A DNA stretch of 64,000 nucleotides, from assembly GCA_035306365.1 (NCBI GenBank), contig DATGOE010000206.1, positions 5,461-69,460 of the forward strand, written 5' to 3'. Positions 1 through 64,000 of this stretch are shown here, in pieces (positions within the stretch are counted from its first letter, which is position 1; every line of letters begins with the position of its first letter). Under the pieces are notes generated by a model. The model was not told where the DNA came from and did no database searches. It worked only from the letters and a program-made list of their open reading frames with translations. The translations under genes and the position numbers were made by a program. This DNA is from Natronosporangium sp. GTDB taxonomy: Bacteria > Actinomycetota > Actinomycetes > Mycobacteriales > Micromonosporaceae.

Positions 1-141
1 TACCCACCGGACGACCTGGTCGGCGTCGACTACTACCACCCGACGACCCGTGGGGCCGAACAGGAGATCGCCGCCCGGTTGCCGAGGTTGCGGCGCCTGG
101 TGCGGGGTGACCCGACGGTGGCGGGAGAGGAGGCGCGGTGA
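1..141 (+). CDS. rarA: Replication-associated recombination protein A (MgsA/RarA), C-terminal fragment
   Basis: Frame 1 reads [27 protein letters not shown]...*, matching the RarA C-terminal QQYxPdxLxGxxYYxPT motif; usual position upstream of alaS in actinobacteria. Confidence 0.8.
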
Positions 142-1997
142 GCCGCGGCGACGACGGCGAGGAGGCCGGTCGCGGCCGGTTCCGGCGGTCCCGCCGGCAG
201 GAGCAGCCGGACGAGGACGACTTCGGGTGGCTCGCGGACCTGCGCAGCGCCAAGGAGGAGCGCGCGGCGATCGGGCCGGGAAGGCCGGTCGACGAGCCCC
301 GCCGGCCCGTCCGCCCGGTCAGCCCGCCCGGTGACGAGGGATCAACGCCGGTGCCGCCACGGACGCCGGTGCCGCCGCGGTCACCGACCGGTCGACGCCC
401 GGTGGAGCCGCCCCCGGCGGTACGGCCACCCGACCGGCGCCAGGGCCCGCCGGGGGACTCCGCGCGCCGCGTCGGCCCGCGGGCGGGCGCGCCCCACGAG
501 CCCGACCCGGCGGGTGATCCGGGTGCCTCCCGTCCCGAGCGGCCGACCGGCCTGCGAGCACGCCTGGGCGCGGTACGGGAGCGGCTGGGCCTGCGTCCGG
601 CCAGCGCCCCGCCGGTCTCCCCGCCGGGCAGCGGTGCCGCGGGTGGGCCGCCCGGCGGACGGGTGCCGACCTCGCCCATCCCGCCGGCCGGGTCGCCCGG
701 CTCACCGGTGACCGACCGCCGCACCGGCGGCCGGCGACGGCGGCCCGACGCGGAGGTGGAGCGTCCGGCGCGTGCCGCCGGGCCGCCGCCCGGCCGGCGG
801 CCGGCGGGCACGCCGACCCAGACGTTCGTGCCGCCGCCCCCGTCGACCGGCGGCCGCGGACACCCCGGTCCGGTCGCCGGGCCCGCGCCGGGCGGCCGCC
901 GGCCGGTGGGACCGGCGGGGCCGGACACCGGGTCGGGCCGGGTGGTACCGCCGCGGTCCCACGAGGGCGCGCCCCCGGTGACCCCGCCCCGCCCGACCGC
1001 CGCACCGGCGTCCCCGCCGCCGGGGGGTCCGCCGCACCGTCCCCCGCCACCGCCGGTTCCCGGTCCGCCGCAGCGGCCCGGCAGGCCGTCCGCCCCGCTC
1101 GGCCCGCGCGGCCCGGTCCGGCCCCCGAGCGGTGGTGCGCCGGTGCCCGGCGGCAGGCAGGGCGGTGGGGCCGGAAGCCGTCCCGGTGCCGGCGGACACG
1201 CCCGGCCACCCGTGCCCGACCCGGTGGGGACCGCGCCGCTGCCGCGGCTGGGACCGCCTGGCGCGGGGCCCGGGCCGGCCACGGGCAGCCAGCCGGTGGT
1301 GGGCGCCCGGGGCCGGTGGCGGGGCGCCCGCTCCGAGCTGCGCCGTCAGCTGCGCGAGCACAAGCGGGTACGGGCGACGGCGATGGCGATGGTGATCGCG
1401 CTCCTGGTGGGTGCCCCGCTGATCCACCTCGGCATCCAGACCGCCGCCCGGGACCCGGTCCTGAACTCCCTGGCCGCGCTGCCGGTGCCCGAGTGGGCCG
1501 CCGAGTCGCCGGAGGACCGGATCATCGGCGGCAGCCGGTGGTGCCTCATGGACTGCCGGTTCCGGGAGCGCCGGCTGGTCTCGCAGCGAGGGCCGGACGA
1601 GACGTACGAGGTCTACCGGACCGCGCTCCTGGCCGCGGGCTGGGTGCCGTGGCAGGTGGAGGGCTGCCCGCTGGTGGAGGTCGACGGCCACTACACCTGC
1701 TGGACCCGCGACGAGTACACCCTGGACCTGTGGGTCCACGTGCCGGCGTGCGCCCTCGACCCGCGCAAGCTGCGCCCCGACGTACCGGACGACAGCGTGT
1801 CCGGGCCGGCTGAGATCCTCGACGAGGATGACTGCAGCGGCTCGGTCGTGGAGATCAAGATGCAGAACCGGGTCGCCGACGAGCGGGGCCTGCCGGATTC
1901 CCGGAACCCCACGCTCGACCAGCCCGGGGGCACACCGTCGCCGGGTGACAGCCCACCGCCGGGCTCTGGTTCACCCAGCTCCTCACCGTCTCCGTGA
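138..1997 (+). CDS. Pro/Gly/Arg-rich membrane-anchored hypothetical protein with Cys-containing C-terminal domain
   Basis: GTGA overlap with rarA stop; ~400 aa low-complexity N-terminus, one hydrophobic helix ([19 protein letters not shown]), then globular region with SRWCLMDC...[13 protein letters not shown]. Confidence 0.7.
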
Positions 1998-2113
1998 CGC
2001 GTTCCCCGGCGCGGCGATCCAGGGCATCCGGAACCAACGGTAAAGTCGGCACGTTGCGTGAGTGGCGGGGCGTCAGGTCACGACCGGTCCCGAGGGCGAC
2101 CAGGAGGACGCGC

Positions 2114-2563
2114 GTGAACGGTGGCGACATCGCCGCGTTGATCGCGGCGGGCGGCTTCGTCGTGCTGGTGCTGGTGCTGGCCGTGCCGCTGCTCCGGCTG
2201 CGGCACACGGTGGACGCGGCCACGCGGGCGATCCGGGACCTCACCGACCGCACCACACCGGTCCTGGCCCAGGCGGAGGCCACGATGCAGCAGGTCACCG
2301 CGGCGCTGGGTCAGGTGCGCGAGTCGCTGGACGGGATCAACACGCAGGTCCGCCGCGTGGACGCCATCACCGCGCACGCCGAGTCCGTCGCGGGTAACGT
2401 CGCCGGCCTGGTGCAGGTGGTGTCGTCGGTCGCCACCAACCCGCTGGTCAAGGTCGCCGCCTTCGGGTACGGGGTGAGACGGGCGGCGGCCCGGCGGGCG
2501 CACGGCGACGGGGACACGCCCGGCGGTGCCCGACGCCGGCGCTGGGGGCGGCGCCGCCGGTGA
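2114..2563 (+). CDS. DUF948-family membrane protein
   Basis: SD AGGAGG then GTG; [27 protein letters not shown] and [15 protein letters not shown] motifs; conserved position before alaS. Confidence 0.8.
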
Positions 2564-2652
2564 CCGGGTGGCGGTGGCCGGCTGTACCGGCGGGCCACGG
2601 TCGGGCGGGCCGAGGTCGTGCCGGCGGGCCGAGGTACGGAAGGATGCACGCT

Positions 2653-2973
2653 ATGAAGCGGTTGTTCTGGTTGGGTGCCGGGCTGGCGATCGGGGCGCTG
2701 GTGTTCCGGGCGCTCTCGCGGCGGGCGGCCTCCTACACCCCGCGCGGCCTGGCCGCGGCGGCCCGCGACTCCGGCCGCCATCTGCTCGACGCGGTGCGCG
2801 ACTTCGCCGACGACGTGCGGGACGGCATGCACGAGCGGGAGCGGGAGCTGCACGCGGCGCTGCTCGCCCGCAGCGGTGCCGACCCCGGGGCAGGCTCGGG
2901 CCCCGGCGCCGGAGACGGCACCGGCACCCACGGAGACCGGTCGTGGACCGGAGCGGAGGACCCGACCAGATGA
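2653..2973 (+). CDS. Small conserved membrane protein upstream of alaS (DUF6167-like)
   Basis: [19 protein letters not shown]...[20 protein letters not shown]; ATGA overlap with alaS. Confidence 0.7.
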
Positions 2974-5648
2974 GGACTGCGGAGATCAAGCGCCGGTTCC
3001 TGGCGTACTTCGAGAAGGACGGGCACGTCGTGCGGCCCAGTGTCCCGCTGCCGGCCATCGACGACCCCAACCTGCTGTTCGTCAACGCGGGCATGGTGCC
3101 GTTCGTGCCCTACTTCCTCGGCCACCGCCCGCCGCCGTGGCCCCGGGCCGCCAGCGTGCAGAAGTGCCTGCGCACGCCGGACATCGAGGAGGTCGGCAAG
3201 ACCAGCCGGCACGGGACGTTCTTCCAGATGAACGGCAACTTCTCCTTCGGTGACTACTTCAAGGAGGGCGCCATCACCCGCGCCTGGGATTTGGTCACCA
3301 AGCCGGTGGCCGAGGGCGGGTTCGGTCTGGACGGCGACCGCATCTGGGTCACCGTGTACCACGAGGACCAGGAGGCCGCCGACATCTGGCACCGGGTCAT
3401 CGGCATCCCGCGCGAGCGGATCGTCTTCCGGGGCAAGGCCGACAACTTCTGGTCGATGGGCATCCCCGGCCCGTGCGGGCCCAACACGGAGATCTACATC
3501 GACCGCGGCCCCGAGTACGGGCGCGAGGGCGGCCCGGCCGTGGACGAGGACCGTTACCTGGAGTTCTGGAACCTCGTCTTCATGCAGTACGAGCGCGGAC
3601 CGGGCACCGGCAAGGAGGACTACCCGATCCTGGGCGAGCTGCCGGCCAAGAACGTCGACACCGGCATGGGCCTGGAACGCATGGCCGCTCTCCTGCAGGG
3701 TGTGGACAACCTGTACGAGATCGACGAGGTGCGGCCGATCCTGGACCGGGCCGCGGAGCTGACCGGTACCCGCTACCACGCCACCGGCGGCCGGGTGGCC
3801 AGCGAGTCGCACCCCGACGACGTACGGCTGCGGATCGTCGCCGACCACGTCCGCAGCGGCCTGATGCTCATCGGTGACGGGGTGACCCCGGGCAACGAGG
3901 GCCGCGGCTACGTGCTGCGGCGGCTGTTGCGCCGCGCGATCCGGGCGATGCGGCTGCTGGGTTTCGAGGAACCGTCGTTCCCGCACCTGTTCCCGGTGGC
4001 CCGGGACTGCATGTCACCGTCCTATCCGGAGCTCGCGCGGGACTTCGACCGGATCAGCCAGTACGCGTACGGCGAGGAGGAGGCGTTCCTGTCCACGCTG
4101 CGGGCGGGCACGACCATTCTCGACACCGCGATCTCCCGGACCAAGGCGGCCGGCGGCACCCGCCTGTCCGGCGAGCAGGCCTTCCAGCTGCACGACACGT
4201 ACGGCTTCCCGATCGACCTGACCCTGGAGATCGCGGCCGAGCAGGGCCTGCAGGTCGACGAGGAGGGCTTCCGCCGGCTGATGGCCGAGCAGCGGGCGCG
4301 GGCGAAGGCGGACGCGCAGGCGCGCAAGACCGGCCACGTCGACCTGTCCGCCTACCGGGCGGTCCTCGAGGAGGGGGGCGAGGTCGAGTTCACCGGCTAC
4401 ACCGAGGCGGCCCGCGAGTCGCGGGTGCGGGCGCTGCTCGACCGGCGGGGTGCCGCGCTGGCCGGGGCCGGCGAGGGGGACGAGATCGAGGTGGTGCTCG
4501 ACACCACGCCGTTCTACGCCGAGGGCGGGGGCCAGCAGCCCGACCACGGCCTCATCACGGTGGGCGACGGCAAGCTGGAGGTCTTCGACGTCCAGTCGCC
4601 GGTGCCCGGGCTGATCGTGCACCGGGCCCGGGTGGTGCGGGGCGAGGTCCGGGTCGGCGACACCGCGTACGCCGAGATCGACCTGGCCCGGCGTCGGGCG
4701 GTCTCCCACTCGCACACCGCGACCCACCTGGTCCACCAGACGATGCGCAACTTCCTCGGCGAGTCGGCCACCCAGGCGGGCTCCCTGAACGCTCCGGGGC
4801 GGTTGCGGTTCGACTTCAACACCCCGGGCGCGGTCCCGCCGTCGGTGCTGCGGGACGTGGAGCAGCAGATCAACGAGGTGCTCCTGCGCGACCTGGAGGT
4901 GCGGTGGTTCGTCACCTCCCAGGAGGAGGCGCTGCGCATGGGCGCGCTGGCGCTGTTCGGCGAGAAGTACGGCGAGCGGGTGCGGGTCGTCGAGGTCGGT
5001 GACTACGCGCGCGAGCTGTGCGGTGGCACCCACGCGCACCGCTCCAGCCAGCTCGGGCTGGTGAAGATCCTGCACGAGTCGTCGATCGGCGCCGGTGTGC
5101 GTCGCGTGGAGGCGCTGGTCGGGCTGGACGCCTTCCGGTACCTGGCGCGCGAGCACCTGCTGGTCTCGCGGCTGGCGGAGCTGTTCCGGGTGCCTCCCGA
5201 GCAGGTCGCCGACCGGGTCGAGCAGACCGTCGCGGCCCTGCGGGACGCGGAGAAGGAGCTGGAGCAGCTGCGGACCCAGCTCGTGCTCAGCGGTGCGGCC
5301 ACGCTCGCGGCCGCGGCCGAGGACGTCCGCGGCACCGCGTTCGTGGCCACCGAGGCGCCGGAGGCGGCCACCAGCGGGGACGCGCGCACGCTCGCCCAGC
5401 GGGTCTGCGACCACATTGATCCCGCCCGCCCGGCGGTGGTGGCGGTGACCCTCCGGTCGGGTGGCAAGGCATCGCTGGTGGTGGCGGTCAACGCGGCGGC
5501 CCGGCAGCACGGGCTGTCGGCGGCCGCGCTGGTCAAGGGCGCCCTGTCGGGCCGGGGCGGTGGCAGCCCGCAGCTCGCCCAGGGTGGCGGCGCGCCCGCC
5601 GCGGAGGCGCCCGCGCTGCTGGCGGCGGTGCGGCGCGCGCTGCCGTGA
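2970..5648 (+). CDS. alaS: Alanine--tRNA ligase
   Basis: [41 protein letters not shown], editing HTATHL/ELCGGTH motifs, C-terminal GRGGG. Confidence 0.99.
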
Positions 5649-5674
5649 CCACCGGGACCGGGTGAGGAGCACCG

Positions 5675-6145
5675 GTGTCGACCGCGCGAACGCCGTGGCG
5701 GCGTGGCCGCCGGCTCGGGGTCGACGTCGGCGAGGTCCGAGTGGGTGTGGCCATCAGCGACCCGGACGGGGTGCTCGCCACACCACTGACCACGATTCTC
5801 CGCTCCCACAGGCCGGACAAGCGCGGCATTACGTCAGATATGTCCGAGCTTGCCCGTCTGGTCGAGGCACATGAGATCGTGGAGGTCGTGGTCGGGCTGC
5901 CGACGACGCTCGCCGGCACCGAGGGTCCCGCGGCCGTTGCGGCGCGGGACTACGCACGTCGGTTGGCCCAGGTGGTGGCGCCGGTGCCGGTCACGCTCGC
6001 CGATGAGCGGATGTCAACCGTGCTGGCAACCCGTAAGCTGTCCGGGCGGGGCGTCAAGGGTCGACGCCGCCGCGAGCTGGTCGACCAGGCAGCCGCTGTG
6101 GAGATTCTGCAGGGATGGCTGGACGCGCAACGGAGGCGGTCATAG
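5675..6145 (+). CDS. ruvX: Holliday junction resolvase-like protein RuvX/YqgF (pre-16S rRNA nuclease)
   Basis: LGVDVGEVRVGVAISD, DERMST, VDQAAAVEIL motifs; alaS-ruvX-mltG synteny. Confidence 0.95.
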   Translation: MSTARTPWRRGRRLGVDVGEVRVGVAISDPDGVLATPLTTILRSHRPDKRGITSDMSELARLVEAHEIVEVVVGLPTTLAGTEGPAAVAARDYARRLAQVVAPVPVTLADERMSTVLATRKLSGRGVKGRRRRELVDQAAAVEILQGWLDAQRRRS

Positions 6146-6147
6146 CG

Positions 6148-7371
6148 ATGCACGAGCTCGATTTCAGGTACGACGAGCCCGCCGCCCGCAGCCGGCACCG
6201 GCCACGTGCCGCCGGCACGGTCTACTCCGCCACGCCTCCGACGCGCCGGAAGAAGCGCAAGCGCCGCCGCGGCCGCACCGGGCTGGCGCTGCTGGTGGTC
6301 GTGCTGCTGCTGGGGGTCCTGGCCGGTGCGGGGTACGCCGGCTTCAAGTTCTTGGACAGCTACTTCCGCACCCCGGACTACGCCGGCCCCGGCACCGGAG
6401 AGGTGATCATCGAGATCACCGAGGGCCAGACCGCCACGGACATCGCGTACACGTTGTACGAGAACGACGTGGTCGCCAGTCCGGAGGCGTTCATCGAGGC
6501 CGCCAACGCCGACCCGGCCAGCAAGAACATCCAGCCCGGCACGTACCAGCTGCGTCGGCAGATGCGCGCCGTGGACGCGCTGGCGCTGCTGCTCAACCCG
6601 GAGCAGAGCCGGGTGGTCAAGCTGGTCACCATCCCGGAGGGACTGACCAAGTGGGACACCTACAAGCGGCTGTCGGAGCAGACCGGCATCCCGGTGGAGG
6701 AGTTCGAGGCGGCCGAGGAGGAGGTCCTGGAGCTCATCCCCGACGAGTGGTTCACGCGCGACGACGGCAAACAGGCCGAGGGCGGCATCGAGGGGTTCCT
6801 GTTCCCGGAGACCTACGACTTCGGGCGGGACCCCACGGCGCGGTCGATCCTGGAGACGATGGTCAACCAGTTCCTGATCGTCACCGAGGACCTGGAGTTC
6901 CTGGAGCGGGTGCCGGCCGAGCGCGGCATCTCCCCGTACGAGGCGCTGATCGCCGCGTCCATCGCGCAGGCCGAGGCCGGCATCGAGTCGGACCTGCCCA
7001 AGGTGGCGCGGGTGGCGTACAACCGGGTCTACCGGGCGTTCATGCGGCTGGAGATGGACGTCACCACCAACTACGGGCTGCTGGCCCGCGGCGAGGAGGG
7101 CATGACCTCCGGCGAGATGACACATGAGATCCTCAACGACCCGGACAACCGGTACAGCACGCACGCCCACGACGGGTGGCCACCCGGGCCCATCAACAGC
7201 CCCGGCCGGGCGGCCCTGGAGGCCGCGTTGGAGCCGGCCGAGGGCGACTGGCTGTTCTTCGTGCTGATCGACCCAAAGACCGGTGAGTCGGCGTTCGCCG
7301 CCACCTACGCCGAGCACCAGGAGAACGAGCGGATCGCGTGCCAGAACGGCGTCAGTCTGGGGAGCTGCTGA
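6148..7371 (+). CDS. mltG: Endolytic transglycosylase MltG (YceG-like)
   Basis: N-terminal TM helix, IPEG, EGFLFPETY, ASIAQAEA, GWPPGPINSPG, WLFFV motifs. Confidence 0.95.
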   Translation: MHELDFRYDEPAARSRHRPRAAGTVYSATPPTRRKKRKRRRGRTGLALLVVVLLLGVLAGAGYAGFKFLDSYFRTPDYAGPGTGEVIIEITEGQTATDIAYTLYENDVVASPEAFIEAANADPASKNIQPGTYQLRRQMRAVDALALLLNPEQSRVVKLVTIPEGLTKWDTYKRLSEQTGIPVEEFEAAEEEVLELIPDEWFTRDDGKQAEGGIEGFLFPETYDFGRDPTARSILETMVNQFLIVTEDLEFLERVPAERGISPYEALIAASIAQAEAGIESDLPKVARVAYNRVYRAFMRLEMDVTTNYGLLARGEEGMTSGEMTHEILNDPDNRYSTHAHDGWPPGPINSPGRAALEAALEPAEGDWLFFVLIDPKTGESAFAATYAEHQENERIACQNGVSLGSC

Positions 7372-7400
7372 GGCGGGCCGGGAGGTGCTGAGGCGGGCCG
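7361..7400 (+). repeat. 20-bp near-perfect tandem duplication at the mltG/aroE junction
   Basis: GGAGCTGCTGAGGCGGGCCG followed directly by GGAGGTGCTGAGGCGGGCCG (1 mismatch). Confidence 0.85.
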
Positions 7401-8203
7401 CGGTGGCCGGGCGGCCGGTCGCCCATTCGCTGTCGCCGGTGATCCACCGGGCCGGGTACGCGGCGGCCGGGCTGGACGGGTGGTCGTACGACGCCATCGA
7501 CTGCGGTGAGCTGGAGCTGGCCCCGCTGGTCGCCGGGCTGGGCCCGGAGTGGGCCGGCCTGTCGCTGACGATGCCGCTGAAACAGGTCGCGGTGGCGGTC
7601 GCCGACGAGGTGACACCGCTGGCGGCGACGTTGGGCGCCGCCAACACGCTGGTACGGCTGCCGGACGGGCGGTGGCGGGCGGACAACACCGACGCACCGG
7701 GCATGGTGGACGCGGTCGGCGCCGGCCTGCGGCCGGGCGACGTGGTGGTCCTCGGAGCCGGCGGCACCGCCCGGGCGGCCCTCGGCGCCGCGGCCAGGCT
7801 CGGCGCGGAGCGCGTGACCGTGGTGGCCCGCCGGGCCGACGCGGTGGCGGCGCTGGAGCCGGTGGCCGCCGCGCTCGGGCTGCGGATCGCCCACCGACCA
7901 TGGGACGAGGCCGCCGAGGCGCTCGGCGCCGGCGACCTGGTCGTGTCCACCGTGCCCAAGGCAGTGGCCGACCCGCTGGCCGGTCGCGTGGCGTGGCGCC
8001 CGGGTGCGGTGCTGCTGGACGTGCTCTACGACCCGTGGCCGACGCCGCTGGCGGCCTCCGCCAGCGGCGCCGGCCACCGGGTGGTGTCCGGCCTGGACCT
8101 GCTGCTCGCCCAGGCGGTGCTCCAGTTCGAGCTGTTCACCGGGGTTCCGGCGCCGACCGACGCCATGCGGACGGCGTTGCGGGCCGCCGTGGCCGCGCGC
8201 TGA
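7385..8203 (+). CDS. aroE: Shikimate dehydrogenase
   Basis: GRPVAHSLSP, SLTMPLK, AANT, NTD, GAGGTARA, SGLDLLLAQA motifs; start estimated at GTG 7385. Confidence 0.95.
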   Translation: MLRRAAVAGRPVAHSLSPVIHRAGYAAAGLDGWSYDAIDCGELELAPLVAGLGPEWAGLSLTMPLKQVAVAVADEVTPLAATLGAANTLVRLPDGRWRADNTDAPGMVDAVGAGLRPGDVVVLGAGGTARAALGAAARLGAERVTVVARRADAVAALEPVAAALGLRIAHRPWDEAAEALGAGDLVVSTVPKAVADPLAGRVAWRPGAVLLDVLYDPWPTPLAASASGAGHRVVSGLDLLLAQAVLQFELFTGVPAPTDAMRTALRAAVAAR

Positions 8204-8230
8204 CCGCCACCGGCGACGCGGCCGGCCGGT

Positions 8231-8740
8231 TCACGGCGCGGCGACCGTACCCACCACCTCGAACGCGTCGGTCAGCGACAGCTCCCGCAGCTTCGGCAGG
8301 TACCCGTCGTCGACGAGGCGGTGGGCCAGTGCCATCGCGGCGGGCAGCTCCCGCCGGTACTGCGCGGCGACGGGGCCCCGACCGCCGTACACGGCGTAGC
8401 GCACCACCGCCAGCAGGGTCGACAGGCTTCCAGGGGGCCGCCCATCGGGCCGACCCTGACCGCCCAGTGGCGGGCGATATGAGGGCTGGTCCGCGGAAGC
8501 CGGTCGATGTCCCGCCAGAGCGGGTCCGCGGCGGCGTACTCGACCGTGCCGACGTGGCTCATCCGCAGCGCGGCGCTGCACAGCAGGCACGGTCCGAGCG
8601 TCGTCAGCAGCCGGTGGTCCCGGTACTCGCCGGGCGGCAGGTGGATGAGCGCGTTGACCTCGGCGTGGGCGAGGCTGGTGCCGGCGAGCCCTCGTGCCGG
8701 ACGGGTCGCCACCCGCGTCGTCGGACCACGCCAGTGCCCT
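8231..8740 (-). pseudogene. Frameshifted, 5'-degraded nucleoside deaminase (cytidine deaminase/TadA-like Zn fold)
   Basis: HAE (8659-8667) and PCLLC (8578-8592) in one frame; the C-terminal part (LSTLLAVVRY...TVAAP*) is in another frame after a 1-nt deletion near 8425; no intact N-terminus found; 5' boundary approximate. Confidence 0.7.
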
Positions 8741-8862
8741 GCCCGGCCGGTCCCCGACCGGGCGGGTGTCGCCCCGCTGCCGGGCGCCGCCCGAGCGGCG
8801 GCCGGCAGCGGCGGGCCGCCCACCAGCCGGGCGGCGCCCGGTAGCGTGACAGACTGGTCGGC

Positions 8863-10041
8863 GTGCTGCGCTGGTTGACCGCGGGGGAGTCGCACGGGTC
8901 CGCGCTGGTGGCGATCCTGGAGGGCGTGCCGGCCGGGGTCGAGGTGACCACCGCCGACCTCGCCCACCAGCTCGCCCGCCGCCGGCTCGGCTACGGCCGC
9001 GGCGCCCGGATGTCGTTCGAGCGCGACGAGGTCGAGATCATCGGCGGCGTCCGGCACGGGGTCACGCTGGGCAGCCCGGTGGCGGTCCGGATCGGCAACA
9101 CCGAGTGGCCCAAGTGGCGGGCGGTCATGGCCGCCGACCCCGTCGACCCGGCCGAGCTGGCCGGGCTGGCCCGCAACGCCCCGCTCACCCGCCCCCGCCC
9201 CGGCCACGCCGACCTGGTCGGCATGCAGAAGTACGGCCACCGCGACGCCCGCCCCGTGCTGGAGCGGGCCAGCGCCCGGGAGACCGCCGCGCGCGTGGCG
9301 CTGGGCGCGGTCGCCCGCGCGCTGCTGCGCCAGGGGCTCGGCGTCGAGGTCGTCTCGCACGTCGTGGCCATCGGCCCGGTGACGGTGCCGCCCGAGGTCG
9401 TCCCGACTCCGGGGGAGGTGGACCGGGTCGACGCCGACCCGGTGCGCTGCCTCGACCCGGCCGCCAGCGCCGCCATGGTGGCCGAGATCGACGCGGCCAA
9501 GCGGGACCGCGACACGCTGGGCGGCATCGTCGAGGTCCTCGCGTACGGCGTACCCCCCGGCCTGGGCAGCCACGTGCACTGGGACCGCAAGCTCGACGCC
9601 CGGCTCGCCGCGGCGCTGTGCTCCATCCCCGCGGTCAAGGGCGTGGAGATCGGCGACGCGTTCACCCAGGCCCGCTCCCGCGGCTCGGTGGCGCACGACG
9701 AGATCCTGCCCACGCCCGACGGGGTGCGGCGGGCGACCAACCGGGCCGGCGGCCTGGAGGGCGGCATCACCACCGGCGAACCACTGCGGGTACGGGCGGC
9801 GATGAAGCCGATCTCGTCGCTGACCCGGCCGCTGGCCACCGTGGACGTCGCCACCGGCGAGGCGGCCACCGCCATCCACCAGCGGTCGGACGTGTGCGCC
9901 GTACCCGCCGCCGCGGTGGTCGCCGAGGCGATGGTGGCGCTCGTGCTCGCCGACGCGGCCACCGAGAAGTTCGGCGGCGACTCGCTCGCGGAGATGCGGC
10001 GCAACGTCGCCGCCTACCTCGACCACCTGGTGGTCCGGTGA
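8863..10041 (+). CDS. aroC: Chorismate synthase
   Basis: [50 protein letters not shown]. Confidence 0.99.
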
Positions 10042-10547
10042 GCACGACGCGGCCGCGGTGCGTGCTGGTCGGCCCGCCCGGATCCGGGAAGACCACCACC
10101 GGGCGGCTGCTCGCCGAGCTGCTCGGGGTGGAGTTCCGGGACACCGACGCCGACATCGAGGCGGTCGCCGGCAAGCCGATCCCCGACATCTTCTTCGACG
10201 ACGGTGAGGAGCACTTCCGCGAGCTGGAGCGGTCGGCGGTGGCCGCCGCGCTGGCGTCGTGCGACGGCGTGCTCGCGCTCGGCGGTGGCGCGGTGCTGTC
10301 CGAGCAGACCCGGGCGGCGCTGCGCGGACACACCGTGGTGTTCCTGTCCGTGGAGCTGCCCGACGCGGTCAAGCGGGTGGGGCTGGGCCAGGGCCGTCCG
10401 CTGCTGGCGGTGAACCCCCGCGCGACCCTGCGCCACCAGCTGGAGCGGCGGCGGCCGCTGTACCAGGAGGTGGCGACGCTCACCGTGGTCACCGACGGCC
10501 GCACCCCCGCCGACGTGGCCGCTGAGATCGCCGAGAAGCTCCGGTAG
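10038..10547 (+). CDS. aroK: Shikimate kinase
   Basis: [10 protein letters not shown]-loop, DTD, FRELE, ALGGGA; GTGA overlap with aroC. Confidence 0.97.
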
Positions 10548-10712
10548 CGCCCGGGCTCCGGTGACGCCCGGCGCGCCGCGGCACCCCACGGCACCTCCCC
10601 GGGACCCGACAGCCCGCCGCCGCGTCCTCACCCTGCCGGCGCCGCTCCCGTGACCGCCGGTCGCCCGCGGCGCGCCGGCCGCCGCTTGCCGGCGGCCCCG
10701 GCACCACCCCCG

Positions 10713-10743
10713 TACAATCTAATCCGGACCATGATGGCCCGAT
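10713..10743 (+). promoter_or_regulatory. Putative -10 (TACAAT) followed by imperfect inverted repeat upstream of WYL regulator
   Basis: TACAAT 10713-10718; ATCCGGACCAT-G-ATGGCCCGAT 10722-10743. Confidence 0.45.
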
Positions 10744-10761
10744 ATCGAGAGGACGTGAGCC

Positions 10762-13299
<2,538 letters not shown>

Positions 13300-13385
13300 C
13301 CGGCCGGTCCCGCGACCGCGAAGGCCCGCGCGTCGTCGGCCGGGGTCCGTGCCGCCGGCGGGCGCCGGCGGTGCCGGTGGCCGCG

Positions 13386-13973
13386 CTAGCGCACCTGGCC
13401 GGCCGCTGCCAGCTCGGCGCCGCGGCGGTTGACCACGTCGACGAAGTCCGGCCACCCGGTCACGTCCACCGCGCCGGGCACCGGCTCGTTCCACGGCGCC
13501 ACCATCCGGCACACCAGCGCCTCCGGCCGGTGCCGCACCAGCGCCGGCACCACCAGCGGGGAGTCGTCGAGGTAGACGTCGCACGGCACCCGGTACTTGG
13601 CCCGGATGAAGTGGATCTCGCGGGTGGGCAGGCGCTGCTCGGAGATCCAGTACAGCGTGTCGTGGATCGCCCGGTCCGGTTTGGCGGTGAGGATCACGAT
13701 GTCGTGCCCGTCGGCGGCCAGCTTGTCCAGCCCCTCCCGGGCGCCCGGGATGAGGTCGAGGTGCCGGAACAACCGTCGGCTGTGGACCCAGTCCCAGAAA
13801 GCCTGCATGTCCGGGAAGTGCGTCAGCCGGTGCATCCCGTCCCAGATCATCCGGGGCGTCCCGGGTTCGGCGTGGGCCGGACGCGGGTCGGTGCCGAACT
13901 CCTCCCGGTAGCGGCTCATCCAGCCGCGGTCGAAGTCGGCCACCACGCCGTCGAGGTCGATGCCCAGCCGCAT
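13386..13973 (-). CDS. 5'(3')-deoxyribonucleotidase, NT5C/HAD family
   Basis: N-terminal IDLDGVVADF (HAD motif I), ILTA, K...DVYLDDSP. Confidence 0.85.
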   Translation of the reverse strand: MRLGIDLDGVVADFDRGWMSRYREEFGTDPRPAHAEPGTPRMIWDGMHRLTHFPDMQAFWDWVHSRRLFRHLDLIPGAREGLDKLAADGHDIVILTAKPDRAIHDTLYWISEQRLPTREIHFIRAKYRVPCDVYLDDSPLVVPALVRHRPEALVCRMVAPWNEPVPGAVDVTGWPDFVDVVNRRGAELAAAGQVR

Positions 13974-14083
13974 ACGCCCAGGCTATCGGGGTCATCGCCG
14001 CGGCCCGGCCGGTACCGGACAGGTGCGGCCCTCGCGGCGACCGCCGGCGTGCCGGGAGGGCGTGGGTCAGGGAGGTCGCGGGG

Positions 14084-14485
14084 TCAGAGGGGCAGGGTTG
14101 CGAGCCGGTCCAGGCAGTCCCGCCAGCCGTCGGCGAACCGGTCCCGCGTGACGGCGTCGCCGATCCGGTCGTGGACCAGGGTCAGGGTGGTCCCCGTGCC
14201 GGCGGGGCGGAGCTCGACCGTCACCCGGCTCTGCTCGTCCTGGTCCTCCCACCGCCAGGTGAAGACCAGCCGCCGGGGCGGGTCGACCTCCAGGTACTCG
14301 CCGGTGACCGCGATCCCTGCCCGCGGGCCGGCGATCCGGTAGCGGCCGCCCACGCGCGGGTCGGTCTCGACCGTGTTGTCCAGGTGCGGCCAGAACCAGG
14401 CCGCCAGCGCCGCCGGGTCGGTCAGGGCGTGCCACACCCGTTCCGGGGTGGCGGAAAGGTCGCGGGTGATCTCAAGCCTGGCCAC
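14084..14485 (-). CDS. SRPBCC/AHSA1 ligand-binding domain protein
   Basis: ERVWHALTDP, DPRVGGRY, GEYLEVDPPRRLVFTW, GWxxxLDRL. Confidence 0.9.
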   Translation of the reverse strand: MARLEITRDLSATPERVWHALTDPAALAAWFWPHLDNTVETDPRVGGRYRIAGPRAGIAVTGEYLEVDPPRRLVFTWRWEDQDEQSRVTVELRPAGTGTTLTLVHDRIGDAVTRDRFADGWRDCLDRLATLPL

Positions 14486-14813
14486 GGGTGTCGTCCTCCG
14501 TCAGGTAGCGCTCGAGGGCGTCGAGCCGGCCGGTCCAGAACTCGCGGTAGGCCGCCAGCCACTGGCTCGCCTCCCGCAGCGGCGCGGGCCGCAGCCGGCA
14601 CAGGCGGTGGCGGCCCTGCCGGGTGCGGCTGACCAGGCCGGCCCGCTCCAGCACCGTGAGGTGCTTGCTGACCGCCACCAGGGAGATCGGCAGCGCAGCC
14701 GCGAGCTCACCGACGGTCCGGGGGCCGGAGGTGAGCCGACGCAGCAGCTCCCGGCGGTAAGGGTCGGCGAGCGCGCCGAACGTCCGGTCGAGCGCCGAGC
14801 TACCCTTAACCAT
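14472..14813 (-). CDS. ArsR/SmtB family transcriptional regulator (SRPBCC-associated)
   Basis: [37 protein letters not shown]. Confidence 0.92.
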
Positions 14814-14822
14814 AAGGTTAAG
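14805..14822. promoter_or_regulatory. Perfect inverted repeat, likely ArsR autoregulatory operator
   Basis: CTTAACC-ATAA-GGTTAAG spans the ArsR ATG and abuts a minus-strand TATTCT -10 (14821-14826). Confidence 0.75.
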
Positions 14823-14922
14823 AATAGTTGGGCCGAGAAGCGTACGCCGGCGCCCGACGACGTCCGCCCACGGCTCGGGTAGACTCCATCGGGTTTGTCC
14901 GGCACAACGGGAAGACGCACCG

Positions 14923-15480
14923 ATGACCACCACGAACGACCTCAAGAACGGCATGGTCCTCAACCTCGACGGGGAGCTGTGGACCGTGGTCGAGTTCCAG
15001 CACGTCAAGCCCGGTAAGGGTGGGGCGTTCGTGCGGACGACCCTCAAGAACGTCCTGTCCGGCAAGGTGGTGGACAAGACGTTCAACGCCGGCACCAAGG
15101 TGGACACCGCCACCGTGGACAAGCGGCCGATGCAGTACCTGTACGCCGACGGCGAGGACTACGTCTTCATGGACATGGAGACCTACGACCAGGTCCACGT
15201 CCCCGCCGCGACGGTCGGGGACGCGGCGAACTGGCTGCTGCCGGAGGCGGAGGTCACCGTGGCGACGCACGAGGGCGTGCCGCTGTACGTCGACCTGCCG
15301 GCCAGTGTCGTCGTCGAGGTGACCTACACCGAGCCCGGGGTGCAGGGCGACCGGTCCACCGGCGGTACGAAGCCGGCCACCGTCGAGACCGGCGCGACCG
15401 TCCAGGTGCCGCTGTTCGTGACCACCGGCGAGAAGATCAAGGTCGACACGCGCGACGGCCGGTATCTCGGCCGCGCCTGA
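14923..15480 (+). CDS. efp: Translation elongation factor P
   Basis: [31 protein letters not shown]. Confidence 0.99.
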
Positions 15481-15484
15481 GCAG

Positions 15485-15919
15485 ATGGCCCACCGCCCGA
15501 AGGCCCGGGTGCCCGCCCGCCGCAAGGCGCGCAAACGGGCGCTGGACGTGCTGTACGAGGCCGACCTGCGGCAGCTGCCCGCCCCCGAGGTGCTCGCCGA
15601 GTACGTCTCCCGGCTGGAGGAGCCCAAGCCCCGGTACCTGCCCTACACCGTCTCGCTGGTCGAGGGCGTGGTGGCACACCAGGACCGCATCGACGAGCTG
15701 ATCGAGAGCTACGCCGAGGGCTGGACACTGGAGCGGATGCCGGCGGTCGACCGTAACCTGGCCCGCATCGCCATCTACGAAATGCTGTGGGTCGACGACG
15801 TGGACCGTCCGGTGGCGATCACGGAGGCGGTCGAGCTGGCCAAGGAGCTGTCCACGGACGACTCCCCCCGGTTCCTCAACGGCGTTCTCGGCCGGATCGC
15901 CGACTTCGCCCACCGCTGA
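15485..15919 (+). CDS. nusB: Transcription antitermination factor NusB
   Basis: ARRKARKRALDVLYEAD, RMPAVDRNLARIA, EAVELAK, FLNGVLG. Confidence 0.98.
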   Translation: MAHRPKARVPARRKARKRALDVLYEADLRQLPAPEVLAEYVSRLEEPKPRYLPYTVSLVEGVVAHQDRIDELIESYAEGWTLERMPAVDRNLARIAIYEMLWVDDVDRPVAITEAVELAKELSTDDSPRFLNGVLGRIADFAHR

Positions 15920-16210
15920 CCGGGGCGCGGCCGCGCGGGCGCGGCACCACCGCGACCACCGCAGGGCGCCACCCGTGACCACCGTGACGTTAGGGGAGCG
16001 GCTGGCCGCTCGACCGGCCGCCCGTCGCGTTCCACCCCGACGACCCGGGCGCCCGGTGCCGGTGGCAGTCGCGACCGGTCAACGCCGACCCGCGCCGTCG
16101 GCGCCGACGTGCCGCGGCCCGGCCACGGGTGTGGCCGGGCCGCGGCACAGCCTGCCGGGAAGGTGGGTGCGGGGAACGGCGCCCGCCCGCGGGTGGCGCC
16201 GTCCGCGGCG

Positions 16211-16699
16211 TCAGGACTCGAACAGCGACCGTGGGTCCTCGACGATGATCCCGGCGTCGCTCAACCGGTCCACCAGGTCGGGCGGGGAGACGTCGTAGAT
16301 GACCGCCAGCGCCTCCATGTCGCTGGCGCGCAGCGTGAGCACGCGCCCGTTGTAGTCCCCGCGCTTCTGCTGGATCGCGCGGGCGTACCGGGCGACGTGG
16401 GCGAACTCGTCGTCCTGGCGGTCGTAGAGCTTGGCCAGGTCCAGCACCACCTTGCCGGCGTACTCGAACTGGATCGGCGCGCCCTCGGGTAGCAGCTCGG
16501 AGACCGGTACCCGGTAGAACTGGGCCAGCTCGGCGAGGCGGTTGACGGTGACGGCGCGGTCACCACGCTCGTACGACCCGACGACCACCGCCTTCCAGCG
16601 GCCCTCGGACTTCTCCTCCACCCCCTGCAGGGACAGGCCCTGCTGCTGGCGGATGGCGCGCAGCCGGGCACCCAGCTGCTTGGCGTAGTCAGAAGTCAT
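16211..16699 (-). CDS. bldD: Developmental master regulator BldD (XRE HTH plus c-di-GMP-binding domain)
   Basis: YAKQLGARLRAIRQQQGLSL...WKAVVVGSYERGDRAVTV; intact RxD-X8-RxxD (RGD-YNGRVLTL-RASD); nusB-bldD-pyrR synteny. Confidence 0.97.
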   Translation of the reverse strand: MTSDYAKQLGARLRAIRQQQGLSLQGVEEKSEGRWKAVVVGSYERGDRAVTVNRLAELAQFYRVPVSELLPEGAPIQFEYAGKVVLDLAKLYDRQDDEFAHVARYARAIQQKRGDYNGRVLTLRASDMEALAVIYDVSPPDLVDRLSDAGIIVEDPRSLFES

Positions 16700-16745
16700 G
16701 CGGAAACTCCCAGGGACGGGCGCGGAGGGGGAACCCCGGCCTGTG

Positions 16746-16787
16746 GCTACGGAGAGTAACCGTACGTCGGAGCGCACGCCGGGTCAA
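16746..16787 (-). promoter_or_regulatory. bldD promoter (TTGACC-17-TACGGT) with overlapping BldD-box-like site
   Basis: Minus strand -35 at 16782-16787, -10 at 16759-16764; GTTACTCTCCGTAGC (16746-16760) resembles the nTnACnCnGnGTnAn BldD consensus with 2 mismatches. Confidence 0.7.
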
Positions 16788-16916
16788 GTCCCGATCGCGA
16801 CGCTCGTCACAAACCGGGGGTCGCCGCCGACCTGCTGGTAGCCTGGATCTGCGGTCCATCACCGGACACCGTGGCGGGGCTGCGGATTCACCGTCGATCC
16901 GTAGGTCCTCGCTGGC

Positions 16917-16955
16917 GAGTCCTTTAAAGCCCGTCCCGTGAGGCGGGGAAGGAGG
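16917..16955 (+). ncRNA. PyrR-binding RNA leader element
   Basis: GAGTCCTTTAA...GTCCCGTGAGGCGG...AAGGAGG; contains the PyrR-loop consensus, and TCCTT can pair with the pyrR Shine-Dalgarno. Confidence 0.85.
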
Positions 16956-16960
16956 TCGCC

Positions 16961-17566
16961 GTGGCCTACGCTGAGGCTGCGCCGTCGACGGGTAAGACGA
17001 TTCTCACAGACAGTGACGTTCACCGGGTGATCGACCGGATCGCCCACCAGATCCTGGAGAAGACCCGGGGGGCGGCCGACACCGTGCTGCTCGGTATCCC
17101 CACCCGGGGCGTACCGCTGGCGCACCGCATCGCCGAGCGGATCCACGCCTTCGAGGGGATCCGGGTCCCGGTCGGCTCGCTCGACGTCACCCTCTACCGC
17201 GACGACCTGCGCTCGCAGGCTCCCCGGCCGCTGGGGCCGACCCAGCTCCCGCCCGGCGGGGTCGACGGCAAGCGGGTGATCCTCGTTGACGACGTGCTGT
17301 TCCGGGGCCGGACCGTCCGGGCGGCCCTGGACGCGTTGCGGGACCTGGGGCGGCCGGCGTCGGTCCAGCTGGCGGTGCTGGTCGACCGCGGCCACCGGGA
17401 GCTGCCGATCCGAGCCGACTACGTGGGCAAGAACCTGCCCACGGCCGTGGCCGAGCAGGTGCGGGTGCTGGTGACGGAGGTCGACGGCGTGGACGCGGTG
17501 GTCATCTCCCGGCCCGCGCCGGCGGGCGCGGCCGGCGGCGACCGGCAGCGGAGGGAGGCCCGGTGA
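16961..17566 (+). CDS. pyrR: Pyrimidine operon regulator / uracil phosphoribosyltransferase PyrR
   Basis: [43 protein letters not shown]. Confidence 0.98.
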
Positions 17567-18477
17567 CCCGGCACCTGCTGTCAGCCGCCGACCTGGACGC
17601 CGCCGAGGCGACGGCGCTGCTGGACACCGCCGCGGAGCTGGCCCGCCTCACCGCCGGCCGGGAGGTCAAGAAGCTGCCCACCCTGCGCGGGCGCACCGTC
17701 GTCAACCTGTTCTACGAGGACTCCACCCGGACCCGGATCTCGTTCGAGGCGGCCGCCAAGCGCCTGTCCGCCGACGTGATCAACTTCTCGGCGAGGGGTT
17801 CCAGCGTCGCCAAGGGCGAAGGGTTGAAGGACACCGCCCTGACCCTGCAGGCGATGGGTGCCGACGCCGTGGTGGTCCGCCACTCCGCCTCCGGGGCGGC
17901 GCACCGGCTGGCCGGGTGGGTCGACGGCTCGGTGATCAACGCCGGCGACGGCACCCACGAGCACCCCACGCAGGCACTGCTGGACGCGTACACGATGCGG
18001 GCGCGGCTGGGGCGGATCGCCGGCCTGAAGGTGGCGATCGTCGGCGACGTGCTCCACAGCCGGGTGGCCCGCTCCAACGTGCTGCTGCTGCACACCCTCG
18101 GCGCCCACGTCACGCTGGTCGCCCCGCCCACGCTGCTGCCGGTGGGCGTCGACGCCTGGCCGGCGACCACCTCCTACGACCTGGACGCGGTCCTGCCCGA
18201 CTGCGACGTGGTGATGATGCTGCGGGTCCAGCGCGAGCGCATGGACGACTCGTTCTTCCCGTCCACCCGCGAGTACACCCGGCGGTACGGGCTGGACACC
18301 GCCCGCGCCCGGCGGCTGCCCGAGCACGCGATCGTCATGCACCCCGGCCCGATGATCCGGGGGATGGAGATCGCACCGGAGGTCGCCGACTCCCCCCGCT
18401 CCACCGTCACCGAACAGGTCGCCAATGGCGTGTCGGTGCGCATGGCCGTGCTCTACCGGTTGTTGGGAGGGGCGTGA
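17563..18477 (+). CDS. pyrB: Aspartate carbamoyltransferase catalytic subunit
   Basis: [33 protein letters not shown]. Confidence 0.99.
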
Positions 18478-19754
18478 TGGCGGACGTCCTCATCACGGGG
18501 GTGTCGGTGCTCGGCCGGCCACCCACCGACCTGTTGCTGCGCGACGGGATCGTGGCCGAGGTGGGTACCGGGCTGTCCGCACCCGGCGCGCTGGTGGTGC
18601 CGGCCGACGGGCTGGTTGCCCTGCCCGGTCTGGTGGACCTGCACACGCACCTGCGGGAGCCGGGCCGCGAGGACGCGGAGACGGTGGAGACCGGCTCCCG
18701 GGCCGCCGCGCTGGGCGGGTACACCGCGGTGTGCGCCATGGCCAACACCGAGCCGGTCGCCGACACCGCCGGAGTGGTGGAGCAGGTGTGGCGCCTGGGC
18801 CGCGAGGCCGGGCTGGTGGACGTGCAGCCCGTCGGCGCGGTGACGGTGGGGCTGCGGGGCCGGCAGCTGGCGGAGCTGGCGGCGATGGCCGACTCCGCCG
18901 CCGCCGTGCGGATCTTCTCCGACGACGGCAACTGCGTGGCCGACCCGCGGCTGATGCGCCGGGCGCTGGAGTACGTCAAGGCGTTCGACGGGGTGGTCGC
19001 CCAGCACGCCGAGGAGCCGCGGCTGACCGAGGGCGCGCAGATGCACGAGGGGGAGGTGTCGGCCCGGCTGGGGCTGGCCGGCTGGCCGGCCGTGGCCGAG
19101 GAGGCGATCATCGCCCGGGACGCGCTGCTGGCCGGCCACGTCGGCGCCCGGCTGCACATCTGCCACGTCTCCACCGCGGGCAGCGTCGAGCAGCTGCGCG
19201 CGGCCAAGGCCCGCGGGGTGCGGGTCAGCGCCGAGGTGACCCCTCACCACCTGCTGCTCACCGACGAGCTGGCCGCCACCTACGACCCGGTGTACAAGGT
19301 CAACCCGCCGCTGCGCCCGGAGCGGGACGTGGCGGCGCTGCGGCAGGCGGTCCGCGACGGGGTGATCGACGCGGTCGCCACCGACCACGCCCCGCACACG
19401 GTGGAGGACAAGGAGTGCGAGTGGGCCGCCGCCCGCCCCGGCATGCTCGGGCTGCAGACGGCCCTGTCGGTGGTGCTGGAGGTGTTCGGCCCCGACTGGA
19501 ACCTCATCGCCGAGCGGATGAGCCGGACGCCCGCCCGGCTGGCCGGGCTGGACGACCACGGCCACGACCCGGCACCGGGCGCGCCGGCCAGCCTCACCCT
19601 GGTGGACCCGGCCGCCCGGGTCACGGTGGACCCGACCCAGCTGGCCAGCCGCAGCCGCAACACCCCGTACGCCGGCATGACCCTGCCGGGCCGGGTGGTG
19701 GCGACCTTCCTGCGTGGCCAGCCCACGGTGCTGGACGGGAAGGCGACCCGGTGA
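18477..19754 (+). CDS. pyrC: Dihydroorotase
   Basis: [36 protein letters not shown]. Confidence 0.98.
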
Positions 19755-20885
19755 GCCCGGCCACCGCCGCAGGCGCCGCCCGGCCGGCGGTCCTGGTGCT
19801 GGAGGACGGGCGGTGCTTCCACGGGGAGGCGTTCGGTGCGGTCGGGGAGACGTTCGGCGAGGCGGTCTTCACCACCGGCATGACCGGCTACCAGGAGACG
19901 CTCACCGACCCGTCCTACCACCGGCAGGTGGTGGTGCAGACCGCCCCGCACGTCGGCAACACCGGGGTCAACGACGAGGACGACGAGTCCGACCGGATCC
20001 GGGTCGCCGGCTACGTCGTGCGCGACCCGGCACGCATCGCCGCCAGCTGGCGGGCCACCGGCACGCTGTCCGACCGGCTGGCCGCCGAGGGCGTGGTCGG
20101 CATCTGCGGCATCGACACCCGCGCGCTCACCCGCCACCTGCGCGAACGGGGGGCGATGCGGGCCGGCATCTCCAGCCTCGACCCCGACCCGGACCGGCTG
20201 CTGGCAAAGGTGCTCGCCTCGCCCGGCATGCTCGGCGCCAACCTCACCGCCGAGGTGACCACGCCCACGCCGTACACGGTGCCGGCCGAGGGCGCGCACC
20301 GGTACACCGTGGCCGCGCTGGACCTGGGCATCAAGCGCACCGTGGTCCGGCGGCTGGCCGCCCGCGGCGTGACCAGCCACGTGCTGCCCGGCTGGTCGAC
20401 GCTGGAGGATGTGCTGGCGGTCCGGCCGGACGCGGTGTTCCTGTCACCGGGGCCGGGCGACCCGGCCACCGCCGACCACGCCGTGACGCTGGCACGGCAG
20501 GTGCTGGACCGGCGGATCCCACTGTTCGGCATCTGCTTCGGCAGCCAGATCCTGGGCCGCGCGCTCGGCTTCGGCACCTACAAGCTCCGGTACGGGCACC
20601 GGGGCCTCAACCAGCCGGTGCTGGACCGGGCCACCGGCCGGGTGGAGGTCACCGTCCACAACCACGGGTTCGCCGTGGACGCACCGGCCGAGCGCGTGGT
20701 GGAGACCGAGCTGGGCCGGGTGGAGGTGTCGCACGTCTGCCTCAACGACCGGGTGGTGGAGGGGCTGCGCTGCCTGGACGTGCCGGCGTTCGCCGTGCAG
20801 TACCACCCGGAGGCCGCGGCCGGGCCGCACGACGCCGACTACCTGTTCGGCCGGTTCGTGGCGATGGTGGAGGGGGTGGCACCAC

Positions 20886-20893
<8 letters not shown>
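19751..20893 (+). CDS. carA: Carbamoyl-phosphate synthase small subunit
   Basis: [36 protein letters not shown]. Confidence 0.98.
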
Positions 20894-24260
<3,367 letters not shown>

Positions 24261-24331
24261 CGCCCGGACCCGGTCGCGCCCGCACCGGGATATCGCTGGA
24301 CGGGCCGGGGGTCGGTGCCTAGCGTCAACGC

Positions 24332-24814
24332 ATGGGTGAGGGTGCCGACGACCTCGTTGAGTCCGGACGCGACGTGCTGCTGGCCTACCTCAACAAGGTG
24401 CGGCGTGCGCTGGTGCGCACCTGCCAGGGCCTGACGCCCGACCAGCTGCGGCGGCCCGGCGTGCCGTCGGGGACGAACCTGCTCGGTCTCGTCCACCACC
24501 TCACCGGGGTCGAGAGGCACTGGTTCCAGCGGGTCTTCCTCGGTCGGGACGTGGACGTGGACAAGTCGATGACGGTCCCGACCGACCTGAGCCCGGACCG
24601 GGTGGTCGCCGCGTACCAGGCGGCGTGCCAGACCAGCGACGAGATCGTGCGCTCCTGTCCGGACCTGTCCACGCTGGCGGCCGTCCCCAACCCCGGCGAG
24701 GACGCACGCGACTCCCTGCGGTCGATCGTGGTGCACATGATCGAGGAGACCGCCCGGCACGCCGGTCACGCCGACATCCTGCGCGAGCGGATCGACGGCG
24801 CCACGGGCCTGTGA
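24332..24814 (+). CDS. DinB/DUF664-family protein (putative metal/thiol-dependent)
   Basis: PSGTNLLGLVHHLTGVERHWF and HMIEETARHAGHADILRERIDG signature. Confidence 0.9.
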   Translation: MGEGADDLVESGRDVLLAYLNKVRRALVRTCQGLTPDQLRRPGVPSGTNLLGLVHHLTGVERHWFQRVFLGRDVDVDKSMTVPTDLSPDRVVAAYQAACQTSDEIVRSCPDLSTLAAVPNPGEDARDSLRSIVVHMIEETARHAGHADILRERIDGATGL

Positions 24815-24887
24815 GGACGCCCCGCTGAGCTCGGGTCGCATCCGGGCTCCGGCGGCATCCGCCGGCCTGTGGGGTGGACCGCACCCG

Positions 24888-24922
24888 GGAATCGGTGCCG
24901 GAATCCGTGCTCTGCACGGATG
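24888..24922. promoter_or_regulatory. Palindromic box 1 upstream of DsrE-like gene
   Basis: ATCCGTGC-TCT-GCACGGAT (24903-24921, perfect 8-3-8) with an extra half-site GGAATCGGTGC 12 bp upstream. Confidence 0.7.
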
Positions 24923-25030
24923 TGTCGCGGCCCGGCCGCGGGAAGGCTGCTCCCAAGGGCCGGTGCCGGCATCCGGATAGCCAACCGGCGCCGGCCCGTC
25001 GTCAGCGACAGATTCCTCAGGGGAGCAGCC

Positions 25031-25393
25031 ATGCACAAGGCAGTCGTCAGCCTCAACACCGGCCTGGAGGACCCGGAGACCGTCACGGTCGCGTTCCTGG
25101 TCGCGGTCGGGGCGGCGGAGCAGGGGCGGCCGACGTTGATGTTTCTCACCAAGGAGGCGGTCCGCCTGGCCGTGGACGGCTTCGCGCAGGCCGTCGCGTG
25201 CGACGGCTGCCCGCCACTGGCCGACCTGGTGGCGCGGTACGCGAAGGCCGGCGGGGCGTATCTGGTCTGCCCGATCTGTGTCAAGGCGCGCCACGTCGAC
25301 CCGGCCGGGTTCATGGACAACGCCGAGACCGGCGGCACCGTGCAGATGTGGGAGTGGATCGGCGACGGCCCCGCCGTGACGTTCAGCTACTGA
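25031..25393 (+). CDS. DsrE/DsrF-like family protein with two CxxC motifs
   Basis: SD GGGAG; VTVAFLVA, MFLTKEAVRLA, CDGC, LVCPIC, GG. Confidence 0.85.
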   Translation: MHKAVVSLNTGLEDPETVTVAFLVAVGAAEQGRPTLMFLTKEAVRLAVDGFAQAVACDGCPPLADLVARYAKAGGAYLVCPICVKARHVDPAGFMDNAETGGTVQMWEWIGDGPAVTFSY

Positions 25394-25437
25394 CGACCCG
25401 GCGCACCTCGACCGCGCACGAGGTGCATCCCGGGTCG
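25394..25437 (+). terminator. Long hairpin directly after the DsrE-like gene
   Basis: CGACCCGG-C-GCACCTCG / loop / CGAGGTGC-ATC-CCGGGTCG (two 8-bp stems); no U tract. Confidence 0.55.
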
Positions 25438-25568
25438 CACCATGGGTCGCACTCCGGGGGGCACCCACGGTGGTCGGGTTCCCCGCTCCGGGACCTCCGG
25501 CGGCGCGTCGTCCGGATGTGGGGAACTCGATCATCGCCGATGATCCGGCGACGCGTACCCTGTGCCCC

Positions 25569-26576
25569 GTGAAGGCGCCGAAGATCGAGCTGCACGTCCA
25601 CCTGGAGGGCACCATCCGGCCGGCGACGCTGCTGGCGATCGCCCGCCGCAACGGCGTGGCGCTGCCGGCCGACACCGTCGAGGGCCTGGCGAAGCTGTAC
25701 GAGTTCACCGACTTCGCCCACTTCATCGACGTGTGGAAGCTGACCACCGGCTGCCTGCGCACCGCCGAGGACTTCCGGCAGGTGGTGGTGGAGTACGCCG
25801 CCGAGGCGGCCGGCTTCGGCGCGGTCTACCTGGAGGGGATCTTCTCGGGGCAGGCGGGCGTGCCCTGGCCGGAGCTGTTCACCGGCTACACCGAGGGCGC
25901 GGTCGAGGCGTACGAGCGGTACGGGGTGACCGTGCGGCTGACCCCGGACCTGTACCGCACCCAGGACGTGGAGTGGGCCGAGGAGTGTGCCCGCTGGGCG
26001 GTGCGGTACGCCGACCGCGGCGTGGTCGGGCTGGGGCTGGGCGGCCTGGAGGCGGCCGCACCGGCGGCGCGGTACGCCCGGGCGTTCGCGATCGCCCGCG
26101 ACGGCGGGCTGGCGATCGTGCCACACGCCGGCGAGGCGGCCGGGCCGGAGTCGGTACGGGAGGTGCTGGCGTACGAGCCGGCGCGGATCCGCCACGGGAT
26201 CCGCGCGGTGGAGGACCCGGCGGTCCTGGCCGAGATCGTCGACCGGGGGATCGTCCTGGACGTGTGCCCCACCTCCAACGTGCGCACCCGCGTGGTCGAC
26301 TCCCTGCCCGCCCACCCGCTGCCCGCGCTGCGCGCGGCCGGGGTGCGCTGCACGGTCAACACCGACGACCCGGCGATGTTCGGCACCGACCTGCGGCGGG
26401 AGTACGAGGTCGCCGCTTCGCTGGGGGTCAGCGCCGCCGACGCGTACGTGGCCGGGGTCGCGGGCGCGCTGTGTGACGAGGACACCCGGGCGCGCCTGGT
26501 TGAGATCGGACGCCAGCACTATCCCGAGGTGCCTGACCGCGACTGGGACGCAAACTTCCGTGCCTTCCACGGATGA
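25569..26576 (+). CDS. add: Adenosine/adenine deaminase family protein
   Basis: PKIELHVHLEG, PHAGE, RIRHG, CPTSN, NTDDPAMF. Confidence 0.92.
   Translation: MKAPKIELHVHLEGTIRPATLLAIARRNGVALPADTVEGLAKLYEFTDFAHFIDVWKLTTGCLRTAEDFRQVVVEYAAEAAGFGAVYLEGIFSGQAGVPWPELFTGYTEGAVEAYERYGVTVRLTPDLYRTQDVEWAEECARWAVRYADRGVVGLGLGGLEAAAPAARYARAFAIARDGGLAIVPHAGEAAGPESVREVLAYEPARIRHGIRAVEDPAVLAEIVDRGIVLDVCPTSNVRTRVVDSLPAHPLPALRAAGVRCTVNTDDPAMFGTDLRREYEVAASLGVSAADAYVAGVAGALCDEDTRARLVEIGRQHYPEVPDRDWDANFRAFHG
26556..26575. promoter_or_regulatory. Palindromic box 2 upstream of AhpD-like gene
   Basis: TTCCGTG-CCTTC-CACGGATG, same core and spacing as box 1; lies in the last codons of add. Confidence 0.65.
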
Positions 26577-26639
26577 CCGCCGCCGGGCGCGCGTGTGAGC
26601 GTACGGGCGTCAGCGGTCAACCGAGGCACCGGAGGGAAC

Positions 26640-27248
26640 ATGACCTATATCCAGACCGTGCCGCCGTACGCGGCGGCGGGGCAGGTGGCCGAGCTGTACG
26701 CCGCGGACGTGGCCGAACGCGGGTACGTCGCCAACCTCACCCGGGCGTTCTCGCTGCGCCCCGTCGTGCTGGTGGCGTGGCGACAGCTGCTCGCCGCCGT
26801 GGTCGCCCCCATTGACCGCCGGCGGTTCGAGCTGGTGACGCTCGCCGCCGCGAGCGCGCTCCGCTCGACCTACTGCGCGATGGCGCACGCACGGGTGCTG
26901 CGGGACGGGTTCCACGACGCGGACACGGTCCGCCGGATCGTCACCAGTCCGGCCACCGCGGGGCTGGACCCGACCGACGTGGCGATCATGGAGTTCGCCG
27001 AACGGGTGGCCAGGGACGCCACCTCGATCGGTCCGGACGACGTGGACCGGCTGCGCACGCACGGGCTGTCCGATGCGGAGATCCTCGACGTCATCCTGGC
27101 CGCGGCCGCCCGCTGCTTCTTCTCCACCGTGCTGGACGCGGCCGGGGCGCAGGCCGATGCCCAGCTCAGTGACGACCTGGAGCCGGCGCTGCGGGCCGCG
27201 GTCACGGTCGGCCGCCCGCCCGCCGACCGGGTCGCGGCCGACGGCTGA
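26640..27248 (+). CDS. AhpD-like / carboxymuconolactone decarboxylase family (peroxidase-related) protein
   Basis: SD GGAGG; RRFELVTLAAASALRSTYCAMAH (SxxC instead of CxxC), LRTHGLSDAEILDV. Confidence 0.85.
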   Translation: MTYIQTVPPYAAAGQVAELYAADVAERGYVANLTRAFSLRPVVLVAWRQLLAAVVAPIDRRRFELVTLAAASALRSTYCAMAHARVLRDGFHDADTVRRIVTSPATAGLDPTDVAIMEFAERVARDATSIGPDDVDRLRTHGLSDAEILDVILAAAARCFFSTVLDAAGAQADAQLSDDLEPALRAAVTVGRPPADRVAADG

Positions 27249-27297
27249 GGCGGCGTCGCGCCGGCACCTCCACCCGTGCCGCGGCCGGCGGTCACGT

Positions 27298-27325
27298 CGG
27301 GTGACCGGGGCCGGCCCGTCACCCG
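27298..27325. terminator. Hairpin between convergent AhpD-like and LuxR-STAND genes
   Basis: CGGGTGAC...GTCACCCG 8-bp stem. Confidence 0.45.
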
Positions 27326-30102
27326 CCCGCTGCGACCAGGGTGTGCGGGTCGGCCACCCGACCGGCCCGCCACGCGGCGGCGAACGACGCGGCGCCGAGC
27401 CGACCGCGCAGCCCTGCCAGCGCGGCGCACACCGTGCCCCGGTCGACCGCCGGCCGCGGCACGCCCACGGCGCGGCGCAGCGTCACCGCGGCGGCGTGGC
27501 GGCGCACCGCCAGCGCCGTGTCGGCGCCCGCCACGTCCGCGGCGAGCCCGTCCAGGCACGCGGCCGCCCCCACCCGGCTACCGAGCCCGGTGAACGCCGC
27601 CCATGCCTGCCGGTCGAGGTGGGACGCCCGGGCGGTGTCGCCTGCCAGCCGGGCGGTGCGCGCCAGCGCGTGGTGTGACCACGCGACCCCCTTGCGGTGC
27701 CCCATCCGCTCGAAGCGCGCCAGGGCCGCGGCGGCGAGCGCCGCCGCGGCCCCGGCGTCGCCGCGCGCGGTCGCGGCCAGCGCCGTGCCCAGCTCGGCGG
27801 TCGCCAGCCCGAGCTGCTCACCGAGGTCGGCGAAGGTCTCCCGGGCCCGGGCGTACGCGGCCGTCGCCGCCTCGACGTCGCCCCGCAGGTACGCCACCTC
27901 GCCGCGCCCGCAGTGCGCGTACGCCACGCGCTGCAGGTCGCCCACCTCCAGCGCCCGCCGCAGGCTGCGCTCCATCAGCTCGCCCGCCTCCCCGTACCGG
28001 CCCCGCACCGCGGCCAGCGACCCCAGGCGGGCGAGCTCAATGGCCAGCGACCGGCCGTCGGCCAGCTGCTCGTGCAGCGCCACGCTGCGGGCGTACCGTT
28101 CGGTCGCCGCCGGGTAGTCCTCCCGTTCGGCCTCGAGCTGACCCAGGTTGCCCAGGGCCATCGCCCCGCCCTCGGTGTGCCGCTCCCGCCGGTACAGCCG
28201 CAGGCACTCCTGCCACAGCGCGGCCGCCCGGTCGTAGTCGCCCTGCTCCCTGGCGACCAGCGCGAGGTTGTTCAGGGAGTTGGCGGCCAGCAGCGGGTCG
28301 CTCAGCCGGTCCGACAGGTCCCGGCACTCCTGCCACAGCCGGGTGGCGGCGTCGAACTCGCCCCGCCGCCACGACACCATGCCGAGTCCGGTGAGGGCGA
28401 GCAGGGTCTGCCGCCGGTCGCCGGCCGACCGGGAGATGTCCAGGCACTCCCGCAGCGCGCCGGCCGCCACCGGGTAGTCGCCCTCGCGTACAGCCAGCAC
28501 GCCGACGGCACGCAACGCCGCGGCGCGGGTGGCGTCCGGCACGTGCGGTGCGGCCGCGAGCAGCCGCTCCAGCCACCGGCGGCCCTCGGTGAAGAAACCG
28601 CGCACCTGCCAGAACCACCACACCGCCAGGGCCAGGCGCAGGCCCAGGTCGGCGTCGCCGCGCTCCAGCAACCACGCCAGCGCCGCGCGGATGTGGTCGT
28701 GTTCTGCGTCCAGGCGCTCCAGCCATGCCGCCTGTTCCGGTCCCCGCAGGTGGGCCGCGGCCTGTTCGGCCAGCCCGAGGTAGTAGTCGGCGTGGCGGCG
28801 ACGCACCGGCTCGGCACCGCTTGCCGCGAGCCGGGCGGCGGCGTACTCGCGCAGGCTCTCCAGCAGCCGGTACCGCACCGAGGCACCGTCCTGGGTCGTG
28901 GCGACCAGCGACTTGTCCACCAGCGCCGGCAGCAGCCGCAGCAGCACCGAGGCGTCCGCGTCGCCGACCCGGCACACGGCCGCCACGGCCGGGAAGTCGA
29001 CGTCGCTGGGGAACACCCCCAGCTGGTCGAACAGCTCGCGCTCCTCGTCGTCGAGCAGGGCGTAGCTCCAGTCGATCGCCGCCCGCAGGGTGCGGTGCCG
29101 CGGCGGGGCGGTGCGCGCGCCGGCGGCGAGCAGATCGAACCGCCGGTCGAGGTGGGCGACCAGGTCCGCGGGCGGGAAGCTGCGCACGCGTGCGGCGGCC
29201 AGCTCGATCGCCAGCGGCAGCCCGTCGAGCCGGCGGCACAGGGTGGCCACGTCCGCGGCGTTGGCGTCGGTCAGGGTGAAGCCGGGGGACGCCGCGGCCG
29301 CCCGCTCGACGAACAGGCGCACCGCGTCGTAGGTGCCGGCGGTGGCGGCGCGGGGGGACGCCCTGGCCGGAGGGACCGGCAGCGGCCCGACCGGGAAGCT
29401 GACCTCCCCGGGCACGCCGAGCGGCTCGCGGCTGGTGGCGAGGATCCTCAGCGGACCGCCGGCACCGAGCAGGTCGGCCACCAGGGTGGCGACGTCGGCG
29501 ACCACGTGCTCGCAGTTGTCCACCACCAGCAGGCACCGCGCCCGGCCGGCGGCCTCGCGCAGGCTGTCGCGCAGCGCCCGACCCGGTTGCGGGACGACCC
29601 CGAGCGCCCGTGCCAGCGTGCCGCCGACCAGGGCGGCGTCGACCGGGGCGAGGTCGGCCTGCCGCGCGCCGTCGGGGTAGCGGTCGGCGGTGGCCACCGC
29701 CACGTGCAGGGCGAGCCGGGTCTTGCCGGCGCCGGCCGGACCGGTCAGGGTCACCAGCCGGTGGTCGTCGAGCAGCGCGGTGACCTGCCCGGACTCCCGC
29801 TGCCGGCCGACGAAGCCGGTCAGCGGCGCGGGCAGGGCGGGCGCGCCGGCGGCGGCGCGGGCGATCTCGGTACCGAGGGCGATGAGCGCGGTCCGGTCGG
29901 GTACGCCGAGCTTGCGCAGCAGTGCCGCGATGTGGCTCTCGACCGTCCGCACCGACACGTGGAGGCGCTGGGCGATCTCGCGGTTGCGCAGCCGCTCCGT
30001 CACGGCGGCGAGCACCTCCGCCTCCCGGCGGGTGACCCCCGCACGGGACAGGTGCGGGGGTACGCCGGAGCCGGAGCCAGGGCCGGAGCCGGGTCCACCC
30101 AT
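27319..30102 (-). CDS. Large regulator: N-terminal LuxR HTH + STAND (NB-ARC-like) ATPase + TPR repeats
   Basis: TRREAEVL...NREIAQRLHVSVRTVESH; Walker A GPAGAGKT; VVDNCEH; LDGLPLAIELAAA; C-terminal TPR-like repeats (ANSLNNLALVA, ALGNLG). Confidence 0.92.
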   Translation of the reverse strand: MGGPGSGPGSGSGVPPHLSRAGVTRREAEVLAAVTERLRNREIAQRLHVSVRTVESHIAALLRKLGVPDRTALIALGTEIARAAAGAPALPAPLTGFVGRQRESGQVTALLDDHRLVTLTGPAGAGKTRLALHVAVATADRYPDGARQADLAPVDAALVGGTLARALGVVPQPGRALRDSLREAAGRARCLLVVDNCEHVVADVATLVADLLGAGGPLRILATSREPLGVPGEVSFPVGPLPVPPARASPRAATAGTYDAVRLFVERAAAASPGFTLTDANAADVATLCRRLDGLPLAIELAAARVRSFPPADLVAHLDRRFDLLAAGARTAPPRHRTLRAAIDWSYALLDDEERELFDQLGVFPSDVDFPAVAAVCRVGDADASVLLRLLPALVDKSLVATTQDGASVRYRLLESLREYAAARLAASGAEPVRRRHADYYLGLAEQAAAHLRGPEQAAWLERLDAEHDHIRAALAWLLERGDADLGLRLALAVWWFWQVRGFFTEGRRWLERLLAAAPHVPDATRAAALRAVGVLAVREGDYPVAAGALRECLDISRSAGDRRQTLLALTGLGMVSWRRGEFDAATRLWQECRDLSDRLSDPLLAANSLNNLALVAREQGDYDRAAALWQECLRLYRRERHTEGGAMALGNLGQLEAEREDYPAATERYARSVALHEQLADGRSLAIELARLGSLAAVRGRYGEAGELMERSLRRALEVGDLQRVAYAHCGRGEVAYLRGDVEAATAAYARARETFADLGEQLGLATAELGTALAATARGDAGAAAALAAAALARFERMGHRKGVAWSHHALARTARLAGDTARASHLDRQAWAAFTGLGSRVGAAACLDGLAADVAGADTALAVRRHAAAVTLRRAVGVPRPAVDRGTVCAALAGLRGRLGAASFAAAWRAGRVADPHTLVAAGG

Positions 30103-30213
30103 GCCGGAATCCTGCCACCGCCTGCCCACCCGCCGCACCGCGCGTCCAGACGAGAACAGAAGGGGCAGTAGTGCCGCCTTCCCACACGGCGCCGCGCTCG
30201 CAACCCGCTCGCC

Positions 30214-30489
30214 CTAGGCGAGCCGTCGTTGGTAGTTGAGCCCTCGCTGGTACGGGACGTAACCCAACCTGTCGTTGGTCGCCACCATGTGGGCGTTGGA
30301 CTCGGCGTTGCTCGTGACGATGTAGCGCAGGTTGGGGAACGACCGCCGGATCCGCCGGTGCGCCTCGATCTTGACGATCGTCCCCAGCCGGTGCCCGCGG
30401 TGGTCGGGGTGTGCCACCGTCGTGCGGATGTACCCGAGGAGCTGTCCCGCTTCGACGTCGCCGTGGATGTTCACGGCGGTCGCTTCCAT
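30214..30489 (-). pseudogene. Truncated GNAT acetyltransferase (C-terminal part only)
   Basis: VAHPDHRGHRLG acetyl-CoA motif A and TSNAESNAHMVATNDRLGY; only 91 aa. Confidence 0.6.
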
Positions 30490-30659
30490 GACCCGACTGT
30501 AGTGACGGCGTGCACCCGGTGGCGTCGACGCGGATCCCGACACCCGTCGACAGCGCCGCCGTTCGATCGTCGGCTGTCCGCGAGGCCTTTCGTGGCGGCC
30601 ACCGACCTCATATCATTTAATCTTTACTCGTCGATGGATGACCCGCTTGGGGAGCCGAG

Positions 30660-30854
30660 ATGCTCTCACTACTCCTTGTCATCGTCATCGGCGTGTTGCT
30701 GGGCATGATCATCGGCCTCCTGCTCCCCGTCCTCCTCTTCGTCGGTGCCGTCGCCGTGATCGCGTTCTTCATTGCCGACAACACCGCCGTTCCGTTCTGG
30801 GTGGCGTTCGTCGTCGTCGCGGTCATAGGCCTGGTCGTCCTGGCCAACCAGTGA
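30660..30854 (+). CDS. Small highly hydrophobic membrane protein (64 aa)
   Basis: SD GGGAG; almost entirely aliphatic/aromatic residues with GC3-biased codons. Confidence 0.6.
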   Translation: MLSLLLVIVIGVLLGMIIGLLLPVLLFVGAVAVIAFFIADNTAVPFWVAFVVVAVIGLVVLANQ

Positions 30855-30932
30855 CCGACCGGCTGCCGGCGCGTCGCGCACGGGTCGGTTCCGCCCCGTC
30901 CGCGATCGGGCCCGGCCGGAGTGGTACGAATC

Positions 30933-31955
30933 ATGCTGATGCTGTTCGAGCGCACCGTGCGGCCGTACCTGTTCCGCATCGGGGGCGGGGACGCCGAGGC
31001 CGCCCACGAGTGGACGCTGCGCCGGCTGGCCGCCCTGTCCCGGCGTCCCGCCCTGCTGTCGGTGCTGCGGCGCCGCTACGCGGTGACCGCGCCGCGCACC
31101 GTGTTCGGGATCGAGTTCCCGAACCCGGTAGGGCTGGCCGCCGGCATGGACAAGGACGGGGTGGCGCTGCCCGCCTGGCCGGCGCTCGGGTTCGGGTTCG
31201 TCGAGGTCGGCACGGTCACGCGGTACCCGCAGCCGGGCAACCCGCGGCCGCGGCTGTTCCGGCTGCCCGCCAGCGAGGCGATCATCAACCGGATGGGGTT
31301 CAACAACGCCGGCGCCGCCGCGCTGGCCGAGCGGCTGGACGCGCTCGGGCGCCCGCCGGTGCCGGTGGGGATCTCGCTGGGAAAGTCCCGCACCGTCGAC
31401 CTCGCCGACGCGGTGGACGACTACGCCGCCTCCTACCGGCTGCTGCGCCGCCACGGCGACTACGTGGCCGTCAACGTCTCCTCGCCCAACACCCCGGGGC
31501 TGCGCCGGCTGCAGGACCGGGGGTTGCTTGACGCGCTGCTGGAGGCGCTGGTGGGGGAGAAGCCGGTCCTCGTCAAGATCGCACCGGACCTGACCGACCA
31601 GGCGATCGGGGAGGTCCTGCAGGTGTGCGCCGACCGGGGCGCCGCAGGCGTCATCGCCACCAACACCACCCTGGCCCGGGACGGCCTGGCCGGCCCGGAC
31701 ACCGCCCTGGCCGGCCAGCCGGGCGGGCTGTCCGGCCGCCCCCTGTTCGCGCGCGCCCGGCAGGTGGTGGCGTTCGTGCACCGCCAGACCGGCGGCCGCC
31801 TGCCGGTCATCGCGGTCGGTGGCATCACCCACCCCGACGACGCGGCGCGCATGGTCGACGCCGGCGCCAGCCTGGTCCAGCTCTACACCGGGTTCGTCTA
31901 CCACGGCCCCGCCCTCGTCCGGGCGGTCGCGCGCCGGCTGGCTCGCGTCGCCTGA
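30933..31955 (+). CDS. pyrD: Quinone-dependent dihydroorotate dehydrogenase (class 2)
   Basis: [49 protein letters not shown]; exact start uncertain (30921-30939). Confidence 0.97.
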
Positions 31956-32064
31956 CCCGCCGGTCCGGGCGGCCAGTGCGCCCGACTCCTTGGTCCGTCC
32001 CACTGTGCACGACCGGCCGCGGCCGCCCCGTCGGCCGGCGGGAGCTTCCTGACACACTCGGCGC

Positions 32065-33354
32065 GTGACCCCGGAGGAGATCCTCGCCCTGGACCGGGCA
32101 CACGTGTGGCACCCGTACGCCCCGATGCCCGCCACCTCCGACCCGTACGTGGTGGCCTCCGCCGAGGGGGTGCGGCTGCGCCTGGCCGACGGCCGCGAGC
32201 TCATCGACGGCATGTCCAGCTGGTGGGCGGCGATCCACGGCTACCGGCACCCGGTGCTGGACGCGGCCGTGCGCGACCAGCTGACCCGGATGAGCCACGT
32301 CATGTTCGGCGGCCTGACCCACGAGCCGGCGGTACGGCTGGCCCGCACCCTGGTCGAGCTCACCCCGCCGGGCCTCGAGCACGTCTTCCTGGCCGACTCC
32401 GGGTCGGTCAGCGTCGAGGTCGCGATCAAGATGTGCCTGCAGTACCAGCGGGCGCTCGGGCGGCCGCGCCGGCGGCGGCTGCTCACCTGGCGCGGCGGCT
32501 ACCACGGCGACACGTTCCACCCCATGAGCGTGTGCGACCCCGAGGGGGGCATGCACGCGCTGTGGCGGGGCGTGCTGCCCGAGCAGGTGTTCGTGCCCGA
32601 GCCGCCGGCCGGGTTCGACACCCCGCCCGATCCCGCCTACGTCGACGTGCTGGCCGACGCGGTCGCCGCCCACGCCGACGAGCTCGCCGCGGTGATCGTG
32701 GAGCCGGTCGTGCAGGGGGCCGGGGGGATGCGGTTCCACCACCCGGGCTACCTGACGGCGCTGCGCGAGATCACCCGGGCCCACGACGTGCTGCTCATCT
32801 TCGACGAGATCGCCACCGGGTTCGGCCGCACCGGACGGCTGTTCGCCGCCGACCACGCCGGCGTCACACCGGACGTCATGTGCGTGGGCAAGGCGCTCAC
32901 CGGCGGCTACCTGACCGCGGCGGCGGTGCTGTGCACGCCGGAGGTGGCCGACGGGATCCGCTCCGGAGACGTGCCGGTGCTCGCGCACGGGCCGACGTTC
33001 ATGGGCAACCCGCTGGCGTGCGCGGTCGCCAGCGCGTCGATCGGCCTGCTGACCGGGCGGGACTGGCGGGCGGACGTCGCCCGGATCGAGGCCGGGCTGC
33101 GGGCCGGCCTGGCGCCCCTGGCCGGCCGCCCGGGCGTGGCCGACGTCCGGGTGCTCGGCGCGATCGGGGTGGTGCAGCTGGACCGGCCGGTCGACGTCCC
33201 GGCCGCCACCGCGGCGGCGGTCGACCACGGCGTGTGGCTGCGCCCGTTCCGGGACCTGGTCTACACGATGCCGCCGTACCTGGTCACCGACGCGGAGGTC
33301 GCCCGGATCACCGCCGCCGTCGCCGCCGCGGTCGCCCGGGTGACCGGCCACTAG
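32065..33354 (+). CDS. bioA: Adenosylmethionine-8-amino-7-oxononanoate aminotransferase
   Basis: [63 protein letters not shown]. Confidence 0.97.
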
Positions 33355-33478
33355 ACCGGTCACCCGGGCCGGTCGTCACACCGGGGTTGCGGGCAGCCCG
33401 GTCAGCCGTGGGCGCGCCGCGCGCGAGCGGGGTGCGCCGTGCACCTATGATCGAGGCTCTGGCAATCGGGACGAGAAG

Positions 33479-34438
33479 GTGGACGTGGCCGCACAGCAGT
33501 CGATCGTGATCAACGGTGATCTTGGCAGCGGTAAGACCACCGTGTCGGTGATGCTGGCGCAACGCCTGGGCGTGCGGCGCATCAGCGTCGGCGACATCTA
33601 CCGCCGGATGGCCGAGGAGCGCGGGATGACCGCGCTGCAGCTCAACCTGCACGCCGAGCTCGACGACGAGGTCGACGGGTATGTCGACCGACTGCAGCGG
33701 GAGATCGCCCGCTCCGGAGAGCAGCTGGTGGTGGACAGCAGGCTGGCGTGGTTCTTCTTCACCGACGCCCTGAAGGTCCACCTCATGGTCGACCCGACGG
33801 TCGGTGCCGGCCGGGTGCTCGCCCGGCCCGACAAGGCGGAGACCTACTCGTCGCTCGCCGAGGCCAAGCAGCGGCTGCGGGAGCGCAGCGAGAGCGAGCG
33901 GGTGCGCTTCCTGACGCGGTACGGCGCGGACAAGACCCGGCTGCGCAACTACGACCTGGTGTGCGACAGCACCCGGGCGCAGCCCGAGGAGATCGTCGAG
34001 CACGTGATCGCGGCGTTCGAGGGCCGGCTGGCGCCGGAGGTGGTACGGGAGAACCCGCCGCTGATCCTGGCGGACCCGGCGCGGATCTACCCGACCCAGG
34101 AGATCGGGGTGCTGCGCGACCTCGACGGTGCGCCGGACACCACCCCCCCGGCCGACGAGCCGGCGCCGCCGCTGCGGCTGGGACACGCTGACGGGCACCT
34201 GTTCGTCGTGGACGGTCACCGTCGACTGAGCCAGGCCCTGCGGTCCGGCAGCCGGCTCGTCGCGGCGAGCCTGGCGGCCGAGGGTGACGAGGTGGTGGTC
34301 GGAGGGCTGTCGGCCCGCAGCTACTTCGAGGCCGAGGTCGGCCGGAGCATGATCTACGACTGGTGCGCCGCGCACGGCACCGACCTGCCGCTGCCACCGC
34401 ACCTGGCCCGCGCGGGCGCCGGCACCGTGGCCGAGTAG
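33479..34438 (+). CDS. Archaeal-type (type 2) cytidylate-kinase-like protein fused to a C-terminal ParB/Sulfiredoxin-like domain
   Basis: GDLGSGKTT, VVDSRLAWFF, RxxSERxRFxxxYG, YDLVCDST; tail has IYPTQ and FVVDGHRRL. Confidence 0.75.
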   Translation: MDVAAQQSIVINGDLGSGKTTVSVMLAQRLGVRRISVGDIYRRMAEERGMTALQLNLHAELDDEVDGYVDRLQREIARSGEQLVVDSRLAWFFFTDALKVHLMVDPTVGAGRVLARPDKAETYSSLAEAKQRLRERSESERVRFLTRYGADKTRLRNYDLVCDSTRAQPEEIVEHVIAAFEGRLAPEVVRENPPLILADPARIYPTQEIGVLRDLDGAPDTTPPADEPAPPLRLGHADGHLFVVDGHRRLSQALRSGSRLVAASLAAEGDEVVVGGLSARSYFEAEVGRSMIYDWCAAHGTDLPLPPHLARAGAGTVAE

Positions 34439-34458
34439 CCCGGCGGGGGACCGGCGAC

Positions 34459-35337
34459 ATGCAGACGTTCGGGGAGCGGTTGCGGGCCGCCGTGGCGGCG
34501 CGGGGCGCGCTGTGCGTCGGGATCGACCCGCACGCCTCACTGCTGCGCGCGTGGGGCCTGCCCGACGACCCCCACGGCCTGGCCGAGTTCACCCGCACCG
34601 TGGTGTCGGCACTGGCCGACCGGGTCGCGGTGCTCAAGCCGCAGATGGCATTCTTCGAGCGGTTCGGCTCGCGGGGGATCGCGGTCCTCGAGGAGGCGGT
34701 CGCCCGGGCGCGCGCGGCCGGCGCGCTGGTGCTGCTCGACGGGAAGCGCGGTGACGTCCCGTCCACCGTGGCCGGGTACGCCGACGCGTACCTGAGCCCG
34801 TCCAGCCCGTTGCGGGTCGACGCGGTCACCGCCCACCCCTACCTGGGGGTCCCCTCACTCGTGCCACTGTTCGACGCCGCCCGCACCCACGGCGGCGGCG
34901 TCTTCGTGGTGTGCCGCACCTCCAACCCGGAGGCGGCGGCGGTTCAGCAGGCCCGCACCGCCGAGGGGCCGTCCGTGGCCCAGCACGTCGCCGACGAGGT
35001 CGCCCGGCTCAACCGAGAGTCCACACCGGCCGAGCCCGGCCCCGGTGGGGCGGGCGGTGCCCTCGGCAGCTTCGGCGTGGTTGTCGGCGCCACCGTCGAG
35101 CCCGGGTTGGACCTGTCCCGGCTCGGCGGCCCGGTCCTCGCCCCGGGCCTGGGCGCGCAGGGAGCGACCGCCGCCGACCTGCGGCGGGTCTTCGGCGACC
35201 AGCTGGACGCGGTGCTGCCCTCGTACTCCCGGGAGGTGCTGCGCGCCGGCCCGGACCCCGCCGCGCTCCGCGCCGCGGCGGACCGCGCGCTGGCCGCCTG
35301 CGAGGCGGTGCGCGGCTCCACGGCGACCGCGCGGTGA
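34459..35337 (+). CDS. pyrF: Orotidine-5'-phosphate decarboxylase
   Basis: LCVGIDPH, KPQMAFFE, LDGKRGD, RTSNPE, GVVVGAT, LAPGLGAQG. Confidence 0.97.
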   Translation: MQTFGERLRAAVAARGALCVGIDPHASLLRAWGLPDDPHGLAEFTRTVVSALADRVAVLKPQMAFFERFGSRGIAVLEEAVARARAAGALVLLDGKRGDVPSTVAGYADAYLSPSSPLRVDAVTAHPYLGVPSLVPLFDAARTHGGGVFVVCRTSNPEAAAVQQARTAEGPSVAQHVADEVARLNRESTPAEPGPGGAGGALGSFGVVVGATVEPGLDLSRLGGPVLAPGLGAQGATAADLRRVFGDQLDAVLPSYSREVLRAGPDPAALRAAADRALAACEAVRGSTATAR

Positions 35338-35382
35338 CGGCCGCGGCGACCCGGCGCGCGCCGTCGGCACCCGGTGCGCGGC

Positions 35383-35470
35383 GACGTGACATCACGTCCC
35401 GACCATGATCGTCACGCCCGACCACGATCACCACGTTCCGGCCACGATCACCGCGTCCGCGACCATGATC
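35383..35470. repeat. Palindrome plus four ~20-bp imperfect tandem repeats upstream of mihF promoter
   Basis: GACGTGA-CA-TCACGTC (35383-35398); units GACCATGATC/GACCACGATC/GGCCACGATC/GACCATGATC start at 35401, 35420, 35440, 35461. Confidence 0.75.
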
Positions 35471-35521
35471 ACGGCGTGGCGCACGGCGACCGTCGGGTGG
35501 CCGACACGGCACCGGGCGTTA

Positions 35522-35550
35522 TTGCCGAAACGCCCTCGACCAGCTAGGTT
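35522..35550 (+). promoter_or_regulatory. Putative sigma70-type promoter of mihF
   Basis: TTGCCG-17 nt-TAGGTT. Confidence 0.6.
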
Positions 35551-35640
35551 GCAGTGCCGATGTACCGCTAGAGTGCGTGAGCATCACAAGTTGCCACCCG
35601 TCGCGCCGGACCCCCGGTGCGCGATACGTGAGGAGAACTG

Positions 35641-35955
35641 GTGCCCCTCCCAACACTGAGCCCGGAACAGCGTGCTGCTGCGCTCGCCAAGGCGGCCGAG
35701 GTCCGGAAGGCCCGGGCGGATCTGAAGGAACAGCTCAAGAAGGGTCAGATCAGCCTGGGTGACCTGCTTGCCCGCGCCGAGACCGACGACGTGGTCGGCA
35801 AGCTCAAGGTCTCCACCGTCCTGCAGGCCCTGCCGGGTATCGGCAAGGTCAAGGCGGTGCAGACCATGGAGCGGTTGAAGATCGCTGACAGCCGGCGGCT
35901 GCGCGGCCTCGGAGAGCAGCAGCGCAAGGCGCTGTTGAACGAGTTCGGCTCCTGA
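35641..35955 (+). CDS. mihF: Actinobacterial integration host factor (mIHF/sIHF)
   Basis: LPTLSPEQRAAALAKAAEVR, LPGIGKVKA, SRRLRGLG; pyrF-mihF-gmk-rpoZ synteny. Confidence 0.97.
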   Translation: MPLPTLSPEQRAAALAKAAEVRKARADLKEQLKKGQISLGDLLARAETDDVVGKLKVSTVLQALPGIGKVKAVQTMERLKIADSRRLRGLGEQQRKALLNEFGS

Positions 35956-36003
35956 TCCGGTCGCCGGCCGGACAGGACGTCGCCGGCCGGATAGAAAGAG
36001 GCG

Positions 36004-36528
36004 GTGGGAGACAACAGGACGGCGCGCCCGGCCGCCCGGCTCACGGTGCTGTCGGGTCCCTCCGGGACCGGCAGGCACCGCGTCGCCGAGCTGGCCCGGG
36101 CGCGTTCGTCTGCCCGCTGGCGTCCGGTGCCGGTGACCACCCGACCGCGGCGCGCCGACGAGGTGGACGGAGTCGACTACCGGTTCGTCAGCCGGTCCGA
36201 GTTCGACGCGCTGCTGCGTGCCGGCGACCTGCTGGAGTGGGCCGAGGTCGGCGGCGACCGGTACGGCACCCCGCGATCGCCGGTGGAGAGCCGGTTGCGC
36301 CGGGGGGAGCCGGTGCTGGTCAGCCTCGACCTGCCCGGCGCCCGGCAGGTCCGTCAGGCGGTGCCGGAGGCGGTGTCGGTCCTGCTGGTCCACCCGGACG
36401 CCGTCACCGACGGTCACCGTCAGGCGCGCGCGGCCGGGTGGGAGTACGACGCCACGGTCGTGAACGACCTCATCGAGCGGGCTGTCGCGGAACTGGTAGG
36501 ATTGCTCGGCCCGTCCGCACCGCGGTAG
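36004..36528 (+). CDS. gmk: Degenerate guanylate kinase homolog (probable pseudoenzyme)
   Basis: gmk position; TTRPRR..EVDGVDY.F, LLEWAE, YGTP retained; P-loop is GPSGTGRH, SVS motif is PVP, LID shortened. Confidence 0.85.
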   Translation: MGDNRTARPAARLTVLSGPSGTGRHRVAELARARSSARWRPVPVTTRPRRADEVDGVDYRFVSRSEFDALLRAGDLLEWAEVGGDRYGTPRSPVESRLRRGEPVLVSLDLPGARQVRQAVPEAVSVLLVHPDAVTDGHRQARAAGWEYDATVVNDLIERAVAELVGLLGPSAPR

Positions 36529-36636
36529 GCCGGACCACACCGGCGGCCGTCCGGTGCGGACGTCGGACATGTCAGACTCAAGCACCCGGCCCCCTCGCGC
36601 CAACGGTGGCGCACGGGCCGGTTAAGGGAGAAGATC

Positions 36637-36900
36637 GTGCCTGGAACAGTCGCACAACCGGAGGGGATCACCAACCCGCCGATCGATGAGCTGCTGGAGC
36701 GCAGCTCGTCCAAGTACGCGCTGGTGATTTTCGCGGCTAAGCGGGCGCGCCAGATCAACGCCTACTACAGCCAGCTCGGTGAGGGCCTGCTGGAGTACGT
36801 CGGCCCGCTGGTGGAGACCACCCCCCAGGAGAAGCCGCTGTCGATCGCGCTACGCGAGATCAACGCCGGGCTGCTGCGGGCCGAGCCGGCCGAGACCTGA
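36637..36900 (+). CDS. rpoZ: RNA polymerase omega subunit
   Basis: [40 protein letters not shown]. Confidence 0.99.
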
Positions 36901-36911
36901 GCGGGGGCGCG

Positions 36912-38135
36912 GTGGCGCGCGTCGTGCTCGGCGTCGGTGGTGGAATCGCCGCCTACAAGGCCTGTGAGCTGCTGCGGTTGCTCACCGAGTCCGGGCACGA
37001 GGTACGGGTCGTGCCGACCGCGGCGGCGCTGCGGTTCGTCGGCGCGCCCACCTGGGAGGCGCTGTCGGGCCGGCCGGTCGCGGCCGACGTGTGGACCGGC
37101 GCCCACGAGGTGCCGCACGTGCGCATCGGGCGCGAGGCCGAGCTGGTCCTGGTCGTGCCGGCCACCGCCGACCTGCTGGCCCGCGCCGCCACCGGGCTCG
37201 CCGACGACCTGCTGACCAACACGCTGCTGACCGCCCGCTGCCCGGTGGTGTTCGCGCCGGCCATGCACACCGAGATGTGGCAGCACCCGGCCACGGTGGC
37301 CAACGTCGCCACCCTGCGCGAGCGGGGAGCCCTGGTGCTGGAACCGGCCACCGGGCGGCTGACCGGGCCGGACACGGGCAAGGGGCGGCTGCCGGAGCCG
37401 GAGCAGATCTTCGAGGTGGCGGTGCGGGTGCTCGCGCGGGGCGCGGCCGCCCCGGACCTGACCGGGGTGCGGGTGCTGGTCACCGCCGGCGGCACCCGGG
37501 AGCCGGTGGACCCGGTGCGGTTCCTGGGCAACCGCTCGTCCGGCAAGCAGGGGTACGCGATCGCAAGCGCCGCCGCCGCCCGCGGCGCGGCCGTCACGGT
37601 GGTCGCGGCGAACGTGTCGCTGCCCGACCCGGCCGGTGCCGAGGTCATCCGGGTCGAGACGACCGAGCAGCTGCGCCGCGCGACGCTGGCGGCCGCGGCC
37701 ACCGCCGACCTGGTCGTCATGGCGGCCGCGCCCAGCGACTTCCGCCCCGCCGACGTGGCCGCGGAGAAGATCCGCCGGCAGGAGGAGGGGGCCGGGCCGG
37801 TGCTGCGTCTGGTCCCGACCGCCGACGTGGCCGCCGAGCTGGGTGCCGCCAAGCGTCCGGGCCAGGTGCTGGTGGCCTTCGCCGCCGAGACCGCCACCGG
37901 CGAGGAGGCGGTGGCAAGCGCGCGGGCCAAGCTCGCCCGGAAGCGGGCCGACCTGATCGTGCTCAACCGGGTGGGTCCGGACGGCCAGGGGCGGCAGCGG
38001 GGGTTCGGCACCGACACCAACGCGGCCACGGTCATCGGCGCCGACGGTTCCACCGTGGTGTTGGACGAGCGGCCCAAGGACGAACTGGCTGACAACATCC
38101 TCGATCTGGCCAAAACATACCTACATGCCGCTTAA
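36912..38135 (+). CDS. coaBC: Phosphopantothenoylcysteine decarboxylase/ligase
   Basis: GGIAAYKA, APAMHTEMW, TAGGTREPVDPVRFLGNRSSGKQG. Confidence 0.98.
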   Translation: MARVVLGVGGGIAAYKACELLRLLTESGHEVRVVPTAAALRFVGAPTWEALSGRPVAADVWTGAHEVPHVRIGREAELVLVVPATADLLARAATGLADDLLTNTLLTARCPVVFAPAMHTEMWQHPATVANVATLRERGALVLEPATGRLTGPDTGKGRLPEPEQIFEVAVRVLARGAAAPDLTGVRVLVTAGGTREPVDPVRFLGNRSSGKQGYAIASAAAARGAAVTVVAANVSLPDPAGAEVIRVETTEQLRRATLAAAATADLVVMAAAPSDFRPADVAAEKIRRQEEGAGPVLRLVPTADVAAELGAAKRPGQVLVAFAAETATGEEAVASARAKLARKRADLIVLNRVGPDGQGRQRGFGTDTNAATVIGADGSTVVLDERPKDELADNILDLAKTYLHAA

Positions 38136-38233
38136 CCTCTAACATGGCATCGAAGCATCACCGCACCGGACGCGACGGCGCCGGCTCGGTAGGCTTTGCG
38201 GAATGACCATCTGATGCGTGACGAAGGAGCGCC

Positions 38234-39424
38234 GTGTCCCGCCGTCTGTTCACCTCCGAGTCGGTCACCGAGGGTCACCCCGACAAGATCGCCGACCAGA
38301 TCAGCGACGGCATCCTCGATGCACTGCTCGCGCAGGACCCCCTGAGCCGGGTCGCCGTGGAGACCCTGATCACGACGGGTCAGGTCCACGTGGCCGGCGA
38401 GGTCACCACCCAGGCGTACGCCGACGTCCCGGAGATCGTCCGCCGCATCATCCTCGACATCGGGTACGACTCCTCCAAGAAGGGTTTCGACGGCGCGTCG
38501 TGCGGCGTGAACGTGTCCATCGGCTCCCAGTCCCCGGACATCGCCCTGGGCGTGGACCAGGCGCTGGAGCTGCGGACCGGGGCGGCCAGCGATCCACTCG
38601 ACGCCCAGGGCGCCGGCGACCAGGGCATGATGTTCGGCTTCGCCTGCACCGAGACCCCTGAGCTCATGCCGCTGCCGATCGCACTGGCGCACCGGCTCTC
38701 GCAGCGGCTGGCGGCGGTGCGCAAGGACGGCACCATCCCCTACCTGCGCCCGGACGGGAAGACCCAGGTGACCATCGAGTACGAGGGGATGCGGCCCGTC
38801 CGCCTGCACACGGTGGTCGTCTCCAGCCAGCACGCCGGCGACATCTCGATCGAGGAGCTGCTCACGCCCGACATCCGCGAGCACGTCATCGCGCCCGAGG
38901 TGGACGGCCTGGGCCTGGACGTGGACGGCTTCCGGCTGCTGGTCAACCCGACCGGCCGGTTCGAGGTGGGCGGTCCGATGGGCGACGCCGGCCTCACCGG
39001 CCGGAAGATCATCGTCGACACGTACGGCGGGTACGCGCGCCACGGCGGCGGCGCGTTCTCCGGCAAGGATCCCTCCAAGGTGGACCGGTCCGCCGCCTAC
39101 GCGATGCGGTGGGTCGCCAAGAACGTCGTGGCCGCCGGCCTGGCGGAGCGGTGCGAGGTGCAGGTCGCGTACGCGATCGGCAAGGCGCAGCCGGTGAGCC
39201 TGTCGGTGGAGACGTTCGGCACCGAGCGGGTCTCGCCGCAGCGGATCGAGAAGGCGATCCGCGAGGTGTTCGACCTGCGCCCGGCGGCGATCATCCGGGA
39301 TCTCGAGCTGCTGCGGCCGATCTACCTGCAGACCGCCGCCTACGGTCACTTCGGACGCGAGCTGCCCGACTTCACCTGGGAACGCACCGACCGGGTCGCC
39401 GATCTCAAGGCCGCCACCTCCTGA
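38234..39424 (+). CDS. metK: S-adenosylmethionine synthetase
   Basis: [36 protein letters not shown]. Confidence 0.99.
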
Positions 39425-39521
39425 CGCCACCAGCCCTGGGGCCGCCGCATCCTGGCGCGCCATCACCCGCTGGCGCCGACGCCCGGGCCCGACCCCGGTC
39501 GCGGCCCGGCACAATGCTCCG

Positions 39522-41522
39522 GTGACCACGCGCACCTCGCGCCGGGCGCGCGACCGCCAGCCGGCCGAGCGGCTGCCGGTCGCGCGCGTGTGCGTGGACC
39601 TGCCCCTGCCCCACCTGGACCGGCCGTTCGACTACCTCGTCCCCGCCCGCGACGACGCGGCCGCCGCGCCCGGCACCCGGGTCCGGGTCCGGTTCGCCGG
39701 GCAGCTGGTCGACGGCTGGCTGCTGGAGCGGGCCGCCACCAGCCCCCACACCGGCACGCTGGCCTTCCTGGAGCGGGTGGTCTCACCGGAGCGGGTGCTC
39801 ACCGACGAGGTGCTGCGGCTGGCGCGGGCCGTCGCCGCCCGGTACGCCGGCAGCCTCGCCGACGTGCTGCGCCTGGCGGTGCCGCCCCGCCACGCGCGGG
39901 TGGAGGCGGAGCCGGCCCCGCAGGTCGGGGCAGGTCCGGCGGCGGGCCCGCACCCGGACGCCTGGCGGGCGTACCGCGACGCGTGGCGGGCGTACCCGTC
40001 CGGACCGGAGTTCCTGCGGGCGCTGGCGGCCGGCCGGGCGCCGCGGGCGGTGTGGCAGGCGCTGCCGGGTGAGGACTGGCCGGCCCGGTTCGCCGAGGCG
40101 GCGGCGGCCACGGTCGCCGGTGGCCGGGGCGTGGTCGCGGTCGTCGCCGACGCCCGGGACCTGGACCGGCTCGACCAGGCGCTCCGGGCGGCGCTCGGGT
40201 CCGACCGGCACGTGGCACTGTCGGCCGCCCTGGGACCGGCGGAGCGCTACCGGCGGTTCCTGCGCGCCAGCCGGGGGACGGTGGCGGTGGTGGCCGGCAA
40301 CCGCGCGGCCGCCCTGGCGCCGGTACCGGCGCTCGGCCTGGTGGCGATCTGGGACGACGGTGACGACCTGCACGCCGAGCCCCGGGCGCCGTACCCGCAC
40401 GCCCGCGAGGTCCTGCTCACCCGCGCGCAGCTGGCCGGCGCCGGCGCGCTCGTCGCCGGCTACTCCCGGACCGCCGAGGCGCAGCAGCTGGTGGAGACCG
40501 GCTGGGCCAGGGCGCTGGTGGCCGACCGCGCCACCGTGCGGCGGCGCTGGCCGCGGGTGGTGCCGGTGGGGGACGAGCGGCAGCTGGCCGCCGACCCGGC
40601 GGCCGCGGCGGCCCGGCTGCCCAGCGTGGCCTGGCGGGCCGCCCGCGCCGCGCTGGCCGCCGGCGCACCGGTGCTCGTCCAGGTGCCACGGCGCGGGTAC
40701 GTCCCGGCCGTGGCGTGCGACCGGTGCCGCGCGCCGGCCCGGTGCCCCGGCTGCGGGGGCCCGCTGCAGCTGCCCTCGGCCCGGGCGGCGGCGGGCTGCC
40801 GCTGGTGCGGCCGTACCGTGGCCGGCTGGCGGTGCGCCGACTGCGGCGGCACCACACTGCGGGCCTCGGTGGTGGGCGCGGCACGCACCGCCGAGGAGCT
40901 GGGGCGGGCGTTCCCCGACGTGCCGGTGCGCTCCTCCGGCGGGGACGCGGTGCTGCCGCGCGTGCCGGCCGGCCCGGCGCTGGTCGTCGCCACACCCGGC
41001 GCCGAGCCGTTGGTCGCCGGCGGGTACGGCGCGGTGCTGCTGCTGGACACCTGGGCGCTGCTGACCCGGGCGGACCTGCGGGCCGGCGAGGAGACGCTGC
41101 GCCGCTGGTCGGCGGCGGCGGCGCTGGCGCGGCCCGCGAGCCAGGGCGGGACCGTGGTGGTGGTCGCCGACGGCGCGCTGCCCACCGTGCAGGCGTTGGT
41201 GCGCGGGGACCCCGCCGGGTACGCCGAGCGGGAGCTGGCCGAACGGCGGGCGCTGCGGTTTCCGCCCGCGGTACGGGTGGCCACCCTGACCGGTCCGCCG
41301 GAGGCGGTCGCGGAGCTGCTGGCCGAGGCGCGGCTGCCCGCGGGCACCGAGACGCTCGGCCCGGTGCCGGTCGGCGAGGACCAGCACCGGGTGCTCCTGC
41401 GGTGTCCGCGCGCCACGGGCCCGGCTCTGGCCGCGGCCCTGCACGCCGCGGCGAGTGTGCGCAGCGCCCGCAAGGCCCGCTCGGCGGTCCGGGTGCGGAT
41501 CGACCCGCTGGACCTCTACTGA
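39522..41522 (+). CDS. priA: Primosomal protein N' (actinobacterial PriA, helicase motifs degenerate)
   Basis: HLDRPFDY, four CxxC Zn motifs, RRGY, FPP, RIDP; metK-priA-def-fmt synteny. Confidence 0.93.
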   Translation: MTTRTSRRARDRQPAERLPVARVCVDLPLPHLDRPFDYLVPARDDAAAAPGTRVRVRFAGQLVDGWLLERAATSPHTGTLAFLERVVSPERVLTDEVLRLARAVAARYAGSLADVLRLAVPPRHARVEAEPAPQVGAGPAAGPHPDAWRAYRDAWRAYPSGPEFLRALAAGRAPRAVWQALPGEDWPARFAEAAAATVAGGRGVVAVVADARDLDRLDQALRAALGSDRHVALSAALGPAERYRRFLRASRGTVAVVAGNRAAALAPVPALGLVAIWDDGDDLHAEPRAPYPHAREVLLTRAQLAGAGALVAGYSRTAEAQQLVETGWARALVADRATVRRRWPRVVPVGDERQLAADPAAAAARLPSVAWRAARAALAAGAPVLVQVPRRGYVPAVACDRCRAPARCPGCGGPLQLPSARAAAGCRWCGRTVAGWRCADCGGTTLRASVVGAARTAEELGRAFPDVPVRSSGGDAVLPRVPAGPALVVATPGAEPLVAGGYGAVLLLDTWALLTRADLRAGEETLRRWSAAAALARPASQGGTVVVVADGALPTVQALVRGDPAGYAERELAERRALRFPPAVRVATLTGPPEAVAELLAEARLPAGTETLGPVPVGEDQHRVLLRCPRATGPALAAALHAAASVRSARKARSAVRVRIDPLDLY

Positions 41523-41544
41523 GCGCGGACCTCCCCGGAGCGCG

Positions 41545-41825
41545 CTACGGCTGCTGCAGCTCCACCTCGAGGTTGTGGTAGATCGGTCCCATGGTCGTCA
41601 GCGCCGCCATCTGCCGGGCGACGGCGTCGGTCTCCGGCCGGGCGCTGTTGGCCATGGCCTCCTCGTAGGTGGGAACTCGACGATCATGTAGTGGTGCCTG
41701 GGGTTGTCGCGGTCCTGTGCCAGGGCCAGCCGCGTGAACGACTGCTCCGGGCCGCTCTGGCTCAGCAGGTCGGCCAGCTCGTCGGGGCGGTCGGTCTCGA
41801 ACTCGACGATCTGGATGAAGCTCAT
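41545..41825 (-). pseudogene. Small conserved actinobacterial protein (dimeric alpha-beta barrel-like), split by a 1-nt frameshift
   Basis: MSFIQIVEF...DRDNP..YMIVEF in one frame; (P)TYEEAMANSARPET...IYHNLEV* in another; the break falls in the GGG run at 41671-41673. Confidence 0.7.
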
Positions 41826-42059
41826 CGCAGGTACCTCCCCGTCGCCGCGGGTCTGCCGCATGTGTCAGATGCCCCAAACTAGCACTTACCCGATATGCCG
41901 GATACGAGTTCGTCGGCATCCGGTGTCCCGCGGCGGTGGCGGCGGCCGAATGATCCGTACACTGGGACGCCGGGAGCGGGGTGTGGACGACGACCGGCAC
42001 CGCCGCGTCCCGCCGTTGGCGCGCCACCCGCCGCCGCACACAGCTTAAGGAGCGTCGCG

Positions 42060-42626
42060 TTGACCGTCCTTCCCATCCGCCTGTTCGGGGATCCCGTGCT
42101 CCGCACCCCGGCCGAACCGGTGACCGACTTCGACAAGCAGCTGCGCACGCTCGTCGCGGACCTCACCGACACCCTGCGCGACCAGCAGGGCAGCGGCCTG
42201 GCGGCTCCGCAGCTGGGGGTCAGCCTGCGGGTGTTCGTCTTCGACGTCGACGACGTCCAGGGGCATCTGGTCAACCCCGTGCTGGACTTCCCCGACGACG
42301 AGGAGCAGGACGGGCCGGAGGGATGCCTGTCGATCCCCGGCGTCTACGTCGACACCCGTCGCCGCATGAACGTGGTGGCCAAGGGCTTCAACATGTACGG
42401 CGACCCGGTGCAGCTGGTGGGCACCGGGCACATGGCCCGGTGCGTCCAGCACGAGACCGACCACCTCGACGGGGTGCTGTTCATCGACCGGCTCGACCCC
42501 CAGCGACGCAAGGAGGCGATGCGGCTGATCCGGGAGGCCGACTGGTACGACCCGGCGGCCCCACCGGTGGTGAAGGTCAGCCCGCACGCCGGCCCGTACC
42601 CCGACCCGTTCGGCCTGGGCGGGTAG
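42060..42626 (+). CDS. def: Peptide deformylase
   Basis: SD AAGGAG + TTG; [22 protein letters not shown]. Confidence 0.98.
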
Positions 42627-42628
42627 TC

Positions 42629-43555
42629 GTGCGCCTGGTCTTCGCCGGCACGCCGGAGGTGGCGTTGCCGTCGCTGGACGCGTTGGCCGAGTCCCGGCAC
42701 GAGCTGCTCGCGGTCGTGACCCGCCCGGACGCCCCGGCCGGCCGCGGCCGGCGGCTGGTCCGTTCCCCGGTCGCGCAGTGGGCCGACCGGCGCGGGCTGG
42801 AGGTGCTCACCCCCGCCCGCCCACGCGAACCGGCGTTCCTCGCCCGGCTGCGTCAGCTGTCGCCCGACTGCGTGCCGGTGGTCGCCTACGGCGCCCTGGT
42901 ACCGCCGGAGGCTCTGGCGATCCCCACCCACGGGTGGGTCAACCTGCACTTCTCACTCCTGCCGGCGTGGCGGGGCGCGGCGCCGGTGCAGCACGCCATC
43001 CTGGCCGGTGACGAGATCACCGGCGCGAGCGTCTTCCAGCTCGAGGAGGGACTGGACACCGGGCCGGTGTACGGCACGATCACCGAGCGCATCACCGACA
43101 CGGACACCGCCGGCGACCTGCTGGCCCGCCTCGCCGACGCCGGGGCCCGGCTGCTCGTGCAGGTGCTGGACGCGATCGAGGCGGGTGCGGCCAGGGCCGT
43201 CCCGCAACCGTCCGAAGGGGTCAGCCACGCTCCGAAGATCACCGTCGACGACGCCCGGGTGCGTTGGACGGAGCCCGCGTTCGCGGTCGACCGGCGGATC
43301 CGCGCCTGCACCCCAGACCCGGGTGCGTGGACCACGTTCCGCGGCGAGCGGGTCAAGCTCGGACCGGTCCGGCCCGCACCCGACCAGCCGGCCCTGCCCC
43401 CGGGCGTCCTGCGCGCCGCGCGGGACCGGGTGCTCGTCGGCACCGGCACCGTACCGGTGGTGCTCGGCGACGTGCAGCCCGCCGGCAAGCGGCCGACCGC
43501 GGCCACCGACTGGGCCCGGGGCGCCCGCCCGGCGGCGCAGGAGCGGTTCGAGTGA
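42629..43555 (+). CDS. fmt: Methionyl-tRNA formyltransferase
   Basis: [32 protein letters not shown]. Confidence 0.98.
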
Positions 43556-45078
43556 GCGATCCCCGCCCGCCCCGGCGGCCGGGCCGGGGCCGGCCCGGCC
43601 GCGACCGCCACGCGGGCCGTGGGCAGCGCCCGACGCGCGTCGACCGGGGCCGGCGGGACGGGTGGCCACGCCCCGAGCGGGAACGGCCGGAGCGGCGGCC
43701 CGCCGGCGACCCACGCCGGGTCGCGTACGAGGCGGTCGCCGCGGTCCACCGCGACGACGCGTACGCCAACCTGGTCCTGCCGCACCTCATCGGCCGAGCC
43801 GCGCTCGCCGACCGGGACGCCGCGCTCGCCACCGAGCTCACCTACGGCACGCTGCGACGCCGCGGCACGCTCGACGCGGTGCTCGCCGCCGCCGCCGACC
43901 GACCGGTGGAGCGGATCGACCCGCCGGCGCGCGACGCGCTGCGGCTGGGCGCCTACCAGGCACTTTTCACCCGCATCCCCGCCCACGCCGCGGTCGCGTC
44001 CACCGTCGACCTGGTCCGCCGGGTCCATCCCCCCGCCACCGGCTTCGCCAACGCCGTGCTGCGCCGCGTCGCCGACCGGTCCCTGGACGAGTGGATCGCG
44101 GAGGTGGCGCCCGCTGCGACCGACGACCCGGTCGGCCACCTGGCGGTGGTGCACAGCCATCCGGCGTGGATCGTCCGGGCCTTCGCCGAGGCGCTGGGGG
44201 AGGACCTGTCCGGCGGCGGTGCCGGGTCCCAGACCGCGCGGGCGCTCGCGGCCGACAACGAGCCGGCACCGGTGCACCTGTGCGCCCGGCCGGGGCGGGT
44301 GGACGCGGTGACGCTCGCCGACGAGGTCGGCGGGTCCCCGGGTGTGTTCTCGCCGTACGCGGTGTACCTGCCGGGCGGGGCGCCCGGGCGGGTGCGCGCG
44401 ATCGCCGACGGGCGGGCCCACGTCCAGGACGAGGGCTCCCAACTGGTCACCGCCGCGCTGGCGGCGGCCGCCGTGTCGGGCGGGCCGGCGGAGCGCTGGC
44501 TGGACATGTGCGCCGGTCCGGGCGGCAAGGCCGCGCTGCTGGGTGCGCTGGCCGCGCAGCAGGCGGCGACCGTGACCGCGGTGGAGGTGGCCGAGCACCG
44601 GGCCCGCCTGGTGGCCGAGGCGGTCTCCGGCCTGCCGGTGCGGGTGGTGCGGGCCGACGCCCGCGAGGTCGGGCCGGGGGAGGAGATCCCACCCGCGGCG
44701 TTCGACCGGGTGCTCGTGGACGCGCCGTGCACCGGCCTGGGCGCGCTGCGGCGCCGTCCGGAGGCTCGCTGGCGGCGCACCCCGGCCGACCTGCCGGCGC
44801 TCACCCGGCTGCAGCGCGAGCTGCTGGTGGCGGCCATCGCCGCGGTCCGACCCGGCGGGGTGGTGGCGTACGTGGTGTGCTCCCCGCACGTGGTGGAGAC
44901 CCGGGTCAGCGTGGCGGAGGGGCGGCGGCGCAGCCCGCACCGCACCGAGCTGCTGGACGCCCGCCCCCTGCTGCCCGCCGGCATGCCGGAGCTCGGCGAC
45001 GGGCCGACCGTGCAGCTGTGGCCGCACCGGCACGGCACCGACGCGATGTTCCTGGCCGTGCTGCGACGCCTCGCCTGA
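43552..45078 (+). CDS. rsmB: 16S rRNA m5C967 methyltransferase RsmB/Sun
   Basis: NusB-like N-domain, [33 protein letters not shown]. Confidence 0.95.
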
Positions 45079-45101
45079 TCGACACGTGCCACACTGTCGG
45101 C

Positions 45102-45899
45102 ATGGCAGAGCCGATGTCCGCGCCGTCGCTCGTGCGGCGGCAGTACGCGCGGCCGGACCAGCTCCGCACCCGGCAGAGGCTCTGGTCGTACCACACCGGT
45201 CGGTCCTGGATGGACGACGCTCTGGACACGGTGGGCGCCCGTGGCGGCGAGACCGTCCTGGACGTCGGTTGCGGGGCCGGACGGTGGCTGGCGGCGCTGC
45301 GGCGCCGTGGTCACACCGGCCGCCTGCTGGGCGTGGACATCTCGCCCGGCATGGCCGCGGCCGCCGCCGAACGCACCGGAGCGGCGGCGCTGGTCGCGGA
45401 CGCGGTCGCGCTGCCGCTGCCGGACGCGACCGCCGACGTCGCACTCGCCGCGCACATGCTGTACCACACGCCGGAAGTGCCGGCGGCGGTGGCGGAGCTG
45501 CGGCGGGTGGTGCGACCGGGAGGCGTCGTGCTCGCCACCACCAACGGCGCGCGGCACATCGCCGAGATCCGCGCCGTCATGGACGAGGCGGCGGCACGGG
45601 TCGGAGCGAGGCGGCGCGCCATCACGCCCTCGTTCACGCTCGAGAACGGCGAGGAGATCCTCGGCGCCAGTTTCACCCGCGTACGGCGGCACGAGCGGGT
45701 CGCCGCCGTCGTGGTCCCCGCGGTGGAGCCGGTGGTCGACTACGTCGCCAGCTTCGACGATCCGCAGCTCGTCGGCCTGCCGGCCGGCACACCGTGGCGG
45801 GACTTCCTGGCGGAGGTCGACCGGATCGTGCGCGACCACGTTCGACGGCACGGCGCGTTCACCGTCACCCGCCACCCCGGCTTCTTCGTGTGTGCCTGA
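45102..45899 (+). CDS. Class I SAM-dependent methyltransferase
   Basis: VLDVGCGAG, GVDISPGM, ADAVALP, HMLYH, FTLENG. Confidence 0.9.
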   Translation: MAEPMSAPSLVRRQYARPDQLRTRQRLWSYHTGRSWMDDALDTVGARGGETVLDVGCGAGRWLAALRRRGHTGRLLGVDISPGMAAAAAERTGAAALVADAVALPLPDATADVALAAHMLYHTPEVPAAVAELRRVVRPGGVVLATTNGARHIAEIRAVMDEAAARVGARRRAITPSFTLENGEEILGASFTRVRRHERVAAVVVPAVEPVVDYVASFDDPQLVGLPAGTPWRDFLAEVDRIVRDHVRRHGAFTVTRHPGFFVCA

Positions 45900-45966
45900 C
45901 CGGCGACATCGCGTACATCACTGCGCGGGTCGCTATGCGGCACGCTCCCGAGTAAGGCAAACTATG

Positions 45967-45981
45967 TCCTGATAATCGGGA
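45967..45981. promoter_or_regulatory. Putative IclR operator upstream of iclR
   Basis: TCCTGA-TAA-TCGGGA; same motif recurs at 51794-51808. Confidence 0.75.
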
Positions 45982-45997
45982 ACTCTGGAGCGGAGAC

Positions 45998-46771
45998 ATG
46001 GGCGTCACGGGAAGCAACCACCGCAACCTCACCGCCGACCGGGCGATCCAGCTGCTGTTGCTGTACGACGATGACCGGCCGGTCCTGACCGCCGCCGAGG
46101 TCGCGGAACGGCTGGGGATGTCCCGTAGCACGACCTACCGCTATCTTCAGAGTCTCCGGGCGGCCGGGATGCTGGAGGAGGACGCCCGTGGCTTCCGGCT
46201 GGGGATGCGGATCTTCCAGCTGGCACACATCGCCCGGAAGGGACTCGGCCTCTCCGAGGTGGCGCTGCCAGTCATGCGCCGCCTGGCTGAGCAGACCGGA
46301 GAAACCGTCCTGCTCACCCGGCGTGTGGGACACAGGGTCGTATGCCTGGAACGGGAGGAGAGCACCCACCACCTGCGCCTGTCCTACGAGCGCGGACAGA
46401 TCCTGCCCATCCACGCGGGGGCCTCCGGCCTGGTGCTGCTGGCCTGGCTCACCGCGCAGGAACTCGACGAGGTGCTCCGGGCCGCTCCGCTGGAGCAGTT
46501 CACACCCTCGACCACCACCGATCCTCAGGTGCTGCGCGCGCGTCTCGCGGAGATCCGCAAGGTCGGCTACTGCGTGACCTTCGGGGAGCGCGATCCCGGG
46601 GTGGTCGGGGTCGCCGCGCCCGTGCGGGGACGCCACGGCGCGGTTGTGGCCGGCCTGAGCGTCGTCATGCCGCAGCCCCGGATGGATGTCGACATGCTGC
46701 AGTCGACCATCGACCTGGTGACCACCTCGGCGGAGGAGATCGGCGCGGCGGTGCGCCTCATCGACAGCTGA
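45998..46771 (+). CDS. IclR family transcriptional regulator
   Basis: ADRAIQLL, EVAERLGMSRSTTYRYL, GASGLVLLA, GVAAPV. Confidence 0.95.
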   Translation: MGVTGSNHRNLTADRAIQLLLLYDDDRPVLTAAEVAERLGMSRSTTYRYLQSLRAAGMLEEDARGFRLGMRIFQLAHIARKGLGLSEVALPVMRRLAEQTGETVLLTRRVGHRVVCLEREESTHHLRLSYERGQILPIHAGASGLVLLAWLTAQELDEVLRAAPLEQFTPSTTTDPQVLRARLAEIRKVGYCVTFGERDPGVVGVAAPVRGRHGAVVAGLSVVMPQPRMDVDMLQSTIDLVTTSAEEIGAAVRLIDS

Positions 46772-46802
46772 GGACCGGGCCGGCCCGGGCCGGATGACGG
46801 CG

Positions 46803-47963
46803 TCAGTACGACTTCGGCATGCCGAGGGCACGCTGTCCGAGGTAGGACAGGACCAGGTTGTTGCTGACCGGGGCTATCTCCAGCAGTTTCGTCTCCCGGA
46901 ACTTGCGTTCGACGTCGTACTCCCTGGCGAAGGCGTTGCCGCCGTAGGCGGTCATCGCGGCGTTGGCGGCGCGCCAGGCCGCGGTCGACGCCAGGTACTT
47001 CGCCAGGTTCGCCTCCACACCACACCGTGCGCCCCGGTCGAACAGCGCGGCAGCCTTGAAGCGCATCAGGCTGGCCGCCTCCACCGCCGCGTACGCCTCG
47101 GCGATGGGAAACTGCACGGCCTGGTTGGCCGCGACCGGCTTACCGAACACCGTCCGGGACGCGGCGTAGGCGGACGCCCGCTCGACGAAGAACCGACCGT
47201 CACCGACCGCCTCGGAGGCGATCAGGATCCGCTCCGCGTTCCAGCCGTCGATGATGTAGCGGAGCCCTTCCCCTTCCTCCCCGATCCGGTTCTCCACGGG
47301 TACCTCCAGGTCGGTCAGAAAGACCTGGTACGTGTGGTGGTTGAACATGACCGGGATCCTGGAGACCTGCACGGCGTCGCCGGCGCTGCGCAGGTCGACC
47401 AGGAGGACGGACAGCCCTCTCGTGGCCGGACCCGACGAGGGGAGCGGAGACGTGCGCACGAGCAGGAGCATGAGGTCGGAGTACGCCACGCGGGAGATGA
47501 AGGTCTTCTGACCGTTGACGACGTACCGGTCTCCCTTGCGGACGGCCGTCGTTGAGATCTTGGTGGTGTCGGAGCCGGCATCCGTCTCGGTGATGCCGAA
47601 GGCCTGCAGGCGCACCCGCCCGGCGGCGATGTCGGGAAGGTACGCTGCCTTCTGCTCCGGGCTTCCGTGCCTGAGCAGAGTGCCCATGGTGTACATCTGA
47701 GCGTGGCACGCGTTGGCGTTGCCACCGGAACGGTGGATCTCCTCCAGGATGATGCCCGCCTCCGTGATGCCGAGTCCGCCACCGCCGTACTCCTCGGGGA
47801 TCAGGACCGACAGCCACCCGAGCTCGGTGAGCGTCCGCACGAACTCCTCCGGGTAGTCTCCGGTGGCCTCCAGTCGCTGCCAGTAGCTGCCGGGAAACCG
47901 GGCACAGACCTCGCGGATGGCCTCGGCGATCGCGACCTGGTCCTCGGTGAGATCGAAGTGCAT
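46803..47963 (-). CDS. Acyl-CoA dehydrogenase
   Basis: LIPEEYGGGG, FGITETDAGSD, NGQKTFIS, AERILIASE, YGGNAFAREYDVERKFRE. Confidence 0.93.
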   Translation of the reverse strand: MHFDLTEDQVAIAEAIREVCARFPGSYWQRLEATGDYPEEFVRTLTELGWLSVLIPEEYGGGGLGITEAGIILEEIHRSGGNANACHAQMYTMGTLLRHGSPEQKAAYLPDIAAGRVRLQAFGITETDAGSDTTKISTTAVRKGDRYVVNGQKTFISRVAYSDLMLLLVRTSPLPSSGPATRGLSVLLVDLRSAGDAVQVSRIPVMFNHHTYQVFLTDLEVPVENRIGEEGEGLRYIIDGWNAERILIASEAVGDGRFFVERASAYAASRTVFGKPVAANQAVQFPIAEAYAAVEAASLMRFKAAALFDRGARCGVEANLAKYLASTAAWRAANAAMTAYGGNAFAREYDVERKFRETKLLEIAPVSNNLVLSYLGQRALGMPKSY

Positions 47964-47972
47964 GGCTGCCTC

Positions 47973-49010
47973 CTATGAGGGAGCGTCGCCCGAGAAGCTG
48001 GTGGAGCGCCAGAGGTCGGTCGCCGTCAGGAAGCGGTTGAGCTCGCCGGACAGGTCGTCGGTAGCGGGCACGTACGCGACGATGCAGCGGGTCGATCCGG
48101 CCTGCTCGTACTCGGCGAGCTTGGCGGGGAGCCGGGTGAGATCGCGGTCGGCGTACATGGGGACGCTGTCGACCATCTCGTCGGGGATGAGCGCGCGAGC
48201 TGCCGCAAACCCCTGGCTGCGGTGTGCGGCCTTGACGGCGGTGACGACCTCGCCCCATCCCATCTTCGTGAGGGTCTCGGAGTAACCGCGCTGCAGTGAG
48301 TAGAACGTGAGGACCTTCTTCAGCGCCCACCGGGCGACCGCCGGGTCCGCGGCGAGTGACACGCGCACCTTCGAGACGACCTCGAGGCTGTCGGGGTCGC
48401 GACCGGCGTCGCGGGCCCCGCTGCGGAAGTCGTCGACGATGCGCCGGATCATCGGCGGGTCGGCCATGTTGATGACGATGCCGTCGGCGATACGCCCGGC
48501 CAGACGCGCCATCTGCGGCCCGAGACCGGCGATCCAGATCCGCAGGGGTTCGGAGGGCGGCCGGAACGCCATCTTGAACGATCCGTGGGTGCGGTGGAAG
48601 TCACCGTCGTAGTCCGGGACACGTTCTCCGGAGTAGGCGGCGCGGAGGATCTCGACGTACTCCCTCATCCGCCGCAGTGGCCGGTCGAAGGTCTGTCCGT
48701 GCCAGCCCGCGATGACCGGGTTGCCGACCCCGAGCCCGAGGATGAGCCGGTTGCCGGACAGCTCGTTGAAGGAGGCCGCCTGCAGGGCCAGGGTGATGGG
48801 GGAGCGGCCGTAGATGTGGTAGATCGCCGTCCCCAGCATGATGGTGGAGGTCGTGGCGGCCATGGCCGACAGGAGCACCATGGGGTCACGCGAGTTCGAC
48901 TCGCCCTTCCATACCGCACCGAAACCGACCCGCTCGGCCACCTGCGCCGACTCCAGGCAGATCCTCATCGGGATCTGCGCGGCGGAGTTGAACTCCGTGT
49001 CGATGATCAT
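47973..49010 (-). CDS. LLM-class flavin (probably F420)-dependent oxidoreductase, Mer-like
   Basis: AERVGFGAVW, SGNRLILGLG, RMREYVEILR, GPQMARLAGRIADG. Confidence 0.88.
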   Translation of the reverse strand: MIIDTEFNSAAQIPMRICLESAQVAERVGFGAVWKGESNSRDPMVLLSAMAATTSTIMLGTAIYHIYGRSPITLALQAASFNELSGNRLILGLGVGNPVIAGWHGQTFDRPLRRMREYVEILRAAYSGERVPDYDGDFHRTHGSFKMAFRPPSEPLRIWIAGLGPQMARLAGRIADGIVINMADPPMIRRIVDDFRSGARDAGRDPDSLEVVSKVRVSLAADPAVARWALKKVLTFYSLQRGYSETLTKMGWGEVVTAVKAAHRSQGFAAARALIPDEMVDSVPMYADRDLTRLPAKLAEYEQAGSTRCIVAYVPATDDLSGELNRFLTATDLWRSTSFSGDAPS

Positions 49011-49040
49011 GCGACTCTCCTCCCGTGATGGCCGGCCCGC

Positions 49041-49805
49041 TCAGCGCGTGTACCAACCGTGCGGATCGAGCCGGCTGCGGATGAGATCCAGCTGCTCGGC
49101 CGTTGGTGCGGGGGTCTCGGCCGGCGCTCCTCTGAGCAGCGGGATCGGCGTGTCGGCGACGACCGCGTCGGGGTCCTCGCCCGGATGCACACTGTCAAGG
49201 ACCGCTCCCTGCGGGCCGATGGCGATGACGGCGCGGTCGGTCACGATCGCGCACGTCCCTCCACCGGTGAGCCCGAACTGGTCGCGAGGGCGGCCCCGCA
49301 CCATCCGCCCGGGGCTGGTCACGAAGGGCAGCACCCGGGCGAACTTGCGCGGCTGGTGGCTCATGATGACCACGGTGCGGGCCGCGTGCGAGGCGATGTC
49401 GTTGCCGCCTCCGGAGCCGTTGAAGCGCCGCCGCGAACCGTCCTCGGCGACCACCTCGGTGGTGTTGATCGATCCCCATTGGTCCACCTGCAGGGCACCG
49501 AGCATTCCCAGGGTGACACGCCGGCCGTGGAGCATGACGCCCAGGATCTCCAGCATCGACCCGAAGGACGACCCACCCTGCCACATGCGCGGGTCCGCGA
49601 TGCCCATCGCCGGCTCGGTCGGGTCGGGCTCGAACACGCCGATCTCCAGCAGCAGGCGGGTCGACGGGGCGTGCGTGTACCGCGCCAGCAGGGCGGCGAC
49701 CTGCGGCAGCCCAAGCCCGACGATGGCGACGTCCCCGTCGCGGACCTGAAGGGACCCGGCCACGGCCAGCATCTCGCCCCGGGTCCAGGCCGGCCTGGCC
49801 GTCAT
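49041..49805 (-). CDS. Class I CoA-transferase beta subunit (GctB/PcaJ-like)
   Basis: VGLGLP, LLLEIG (catalytic Glu position), LGALQVDQWGSINT, GSGGGNDIA, FVTSPG. Confidence 0.88.
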   Translation of the reverse strand: MTARPAWTRGEMLAVAGSLQVRDGDVAIVGLGLPQVAALLARYTHAPSTRLLLEIGVFEPDPTEPAMGIADPRMWQGGSSFGSMLEILGVMLHGRRVTLGMLGALQVDQWGSINTTEVVAEDGSRRRFNGSGGGNDIASHAARTVVIMSHQPRKFARVLPFVTSPGRMVRGRPRDQFGLTGGGTCAIVTDRAVIAIGPQGAVLDSVHPGEDPDAVVADTPIPLLRGAPAETPAPTAEQLDLIRSRLDPHGWYTR

Positions 49806-50656
49806 GCCGCCGCCTTGGACAGGAACGCGTCGAACGTGCCGGTGCCGAAGACCCACTCGTCCAGATAGGCCGCCGTGCCTGCGGCATCCGCCGCCGCCTG
49901 GGCGTACCGCCTCAGGTGGGCGCCGTCGTAGTCGTAGCGCCCGAACACCGCGGTGGGGTACGCGCCCCGGGGTGCGGCGACCACCGCGTGGACGAGGGCA
50001 GCCGGAATGTGCACGTGCGACGGGTCGATGGCACCTACGTCGACCACCTCCTCGGCCAGGACGATGACGGTGTCGGCGGCCCGGACCGTCTCGGGAATGC
50101 TCCAGGTGGGCCCGGCGATGACGGCGTTCCCGGCGGTGTCGGCGACGTCGACGTGCACCACGGCGACGTCGGTCCGCAGGGGCGGCAGGACCAGACACGG
50201 GGTCCCGTCGAACGGATCCTCCGCGAGGCGTGCGTGGCCGCCGGCGATGAGCGCCTGTGCGAGGTCGGAGCCGAGCAGGGAGCGCGTCGCGATGAACGGC
50301 AGGCCCAGCGCACCCGCGTGCAACCGCAGCGTCAGCGCCAGGGCCGAGTACTCGACCAGTCGCAACGTACCCGCCATGGCGGCCCGGTTGACCGCGTGCA
50401 ACGGCCCGAAGCGGTCCAGCGATCCGCCGCCGTAGGAGAGGTCGTCGACCGCGCCCGCGGCCACCAGCAGGTCCGTCTCCATCCCCCCGATGACCTGGGT
50501 CAGGGACAGCCGGTGACGGCGCGCCCGGACCAGCTCGTGCGCGAACGCGACAGCGTTTCGCGTGATGGCGAAGCCGCACAGCGCCAGCCTCGTCCCGTCC
50601 CGGATGTCCGCCACGACGTCGGCGAGGCTCTCGCGACGGTCGGGTCCGGCCCTCAT
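49802..50656 (-). CDS. Class I CoA-transferase alpha subunit (GctA/PcaI-like)
   Basis: IRDG...GF, AGALGLPF, LLGSD, DVAVVH...ADTAGN, AEEVV, APRGAYP, YDYD. Confidence 0.88.
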   Translation of the reverse strand: MRAGPDRRESLADVVADIRDGTRLALCGFAITRNAVAFAHELVRARRHRLSLTQVIGGMETDLLVAAGAVDDLSYGGGSLDRFGPLHAVNRAAMAGTLRLVEYSALALTLRLHAGALGLPFIATRSLLGSDLAQALIAGGHARLAEDPFDGTPCLVLPPLRTDVAVVHVDVADTAGNAVIAGPTWSIPETVRAADTVIVLAEEVVDVGAIDPSHVHIPAALVHAVVAAPRGAYPTAVFGRYDYDGAHLRRYAQAAADAAGTAAYLDEWVFGTGTFDAFLSKAAA

Positions 50657-51690
50657 GGGTGCGCCGGCTCCGGATCCAGACCGAGCAGCCGCGCCGGCGT
50701 GTCGCACAGGATGGTCTTCACGTCCGCCGGCTCCACCCCGAACCCGAGCAGCGCGCGCACGAACACGCGCATGCCGGCGACGCTGTCCAGGTGCAGCACC
50801 TGCCCGAAGTCCGACCCGCTGACGCACCGGGCCGGACCGATTCTCCGGATGACCTCGACCGTCTCCATCGGATCCTGCACCGGCTGGTACAGAGACGGGA
50901 TCATCGGCTGGCAGTACACCCCGACATATGTGCCCAGATCCGCCAGGGTCGCCATCTCGGTCAGCAGCAGCTTGTTCAGCTCCAGCAGCGGGTGGTCCAG
51001 CACCGTGCGGACCCCCAGCTCGTTGGCGAGTGTGCACAGGGGCAGCAGCTCCTCGTAGTCGGTGTGTCCCAGCCCGATGGCGACACCCGCCTCCGCCGCG
51101 ATCGACATCACCTCCCGGACCTCCGGAAGGACCTCTCCCGAGGGGGCCACCAGGCGGATGTACTCGTCCGGGTCAGGGTCCAGGTTCGCCGAGCGCGCCC
51201 ACCCGTAGGACCTGAACGTGGGGAACCAGATGCACTTGAAGTTCGGATACTTCAGGGCGACCCGGACCGCCTGGGGGTTGACACCGAGGTTGAGGCCCAG
51301 CCCGCCGTAGACCTCCACCCGGTGTGTCAGGCGCCCGTCGAGGACCATCTCGTCGATCTGCTTCTGCACCAGGTACGCCGCACCGGCGGTGAGGTTCCAG
51401 TGGTCCTTGAACGCGACCGCCCGCATCTTCGCGCGTGACGCGTCGACCGCGATCTGCAGCATGTCCTGCGAACGGGGAACGAAGTCGGGGAAGGCGTGGA
51501 TGTGGTGGTCGATCGCGCCCTCGAGGAACTCGTCCTCGACCCCCGGACGGATCGCCGTCAGCCGGGGATTGTCCTTGAGCATCTCATAGAAGTAGGTGCG
51601 CGAGTTCAGCTGGCGTGCCCGCGCCACGGTCAGGGTCCGACCCACGCGCTGTTCCCCGGCCGCCTCCGTAAGGACATGCTCGTCACACAT
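50653..51690 (-). CDS. Amidohydrolase-superfamily metalloenzyme (DUF6282-like)
   Basis: GAIDHHIHAFPD (HxH), FKDH, IWFPT, GLGH, DHP, GSDFGQ. Confidence 0.8.
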   Translation of the reverse strand: MCDEHVLTEAAGEQRVGRTLTVARARQLNSRTYFYEMLKDNPRLTAIRPGVEDEFLEGAIDHHIHAFPDFVPRSQDMLQIAVDASRAKMRAVAFKDHWNLTAGAAYLVQKQIDEMVLDGRLTHRVEVYGGLGLNLGVNPQAVRVALKYPNFKCIWFPTFRSYGWARSANLDPDPDEYIRLVAPSGEVLPEVREVMSIAAEAGVAIGLGHTDYEELLPLCTLANELGVRTVLDHPLLELNKLLLTEMATLADLGTYVGVYCQPMIPSLYQPVQDPMETVEVIRRIGPARCVSGSDFGQVLHLDSVAGMRVFVRALLGFGVEPADVKTILCDTPARLLGLDPEPAHP

Positions 51691-51793
51691 GTGCCTGGTC
51701 GCCTCGCATCCGTGTCCGCTGTCTCGACCTGGTCCGGGCAGGGGTCGCCGGCCGCGGAGCTGTGGCTCAGCCGCGCCACCGGGCGACATAGTG

Positions 51794-51857
51794 TCCTGAT
51801 ATTCAGGAGATCCAGCCCTTATATCGGGAAGATAGACGGAGAGGCCTGCCACGTCAA
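51794..51857 (-). promoter_or_regulatory. Promoter of leftward catabolic operon with tandem operator sites
   Basis: Minus strand TTGACG (51852-51857)-17-TATCTT (51829-51834); perfect palindrome TCCTGA-TAT-TCAGGA 51794-51808 and partial site 51815-51829. Confidence 0.8.
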
Positions 51858-51979
51858 CAGTCGGGGGCTGCCCGCAACCGGGCCGCCTACGATGCGGGAT
51901 CCGCACCGGTCCACACTTTGTGCTGTTCAAGGCCGTCCCGATCAACCTGGCTCGCCGCCCGAGGCCGGCTGGTCCCTTC

Positions 51980-52043
51980 TTGACAACCCGCTGGTGTCGC
52001 CATAGCCTCCCAGATCTAAAGCCAACCGTTTCGTTTATCGGGA
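51980..52043 (+). promoter_or_regulatory. Promoter of rightward ABC/lyase operon with partial operator sites
   Basis: TTGACA-17-TAGCCT (51980-52008); TCCCAG at 52008 and TTATCGGGA ending 52043. Confidence 0.8.
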
Positions 52044-52088
52044 ATCAACCTCGACCCCACGCCCGGCACCGACGACGGGAGTTGAGCC

Positions 52089-52934
52089 ATCCGACCAGCC
52101 ACCACGTCCCCAGCAGCCGCGTCGGGCGCCACCGCCGCCGCGGTACGCCGACGGCCGTGGTCGCTGCCGGGTCGGCGGGCGGGCAAAGGGGCGGTGGGCG
52201 TGGCTGCCGCGGTGGGCGTGTGGGAGTTGCTCCGCGCCGTCGGGGTGTTCCCGGAGCCGTTCGTCCCCTCGTTCGGCTCGATCGTCATCGCCGCGGGGCG
52301 GGATCTGCTCAACGGGACGCTCCTGCGCCCGCTCGCGACCACGTTGACCGCCTGGTCACTGGGTCTGGCGATCGCGGCCGGCCTGGGTCTGGTGCTCGGC
52401 GCGGCGATGGGCACGTGGTGGTGGGCCGCCGCCACCGGCAGGATCCTCGTCCGCTTCCTGCGTCCCGTCCCGTCCGTGGCGCTCATACCGGTCGCCATCC
52501 TCGCCGCGGGACTGGGCCTGAAGATGACGCTCATCCTGGTGGTCTTCGCCAGCGTGTGGCCGATCCTGATCAACACCGCGTACGGTGTCCGCGAGGTCCC
52601 CCAGCCGTACCGCGACACCGGCCGGGTGGCCGGGCTGTCAGCGTCCCGGGTGGTGCTGCGGGTGACCGTTCCCGCGGCGCTACCGGCCGTGGCGACCGGC
52701 ATCCGCGTCTCCGCCGCGATCGCGCTCGCGGTCACGATCGCCACCGAGCTGATCACCGGCACGGGAGGGCTGGGCGCCCACATCCAGACCGCGCGTCAGG
52801 GCGCCCAGTTCGTGGACGCCTACGCGGGCATCCTCCTTGGTGGATTGATCGGCCACCTCATCAACATCGTCGCTCTCGGGCTGGAGCGGCGGGTGTTGTT
52901 CTGGAGTGCCGAGCACAGGAAGCAGCGATCATGA
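52089..52934 (+). CDS. ABC transporter permease (SsuC/TauC/NitT type)
   Basis: FLRPVPSVALIP, WPILINT, PAALP..ATGIR; first canonical start is GTG 52194, but the frame is open from an SD-preceded ATC at 52089. Confidence 0.88.
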   Translation: MRPATTSPAAASGATAAAVRRRPWSLPGRRAGKGAVGVAAAVGVWELLRAVGVFPEPFVPSFGSIVIAAGRDLLNGTLLRPLATTLTAWSLGLAIAAGLGLVLGAAMGTWWWAAATGRILVRFLRPVPSVALIPVAILAAGLGLKMTLILVVFASVWPILINTAYGVREVPQPYRDTGRVAGLSASRVVLRVTVPAALPAVATGIRVSAAIALAVTIATELITGTGGLGAHIQTARQGAQFVDAYAGILLGGLIGHLINIVALGLERRVLFWSAEHRKQRS

Positions 52935-53722
52935 GCACGGCACGGGCCGCGGTGGCAGCCAGCGCGGAACGGTTGCTCGGCTGGCTGGCGTTCGTGGGTG
53001 CGGTGGCGGCCTGGCAGGTGGTCGCGACCATGGGAGAGGCCCGCTCGGTCGCCTCCTTCGGCGACTCCGCCCGCGCCCTGGTGGACATCCTGTGGGGTCC
53101 GGACCTGGCTGACCACGTCCTGCCCTCACTGGGCAGGGTGGTGGCCGGCTTCGGCGTGACCGCCCTCGTCGGGATCGGGTTCGGCCTGCTGTTGGGAACC
53201 TTCCACGGAATAGAGCCGTGGGTCCGGCCGGTGATCGAGTTCCTACGGGCGGTGCCGCCGCCGCTCATCGTTCCCGTGGCGATGATGATCATGGGCTTGT
53301 CCGGGAACGTGGTCATCACCGTGATCGTCTTCGGCACGCTCTGGCCCGTACTCATCAACACCCTCGACGGCGCCAGCCGGGTCGAGCCGCTCTACCTCGA
53401 CACCGCGCGTGTCTTCCGCAGTCCCCGTTGGGTGGTCCTGCGGTCGGTGGTCCTCCCCGCCAGCCTGCCGACGATCATGGCCGGCCTGCGGACCGCCCTG
53501 AGCATCTCACTGATCATGCTGGTGCTGGGCGAGATGCTCGCCTCCAGCACCGGTATCGGCTACCTCATCCTCACCTCGCAGCAGACCTTCGACGTGCCCG
53601 CCACCTACGGAGGGGTCCTCCTGCTGGGCCTGCTGGGCTGGACGTTCGACACGCTGTTCGTGGTCATCGAGCGGCGGGTCCTGCGCTGGAACAGTGAGTT
53701 TTCCGGAGGAAGCGATGTCTAG
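52931..53722 (+). CDS. ABC transporter permease (SsuC/TauC/NitT type)
   Basis: EFLRAVPP, WPVLINT, LPASLPTIMAGLR, GIGY. Confidence 0.9.
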   Translation: MSTARAAVAASAERLLGWLAFVGAVAAWQVVATMGEARSVASFGDSARALVDILWGPDLADHVLPSLGRVVAGFGVTALVGIGFGLLLGTFHGIEPWVRPVIEFLRAVPPPLIVPVAMMIMGLSGNVVITVIVFGTLWPVLINTLDGASRVEPLYLDTARVFRSPRWVVLRSVVLPASLPTIMAGLRTALSISLIMLVLGEMLASSTGIGYLILTSQQTFDVPATYGGVLLLGLLGWTFDTLFVVIERRVLRWNSEFSGGSDV

Positions 53723-54542
53723 CGGCGCTTCGCTCGAGTGCCGGGACCTGGTCAAGAGCTTTCCGACACCGGCCGGGGAGCGGAGGGTCATCGAGCATCT
53801 GTCGATGCGTGTCGAGCCGGGCGAGTTCGCCGTCATCCTGGGACCGTCGGGCTGCGGAAAGACGACGCTGCTGCGGACGCTGAGCGGGTTGCTGCCCGTC
53901 GACCACGGTGAGGTCCGGGTGGACGGCCACGTCGTGCGGGACGTCCCCGACGACGTGGCCGTCGTGTTCCAGGAGTACAACAAGAGTCTCTTCCCGTGGC
54001 TGACCCTGGAGCGCAACGTACGGTTCGCGCTGCGCGGGCTCGGTAAGGCGCAGGCACGCGAGCGCGCCCGGGCCGCGCTGAGGAGGGTAGGTCTCGCCGA
54101 GTCCGCCCAGCAGTACCCGTGGCAGGTCTCCGGCGGGATGCAGCAGCGGGCGGCGATCGCGCGCGCTCTCGCCTGCCACGCCAACCTCGTCATCATGGAC
54201 GAGCCCTTCGCATCGGTCGACGCGTTGACCCGGATCCACCTCGAGCTCATGCTGCTGGACATCTGGACCGAGTCACGGTTCACCGTCGTCTTCGTCACGC
54301 ACGACATCGAAGAGGCGGTCCTGCTGGCCGACCGGATATTCGTCCTGTCCAGCCGCCCGGCGCGGGTAAAGGACGAGATCGTGGTCGGACTTCCCCGGCC
54401 GCGGGACCCGATCGCGACCAAGGCGCTGCCGCGGTTTCAGCAACTGCGGGAGCGCATCTTCGACCTCATCGAAGGCGCTGCGGGGGCGCCGATGCGCCGG
54501 GATGAGGGTCTGTCGGCACACCATCTCACCGCTGGCGGTTGA
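53715..54542 (+). CDS. ABC transporter ATP-binding protein (TauB/SsuB type)
   Basis: GPSGCGKT, SGGMQQR, MDEPF, FVTHDIEEA. Confidence 0.95.
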   Translation: MSSGASLECRDLVKSFPTPAGERRVIEHLSMRVEPGEFAVILGPSGCGKTTLLRTLSGLLPVDHGEVRVDGHVVRDVPDDVAVVFQEYNKSLFPWLTLERNVRFALRGLGKAQARERARAALRRVGLAESAQQYPWQVSGGMQQRAAIARALACHANLVIMDEPFASVDALTRIHLELMLLDIWTESRFTVVFVTHDIEEAVLLADRIFVLSSRPARVKDEIVVGLPRPRDPIATKALPRFQQLRERIFDLIEGAAGAPMRRDEGLSAHHLTAGG

Positions 54543-54551
54543 CCTAGGAGA

Positions 54552-55535
54552 GTGAACATGGGACGCAGCAAGCCAGTGATGGCCCTCGTGGCCACCCTCG
54601 CCACCGGTGTGGCGCTGTCCGCCTGTGGCGGCGGTGACAGCGGCCAGGACGGCGCGACCGAGATCACAGTCGGGATCATCCCGGTGGCGGACGCGGGCGG
54701 CTACTTCGTGGCCGACGCCCAGGGGCTGTTCGAGAAGCACGGCCTCACGGTGACCGCGTCGAACATCGCCGGAGGCGCGGCGCTGGTCCCGGCGCTGGAG
54801 TCCGGCGCCACCAACGTGGGATTCTCGAACCTCGTGTCGGTGCTCCAGTCCGCGGCACAAGGGTTCAACACCAAGTGCATCGCCGGAACCCTGCGCAAGC
54901 CGGTGACCGGCCGCAACCTCGCCCTCGTCGTCTCGCCGGTGTACGCCGACGAGATCACCACGGCCAGGGACCTGGAGGGCAAGACCATCGCGGTGAACAC
55001 GCTGGGCAACATCAACCAGCTGGTGGCCCAGGCGTGGATGGCCGACAGCGGCGCGGACGCGGGCTCGCCCCGCTTCGTGGCCGTCAACTTCCCCGACATG
55101 CCGGTCGCACTCATGAACGGTGACGTCGCCGCGGCGGTGACCGACGAGCCCTTCACCACCGTCTCACTGGAGGGCGGTGCCAAGCTCCTCGAGCCCCGTC
55201 CGTACCAGGCGATCGCGGCCGACCCGGTGTTCAGCTGTTGGCTGGTGGACGGCGCGTGGCTAGAGGAGAACCGGTCCGCCGCCGAGGCCTTCGTCGCGGC
55301 GCTGGAGGAGGCGGACGCCTACCTGGAGGCGCATCCTGACTACCTGCGCGAGATCCTTCCCGACTACACGAGCCTTTCACCGGAGCTCGCCTCGCAGATC
55401 GAGCTACCCGCGATCACGACCGAGATGAGCACCGCCGACCTCGCCGCCTGGGTGGGTCCGGCGCGCGAGTTCGGTCTCATCGACAAGGAGGTCGACGTCG
55501 ACTCGATCCTGGTCCACCTTGGTTCCCGTTCCTGA
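54552..55535 (+). CDS. ABC substrate-binding lipoprotein (SsuA/NMT1-like)
   Basis: Lipobox LSAC; GLFEKHGL, DLEGKTIAVN, GDVAAA..EPF. Confidence 0.88.
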   Translation: MNMGRSKPVMALVATLATGVALSACGGGDSGQDGATEITVGIIPVADAGGYFVADAQGLFEKHGLTVTASNIAGGAALVPALESGATNVGFSNLVSVLQSAAQGFNTKCIAGTLRKPVTGRNLALVVSPVYADEITTARDLEGKTIAVNTLGNINQLVAQAWMADSGADAGSPRFVAVNFPDMPVALMNGDVAAAVTDEPFTTVSLEGGAKLLEPRPYQAIAADPVFSCWLVDGAWLEENRSAAEAFVAALEEADAYLEAHPDYLREILPDYTSLSPELASQIELPAITTEMSTADLAAWVGPAREFGLIDKEVDVDSILVHLGSRS

Positions 55536-55581
55536 CCGACACGTCGCCGTTCCCGCCCGCGAGGCAGGAGGGAGGTTCTCA

Positions 55582-56457
55582 ATGGCGCGGCCGACGAGGT
55601 CGTGGATGTTCGTGCCCGGCAACGTCCAGCGCTTCCTCGACAAGGCTGCCGGCAGCAGCGCGGACGTGGTCTTCCTCGACCTCGAGGACGGCGTACTGCC
55701 GGAGAGCAAGTCGCGGGCACGCGACATGGTGGTCACGGCCCTGCGGCGGCAGTGGCACGGACCTTTGCGATTCGTGCGGGTGAACGCCGTCGACACGCCC
55801 TGGTTCGAGGACGACCTGGCCGCGATCGTGGTGCCCGGCCTTGACGGAGTGTGCCTCCCCAAGGTGGAGGACGCGGAGGTGGTGCGCGACGTGGCAGCGC
55901 GGCTGGCGCGGTGGGAGTCCCGGAACGGCCTCGCGCCGGGATCCGTACGGGTCGTTGCCGCGATCGAGACCGCGCGCGGCCTCCTCCGCGCCCACGACGT
56001 CGCGGCGAGCGATCCCCGCGTCCTGGGGCTGATGTTCGGTGCTGAGGACTTCGCGCTCGACCTCGGCCTGGGCACCCACCGCGAAGCCGAGGCGGCCGAG
56101 TTGCTGGTCGCGCGCTCGTCGCTGGTGGTGGCGGCCGCGGCCGCACGGGTGCAGTCCATCGACGGCGTCTTCCCCGATCTTGACGACCCGGAGGGGCTGC
56201 TGGCCGATGTCGTGCGCGCGCGCCGGCTCGGCTTCAGCGGCAAGTCCACCTTCAACCCGCGGCAGGTCGAGGTCATCAACCGCGTCTTCAGCCCTCAGCC
56301 GGACGAGATCGAGTACGCCGAACGGGTGGTGGCGGCGTTCGAGGCGGCGCAGGCCCGCGGCGAGGCCTCGGTGGCGGTGGGCGGGCAGCTCGTGGACCTG
56401 CCCATCGTCCGCCGGGCGCAGCGGACCCTGGAACTCGCACGAGGTGAGGACGGTTGA
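55582..56457 (+). CDS. CitE-like acyl-CoA lyase (citramalyl/malyl-CoA lyase family)
   Basis: RSWMFVPG, DLEDGV, VRVN, LPKVE, IETA, FGAED, GKS, NPRQV. Confidence 0.92.
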   Translation: MARPTRSWMFVPGNVQRFLDKAAGSSADVVFLDLEDGVLPESKSRARDMVVTALRRQWHGPLRFVRVNAVDTPWFEDDLAAIVVPGLDGVCLPKVEDAEVVRDVAARLARWESRNGLAPGSVRVVAAIETARGLLRAHDVAASDPRVLGLMFGAEDFALDLGLGTHREAEAAELLVARSSLVVAAAAARVQSIDGVFPDLDDPEGLLADVVRARRLGFSGKSTFNPRQVEVINRVFSPQPDEIEYAERVVAAFEAAQARGEASVAVGGQLVDLPIVRRAQRTLELARGEDG

Positions 56458-56458
56458 C

Positions 56459-56965
56459 ATGGTGACGATCCAGGACGGTTGGCAGGGACGGTTCTTCGAG
56501 GATTTCGCGGTGGGGGACGTCTACCGCTGCCGGTACGGCCGTACCGTCACCGAGGCGGACAACATCCAGTTCACACTGCTGACCAACAACACCAACCAGA
56601 TCCACTTCAACCGCGACTACGGCGAACGGACCGAGTGGGGGCGGTGCCTGGTCAACAGCGCGCTGACGCTGTCCATTGTGGCCGGCATGAGCGTCCCGGA
56701 CGTGAGCGAGAACGGGTTCGCGCTCGGCTGGGAACGCATCGAGCTTCCCAACCCGGTCTTCCCCGGCGACACCCTCTACTCGGAAAGCGAGGTGCTGGAG
56801 AAGCGCGAGTCGCGGTCTCGCCCCACGCAGGGCATCATCAGGATCGAGACGCGCGGGTACAAGCAGGACGGGCAACTGGTCATCAGGTATGTCCGCTCCG
56901 TCATGGTCTGGAAGCGCGCCTTCGCGCCGAGCCGCGACATCTTCCCCGTCGGGAGACCGGGATGA
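56459..56965 (+). CDS. MaoC-family (R)-enoyl-CoA hydratase (RipB/Ich-like)
   Basis: GRFFEDF, GRTVTEADNxxFTLLT, IHFN, PVFPGDTL, RESRSRP. Confidence 0.9.
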   Translation: MVTIQDGWQGRFFEDFAVGDVYRCRYGRTVTEADNIQFTLLTNNTNQIHFNRDYGERTEWGRCLVNSALTLSIVAGMSVPDVSENGFALGWERIELPNPVFPGDTLYSESEVLEKRESRSRPTQGIIRIETRGYKQDGQLVIRYVRSVMVWKRAFAPSRDIFPVGRPG

Positions 56966-58149
56966 CGACCGCCGGAGACGACGGCCCGTTGGCGGGCGTG
57001 TCGGTGGTCGCCGTCGAGCAGGCGATCTCCATGCCGTTCTGCACCTTCATCCTGGCCGAGCTCGGCGCGGACGTCATCAAGATCGAGAGACCGGGAGCCG
57101 GCGACGTCGTACGCGGCTGGGACGACGTGGTGCGCGGGCTGTCCAGCGGCTACGTCTGGGTCAACGCCAACAAGCGCGCCCTGACCGTGGACCTGCGGCA
57201 GGAGAGCGGCCAACGGATCGTCCAGCGGCTCGCCGCGCAGGCCGACGTCTTCGTGGAGAACTTCGCACCGGGTGTCGGCGACCGCCTCGGCATCGGTGCC
57301 GGCACGCTCAGACGCCACAACCCGCGCCTCATCTACTGCAGCCTGTCGGGGTACGGTCAGGACGGGCCGTTCCGGGACGTCAAGGCGTACGACCTGCTCG
57401 TGCAGGGCGAGTCGGGCATCCTGCTGACCAACGGCTACCCGGAGGCGCCCGCCAAGGTGGGTCTGCCGATCACGGACCTCATCGCCGGTGCCACGGCCGC
57501 GATCGGCATCCTGGCCGCGCTCGTCGAGCGGGCACGCACCGGCCGTGGGACCTATCTCGACGTCGCCATGCTCGACTCCACGGCCCCGTGGCTGGGGTAC
57601 TTCCCCCACCGGTACTGGCACCGGGGTGAGGAACCGCCCCGGACCGGCATGCGGCACCAGTACATCTGCCCGTACGGACCGTACCGGTGCGCCGACGGGG
57701 CCTACGTCAACCTGGTGGTCGCCAGTGATGCCCACTGGCGCGCCTTCTGCGAGCGCGTCGTCGAGCAGCCGGCCTGGCTGGACGACCCGCGGTTCGCGAC
57801 GATGGAGTCCAGGCGCCGCCACCGTGACCTGGTCGAGGCCGCGGTCGAGGAGGTGATCGCGAGCCGGCCCTCCGGCGAGTGGCTGAGCCGGCTCGACCGG
57901 GCGGGACTGCCCTACGGGCGTGTGCGCACGATGGCGAGCGTGGTCGAGCATCCGCAGCTACGCCACCGTCACGCGTTCGTGCAGGCGGACTCACCCGTAG
58001 GTCCGGTGCCCGTCGCCAGGTTCCCGTTGAGCTCGCCCCACCGGCGACGGCAGGTGCCCGGCCTGGGCCAACACACCGACCAGATCCTGTCGGAGCTCGG
58101 GTTCAGTGCCGAGGAGATCGAACGGCTGCGAGAGCGTAGGGTCGTCTGA
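56962..58149 (+). CDS. CaiB/BaiF (class III) CoA-transferase
   Basis: LAELGADVIKIERPG, NANKR, DVFVENF, SGYGQDGP, AYDLLVQGESG, PGLGQHT. Confidence 0.95.
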   Translation: MTTAGDDGPLAGVSVVAVEQAISMPFCTFILAELGADVIKIERPGAGDVVRGWDDVVRGLSSGYVWVNANKRALTVDLRQESGQRIVQRLAAQADVFVENFAPGVGDRLGIGAGTLRRHNPRLIYCSLSGYGQDGPFRDVKAYDLLVQGESGILLTNGYPEAPAKVGLPITDLIAGATAAIGILAALVERARTGRGTYLDVAMLDSTAPWLGYFPHRYWHRGEEPPRTGMRHQYICPYGPYRCADGAYVNLVVASDAHWRAFCERVVEQPAWLDDPRFATMESRRRHRDLVEAAVEEVIASRPSGEWLSRLDRAGLPYGRVRTMASVVEHPQLRHRHAFVQADSPVGPVPVARFPLSSPHRRRQVPGLGQHTDQILSELGFSAEEIERLRERRVV

Positions 58150-58299
58150 CCCGGCAGCGGCGGCCGGAGCCGCGGACCGTCCCGCCCGTCGCCGCCGCGC
58201 CGACCCACCGCTCGACGCGGTGGCCGTCCGGTCGACGCGGCGGTGCTCCCACGGCCCCGTCGGCCCGGTTGGGAGACCGGCGGTTCGTAGACTGGCGCG

Positions 58300-58983
58300 G
58301 TGAACCCACCGGTGATCGCGCCCAGCATCCTCGCCGCCGACTTCGCCCGGCTGGCCGACGAGGCGAAGGCCGTGGAGGGTGTGGCCGACTGGCTGCACGT
58401 GGACGTCATGGACAACCACTTCGTCCCGAACCTCACCATCGGCCTGCCCGTGGTCCGCAGCCTGCGCCGGGCCACCACCCTGCCGCTGGACTGCCATCTC
58501 ATGATCACCGACCCGGAGCGGTGGGCGGTCGGCTACGCCGAGGCGGGGGCGTACAGCGTCTCCTTCCACGCCGAGGCCTGCGACGACCCGGTGGCGCTCG
58601 CGCGCGACCTGCGGGCGGCCGGAGCACAGGCCGGCCTGGCGATCGACCGGGACACCCCCGTCGAGCCGTACCTGGAGCTCCTGCCGCAATTCGACCTCCT
58701 GCTGATCATGACGGTCAAGGCCGGCTTCGGCGGGCAGCGCTTCCTCGCGGACATGCTGCAGAAGGTCCGCGTCGCCCGACGGCACCGGGCCTCGGGACAC
58801 CTGCGGCTGCGCCTGCAGGTCGACGGTGGGATCGGTGAGGACACCATCGAGGCGGCCGCGCGGGCCGGCGCCGACGCCTTCGTCGCGGGCACCGCGGTCT
58901 TCGGCACCGACGACCCGGCCGCGGCCGTGCGGCGCCTGCGGGAGCTCGCCACCGCCGCCACCGCCGCCTCGGCCTCCACGTAG
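58300..58983 (+). CDS. rpe: Ribulose-phosphate 3-epimerase
   Basis: [40 protein letters not shown]. Confidence 0.98.
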
Positions 58984-59009
58984 GGTTGCCGGCTGGTTAC
59001 GATGACGCG

Positions 59010-60008
59010 GTGACCGCGCCCCCGGCAGCACCGACGCCGCGTACCCCGCAGGCGGTGCCGACCCCGGCGACGCGAGCCGCCGAGCTGGTCGCCGTGGTCG
59101 ACGACGACGTCGAGCTGGCCCGGTTCGTGGAGCGGAACCTCCGCTGCCACGGTCTGGAGGTCCTCCTCGTCCACGAGGCGTCGGGGGCGGTCGAACAGGT
59201 GTCGCGCGCCAAGCCGGACCTCGTGCTCGTCAGCGCCGGGCTGTCCGGCGGCGACGGGCTGGAGCTGACCCGCCAGCTGCGGGCCGACCCCGTGACCGCC
59301 GCGCTGCCGGTCATCGTGCTCACCGCCGCCGACCTGTCCGCCGCCCGGCTCGCGGCGCTGGCCGCGGGCGCGGACGACTGCGTGCCCAAGCCGTTCGACG
59401 CCGGGGAGCTGGTGGCCAGGGTGCTGGCCACCCTGCGCCGCAACCGGGAGTACCGGGAGGTGTCCCCGCTGACCGGCCTGCCCGGCAACACCCGGATCCT
59501 GCGCGAGATCGCCGACCGGGTCCGCGGCGGCGAGGAGTACGCCGTCTGCGTGTTCGACATCGACCGGTTCAAGAGCGTCAACGACGCGTACGGGTTCGAG
59601 CGGGGCGACGCGTTCATCACCATGCTCGCCAACTGCCTGCAGCGCTCCATCGGCAAGGCCGGCGGGCCGAAGGCGTTCCTGGGCCACATCGGCGGCGACG
59701 ACTTCGTGCTGGTGTGCGCGCCCGGACAGGTGCGCGCCATCACCCAGCAGGCGGTGGAGGAGTTCGAGCAGCGCACCGAGGCGCTGTACGACCCGGTCGA
59801 CGCCGAGCGCGGATACCTGGAGCTGGTCGACCGGCGCGGCAACGTCCAGCGCCCCAACCTGGTGACCATCTCGGTGGGAGTGGCCCTGTCCACCCGGCGC
59901 AGGTACACCGACCCGCGGGAGGTCGTCGCCGTGGCCAACGAGATGAAGCAGGTCGCCAAGCGCCAGCCCGGGTCGTTCGTCGCGTACGACCGGCGCCGCT
60001 CCCCGTGA
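59010..60008 (+). CDS. Receiver-like domain + GGDEF-family (GGDDF) protein
   Basis: VVDDD...PDLVLVS...KPF; LTGLPGN, DIDRFKSVNDAYG, GHIGGDDF. Confidence 0.9.
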   Translation: MTAPPAAPTPRTPQAVPTPATRAAELVAVVDDDVELARFVERNLRCHGLEVLLVHEASGAVEQVSRAKPDLVLVSAGLSGGDGLELTRQLRADPVTAALPVIVLTAADLSAARLAALAAGADDCVPKPFDAGELVARVLATLRRNREYREVSPLTGLPGNTRILREIADRVRGGEEYAVCVFDIDRFKSVNDAYGFERGDAFITMLANCLQRSIGKAGGPKAFLGHIGGDDFVLVCAPGQVRAITQQAVEEFEQRTEALYDPVDAERGYLELVDRRGNVQRPNLVTISVGVALSTRRRYTDPREVVAVANEMKQVAKRQPGSFVAYDRRRSP

Positions 60009-60038
60009 CGCCGCCCCGACCTCCCCGTGACGCCGCCC
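59999..60038 (+). repeat. 18-bp exact direct repeat spanning the GGDEF stop codon
   Basis: CTCCCCGTGACGCCGCCC at 59999 and 60021. Confidence 0.8.
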
Positions 60039-60221
60039 GCCTGACCGTTGCGGTCGCGCCCGCGCGAGCGTTCCGGTCGCGGTGGGCCGACCCGTCCGGT
60101 CGCGGTCGGCGGCCGCGGCGGTACCGGCGGCACGGCACGCGCGGGCGGGCCGGTCTGTGATGTTGGCCCCACGGCTGCCGCGGCGCCGCGGCGGCGTGGA
60201 AGACTGTGAGCGGACCCACCA

Positions 60222-60403
60222 TGCGCTGGCGGGACTCGGTGAGATTCCGAACCGGCGGTGACCCCGTCCCACGACGGGCAGCCCGCGACCCGGTGGCCTC
60301 CAGTCACCGGTGGACCTGGTGAGATTCCAGGGCCGACGGTTGGCCGTGGCGGCGGGCACCACGCCCGCCTCGCGACCAGACAGTCCGGATGGGAGACGGC
60401 GCA
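60222..60403 (+). ncRNA. FMN riboswitch (RFN element)
   Basis: GGTGAGATTCCGAACCGGCGGT...AGCCCGCGA...CTGGTGAGATTCCAGGGCCGACGGT...AGTCCGGATGGGAG; P1 TGCGC/GCGCA; upstream of ribD. Confidence 0.95.
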
Positions 60404-60494
60404 GGTGGCGGCACCGACGGTGCCGCCGTGGGGGCGGTCGCCGCACCCTGCCCGTTGCCCGCCGAGCCGACGGCGCTCGCGAGAAGGGGAGGGG

Positions 60495-61556
60495 ATGGCG
60501 ACACAGGCCGAGCTGGCCGCGATGGGCCGCGCCGTCGAGCTGGCGGCCCGGGGACTGGGCACCACCAGCCCCAACCCGGTGGTCGGCTGTGTGATCCTCG
60601 ACGCCGACGGCGCGGTCGTCGGGGAGGGCTTCCACGCGTACGCGGGCGGCCCGCACGCGGAGATCGTGGCGCTGGCCCAGGCCGGCGAGCGGGCGCGCGG
60701 CGGCACCGTGGTGGTGACCCTCGAACCGTGCGACCACCACGGCGTGACCGGCCCCTGCACCGAGGCGCTCATCCGCGCCGGGGTGAAACGGGTGGTGATC
60801 GGCGTCAAGGACCCGCACCCGCGGGCGGCCGGCGGTGAGCAGCGACTGCGGGCGGCCGGGATCGACGTCGAGGTGGGGGTCCGCCAGGCCGAGGTGGAGG
60901 CCGGCAACATCTTCTGGCTGACCGCGGTCCGCCGCGGCCGCCCGTACGTGATCTGGAAGTACGCCGCCACCCTCGACGGGCGCTCGGCCGCCGCCGACGG
61001 CAGCAGCATGTGGATCACCTCCGAGGCGGCGCGCATGGACGTGCACGCCCACCGCTGCACCGTCGACGCGGTGATCGTCGGCGTGGGCACCGTGCTGGCC
61101 GACGACCCGCAGCTGACCGCCCGCAACCTGCGCGACGGCAGCCTCGCCATCAAGCAGCCGTTGCGCGTGGTCGTCGACTCCGCCGGCCGGACACCCCCGG
61201 ACGCCCGGGTGCGCGACGGGTCGGCACCCACCTGGATCGCCACCGCCGCCGAGTTCGGTGGCGGTCCCGACGACCAGGTCGACCTCAACGCCCTGCTCAA
61301 GCGGCTGTACGAGCGCGACGTGCGGGCGGCGCTGCTGGAGGGCGGGCCGCGGTTGGCCGGGGCCTTCCTCTCCGCCGGTCTGGTCGACCGGGTGGTGGGT
61401 TACCTGGCGCCGAAGATGCTCGGCGCCGGACCGAACGCGCTGGTCGACACCGGCATCACCACCATCTCAGAGGCGATCGAGCTGGAGCTCATCGACGTCA
61501 CCCGGATCGGGCCCGACCTGCGGTTCACCGCGTTGCCCCGCAAGGTGGAGGGCTGA
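60495..61556 (+). CDS. ribD: Riboflavin biosynthesis deaminase/reductase
   Basis: PNPVVGC, HAE, TLEPC..HG.TGPC, LDGR, WIT, LLEGG. Confidence 0.98.
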   Translation: MATQAELAAMGRAVELAARGLGTTSPNPVVGCVILDADGAVVGEGFHAYAGGPHAEIVALAQAGERARGGTVVVTLEPCDHHGVTGPCTEALIRAGVKRVVIGVKDPHPRAAGGEQRLRAAGIDVEVGVRQAEVEAGNIFWLTAVRRGRPYVIWKYAATLDGRSAAADGSSMWITSEAARMDVHAHRCTVDAVIVGVGTVLADDPQLTARNLRDGSLAIKQPLRVVVDSAGRTPPDARVRDGSAPTWIATAAEFGGGPDDQVDLNALLKRLYERDVRAALLEGGPRLAGAFLSAGLVDRVVGYLAPKMLGAGPNALVDTGITTISEAIELELIDVTRIGPDLRFTALPRKVEG

Positions 61557-61559
61557 GCC

Positions 61560-62183
61560 GTGTTCACCGGCATCGTGGAGGAGCTGGGCGTCGTCGAGGC
61601 CGTGCGCCCCGGTGACGAGGGCGCCGAGGTGACGATCCGGGGACCGCGGGTGACCTCCGACACCCGGCCCGGCGACTCGATCGCCGTCAACGGCGTCTGC
61701 CTGACCGCCGTGGCCGTCGACGGCGACACGTTCACCGCCGACGTCATGCGGGAGACGCTGCGGCGCAGCACCCTCGGCCGGCTCCGCCCCGGGGAGGCGG
61801 TCAACCTGGAGCGGGCGCTGACCCTGTCCCGCCGCCTCGGCGGCCACCTGGTGCAGGGCCACGTGGACGGCGTCGGCACCGTGCGGCAGCGGCGGCCCGG
61901 TCCCTCCTTCGAGGACCTGCGGGTGGAGCTGCCCGCGGGCCTGCAACGGTACGTCGTGGAGAAGGGGTCGGTCACCGTCGACGGGGTGTCCCTGACCGTG
62001 GTGGCGGTGGCCGACGGCTGGTTCGAGGTGAGCCTCATCCCGACCACGCTGGCCGCCACCACGCTGGGCCGGCGGCGGGTCGGCGACCCGGTCAACCTGG
62101 AGGTGGACGTGCTGGCCAAGTACGTGGAGCGGCTGCTGGCCGGGTCGGCCGAGCGGCGGACCGGACAGGAGGCCGGGCGATGA
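61560..62183 (+). CDS. ribE: Riboflavin synthase (alpha chain)
   Basis: [36 protein letters not shown]. Confidence 0.98.
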
Positions 62184-63580
62184 GCTTCGCCCCGATCGAA
62201 CGCGCCCTCGAGGACATCGCCGCCGGCCGCGCCGTGGTCGTCGTCGACGACGAGGACCGGGAGAACGAGGGCGACCTCATCTTCGCCGCCCAGCACGCCA
62301 CCACCGAGCTGCTCGACTTCACCATCCGGCACACGTCCGGGTACGTCTGCGCCCCCCTGACCGCGGCCGACTGCGACCGGCTCGACCTGCCGCCGATGTA
62401 CCACACCAACCAGGACCCGCGCGGCACCGCGTACACGGTCACGGTGGACGCCCGGCACGGCGTCACCACCGGCATCTCCGCCGCCGACCGGGCGCGCACG
62501 ATCCGCCTGCTGGCCGACCCGGCCGCGACCCCCGCCGACTTCACACGGCCGGGCCACGTGGTGCCGCTGCGGGCCCGCGACGGTGGGGTGCTGCGCCGCC
62601 CCGGGCACACCGAGGCCGCCGTGGACCTGGCCCGGCTGGCCGGCCTGCGGCCGGCCGGCGTGCTGTGCGAGGTGGTGTCCAGGTGGCACGTCGGCCAGAT
62701 GGCCCGCCGCGACGAGCTGGCGGAGTTCGCCGCCGCCCACGGGCTGGCCCTCATCACCATCGCCGACCTGATCGCGTACCGGCGCCGCCACGAGAGGCAG
62801 GTGGAGCGGGTCGCCGAGGCGCGGATCCCCACCGAGCTCGGGGAGTTCCGGGCGATCGGCTACCGGTCGACGGTCGTACCCGGTGAGCACCTGGCGCTGG
62901 TGTACGGGCAGATCGGCGACGGTCGGGACGTGCTGGTGCGGGTGCACTCGGAGTGCCTGACCGGGGACGTGTTCGGGTCGCTGCGGTGTGACTGCGGGCC
63001 GCAGCTGCGCGCCGCCCTGCAGCGGGTGGCCGCCGAGGGCCGCGGCGTGGTGCTGTACGTGCGCGGCCACGAGGGGCGGGGCATCGGCCTGATGCACAAG
63101 CTGCAGGCCTACCAGCTGCAGGACCGCGGCCGGGACACCGTGGACGCCAACCTGGAGCTGGGCCTGCCGGCGGACGCCCGCGACTACGGCATCGGCGCGC
63201 AGATCCTGTTCGACCTGGGCGTGCGCACGATGCGACTGTTGACCAACAACCCGGCCAAGCGGGCGGGGCTGGAGGGGTACGGGCTGCGGATCGTCGGGCG
63301 GGAGCCGCTGCCGGTGCGCCCGCACCCGGAGAACGTGCGGTACCTGCGGACCAAGCGGGACCGGATGGGCCACCTCCTGGAGGGCCTGGACGCGGTGGAC
63401 GACCCGACCGGCGTCGGCCGCCTCGGCGGCGCGGAGCCCCTGGACCGCGCGCAGCGCCCCGGCCTCGACGGGGCGGACCGTCTCGGCGGTATCGGTGGCG
63501 TGGCCGCCCCCGTGGAGGAGCGGGCCGGCGTGGCCGGTGACCGGGACGGGACGGCCAGCGCGTCGGAGCTGCCGGCGTGA
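62180..63580 (+). CDS. ribBA: Bifunctional DHBP synthase / GTP cyclohydrolase II
   Basis: [46 protein letters not shown]; C-terminal low-complexity tail. Confidence 0.98.
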
Positions 63581-64000
63581 GCGGCGGGGGCCGGCCCCGG
63601 TCGCCGGTGGTCGACGCCACCGGGCTGGTGCTGGGCGTGGTGGCCACGCGCTGGCACGCCGAGCTGGTCGACCACATGCACGAACGGGCCCAGGCCGCCG
63701 CCCGCCAGTGCCGGGTCGCCGGTACGGTGACCGCCCGGGTGGCCGGGGCCGTGGAGCTGCCCGTGGTGGCGCAGGCGCTGGCGCGCCGGTGCGATGCCGT
63801 GGTGGCCCTGGGCGTGGTGGTCCGCGGCGAGACGGCGCACTTCGACTACGTCTGCCGGTCGGTGACCGACGGGCTGACCCGGGTGGCCCTGGACGAGTCC
63901 ACGCCGGTGGCCCACGGTGTGCTGACCGTGGAGACGCTCGCGCAGGCCCGCGCCCGGGCCGGCCTGCCCGACTCGGTGGAGGACAAGGGGTGGGACGCGA
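63577..64000 (+). CDS. ribH: 6,7-dimethyl-8-ribityllumazine synthase (runs off window end)
   Basis: GTGA overlap; [37 protein letters not shown]. Confidence 0.95.

What the first reader, a model, noticed from the sequence alone, without database searches (positions are those of the whole stretch)
33479..34438. Cytidylate-kinase-like enzyme fused to a ParB/Sulfiredoxin-like (CTP-binding fold) domain in the pyr region
Seen: the N-terminal ~190 aa look like the archaeal/type-2 CMP kinase (GDLGSGKTT, DSRLAW, SE..RF...YG, YDLV.DST). The C-terminal ~120 aa carry IYPTQ and PLRL...LFVVDGHRRL (GHRR motif within 34211-34225). The gene sits directly before pyrF. Established: GxxR is the nucleotide-binding signature of the ParB/Srx superfamily (ParB CTPases, sulfiredoxin, SerK), and actinobacteria normally encode a different canonical Cmk elsewhere. 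Inference: a second NMP kinase with a built-in CTP-sensing or second phosphotransfer domain, for example end-product feedback on pyrimidine pools. I do not know of a described fusion of this kind.
Basis: partly seen in the sequence, partly recalled or inferred. Interest (0 to 1): 0.7.

Follow-up and report, generated by a model that had tools for sequence, protein, structure and literature searches.

The report
CMP-kinase-like enzyme with ParB/Srx tail
This is a real gene for a nucleotide-kinase-like enzyme carrying an unannotated ParB/sulfiredoxin-fold domain, part of a widespread but undescribed protein family; its position next to pyrF is a local accident, not evidence of a role in pyrimidine control.

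Summary
ORF 33479-34438 (+) encodes a two-domain protein; the likely true start is 33485 (317 aa). Residues 9-177 are a catalytically intact Cytidylate_kin2 / archaeal-type (d)CMP-kinase-like domain. Residues ~190-310 match no Pfam model. They fold confidently (pLDDT 92) into a ParB/Srx-fold domain with a DGHRR box, and every structural match is a ParB/Srx protein.

The fusion is a real family. It occurs in about a quarter of sampled Micromonosporaceae-family genomes and is scattered over at least eight other phyla. The C-domain was only seen attached to this kinase.

The pyrimidine-feedback reading is not supported:
- Three congeners have bioA directly abutting pyrF and lack the gene.
- In most of the family the orthologue lies between priA and def.
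- The upstream neighbour is bioA.
- cmk and ndk are present elsewhere in this genome.

No neighbour is conserved across phyla. A minority of distant members sit in nucleotide-modification or defence-like operons (Sa_NUDIX, NTP_transf_6, radical SAM). The seven kinase catalytic residues are invariant in every relative checked. The ParB-type arginine is lost in about a third of fusions.

Best reading: an accessory stand-alone NMP kinase whose ParB/Srx module acts in cis. No paper describing the fusion was found. First-stage readers of this scan noted the same fusion in at least 13 other genomes.

The parts
33485..34438 (+). Gene for the two-domain kinase-ParB/Srx protein. The likely start is GTG 33485 (317 aa); the longest ORF starts at 33479 (319 aa, P0001, whose numbering is used throughout this report).
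   Evidence: (P0002 is 317 aa and 100% identical).
33503..34009 (+). N-terminal NMP-kinase domain (residues 9-177). It carries P-loop G13-K19 and the catalytic residues R42, D86, R88, R112, R136 and R143.
   Evidence: TIGR02173 102.7 bits and PF13189 59 bits. Foldseek best matches are 3hdt and 3fdi, followed by shikimate and CMP kinases. The seven residues are invariant in 78 relatives.
34040..34408 (+). C-terminal ParB/Srx-fold domain (about residues 188-310). Its conserved elements are P200, P205-T206 (the IYPTQ box), D245-G246-H247-R248-R249 and W295.
   Evidence: No Pfam hit. AF2 pLDDT is 92. All Foldseek and VIA matches are ParB/Srx proteins. The family profile's best PDB match is sulfiredoxin.
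34211..34225 (+). DGHRR box. It is the counterpart of GCHR in sulfiredoxin and GERR in ParB.
   Evidence: HMM alignments; conservation tables.
33446..33479 (+). Putative own expression signals: a -10-like TATGAT (33446-33451) and RBS GAGAAGG (33473-33479). Both are conserved in the 92%-identical relative G008.
   Evidence: Sequence reading. The sigma-70 consensus scan found nothing, so this is inference only.
33328..33376 (+). Strong hairpin straddling the bioA stop codon. It may be a factor-independent terminator without a T-tract, separating bioA from the inserted gene.
   Evidence: -46.7 kcal/mol, z = -2.7.
34459..35337 (+). pyrF (type 2 OMP decarboxylase), 20 nt downstream of the kinase gene. 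It is a context gene, not part of the feature.
32065..33354 (+). bioA (adenosylmethionine-8-amino-7-oxononanoate transaminase), the upstream context gene.
   Evidence: NF004624 596.7 bits, TIGR00508 559.6 bits.

Best explanation
The gene encodes a stand-alone, accessory nucleotide-monophosphate kinase of the Cytidylate_kin2 / archaeal-type (d)CMP-kinase lineage. It carries a fused ParB/Srx-fold domain that works in cis with the kinase.

Shown:
- The two-domain architecture.
- Intact kinase catalytic residues.
- The ParB/Srx fold, with a G-H-x-R box at the position of the phosphate-binding and catalytic box of sulfiredoxin and ParB.
- No HTH and no ParB-type dimerisation domain.
- The C-domain occurs only attached to this kinase.
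- The gene is one vertically inherited but dispensable orthologue group in the Micromonosporaceae-type family. Its position before pyrF is specific to this genus.

Inferred: the kinase phosphorylates (d)CMP or a related NMP with ATP. In this lineage the C-domain binds a nucleotide's phosphates through G246/H247/R249 and modulates or completes the kinase's substrate site, as the ParB/Srx domain does in the free serine kinases SerK and SbnI. It does not act as a DNA clamp. The cellular role is supplementary nucleotide phosphorylation (salvage or supply), not control of the de novo pyr operon.
For: Architecture and fold:
- The full-length AF2 model has pLDDT 92.5 and pTM 0.90, which implies a fixed domain arrangement.
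- The C-domain modelled alone has pLDDT 92.
- Top Foldseek hits are Atu1540, SerK, 1vk1, sulfiredoxin, SbnI, Noc, ParB, PadC and KorB.
- The VIA-wide search of 48,161 chains gave only 11 with Z>=2, and all are ParB/Srx. Top is Srx at Z 6.7, rmsd 3.1, 84 residues aligned.
- In the profile-versus-PDB search the best hits are Srx and ParB, with GHxR aligned on GCHR and GERR.
- 3 of 57 relatives weakly hit PF02195 and 1 hits PF08857.

Obligate fusion:
- 98 representative clusters carry the C-domain, mostly about 300 aa with the domain at about 185-310.
- The two short hits that were checked are contig-end fragments.
- All 25 hits of the profile search also carry the kinase.

Kinase is the core function:
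- K19, R42, D86, R88, R112, R136 and R143 are invariant in all 78 evaluable loci, fused or not.
- The R249 equivalent is lost in about a third of fusions.
- Kinase-only close relatives exist.

Accessory gene, with an incidental pyr link:
- cmk and ndk are present in the genome.
- G001, G003 and G004 have bioA abutting pyrF and no copy of the gene.
- The order priA-X-def is seen in 9 genomes of other genera.
- The family's copies form one starred clade, 100/99.
- The domain was found in 48 of 200 family genomes and 1 of 400 other genomes of the phylum.
- No neighbour is shared across phyla.
Against: - No biochemical evidence exists for the substrate. TIGR02173 is passed by only 0.6 bit, and the closest solved structures (3hdt, 3fdi) are uncharacterised.
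- The structural Z-scores (5-7) are middling. The fold call rests on the exclusivity of the hits rather than their strength.
- I could not read model coordinates, so I do not know whether the GHRR pocket faces the kinase active site.
- Loss of the arginine in many relatives could mean the domain does not bind nucleotides at all in the family.
- A minority of distant members sit in defence-like or nucleotide-modification operons. This could point to a different primary role.
Confidence: 0.55

Rival explanations
1. The ParB/Srx domain senses CTP and feeds back on the CMP kinase, tuning pyrimidine pools together with the adjacent pyr genes.
For: - The GHRR box is intact in this protein and aligns with the CTP-binding GERR box of ParB.
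- The gene is 20 nt upstream of pyrF and probably co-transcribed with it.
- Two family members lie within 2-8 kb of pyrR-pyrB (L040 and L041).
Against: - Adjacency to pyrF occurs only in this genus, and congeners lack the gene at the same junction.
- The usual site is priA-def.
- The upstream gene is bioA.
- Outside the family the neighbours are unrelated to pyrimidines: rlmJ/radA, ftsW/murG, rpe.
- The arginine is lost in about a third of fusions.
- The closest structural relatives are ATP/ADP-using Srx, SerK and SbnI rather than the CTPases.
- The base specificity of the pocket is untested.
Confidence: 0.13
2. Two-step phosphorelay enzyme. The kinase makes NDP and the ParB/Srx domain, itself a phosphotransferase like SerK, SbnI or Srx, makes NTP or phosphorylates a second substrate. 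The near-invariant H247 sits at the position of the catalytic Cys of Srx and the catalytic Glu of ParB.
For: - The top structural matches include three ATP/ADP-dependent phosphotransferases.
- H247 is conserved in 54 of 57 diverse members and aligns with Cys of GCHR and Glu of GERR.
- Some members sit in operons with radical-SAM enzymes that would need NTP substrates.
Against: - Ndk is present in this genome and its relatives.
- The His/Arg box is degenerate in roughly a dozen lineages whose kinase is intact.
- SerK and SbnI need a further C-terminal domain that is absent here.
- No precedent is known to me for NDP kinase activity in this fold.
Confidence: 0.1
3. Component or relic of a nucleotide-centred conflict system or modified-nucleotide pathway. 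In this reading it is a viperin-associated-type kinase supplying or modifying nucleotides for anti-phage defence, retained here as a solitary gene.
For: - All 57 members hit the PADLOC pVip-kinase model; P0001 scores E = 4.8e-22.
- Operon Sa_NUDIX - fusion - NTP_transf_6 - SDR - Tmk-like - pVip-like radical SAM.
- Sa_NUDIX plus GmrSD and HEPN neighbours.
- A Bacteroides/Parabacteroides operon with radical SAM/SPASM, a dehydrogenase and hpt, present on a plasmid.
- Patchy distribution and presence/absence differences within genera.
Against: - Only about 4 of 57 species-representative loci have such neighbours.
- In the window the neighbours are housekeeping genes, and neither Sa_NUDIX nor NTP_transf_6 was found in this 78%-complete genome.
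- The family copies are vertically inherited and fixed in several genera.
- Nothing was found in viral collections.
- The pVip-kinase hit may only reflect the shared kinase family.
Confidence: 0.1
4. The C-domain is a structural appendage (solubility, oligomerisation or localisation) that has lost nucleotide chemistry. The protein is simply a second CMP kinase.
For: - The arginine and the whole GHxR box are lost in many lineages, while P200, P205 and W295 stay conserved.
- Kinase-only relatives function without the domain.
Against: - G246-H247 is kept in about 95% of diverse members and R249 in about 80%.
- In the window's clade the box is fully conserved.
Confidence: 0.12

Closest known systems
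Archaeal-type (d)CMP kinase (TIGR02173) and the Cytidylate_kin2 family (PF13189; uncharacterised structures 3hdt, 3fdi)
   Same: About 170-aa P-loop NMP-kinase core with GxxGSGK, the G..R..A NMP-site arginine, a D-S/G-R motif and lid arginines.
   Different: It carries an extra ~130-aa ParB/Srx domain. It passes the equivalog cut-off by only 0.6 bit. It coexists with a canonical bacterial cmk. The substrate is unverified.
Small ParB/Srx-fold enzymes: sulfiredoxin, free serine kinases SerK and SbnI, Atu1540 (ParBc_2)
   Same: Same fold (Z 5.2-6.7). A phosphate-binding box lies at the same place (GHRR versus GCHR). No DNA-binding domain. In SerK and SbnI the fold works together with a second domain in the same chain.
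   Different: - His replaces the catalytic Cys of Srx.
- The SerK/SbnI C-terminal domain is absent.
- No significant sequence similarity (best E = 0.034).
- The partner domain is an NMP kinase, a combination I found nowhere in the literature.
ParB-type CTPase clamps and adaptors (ParB, Noc, KorB, PadC)
   Same: [quoted passage not shown] Weak PF02195 hits occur in 3 of 57 relatives.
   Different: - No HTH DNA-binding domain and no C-terminal dimerisation domain.
- The box II Glu is replaced by His.
- No recognisable ENLQR-type box III.
- No ParA partner.
Viperin-associated nucleotide kinases (CMPK2; PADLOC pVip-kinase and VakA)
   Same: The kinase domain matches the pVip-kinase model at E = 4.8e-22. 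Some distant fusions sit beside a pVip-like radical SAM gene.
   Different: No viperin or radical SAM gene lies near the window's gene. The ParB/Srx domain is not part of the described viperin-kinase proteins (10.1101/2023.09.13.557418, read).

Membership tests
Cytidylate_kin2 (PF13189) NMP-kinase family | Pfam model match above the gathering score | tested here: met
   59.1 bits against a cut-off of 28, residues 9-165. All 57 diverse relatives also match.
Archaeal-type (d)CMP kinase, TIGR02173 equivalog | Score above the curated equivalog cut-off | tested here: inconclusive
   102.7 bits against a cut-off of 102.1, a margin of 0.6 bit. Sources mostly name the homologues 'AAA family ATPase'.
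Archaeal-type (d)CMP kinase, TIGR02173 equivalog | CMP/dCMP phosphorylation activity | not testable with these tools
   Needs an enzyme assay. The catalytic P-loop Lys and five Arg/Asp positions are invariant.
ParB/Srx superfamily (fold level) | Alpha/beta ParB/Srx core fold | tested here: met
   AF2 pLDDT is 92. Foldseek hits are exclusively ParB/Srx, best E = 1.7e-3. In the VIA-wide search all 11 chains with Z>=2 are ParB/Srx, top Z 6.7.
ParB/Srx superfamily (fold level) | Conserved Arg of the GxxR box in the active-site pocket | tested here: met
   DGHRR at residues 245-249 aligns with GCHR and GERR. The Arg is conserved in 46 of 57 relatives but lost in about a third of species-level fusions.
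ParB/Srx superfamily (fold level) | Match to Pfam PF02195 (ParB_N) | tested here: not met
   No Pfam hit for residues 185-319 at E<=10. Only 3 of 57 relatives hit weakly, best E = 1.3e-3.
ParB-type CTPase DNA clamp (ParB/Noc/KorB) | HTH DNA-binding domain and C-terminal dimerisation domain after the N-domain | tested here: not met
   The protein ends about 20 residues after the ParB/Srx core. No HTH family appears among the Pfam hits.
ParB-type CTPase DNA clamp (ParB/Noc/KorB) | CTP binding and hydrolysis | not testable with these tools
   CTP is not among the ligands offered. This needs ITC or a CTPase assay.
Sulfiredoxin | Catalytic Cys in the GCHR motif | tested here: not met
   His (H247) stands at the Cys position.
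Free serine kinase (SerK/SbnI) | ParB/Srx N-domain plus the SerK-type C-terminal domain forming the nucleotide site | tested here: not met
   Structural matches cover only the ParB/Srx part (model 1-108 against chains of 240-254 residues). The partner domain here is an NMP kinase instead.
Prokaryotic viperin system (pVip plus kinase) | Kinase encoded next to, or fused with, a viperin radical SAM gene | tested here: not met
   The kinase domain hits pVip-kinase at E = 4.8e-22. The neighbours in the window are bioA and pyrF. Only some distant members have a pVip-like neighbour.

The most novel reading that the evidence does not exclude
The ParB/Srx domain is a working NTP-binding or NTP-hydrolysing (possibly CTP-specific) module. 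Fused to an NMP kinase, it would make a single-chain enzyme that senses or completes its own product pathway. That would be a new functional class of the ParB/Srx superfamily, linking the CTP-switch fold directly to CTP synthesis. In some lineages it would have been recruited to feed radical-SAM (viperin-like) nucleotide-modifying enzymes.
Probability: 0.25. Interest if true: 0.72.

Novelty: new variant of a known kind. Interest (0 to 1): 0.48.

Why it matters
ParB/Srx-fold proteins have recently been recognised as CTP-dependent switches and as small-molecule or protein phosphotransferases. A conserved, obligate fusion of this fold to a CMP-kinase-like enzyme is not annotated by Pfam and, as far as I could find, not described in the literature. 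It occurs in hundreds of species across many phyla. It offers a compact, soluble, single-chain model for asking what nucleotide this fold binds when it is not on DNA, and how it talks to a catalytic partner. For genome annotation, the result shows that 'AAA family ATPase' and 'cytidylate kinase' entries of about 300-330 aa hide a second domain. It also shows that being next to pyrF should not be read as functional linkage.

Tried and rejected
- **Pfam scan of the C-terminal part alone:** nothing at E<=10.
- **Single-sequence search against PDB sequences:** only kinase hits.
- **Homodimer prediction, to test a ParB-like N-engagement:** score 0.00, no verdict. This is neither support nor evidence against.
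- **The search for related loci with the broad alignments A3 and A2:** failed for lack of a conserved stretch. It worked with the narrower A4.
- **Viral collections:** no relative in IMG/VR with the patterns used, and none in the INPHARED phages.
- **Sa_NUDIX and NTP_transf_6 in the window's genome:** not found. The genome is only 78% complete, and the Sa_NUDIX control rang nowhere.
- **Stand-alone C-domain proteins:** the two short hits checked turned out to be contig-end fragments.
- **Replacement of cmk or ndk by the fusion:** rejected, because both are present.
- **Sigma-70 promoter and intrinsic terminator scan around the gene:** no hits.
- **Literature searches:** five term combinations found no description of the fusion. 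Maindola et al. 2014 on ParB/Srx architectures was not available.
- **A neighbour conserved across phyla:** none found. Recurrences are only synteny among close relatives.

Full report
**1. What is in the sequence**

The ORF 33479-34438 on the + strand is open. Its third-position GC is 0.94, like the surrounding genes of this 74% GC window. The DGHRR box is encoded at 34211-34225.

The start is more likely GTG 33485 than 33479. A GAGAAGG ribosome-binding site ends at 33479. The identical database protein P0002 has 317 residues. Homologues begin MxxxQSIV. Residue numbers below follow the 319-aa translation P0001.

**2. The kinase domain**

- Residues 9-177 match TIGR02173 (archaeal-type (d)CMP kinase) at 102.7 bits against a cut-off of 102.1.
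- They also match PF13189 Cytidylate_kin2 at 59 bits.
- The full-length AF2 model has pLDDT 92.5 and pTM 0.90.
- Its best solved matches are the uncharacterised Cytidylate_kin2 proteins 3hdt and 3fdi (TM 0.79-0.84), followed by shikimate and CMP kinases.

K19, R42, D86, R88, R112, R136 and R143 are invariant in 57 diverse relatives. They are also invariant in all 78 evaluable loci drawn from species-representative genomes. The kinase is therefore almost certainly active. Its substrate is most likely (d)CMP or another NMP, but this is inferred.

**3. The C-terminal domain**

Residues 185-319 hit no Pfam model. A profile built from 56 family C-domains (A3) finds sulfiredoxin (E = 0.034), ParB (0.26) and Spo0J (0.9) as its best PDB sequence matches. 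None of these is significant. All three place G-H-x-R on GCHR or GERR.

Modelled alone, the domain reaches pLDDT 92.

- Foldseek against the PDB returns only ParB/Srx proteins: Atu1540 (E = 1.7e-3), SerK, 1vk1, sulfiredoxin, SbnI, Noc, ParB, PadC and KorB.
- The Foldseek-independent search of 48,161 chains gives only 11 with Z>=2. All 11 are ParB/Srx members: Srx Z 6.7, Atu1540 6.4, SerK 5.8, SbnI 5.2, KorB 5.2, PadC 4.8, Osa 3.7 and BrxU 2.3, among others.

The Z values are middling. The exclusivity of the hits, together with the motif alignment, makes the fold assignment sound. Three of 57 relatives weakly hit PF02195 and one hits PF08857. There is no HTH domain and no ParB-type dimerisation domain.

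**4. The family**

An exhaustive HMMER search of 1.84 billion representatives with the C-domain found 98 clusters. Nearly all are about 300 aa with the domain at about 185-310. The two short hits I checked were contig-end fragments of the same fusion.

A profile search among longer proteins returned 25 hits, and all carry the kinase domain. The C-domain is thus seen only in this fusion.

A scan of GTDB species representatives gave 547 tblastn-confirmed relatives. Among the best 80, 57 are fusions. They come from Bacteroidota, Bacillota, Desulfobacterota, Verrucomicrobiota, Acidobacteriota, Alpha- and Gammaproteobacteria (many Methylococcales), Bdellovibrionota and Chlorobiota. About 20 are kinase-only proteins of 183-200 aa.

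In the fusions P200, P205 and W295 are almost universal. The arginine of the box is replaced in about a third of them (Q, K or L in Methylococcales). The whole box is degenerate in roughly a dozen lineages.

**5. Context in this lineage**

The window reads carB - two hypothetical genes - add - AhpD-like - LuxR/TPR regulator (minus strand) - a small minus-strand ORF - pyrD - bioA - kinase-ParB/Srx - pyrF - mIHF - gmk - rpoZ - coaBC - metK - priA - a small minus-strand ORF - def.

- The genome is a 2.7 Mb, 78%-complete assembly. It has a canonical cmk (207 bits) and an ndk elsewhere.
- G005 has a single 5,699,854-bp contig, the same length as the Natronosporangium hydrolyticum record behind P0011. 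Both G005 and G008 share the order bioA - X - pyrF.
- Three other congeners (89-97% complete) have bioA and pyrF 0-50 nt apart and no copy of the gene anywhere.
- In nine genomes of other genera of the family the orthologue lies between priA and def. In six it lies elsewhere.
- A maximum-likelihood tree puts all family copies in one starred clade (100/99). It has a priA-def subclade (99/99) and a bioA-pyrF subclade (84/87).
- The C-domain was found in 48 of 200 sampled genomes of the family (20 of 69 genera, fixed in several). It was found in only 1 of 400 other genomes of the phylum.

The gene is therefore an old but dispensable resident of this family. It moved to, or was re-inserted at, the bioA|pyrF junction in this genus.

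It brings its own upstream region. A -10-like TATGAT and the RBS are conserved with G008. A strong hairpin (-46.7 kcal/mol, z = -2.7) straddles the bioA stop codon.

**6. Context elsewhere**

No neighbour recurs across phyla. Most settings look like housekeeping:

- rlmJ - X - radA in Methylococcales
- ftsW - X - murG
- rpe ... X ... macB

A minority are nucleotide-centred:

- Sa_NUDIX - X - NTP_transf_6 - SDR - Tmk-like - radical SAM. The NUDIX strongly hits defence effector models and the radical SAM hits pVip models at 63 bits.
- GmrSD_N - HEPN - Sa_NUDIX - X.
- X - NTP_transf_6.
- A Bacteroides/Parabacteroides cluster of X - radical SAM/SPASM - dehydrogenase - hpt, present on a 111-kb plasmid and on a chromosome at 93-97% identity.

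All 57 kinase domains hit the PADLOC viperin-kinase model. No relative was found in viral collections.

**7. Interpretation**

Four facts point to a kinase whose activity is the core function, with a ParB/Srx module that serves it in cis:

- the kinase site is invariant;
- kinase-only relatives exist;
- the C-domain occurs only in this fusion;
- the predicted domain arrangement is rigid.

In the window's clade the G-H-R-R box is intact. H247 occupies the place of the catalytic Cys of sulfiredoxin and the catalytic Glu of ParB, so binding of nucleotide phosphates is plausible. The closest structural relatives (Srx, SerK, SbnI, Atu1540) are ATP/ADP-using enzymes rather than DNA clamps.

A link to pyrimidine operon control is not supported by the comparative data. 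A homodimer prediction gave no verdict.

**8. Novelty**

Sources name these proteins 'AAA family ATPase' or 'cytidylate kinase'. Pfam does not annotate the second domain. Five full-text searches found no description of the fusion. Published surveys of ParB/Srx roles that I could read discuss nucleases, NTPases and regulators, but not this architecture.

First-stage readers of this scan have independently noted the same fusion in at least 13 other genomes, some with a degenerate arginine. That agrees with what I measured.

I class it as a new variant of known kinds. It is of moderate interest as a model for ParB/Srx nucleotide chemistry, and of low interest as a pyrimidine-regulation story.

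Noticed in passing
window 33328-33376: A near-perfect 20-bp hairpin straddles the bioA stop codon (-46.7 kcal/mol, z = -2.7). It has no T-tract. It may be a terminator-like or REP-like element at the upstream edge of the inserted gene.
   Followed up: partly
window 24332-30543: Between carB and pyrD lie genes unrelated to pyrimidine synthesis: two hypothetical genes, adenosine deaminase (TIGR01430, 259 bits), an AhpD-like peroxidase-related protein, a 939-aa LuxR-HTH/TPR regulator on the minus strand, and a 109-aa minus-strand ORF. The pyr region of this lineage is a mosaic.
   Followed up: partly
L024:3292-7904 (also L025, L026): Metagenomic operon: Sa_NUDIX - kinase-ParB/Srx - NTP_transf_6 - SDR - thymidylate-kinase-like - radical SAM. 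The radical SAM hits pVip models at E = 8e-18. This is a candidate modified-nucleotide or viperin-like defence cluster.
   Followed up: partly
L131:5615-10622 and L059:3745-9615: The cluster ATP-binding protein - hypothetical - kinase-ParB/Srx - radical SAM/SPASM - MDR dehydrogenase - hpt is shared at 93-97% protein identity (radical SAM, MDR dehydrogenase, hpt) between a Parabacteroides distasonis 111-kb plasmid and the Bacteroides rodentium chromosome. It looks like a mobile nucleotide-modifying cluster.
   Followed up: partly
L022:5772-9096 and L023: A fusion gene is inserted between ftsW and murG inside a dcw cell-wall cluster of an uncultured bacterium.
   Followed up: no
L019:5044-7930 and L015:4146-6930: Two unrelated contigs share the neighbourhood of a ~270-aa protein (with a cold-shock-like domain hitting PADLOC CSD_V in L019), a Pentapeptide_3 protein and the kinase-ParB/Srx gene. 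This may be another recurrent module.
   Followed up: no
L070, L081, L082, L098, L113, L120: Bacteroidota encode kinase-only proteins of 183-198 aa that are 49-58% identical to the kinase half of the fusion P0224. They are either the ancestral form or secondary losses of the ParB/Srx domain.
   Followed up: partly
L130:6809-7897: Rhodococcus linear or large plasmids (pDK2 and relatives) carry a full-length fusion at 37% identity. Its neighbours are a dsRBD-fold protein, a universal stress protein and a ligD further downstream.
   Followed up: no

What the first reader, a model, noticed from the sequence alone, without database searches (positions are those of the whole stretch)
36004..36528. 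Dead guanylate kinase with the MAGUK-type Ser-to-Pro hinge: a possible bacterial GK protein-interaction module
Seen: the ORF in the canonical mihF-gmk-rpoZ slot is intact but carries four changes. (a) The P-loop is GPSGTGRH instead of GPSGxGK[S/T] (codons 36073-36078). (b) The acidic residue of the LEID motif is gone (VSLDLPG). (c) The LID is roughly 20 residues short and lacks the RLxxRG arginines. (d) The conserved S-V-S-x-T-T-R reads P-V-P-V-T-T-R (Pro codon 36130-36132). The GMP-pocket residues (TTR.R, DY, LEW, YGT) remain. Established: animal MAGUK GK domains (Dlg/PSD-95, xVPHTTR) have Pro at this Ser, and the single S-to-P change in yeast guanylate kinase abolishes catalysis and confers protein binding through the GMP pocket. 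Inference: a convergent bacterial pseudo-kinase whose pocket may bind a phosphoprotein or a guanine nucleotide (GMP, (p)ppGpp), encoded next to RNAP omega and mIHF.
Basis: partly seen in the sequence, partly recalled or inferred. Interest (0 to 1): 0.8.

Follow-up and report, generated by a model that had tools for sequence, protein, structure and literature searches.

The report
Displaced guanylate kinase turned binding partner
In many soil actinomycetes the normally essential guanylate kinase has lost its catalytic parts or vanished, almost always where a little-studied kinase gene is present, and the crippled enzyme seems to survive because it binds that newcomer through its old nucleotide pocket, echoing how animal scaffold proteins arose.

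Summary
The ORF is real and its catalytic lesions are confirmed, though two of the four oddities are partly family-normal. It is not a one-off. Among 301 Micromonosporaceae genomes gmk is eroded in 68 and deleted in 30. All but one of these 98 carry a 319-aa Cmk-like kinase fused to a ParB/Srx-like domain ('AltK', window 33479-34438). Only 16 genomes with intact gmk have AltK, mostly with a decayed C-domain; 0 of 396 other Actinomycetes have it. Loss recurred in about 7-8 lineages and canonical cmk remains, so AltK most likely replaces GMP kinase (untested). The dead Gmk is still under purifying selection (omega 0.14-0.28; 0.08 in the GMP lobe). A complex prediction docks AltK's C-domain into its GMP and ATP sites (0.90, best control 0.00), and those AltK residues drift where gmk is deleted. 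The MAGUK analogy therefore holds in outline, but the proline is tolerated rather than required, and the likely ligand is AltK, not a phosphoprotein or RNA polymerase. The scan had noted AltK's architecture before (this window and one other genome), not this link. I found no paper on it.

The parts
36004..36528 (+). Catalytically dead guanylate kinase, 174 aa; GK fold kept, LID deleted
36055..36081 (+). P-loop residues 18-26 with K24R; predicted to contact AltK 273-286
36124..36162 (+). Hinge prolines P41 and P43 (yeast S33, S35 positions) and retained GMP-phosphate pocket T45, T46, R47, R50, E53; predicted to grip AltK Y293/D294
36397..36441 (+). 15-residue LID remnant (35 residues in intact relatives)
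33479..34438 (+). AltK, 319 aa: candidate replacement GMP kinase and predicted partner of the dead Gmk
33497..34027 (+). AltK N-terminal NMP-kinase domain (archaeal-type/type-2 Cmk fold; intact P-loop Lys19, invariant R136, E140, R143)
   Evidence: TIGR02173 102.7 bits vs cut-off 102.1; best fold matches 3hdt Z 18.7 (rmsd 2.9, 161 aligned), then 3fdi and Cmks
34055..34396 (+). AltK C-terminal ParB/Srx-like domain with GxxR motif (G246-R249, 34214-34225) and predicted Gmk-docking residues 206-215, 243-247, 273-298 (V274, Y293, D294)
   Evidence: Pfam ParB hits only weak, E 0.16-0.24 in orthologues; Atlas structural neighbours of ParB type TM 0.57-0.58; interface; conservation
35641..35955 (+). 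mihF, ancestral upstream neighbour (synteny marker)
36637..36900 (+). rpoZ, ancestral downstream neighbour (synteny marker)

Best explanation
A horizontally spread two-domain kinase (AltK) has taken over GMP-to-GDP phosphorylation, freeing the host Gmk from catalysis. AltK's C-terminal ParB/Srx-like domain plugs into the open Gmk cleft like a two-substrate mimic: D294/Y293 in the GMP-phosphate pocket, V274-G275 at the P-loop/adenine site. Lineages that gained AltK ended in one of three states. (1) The C-domain decays and Gmk stays active. (2) gmk is deleted and AltK's docking surface drifts. (3) As here, Gmk loses LID, catalytic Lys and hinge Ser, stays open, and is kept as a non-catalytic subunit that caps the nucleotide-binding face of AltK's C-domain, probably regulating or stabilising it, possibly released by guanine nucleotides competing for the pocket. 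Shown: lesions, genomic association, purifying selection, reciprocal decay. Predicted: the complex. Inferred: that AltK is a GMP kinase (about 0.75), that the N-terminal domain is the catalyst (I favour it about 60:40 over the C-domain), and the regulatory role.
For: Family survey: 113 AltK+ genomes = 68 eroded gmk + 29 deleted/remnant + 16 intact; 188 AltK- genomes = 181 intact, 2 single frameshifts, 1 contig edge, 3 with the locus unassembled (rpoZ also absent), 1 true deletion. Deletions are real: mihF-rpoZ gap 154-555 bp, including complete Dactylosporangium chromosomes. A separate Streptosporangiales-like MAG clade is also AltK+ and gmk-deleted. Class control: AltK in 0 of 396; gmk strong in 392, split by a frameshift or contig end in 3, unassembled in 1. 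Independent pairs: 5.7 of 7 same way, 0 opposite, median p 0.03. Canonical cmk is intact in all 6 AltK genomes tested. Omega 0.215 in Micromonospora, omega=1 rejected (2dL 408), GMP lobe 0.08 vs 0.31 for the rest; 0.14-0.28 in four other sets; intact gmk 0.03-0.07. Complex: score 0.90, best of 3 controls 0.00; this mark was reached by 58 of 80 solved complexes and 2 of 110 mismatched pairs (counts hold only roughly, own alignments used); runs agree in at least 85% of contacts, partner pLDDT at least 92. Check on that interface from data the score did not use: among four gmk-deleted AltK lineages identity at interface positions is 0.36 vs 0.57 among four dead-Gmk lineages, while non-interface C-domain (0.58 vs 0.59) and N-domain (0.73 vs 0.70) are equal; V274, the best-scored contact, is V in 15 of 16 dead-Gmk genomes and 0 of 13 deleted ones. 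C-domain profile scores: 125-183 where gmk is dead or gone, 7-109 where it is intact.
Against: No biochemistry: AltK's substrate is inferred from gene patterns only, and its fold and annotation are cytidylate-kinase-like. One genome (G121, 96% complete) has deleted gmk with no AltK found. The dead Gmk cannot be required for AltK, since at least four lineages deleted it. MAGUK-peptide complexes using the same pocket are solved, so the predicted pose may partly be likeness; intact Gmk plus AltK was not modelled, and the partner alignment held 6 intact sequences. Gmk-side enrichment of changed or invariant sites at the interface is not significant (p 0.09-0.35). The C-domain profile was built from dead/deleted genomes, and 17 of 19 intact-gmk AltK copies fall in one clade. 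One origin for G000/G008 plus G005 is not rejected (p-AU 0.052). Eroded status was read from sequence for about 40 genomes and from E-value by genus for the rest. Distant AltK relatives occur in organisms such as Bacteroides ovatus in what look like accessory nucleotide-modifying clusters.
Confidence: 0.58

Rival explanations
1. Displacement is right, but the dead Gmk is only a relic: it is kept in frame and folded to avoid polar effects on rpoZ-coaBC-metK-priA, and any binding to AltK is vestigial or spurious.
For: Omega is 3-6 times that of intact gmk; composition drifts to GC-rich residues (GARP 0.36-0.49 vs 0.32-0.39); S-to-P, K-to-R and Y-to-H/R are all AT-to-GC changes; whole-gene deletion is viable.
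Against: Constraint is strongest in the surface-exposed GMP lobe; other TCN serines (S20, S35 of the protein) are kept in 14-15 of 16 sequences while the hinge Ser is kept in none; AltK's docking residues are conserved only where the LID-less Gmk exists.
Confidence: 0.15
2. GMP kinase activity in these genomes comes from another, broad-specificity enzyme (Cmk, Adk, PPK2 or unknown). AltK has a different job (for example a nucleotide-modifying or toxic activity) and Gmk was captured as its inhibitor or antidote.
For: G121 lacks both genes; family relatives sit with Sa_NUDIX, nucleotidyltransferase, thymidylate kinase and radical SAM genes or on plasmids; the ParB fold can be repurposed as a toxin (bioRxiv 10.64898/2026.05.05.722872, title and abstract only).
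Against: If other enzymes sufficed, gmk loss should also occur without AltK: 1 case among about 580 AltK-negative genomes with the locus assembled; gmk-deleted genomes keep AltK intact without any antidote.
Confidence: 0.12
3. One reading: a MAGUK-like reader of phosphoproteins or (p)ppGpp/GMP acting on RNA polymerase omega, mIHF or other targets, unrelated to AltK binding.
For: Hinge proline and retained pocket; s36P alone confers protein binding in GK (PMC4718807, PMC4325336).
Against: The gene slot is ancestral and says nothing new; the proline and both tyrosines are not conserved; AltK surface co-variation points to AltK as the ligand.
Confidence: 0.08
4. Composite enzyme: the LID-less Gmk supplies the GMP site and AltK supplies the ATP site and catalytic arginines in trans.
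For: AltK's GxxR face (243-247) lies in the predicted interface; GMP lobe most constrained.
Against: In the model D294 fills the GMP-phosphate pocket; lineages without any gmk thrive with AltK alone.
Confidence: 0.07

Closest known systems
Bacterial guanylate kinase Gmk (TIGR03263, PF00625; M. tuberculosis Rv1389)
   Same: Orthologous gene in the mihF-gmk-rpoZ slot; same fold (TM about 0.8 to 1znw/1s4q); GMP-phosphate arginines kept.
   Different: No P-loop Lys, no LID arginines, hinge Ser replaced; 124 bits vs cut-off 160; dispensable in related genera.
MAGUK GK domain (Dlg/PSD-95; GKPID)
   Same: Dead GK, proline at the same hinge Ser, GMP pocket predicted to bind a protein's acidic residue; works like it if the model is right.
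   Different: Independent bacterial origin, stand-alone with no PDZ/SH3, LID deleted, proline not fixed, predicted ligand is an unphosphorylated folded domain of a kinase.
Archaeal-type (d)CMP kinase TIGR02173 / PF13189
   Same: AltK N-domain just passes the cut-off and has the fold.
   Different: Fused to a ParB/Srx-like domain, coexists with canonical Cmk, and tracks loss of gmk rather than cmk.
ParB-CTPase/Srx-fold enzymes (SerK, SbnI, sulfiredoxin; bioRxiv 10.1101/2025.10.10.680097)
   Same: GxxR motif; the fold is known to bind ATP, CTP or GTP in many fusions.
   Different: That survey's text and held supplement do not mention a cytidylate- or guanylate-kinase fusion.
Non-orthologous gene displacement (e.g. 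ThyX for ThyA; from my own knowledge)
   Same: Complementary gene distribution with repeated loss of an essential gene.
   Different: Here the displaced enzyme is often retained and apparently bound by the displacing protein.

Membership tests
Active guanylate kinase | P-loop Lys | tested here: not met
   R24; Lys in all 11 intact rows
Active guanylate kinase | LID with catalytic arginines | tested here: not met
   15 vs 35 residues
Active guanylate kinase | Guanine-binding hinge Ser (yeast S35) | tested here: not met
   P43
Active guanylate kinase | GMP-phosphate pocket and guanine carboxylates (R47, R50, Y59, E78, Y87, D109) | tested here: met
   all present in this protein
Active guanylate kinase | Measured GMP kinase activity | not testable with these tools
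   needs assay
MAGUK GK domain | PDZ-SH3-GK architecture and descent from the animal GK duplication | tested here: not met
   single domain; nearest relatives are Micromonosporaceae Gmks
MAGUK GK domain | Conserved Pro at the hinge Ser | tested here: inconclusive
   present here and the commonest state, but A, V, L, T in other orthologues
MAGUK GK domain | Protein ligand bound through the GMP pocket | tested here: inconclusive
   predicted for AltK, 0.90 vs control 0.00, with co-variation; not measured
MAGUK GK domain | Phosphopeptide binding | not testable with these tools
   needs binding assay
Pseudogene | Stops, frameshifts, omega near 1 | tested here: not met
   open frames in all LID-deleted copies read; omega 0.14-0.28 vs neutral simulations 0.81-0.98
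Displacing GMP kinase (AltK) | Complementary distribution with gmk | tested here: met
   one exception, G121
Displacing GMP kinase (AltK) | GMP phosphorylation in vitro or complementation | not testable with these tools
   needs assay
ParB/Srx fold (AltK C-domain) | GxxR motif and fold | tested here: inconclusive
   motif present; Pfam E 0.16-0.24; Atlas TM 0.57-0.58 to ParB-type clusters; domain not folded alone

The most novel reading that the evidence does not exclude
AltK defines a new family of guanylate kinases built on the archaeal-type Cmk fold, carrying a domain that plugs the host Gmk active site and so makes the host dependent on it. The host enzyme then converged several times on a MAGUK-like open pseudo-enzyme that regulates its replacement. 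By extension, archaeal type-2 'Cmk' could be the GMP kinase of archaea, whose four control genomes have PF13189 but no PF00625 match.
Probability: 0.3. Interest if true: 0.95.

Novelty: new variant of a known kind. Interest (0 to 1): 0.85.

Why it matters
Guanylate kinase is treated as essential and near-universal in bacteria. Whole antibiotic-producing genera (Micromonospora, Salinispora, Plantactinospora, Dactylosporangium) appear to run without a working one, which points to an unrecognised GMP kinase that a single assay can test and that may also fill the archaeal gap. The dead copy offers repeated, natural bacterial replays of the enzyme-to-protein-binder switch that founded MAGUK scaffolds, with a named partner and testable interface. 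Databases still annotate these dead copies as guanylate kinase.

Tried and rejected
Second gmk copy in the genome: none found (assembly 77.8% complete). Assembly artefact or pseudogene: rejected. AltK replacing Cmk: rejected, cmk intact. Missing acidic residue as a lesion: rejected, family-normal. Generic Ser-to-Pro drift: does not explain why other TCN serines persist, though it may explain why Pro is the first replacement. Literature: eight searches found no paper on this system; the library lacks most subscription papers. RNA runs were contigs only and cannot show transcription. Promoter scan uninformative. No phage copy of AltK found; 5 near-full-length plasmid relatives at 31-37% identity. 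Fold searches returned only the kinase domain, so the C-domain fold was barely tested. No alternative kinase stood out in G121. One regional omega run (residues 92-128) did not converge and is ignored. The gmk test outside Actinomycetota (CPR, small Gammaproteobacteria MAGs, archaea) used distant, mostly kinase-only relatives in small incomplete genomes and is not used.

Full report
Observation. The ORF at 36004-36528 encodes 174 residues between mIHF and RpoZ. It is the only guanylate-kinase match in the assembly, a 77.8%-complete Micromonosporaceae MAG in the same GTDB genus as a 5.7-Mb genome that I identify as Natronosporangium hydrolyticum from size and identity. Comparison with intact family members changes their weight. 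These have Asp after the P-loop Lys and Lys where other Gmks have the Mg-binding acid, so those two features predate the decay. The real lesions are K24R, deletion of 20 of 35 LID residues with all LID arginines, and S43P. From established GK structure-function (PMC4325336, PMC4718807) the protein should be inactive. It is still predicted to fold as a GK (pLDDT 86, TM about 0.8 to M. tuberculosis Gmk).

It is a recurrent state. The same kind of LID-less copy occurs in Micromonospora, Plantactinospora, N. hydrolyticum and several other genera, with LID remnants of 8-20 residues. Since gmk is normally essential, I looked for a replacement. The 319-aa ORF at 33479-34438, between bioA and pyrF, has an archaeal-type CMP-kinase domain with an intact P-loop plus a C-terminal domain with a ParB/Srx-type GxxR motif. 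I call it AltK.

Distribution. In 301 family genomes the 113 with AltK comprise 68 with eroded gmk, 29 with gmk deleted or reduced to a remnant (all 27 genomes of genus g65, which groups with named Dactylosporangium in the tree, plus G145 and G195) and 16 with intact gmk. The 188 without AltK comprise 181 intact, two otherwise pristine genes with a single frameshift (G153, G210; probably read errors), one contig edge, three assemblies that also lack rpoZ and one true deletion (G121). Deletions are verified by mihF-rpoZ gaps of 154-555 bp, including complete chromosomes. A clade of Streptosporangiales-like MAGs repeats the pattern. Among 396 other Actinomycetes none has AltK, and gmk is strong in 392, split in 3 and unassembled in 1. 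A tree of flanking genes places decay or loss in about eight separate lineages, seven if G000/G008 and G005 share an origin, which is not rejected. Independent pairs go the same way 5.7 of 7 times and never the other way (median p 0.03). Canonical cmk is present in all six AltK genomes tested. AltK sits at different places in different lineages (before pyrF here, between priA and def in Micromonospora, unlinked in Dactylosporangium) and has plasmid-borne relatives, which fits horizontal spread. The simplest reading is that AltK supplies GMP kinase activity; this is inference.

The dead gene is not a pseudogene. Codon models give omega 0.215 for 21 Micromonospora copies (omega=1 rejected, 2dL 408), 0.14-0.28 for four other sets including this genome's, and 0.03-0.07 for intact gmk. 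Neutral simulation under GC-biased mutation returns 0.81-0.98; the GMP-binding lobe is at 0.08 and the rest at 0.31. T45, T46, R47, R50, E53 and D109 are invariant in the 16 sequences. The hinge Ser is lost in 44 of 45 rows, mostly to Pro but also to Ala, Val, Leu or Thr, and Micromonospora has Arg at both pocket tyrosines. Loss of Ser is general; Pro is favoured but not required.

What it binds. Because the pocket is kept only beside AltK, I spent the complex prediction on that pair. Score 0.90 against a best control of 0.00; the mark was reached by 58 of 80 solved complexes and 2 of 110 mismatched pairs, roughly applicable since my alignments were used; runs agree in at least 85% of contacts; partner pLDDT at least 92. 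Only AltK's C-domain is involved: Y293/D294 on T45, R47, R50, E53 and Y87; V274-G276 on the P-loop and residues 130-131 and 154-157; the 206-215 and 243-247 segments also touch. Solved MAGUK complexes use the same pocket, so likeness may contribute. The interface then passed a sequence check. Positions conserved where a dead Gmk exists are retained 52% at the interface against 78% elsewhere in gmk-deleted genomes (p 0.002, rows not independent). At lineage level interface identity is 0.57 against 0.36, with no difference outside the interface. V274 is Val in 15 of 16 dead-Gmk genomes and in none of 13 deleted ones. The exception, Glycomyces G166, has a deleted-type AltK and a differently decaying gmk that keeps its hinge Ser. 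Where gmk is intact the C-domain is usually truncated or eroded while the kinase domain is kept, though these copies are largely one clade. A docking-type surface is also seen in G341, whose gmk is pristine but for one frameshift, and in outgroup P0393, so Gmk binding may predate Gmk's death.

Mechanism. I propose that AltK makes GDP, that its C-domain plugs the Gmk cleft, and that hosts then inactivated the plug, deleted gmk, or kept an open, LID-less Gmk as a non-catalytic cap on the C-domain's nucleotide-binding face (confidence 0.58). Which AltK domain is catalytic is open: decay of the C-domain beside active Gmk fits either a domain needed only for GMP turnover or one that harms Gmk. Rivals are a structural relic (0.15), a captured antidote with GMP kinase supplied elsewhere (0.12), a general phosphoprotein or ppGpp reader (0.08) and a composite enzyme (0.07).

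Comparison and novelty. The protein is a Gmk orthologue that fails the catalytic tests, and it is not a MAGUK by descent or architecture, but it probably works like the MAGUK GK domain. AltK passes the TIGR02173 cut-off yet tracks gmk, not cmk. A recent survey of ParB-fold fusions does not mention it, and no paper on the pairing was found. Earlier scan notes describe AltK's architecture only; I had found the gene and its distribution before reading them. Verdict: a real, recurrent and testable system; new variant of known kinds; interest 0.85.

Noticed in passing
intact gmk in L009-L029, e.g. L014: Intact Micromonosporaceae Gmks have Asp after the P-loop Lys and Lys in place of the Mg-binding acid, an apparent charge swap invariant in 26 sequences; other actinomycetes have the usual Ser and Glu.
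   Followed up: partly
window 34439 and 34457: All four runs laid lack one base at 34439 and three or four read C at 34457: probably an assembly error or strain difference just after the AltK stop, which affects the apparent start of pyrF.
   Followed up: no
window 35400-35475: Several short imperfect repeats of a 9-base word between pyrF and mihF.
   Followed up: no
L225:7186-11602: Bacteroides ovatus AltK relative in a cluster with Sa_NUDIX, NTP_transf_6, SDR, thymidylate kinase and radical SAM genes; another relative also precedes a radical SAM gene. Possibly a nucleotide-modifying defence operon.
   Followed up: no
L227:8001-11396: AltK relative two genes from yicC in a proteobacterial-looking contig, with no gmk beside yicC, where it often lies (usual order from my own knowledge).
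   Followed up: no
control genomes: PF00625 is not found in the four archaeal controls, whereas PF13189 matches all four.
   Followed up: no
ESM Atlas hits: Two Bacillota clusters of unusually long guanylate kinases (262 and 279 aa) resemble AltK by features at 0.85-0.87, a lead only; they might be Gmk fused to a similar domain.
   Followed up: no
L270 (G121): gmk cleanly deleted (337-bp mihF-rpoZ gap) with no AltK found in a 96%-complete genome: assembly gap or a second replacement.
   Followed up: partly

What the first reader, a model, noticed from the sequence alone, without database searches (positions are those of the whole stretch)
45998..58149. IclR-controlled catabolic island: unknown upper pathway feeding an itaconate/C5-dicarboxylate-like lower pathway
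Seen: 13 genes lie between the methyltransferase after rsmB and rpe, and by eye have more A/T-ending codons than the flanks. They are iclR; a leftward operon (amidohydrolase, two-subunit CoA-transferase, Mer-like LLM reductase, acyl-CoA dehydrogenase); and a rightward operon (SsuABC-type importer, CitE lyase, MaoC hydratase, CaiB CoA-transferase). Established: CoA-transferase + MaoC hydratase + CitE-like lyase is the enzyme set for itaconate/mesaconate degradation (Yersinia RipABC; Pseudomonas Ict/Ich/Ccl with a methylsuccinyl-CoA dehydrogenase), ending in acetyl-CoA + pyruvate. Inference: the importer, amidohydrolase and LLM enzyme reduce and open an unknown cyclic substrate (imide, lactam, lactone or N-heterocycle) to a branched dicarboxylate. 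The substrate cannot be read from sequence.
Basis: partly seen in the sequence, partly recalled or inferred. Interest (0 to 1): 0.62.

Follow-up and report, generated by a model that had tools for sequence, protein, structure and literature searches.

The report
F420-linked aromatic acid breakdown gene cluster
This is a real, recently inserted 13-gene island whose eight enzymes recur together in many uncultured soil and subsurface bacteria. It most likely breaks open a hydroxylated benzoic acid (best guess 3,5-dihydroxybenzoate) without oxygen or an ATP-driven reductase, using the cofactor F420, by a route I found no description of.

Summary
Observation confirmed: 13 genes, lower GC3 (0.91 vs 0.96), and an empty site in the closest relative. 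The two operons are one pathway: all eight enzymes share one locus in 14 of 46 dereplicated DUF6282 clusters across several phyla.

The LLM enzyme is almost certainly F420-dependent. cofE tracks it in 22 of 22 genomes, and anaerobes without F420 carry a nitroreductase instead.

The lower module works like the itaconate/methylsuccinate route but is not it: all NCBIfam cut-offs fail, and the ACAD forms its own clade (100/100).

The substrate looks aromatic, not a sulfonate or imide. The binding protein groups (98/98) with importers beside 3-hydroxybenzoate and 3-hydroxyphenylpropionate hydroxylases. A CoA-activating enzyme always accompanies the reductase/hydrolase pair, once as a benzoate-CoA ligase.

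Best reading: a resorcinol-type acid is CoA-activated, reduced by F420H2, ring-opened by DUF6282 to a substituted succinyl-CoA, then cleaved to acetyl-CoA plus a 2-oxo acid (about 0.5; 3,5-dihydroxybenzoate itself about 0.35). No step is shown biochemically.

The scan noted this eight-gene cluster before on other DNA (e1-4157224); the excerpt I saw named no substrate.

The parts
45965..45983 (.). Putative IclR operator palindrome (TGTCCYGA-N3-TCRGGA) upstream of iclR
   Evidence: the strict pattern occurs 4 times in the 2.7-Mb genome, twice in this island; similar palindromes lie upstream of DUF6282 or iclR in L002, L057, L060, L061, L184
45998..46771 (+). IclR-family regulator (nearest model PcaR/PcaU/PobR, below cut-off)
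   Evidence: orthologues (at least 50%) beside the cluster in 9 of 46 clusters
46803..47963 (-). Acyl-CoA dehydrogenase; dedicated clade, sister to the methylsuccinyl-CoA dehydrogenase (Mcd)-type enzymes
   Evidence: (100/100); 56-60% to Ich-Mcd-Ict-Ccl-type clusters
47973..49010 (-). Luciferase-like F420-dependent hydride transferase; proposed ring reductase
   Evidence: Best PDB hits are Mer enzymes; best NCBIfam models are F420 LLMs; co-occurrence with cofE; F420 genes flank L126
49041..49805 (-). Class I CoA-transferase beta subunit, GctB-like, catalytic Glu kept
   Evidence: GctB E=3e-31 versus 1e-8 to 1e-10 for the next hits (6con, 5n0x); Glu kept in the top motif variants of the orthologues
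49802..50656 (-). Class I CoA-transferase alpha subunit
50653..51690 (-). DUF6282 metal-dependent hydrolase with amidohydrolase TIM barrel (H63, H65, K95, H209, H233, D294); proposed ring hydrolase
   Evidence: Z up to 20, no close solved relative; no PDB sequence hit
51792..51810 (.). Second putative IclR operator, in the divergent intergenic region
52194..52934 (+). ABC permease 1 (start uncertain; the frame is open from about 52086)
52931..53722 (+). ABC permease 2
53715..54542 (+). ABC ATPase; 70% (over a 199-aa called ORF) to the importer beside a 3-hydroxybenzoate hydroxylase
54552..55535 (+). NMT1-like solute-binding protein of a clade associated with meta-hydroxy aromatic acids
55582..56457 (+). 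CitE-family acyl-CoA C-C lyase
   Evidence: (citE 239/443, RipC 174/375 bits)
56459..56965 (+). MaoC single hot-dog hydratase, RipB-like, with clade-specific motifs (YRCR, NNTNQIHFN)
   Evidence: (RipB 180/340 bits)
56962..58149 (+). Class III (CaiB) CoA-transferase of the lower module
   Evidence: no cut-off met; 40-45% to CaiB genes of pseudomonad-type Ich/Mcd clusters versus 53-67% within this cluster family

Best explanation
An oxygen-independent pathway for a resorcinol-type (meta-dihydroxy) aromatic acid; lead substrate 3,5-dihydroxybenzoate, gallate-type acids possible. Proposed steps: (1) the ABC importer takes the acid up; (2) the GctAB-like transferase makes its CoA thioester; (3) the LLM enzyme adds hydride from F420H2 to give 3,5-dioxocyclohexanecarbonyl-CoA; (4) DUF6282 hydrolyses the cyclic 1,3-diketone (retro-Claisen), which pulls step 3 and gives an acetonyl-succinate skeleton; (5) CaiB places CoA on the terminal carboxyl, by shift or re-activation; (6) ACAD oxidises, MaoC hydrates and the CitE lyase cleaves to acetyl-CoA plus acetylpyruvate, which a FAH-family hydrolase encoded elsewhere would split. 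IclR binds the two palindromes. Shown: gene set, linkage, families, catalytic residues, F420 association. Inferred: every reaction and the substrate. About 0.5 for this mechanism class, about 0.35 for 3,5-dihydroxybenzoate itself.
For: Eight enzymes conserved together, in varied order, in Actinomycetota, Dormibacterota and other lineages. LLM within 3.5 kb of DUF6282 in 26 of 32 loci. An upper activating enzyme accompanies the pair in three forms: GctAB, a second CaiB in Binatia, and a benzoate-CoA-ligase-family enzyme above cut-off in L025, whose genome had no GctB hit. The lower CaiB is kept in addition, so two CoA steps are needed. F420: cofE in 20 of 20 genomes with the LLM and 0 of 2 without; npdG, cofE, cofD and a cofH-like gene flank L126; the host has cofD and cofE. 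In Peptococcaceae and L128 a nitroreductase stands in the LLM position, which points to a reductase rather than an oxygenase. Importer clade 98/98 with the mobA- and mhpA-linked importers, excluding terephthalate, protocatechuate, vanillate and pyridine-type ones. Occasional neighbours fit feeders to 3,5-dihydroxybenzoate: 4-hydroxybenzoyl-CoA-reductase-like genes (L054, L055, L078), a carotenoid/stilbene oxygenase (L052), ALDH and SDR with a decarboxylase-like gene in-operon (L004, L011), and a LigW/gamma-resorcylate-decarboxylase-like gene in the importer operon (L002, L223). Chemical precedent: meta-hydroxy phenols are reduced by ordinary reductants and opened by a metal hydrolase related to an amide hydrolase (PMC10470551). 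Peptococcaceae pair DUF6282 with SdhA-, fumarase-, SucCD-, CitE- and PrpD-like genes, a parallel route for a substituted succinate.
Against: No biochemical data. The importer argument rests on two neighbours at 44-48% identity, and such importers can be broad. No FAH hydrolase is part of the core; the FAH genes nearby belong to salicylate/gentisate clusters. Characterised amidohydrolase-fold enzymes mostly cut C-N, C-O or P-O bonds (own knowledge). The HBCR-like genes in these hosts mostly sit with benzoyl-CoA reductase, so they need not act on gallate. The feeder neighbours are single cases in catabolism-rich genomes. Whether F420H2 can reduce this thioester was not computed.
Confidence: 0.5

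Rival explanations
1. Same logic on an N-heteroaromatic acid: citrazinate (2,6-dihydroxyisonicotinate) or 2-hydroxyisonicotinate is CoA-activated, reduced to the dioxopiperidine and opened at the imide to a tricarballylate amide, ending in acetyl-CoA plus oxaloacetate or its amide. This resembles the Mycobacterium INA1 isonicotinate route (recalled from memory; the papers are not held).
For: It explains two CoA steps equally well, and C-N hydrolysis is the usual amidohydrolase reaction. The best NCBIfam model for the lyase is citE. The best plasmid hit of the binding protein (33%) lies in an Arthrobacter operon with a Mo-hydroxylase, CoA ligase, asparaginase and tcuA. Hydantoinase-like genes adjoin L182 and L076. 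A putative F420 LLM replaces the heterocycle reductase in Chloroflexota urate clusters (PMC12507026).
Against: The Arthrobacter importer falls outside the window's importer clade. That operon has no DUF6282, GctAB, ACAD, MaoC or CitE gene. No amidase is in the core. The adjacent Mo enzymes are HBCR-like (787-822 bits) and only 32% identical to the Arthrobacter one.
Confidence: 0.15
2. One reading: a cyclic imide, lactam or butenolide is reduced and opened to a C5 dicarboxylate (methylsuccinate or itaconate), giving acetyl-CoA plus pyruvate with no further enzyme.
For: The ACAD is sister to Mcd-type enzymes at 56-60%; the MaoC is RipB-like; the products would need no gene outside the cluster. 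The Peptococcaceae set (SdhA, fumarase, PrpD) matches methylsuccinate chemistry (PMC12290011).
Against: It does not explain a second activating enzyme tied to the LLM/DUF6282 pair, least of all a benzoate-CoA ligase. The importer clade is aromatic. ACAD and MaoC carry fixed clade-specific residues.
Confidence: 0.15
3. An acyclic unsaturated acid (citraconate from methylgentisate, or aconitate) is CoA-activated, reduced, then re-oxidised to the other isomer, with DUF6282 as a hydratase, isomerase or half-amide hydrolase.
For: Gentisate-type clusters adjoin L002 and L032; Binatia acad-maoC-caiB genes sit beside an aconitase-like gene; a maleate-isomerase-like gene follows citE in L021 and L149.
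Against: Simpler hydratase routes are known (own knowledge). It gives no reason for the tight reductase-hydrolase coupling or for the aromatic-type importer.
Confidence: 0.1

Closest known systems
Itaconate/methylsuccinate degradation: Ict, Mcd (PA0879), Ich, Ccl; Yersinia RipABC (PMC12290011)
   Same: CoA-transferase, ACAD, hot-dog hydratase and CitE lyase acting on a substituted succinyl-CoA; the ACAD is the sister clade.
   Different: RipB and RipC cut-offs are not met; the hydratase is the single-domain type, not the PA0878 type; no MmgE/PrpD; an extra upper module (GctAB, F420 LLM, DUF6282).
Reductive phloroglucinol and resorcinol pathways (PGR + DPGC, PMC10470551; resorcinol reductase)
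   Same: Proposed logic: hydride reduction of a meta-hydroxy ring, then metal-dependent retro-Claisen opening to a 5-oxo acid.
   Different: Those act on free phenols with an NADPH reductase or ferredoxin and a cyclase-family hydrolase. Here a CoA ester, an F420 LLM, an amidohydrolase barrel and a CitE exit are proposed; no homology.
Benzoyl-CoA pathway (class I/II benzoyl-CoA reductase, 4-hydroxybenzoyl-CoA reductase)
   Same: Aryl-CoA activation followed by reductive dearomatisation; some hosts of this cluster also encode class I BCR-like genes.
   Different: No ATP-dependent or bifurcating reductase, and no crotonase ring hydrolase or thiolase in the island.
Thauera aromatica AR-1 3,5-dihydroxybenzoate pathway (cited in PMC7028382)
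   Same: Same candidate substrate, anaerobic.
   Different: That cluster uses a molybdenum enzyme and, from memory, is oxidative via hydroxyhydroquinone; the island encodes no such enzyme.
Mycobacterium sp. INA1 isonicotinate route (from memory)
   Same: CoA activation, ring reduction, hydrolysis to a substituted succinate.
   Different: The genes were not found in the library; the candidate Arthrobacter operon uses unrelated enzymes and TcuA.

Membership tests
Itaconate/methylsuccinate cluster (RipABC; Ict/Mcd/Ich/Ccl) | Hydratase passes the RipB/Ich equivalog | tested here: not met
   NF038241 179.6 vs 340 bits
Itaconate/methylsuccinate cluster (RipABC; Ict/Mcd/Ich/Ccl) | Lyase passes the RipC/Ccl equivalog | tested here: not met
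   NF038242 174 vs 375 bits; 31-40% to lyases of pseudomonad-type clusters
Itaconate/methylsuccinate cluster (RipABC; Ict/Mcd/Ich/Ccl) | ACAD inside the Mcd clade | tested here: not met
   Sister clade, 100/100, midpoint root, five synteny-defined Mcd-like proxies; PA0879 itself was not available
Itaconate/methylsuccinate cluster (RipABC; Ict/Mcd/Ich/Ccl) | Activity on itaconyl-, methylsuccinyl- or citramalyl-CoA | not testable with these tools
   Needs enzyme assay
Class I CoA-transferase, GctAB type | Two subunits and a catalytic Glu at the GctB Glu54 position | tested here: met
   LLLEIG aligns with the GctB Glu; conserved in orthologues
F420-dependent luciferase-like hydride transferases | Closest characterised relatives use F420, and the hosts make F420 | tested here: met
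   no named subfamily cut-off is reached
F420-dependent luciferase-like hydride transferases | F420 binding and hydride transfer | not testable with these tools
   Needs assay
FMN-dependent LLM monooxygenase (SsuD type) with sulfonate importer | Passes the SsuD and SsuA models | tested here: not met
   SsuD 32.5/518 and SsuA 86/163.5 bits
Amidohydrolase superfamily | TIM barrel with HxH, two further His and an Asp | tested here: met
   Invariant H63, H65, H209, H233, D294; fold matches at Z 17-20. An invariant Lys95 ends strand 2; the subtype is unassigned
Reductive resorcinol/phloroglucinol-type dearomatisation | Reduction of a meta-dihydroxy ring and 1,3-diketone hydrolysis | not testable with these tools
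   Only contextual support

The most novel reading that the evidence does not exclude
The LLM is an F420H2-dependent aryl-CoA reductase and DUF6282 a C-C ring hydrolase. Together they form an ATP-independent dearomatisation route for 3,5-dihydroxybenzoate or related polyphenol-derived acids that exits through a CitE lyase instead of beta-oxidation, spread across uncultured soil and subsurface phyla.
Probability: 0.4. Interest if true: 0.8.

Novelty: new variant of a known kind. Interest (0 to 1): 0.63.

Why it matters
If right, it adds a new kind of ring reductase (F420H2 hydride transfer to an aryl-CoA) and gives a first function to DUF6282, a family with no paper in the searched library. It would also supply a route for resorcinol-type acids released from tannins, stilbenes and alkylresorcinols, in little-studied bacteria such as Binatia, Dormibacterota, Chloroflexota and Acidobacteriota. 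The hypothesis can be tested with three purified enzymes and commercial substrates. Even if the substrate guess fails, this is a conserved eight-enzyme orphan pathway with a defined order of chemistry.

Tried and rejected
Literature: no paper holds 'DUF6282'. Searches for an F420/CoA route for resorcylates or isonicotinate found no description; subscription papers are not covered, and the INA1 and Thauera primary papers were not held.

DUF6282: no PDB sequence hit, and fold searches gave only generic amidohydrolases, so no substrate clue; the Atlas returned only DUF6282 clusters.

Rejected readings: sulfonate desulfonation (SsuD/SsuA scores); 3-sulfinopropionyl-CoA desulfinase (159/600 bits); IpdAB- or AibAB-type non-transferase roles (catalytic Glu kept, GctB far closer); a modified ortho route via methylmuconolactone (no thiolase in the island).

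Non-discriminating tests: FAH and nitrilase families both occur once in the host. HBCR-like genes occur in 4 of 8 cluster-bearing actinobacterial/Dormibacterota MAGs versus 1 of 400 sampled genomes, but habitat and a shallower background scoring confound this. No over-cut-off F420 glucose-6-phosphate dehydrogenase, npdG, BCR or ETF hit was found in the 78%-complete host genome, so the F420H2 source and the ACAD's electron acceptor are open. The small genes beside the nitroreductases in L128 and L015 are at best distantly related (20%, E=0.012). No complex prediction was sent, because no binding claim is made.
Full report
Observation. The ORF list and family scans confirm 13 genes between a methyltransferase (45102-45899) and rpe: iclR; leftward DUF6282, CoA-transferase alpha and beta, LLM, ACAD; rightward two permeases, ATPase, binding protein, CitE, MaoC, CaiB. 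Island genes have GC3 0.906 against 0.957 for 40 other window genes (p=3e-7), and GC 0.696 against 0.749. The closest relative (G008) joins the methyltransferase stop to rpe within about 85 bp, and G002 joins rsmB to rpe. No orthologue of the DUF6282 gene was found in 40 relatives or 400 phylum genomes. So this is an insertion of about 12.3 kb, without a visible integrase or border repeat.

One pathway, not two. I collected 120 loci around DUF6282 orthologues (at least 55% identical; 46 clusters at 90%). Fourteen clusters hold all eight enzymes in one locus and 18 hold seven or more, despite short contigs. The order varies: one operon in many Actinomycetota and Dormibacterota MAGs, divergent halves in others. 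In Binatia and some Chloroflexota the genes are scattered, yet each of 12 such genomes keeps a single ACAD orthologue at 61-67%, mostly beside maoC and caiB. The importer also lies near the cluster in L002, G057 and G062. A palindrome TGTCCYGA-N3-TCRGGA sits upstream of iclR and in the divergent promoter region. The strict form occurs four times in the genome, twice here, and similar sites precede the cluster in five other loci. Co-regulation is likely but not shown.

The reductase uses F420. The LLM's best solved relatives are Mer enzymes, and its best models are F420 LLM families. Among 22 DUF6282-bearing genomes, the 20 with the LLM all have cofE and the two Peptococcaceae without it have none. 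In L126 the cluster is flanked by npdG, cofE, cofD and a cofH-like gene. The host has cofD and cofE. Peptococcaceae and L128 carry related nitroreductases (43%) next to the cluster genes in place of the LLM. That argues for a reductase rather than an oxygenase (inference). The LLM lies within 3.5 kb of DUF6282 in 26 of 32 loci, like the reductase-hydrolase coupling described for urate dearomatisation (PMC12507026).

The hydrolase. The DUF6282 model (pLDDT 88) is an amidohydrolase barrel with invariant H63, H65, H209, H233, D294 and an unusual K95. It matches many amidohydrolases equally (Z 17-20, at most 18% identity), so the fold gives no substrate. One distant homologue also follows a flavin oxidoreductase and precedes an aldolase (Paracoccus).

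Two CoA steps. The beta subunit is closest to glutaconate CoA-transferase and keeps the catalytic Glu. The four genes coaA-coaB-llm-DUF6282 can stand alone (L030). In Binatia a different CaiB (31-35%) precedes the LLM while the lower CaiB is kept elsewhere. In L025 a benzoate-CoA-ligase-family enzyme (486/375 bits) sits in the cluster and no GctB was found in that genome. I infer that the substrate is an acid activated before reduction, and that the lower CaiB puts CoA on the carboxyl the ACAD needs.

The lower module works like, but is not, the itaconate route. Ict/Mcd/Ich/Ccl convert methylsuccinyl-C4-CoA to acetyl-CoA and pyruvate (PMC12290011). Here MaoC and CitE miss the RipB and RipC cut-offs. 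The ACADs of DUF6282-bearing genomes form their own clade (100/100) beside Mcd-like proxies, and the MaoCs likewise (95/94), with fixed private residues. CitE chemistry needs a 3-hydroxy-3-carboxy acyl-CoA (established knowledge), so the ring-opened product should be a substituted succinate. The Peptococcaceae set (SdhA-like, fumarase, SucCD-like, CitE, PrpD) points the same way.

Which substrate. The importer's nearest relatives outside the cluster lie divergent from a 3-hydroxybenzoate hydroxylase (822 bits to PDB 2dkh) with a MarR gene, and upstream of an MhpA-like hydroxylase. In a binding-protein tree these group with the window at 98/98, apart from importers of terephthalate-, protocatechuate-, vanillate- and pyridine-type clusters. 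This indicates a meta-hydroxylated aromatic acid. A 3,5-dihydroxy pattern is the one that can be reduced by an ordinary hydride donor (meta-hydroxy phenols, PMC10470551) and whose 1,3-diketone product opens to a substituted succinate (my inference). Sporadic neighbours fit: HBCR-like genes (galloyl-CoA dehydroxylation would give this CoA ester), a carotenoid/stilbene oxygenase, ALDH and SDR, and hydroxybenzoate-decarboxylase-like genes. Each is weak alone, and the HBCR-like genes often sit with benzoyl-CoA reductase. The symmetric N-heterocycle citrazinate fits the enzymes as well but not the importer clade. An Arthrobacter operon that looks like an isonicotinate-to-tricarballylate route uses other enzymes.

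Verdict. A real, conserved, uncharacterised pathway. It is most likely an F420H2-dependent reductive opening of a CoA-activated resorcinol-type acid (0.5; 3,5-dihydroxybenzoate about 0.35). Rivals: N-heteroaromatic acid 0.15, cyclic C5 precursor 0.15, acyclic unsaturated acid 0.1; about 0.1 is left for readings not listed. No description was found in the open library. The scan saw the same eight-gene cluster earlier on other DNA (e1-4157224, e1-4157228); I formed my reading before those look-ups and tested the conservation myself. New variant of a known kind; interest 0.63.

Noticed in passing
L205:15200-36430 (Arthrobacter crystallopoietes pLDW-10): Operon with a related importer, an XDH-type Mo hydroxylase, two polysaccharide-deacetylase-like genes, asparaginase, CoA ligase, MDR reductase, PaaI and tcuA, next to a pyridine-type LLM cluster. 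It looks like a candidate gene set for the isonicotinate-to-tricarballylate route.
   Followed up: partly
L015:13-12653 and L016 (Peptococcaceae MAGs): DUF6282 with a nitroreductase, SdhA-like flavoprotein, class I fumarase, SucCD-like ligase, CitE, HMGL-like and MmgE/PrpD genes: an apparent F420-free version of the pathway.
   Followed up: partly
L235, L237, L238: Actinomycetota MAGs carrying class I benzoyl-CoA-reductase-like genes with HBCR-like genes, suggesting anaerobic aromatic degradation in this phylum; HBCR-like genes occurred in 1 of 400 sampled genomes.
   Followed up: partly
L142, L144, L146, L150, L151: Binatia genomes hold a second LLM paralogue (46-48%, motif WGGEANNKDP) beside RidA and CoxG/M/S-like genes.
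   Followed up: no
window 52060-52200: Permease 1 lacks a clean start: a TTG after a GGGAG site is out of frame with the permease; possible frameshift, assembly error or short N-terminus.
   Followed up: partly
window 45102-45899: The rsmB-rpe gap is an insertion hot spot: the methyltransferase is absent there in G002, and three other relatives carry an FHA/ABC-like gene instead.
   Followed up: partly
L189 (Deinococcus plasmid), L193, L194: The ACAD/CaiB/MaoC lower module is reused with other upper genes (PxpABC-like oxoprolinase, TPP decarboxylase, PrpD; lactonases), suggesting further orphan substituted-succinate pathways.
   Followed up: no
L206 (Paracoccus versutus pTAV3): Distant DUF6282 in an IclR/TRAP operon with a dihydroorotate-dehydrogenase-like gene and an HpcH aldolase, beside pob/pca genes.
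   Followed up: no
window 24332-30015 and 32065-34438: Genes interrupting the pyr operon: DinB-like, DsrE-like, adenosine-deaminase-like, AhpD-like, a large LuxR ATPase, bioA-like and a kinase-like gene (named by eye from N-termini).
   Followed up: no
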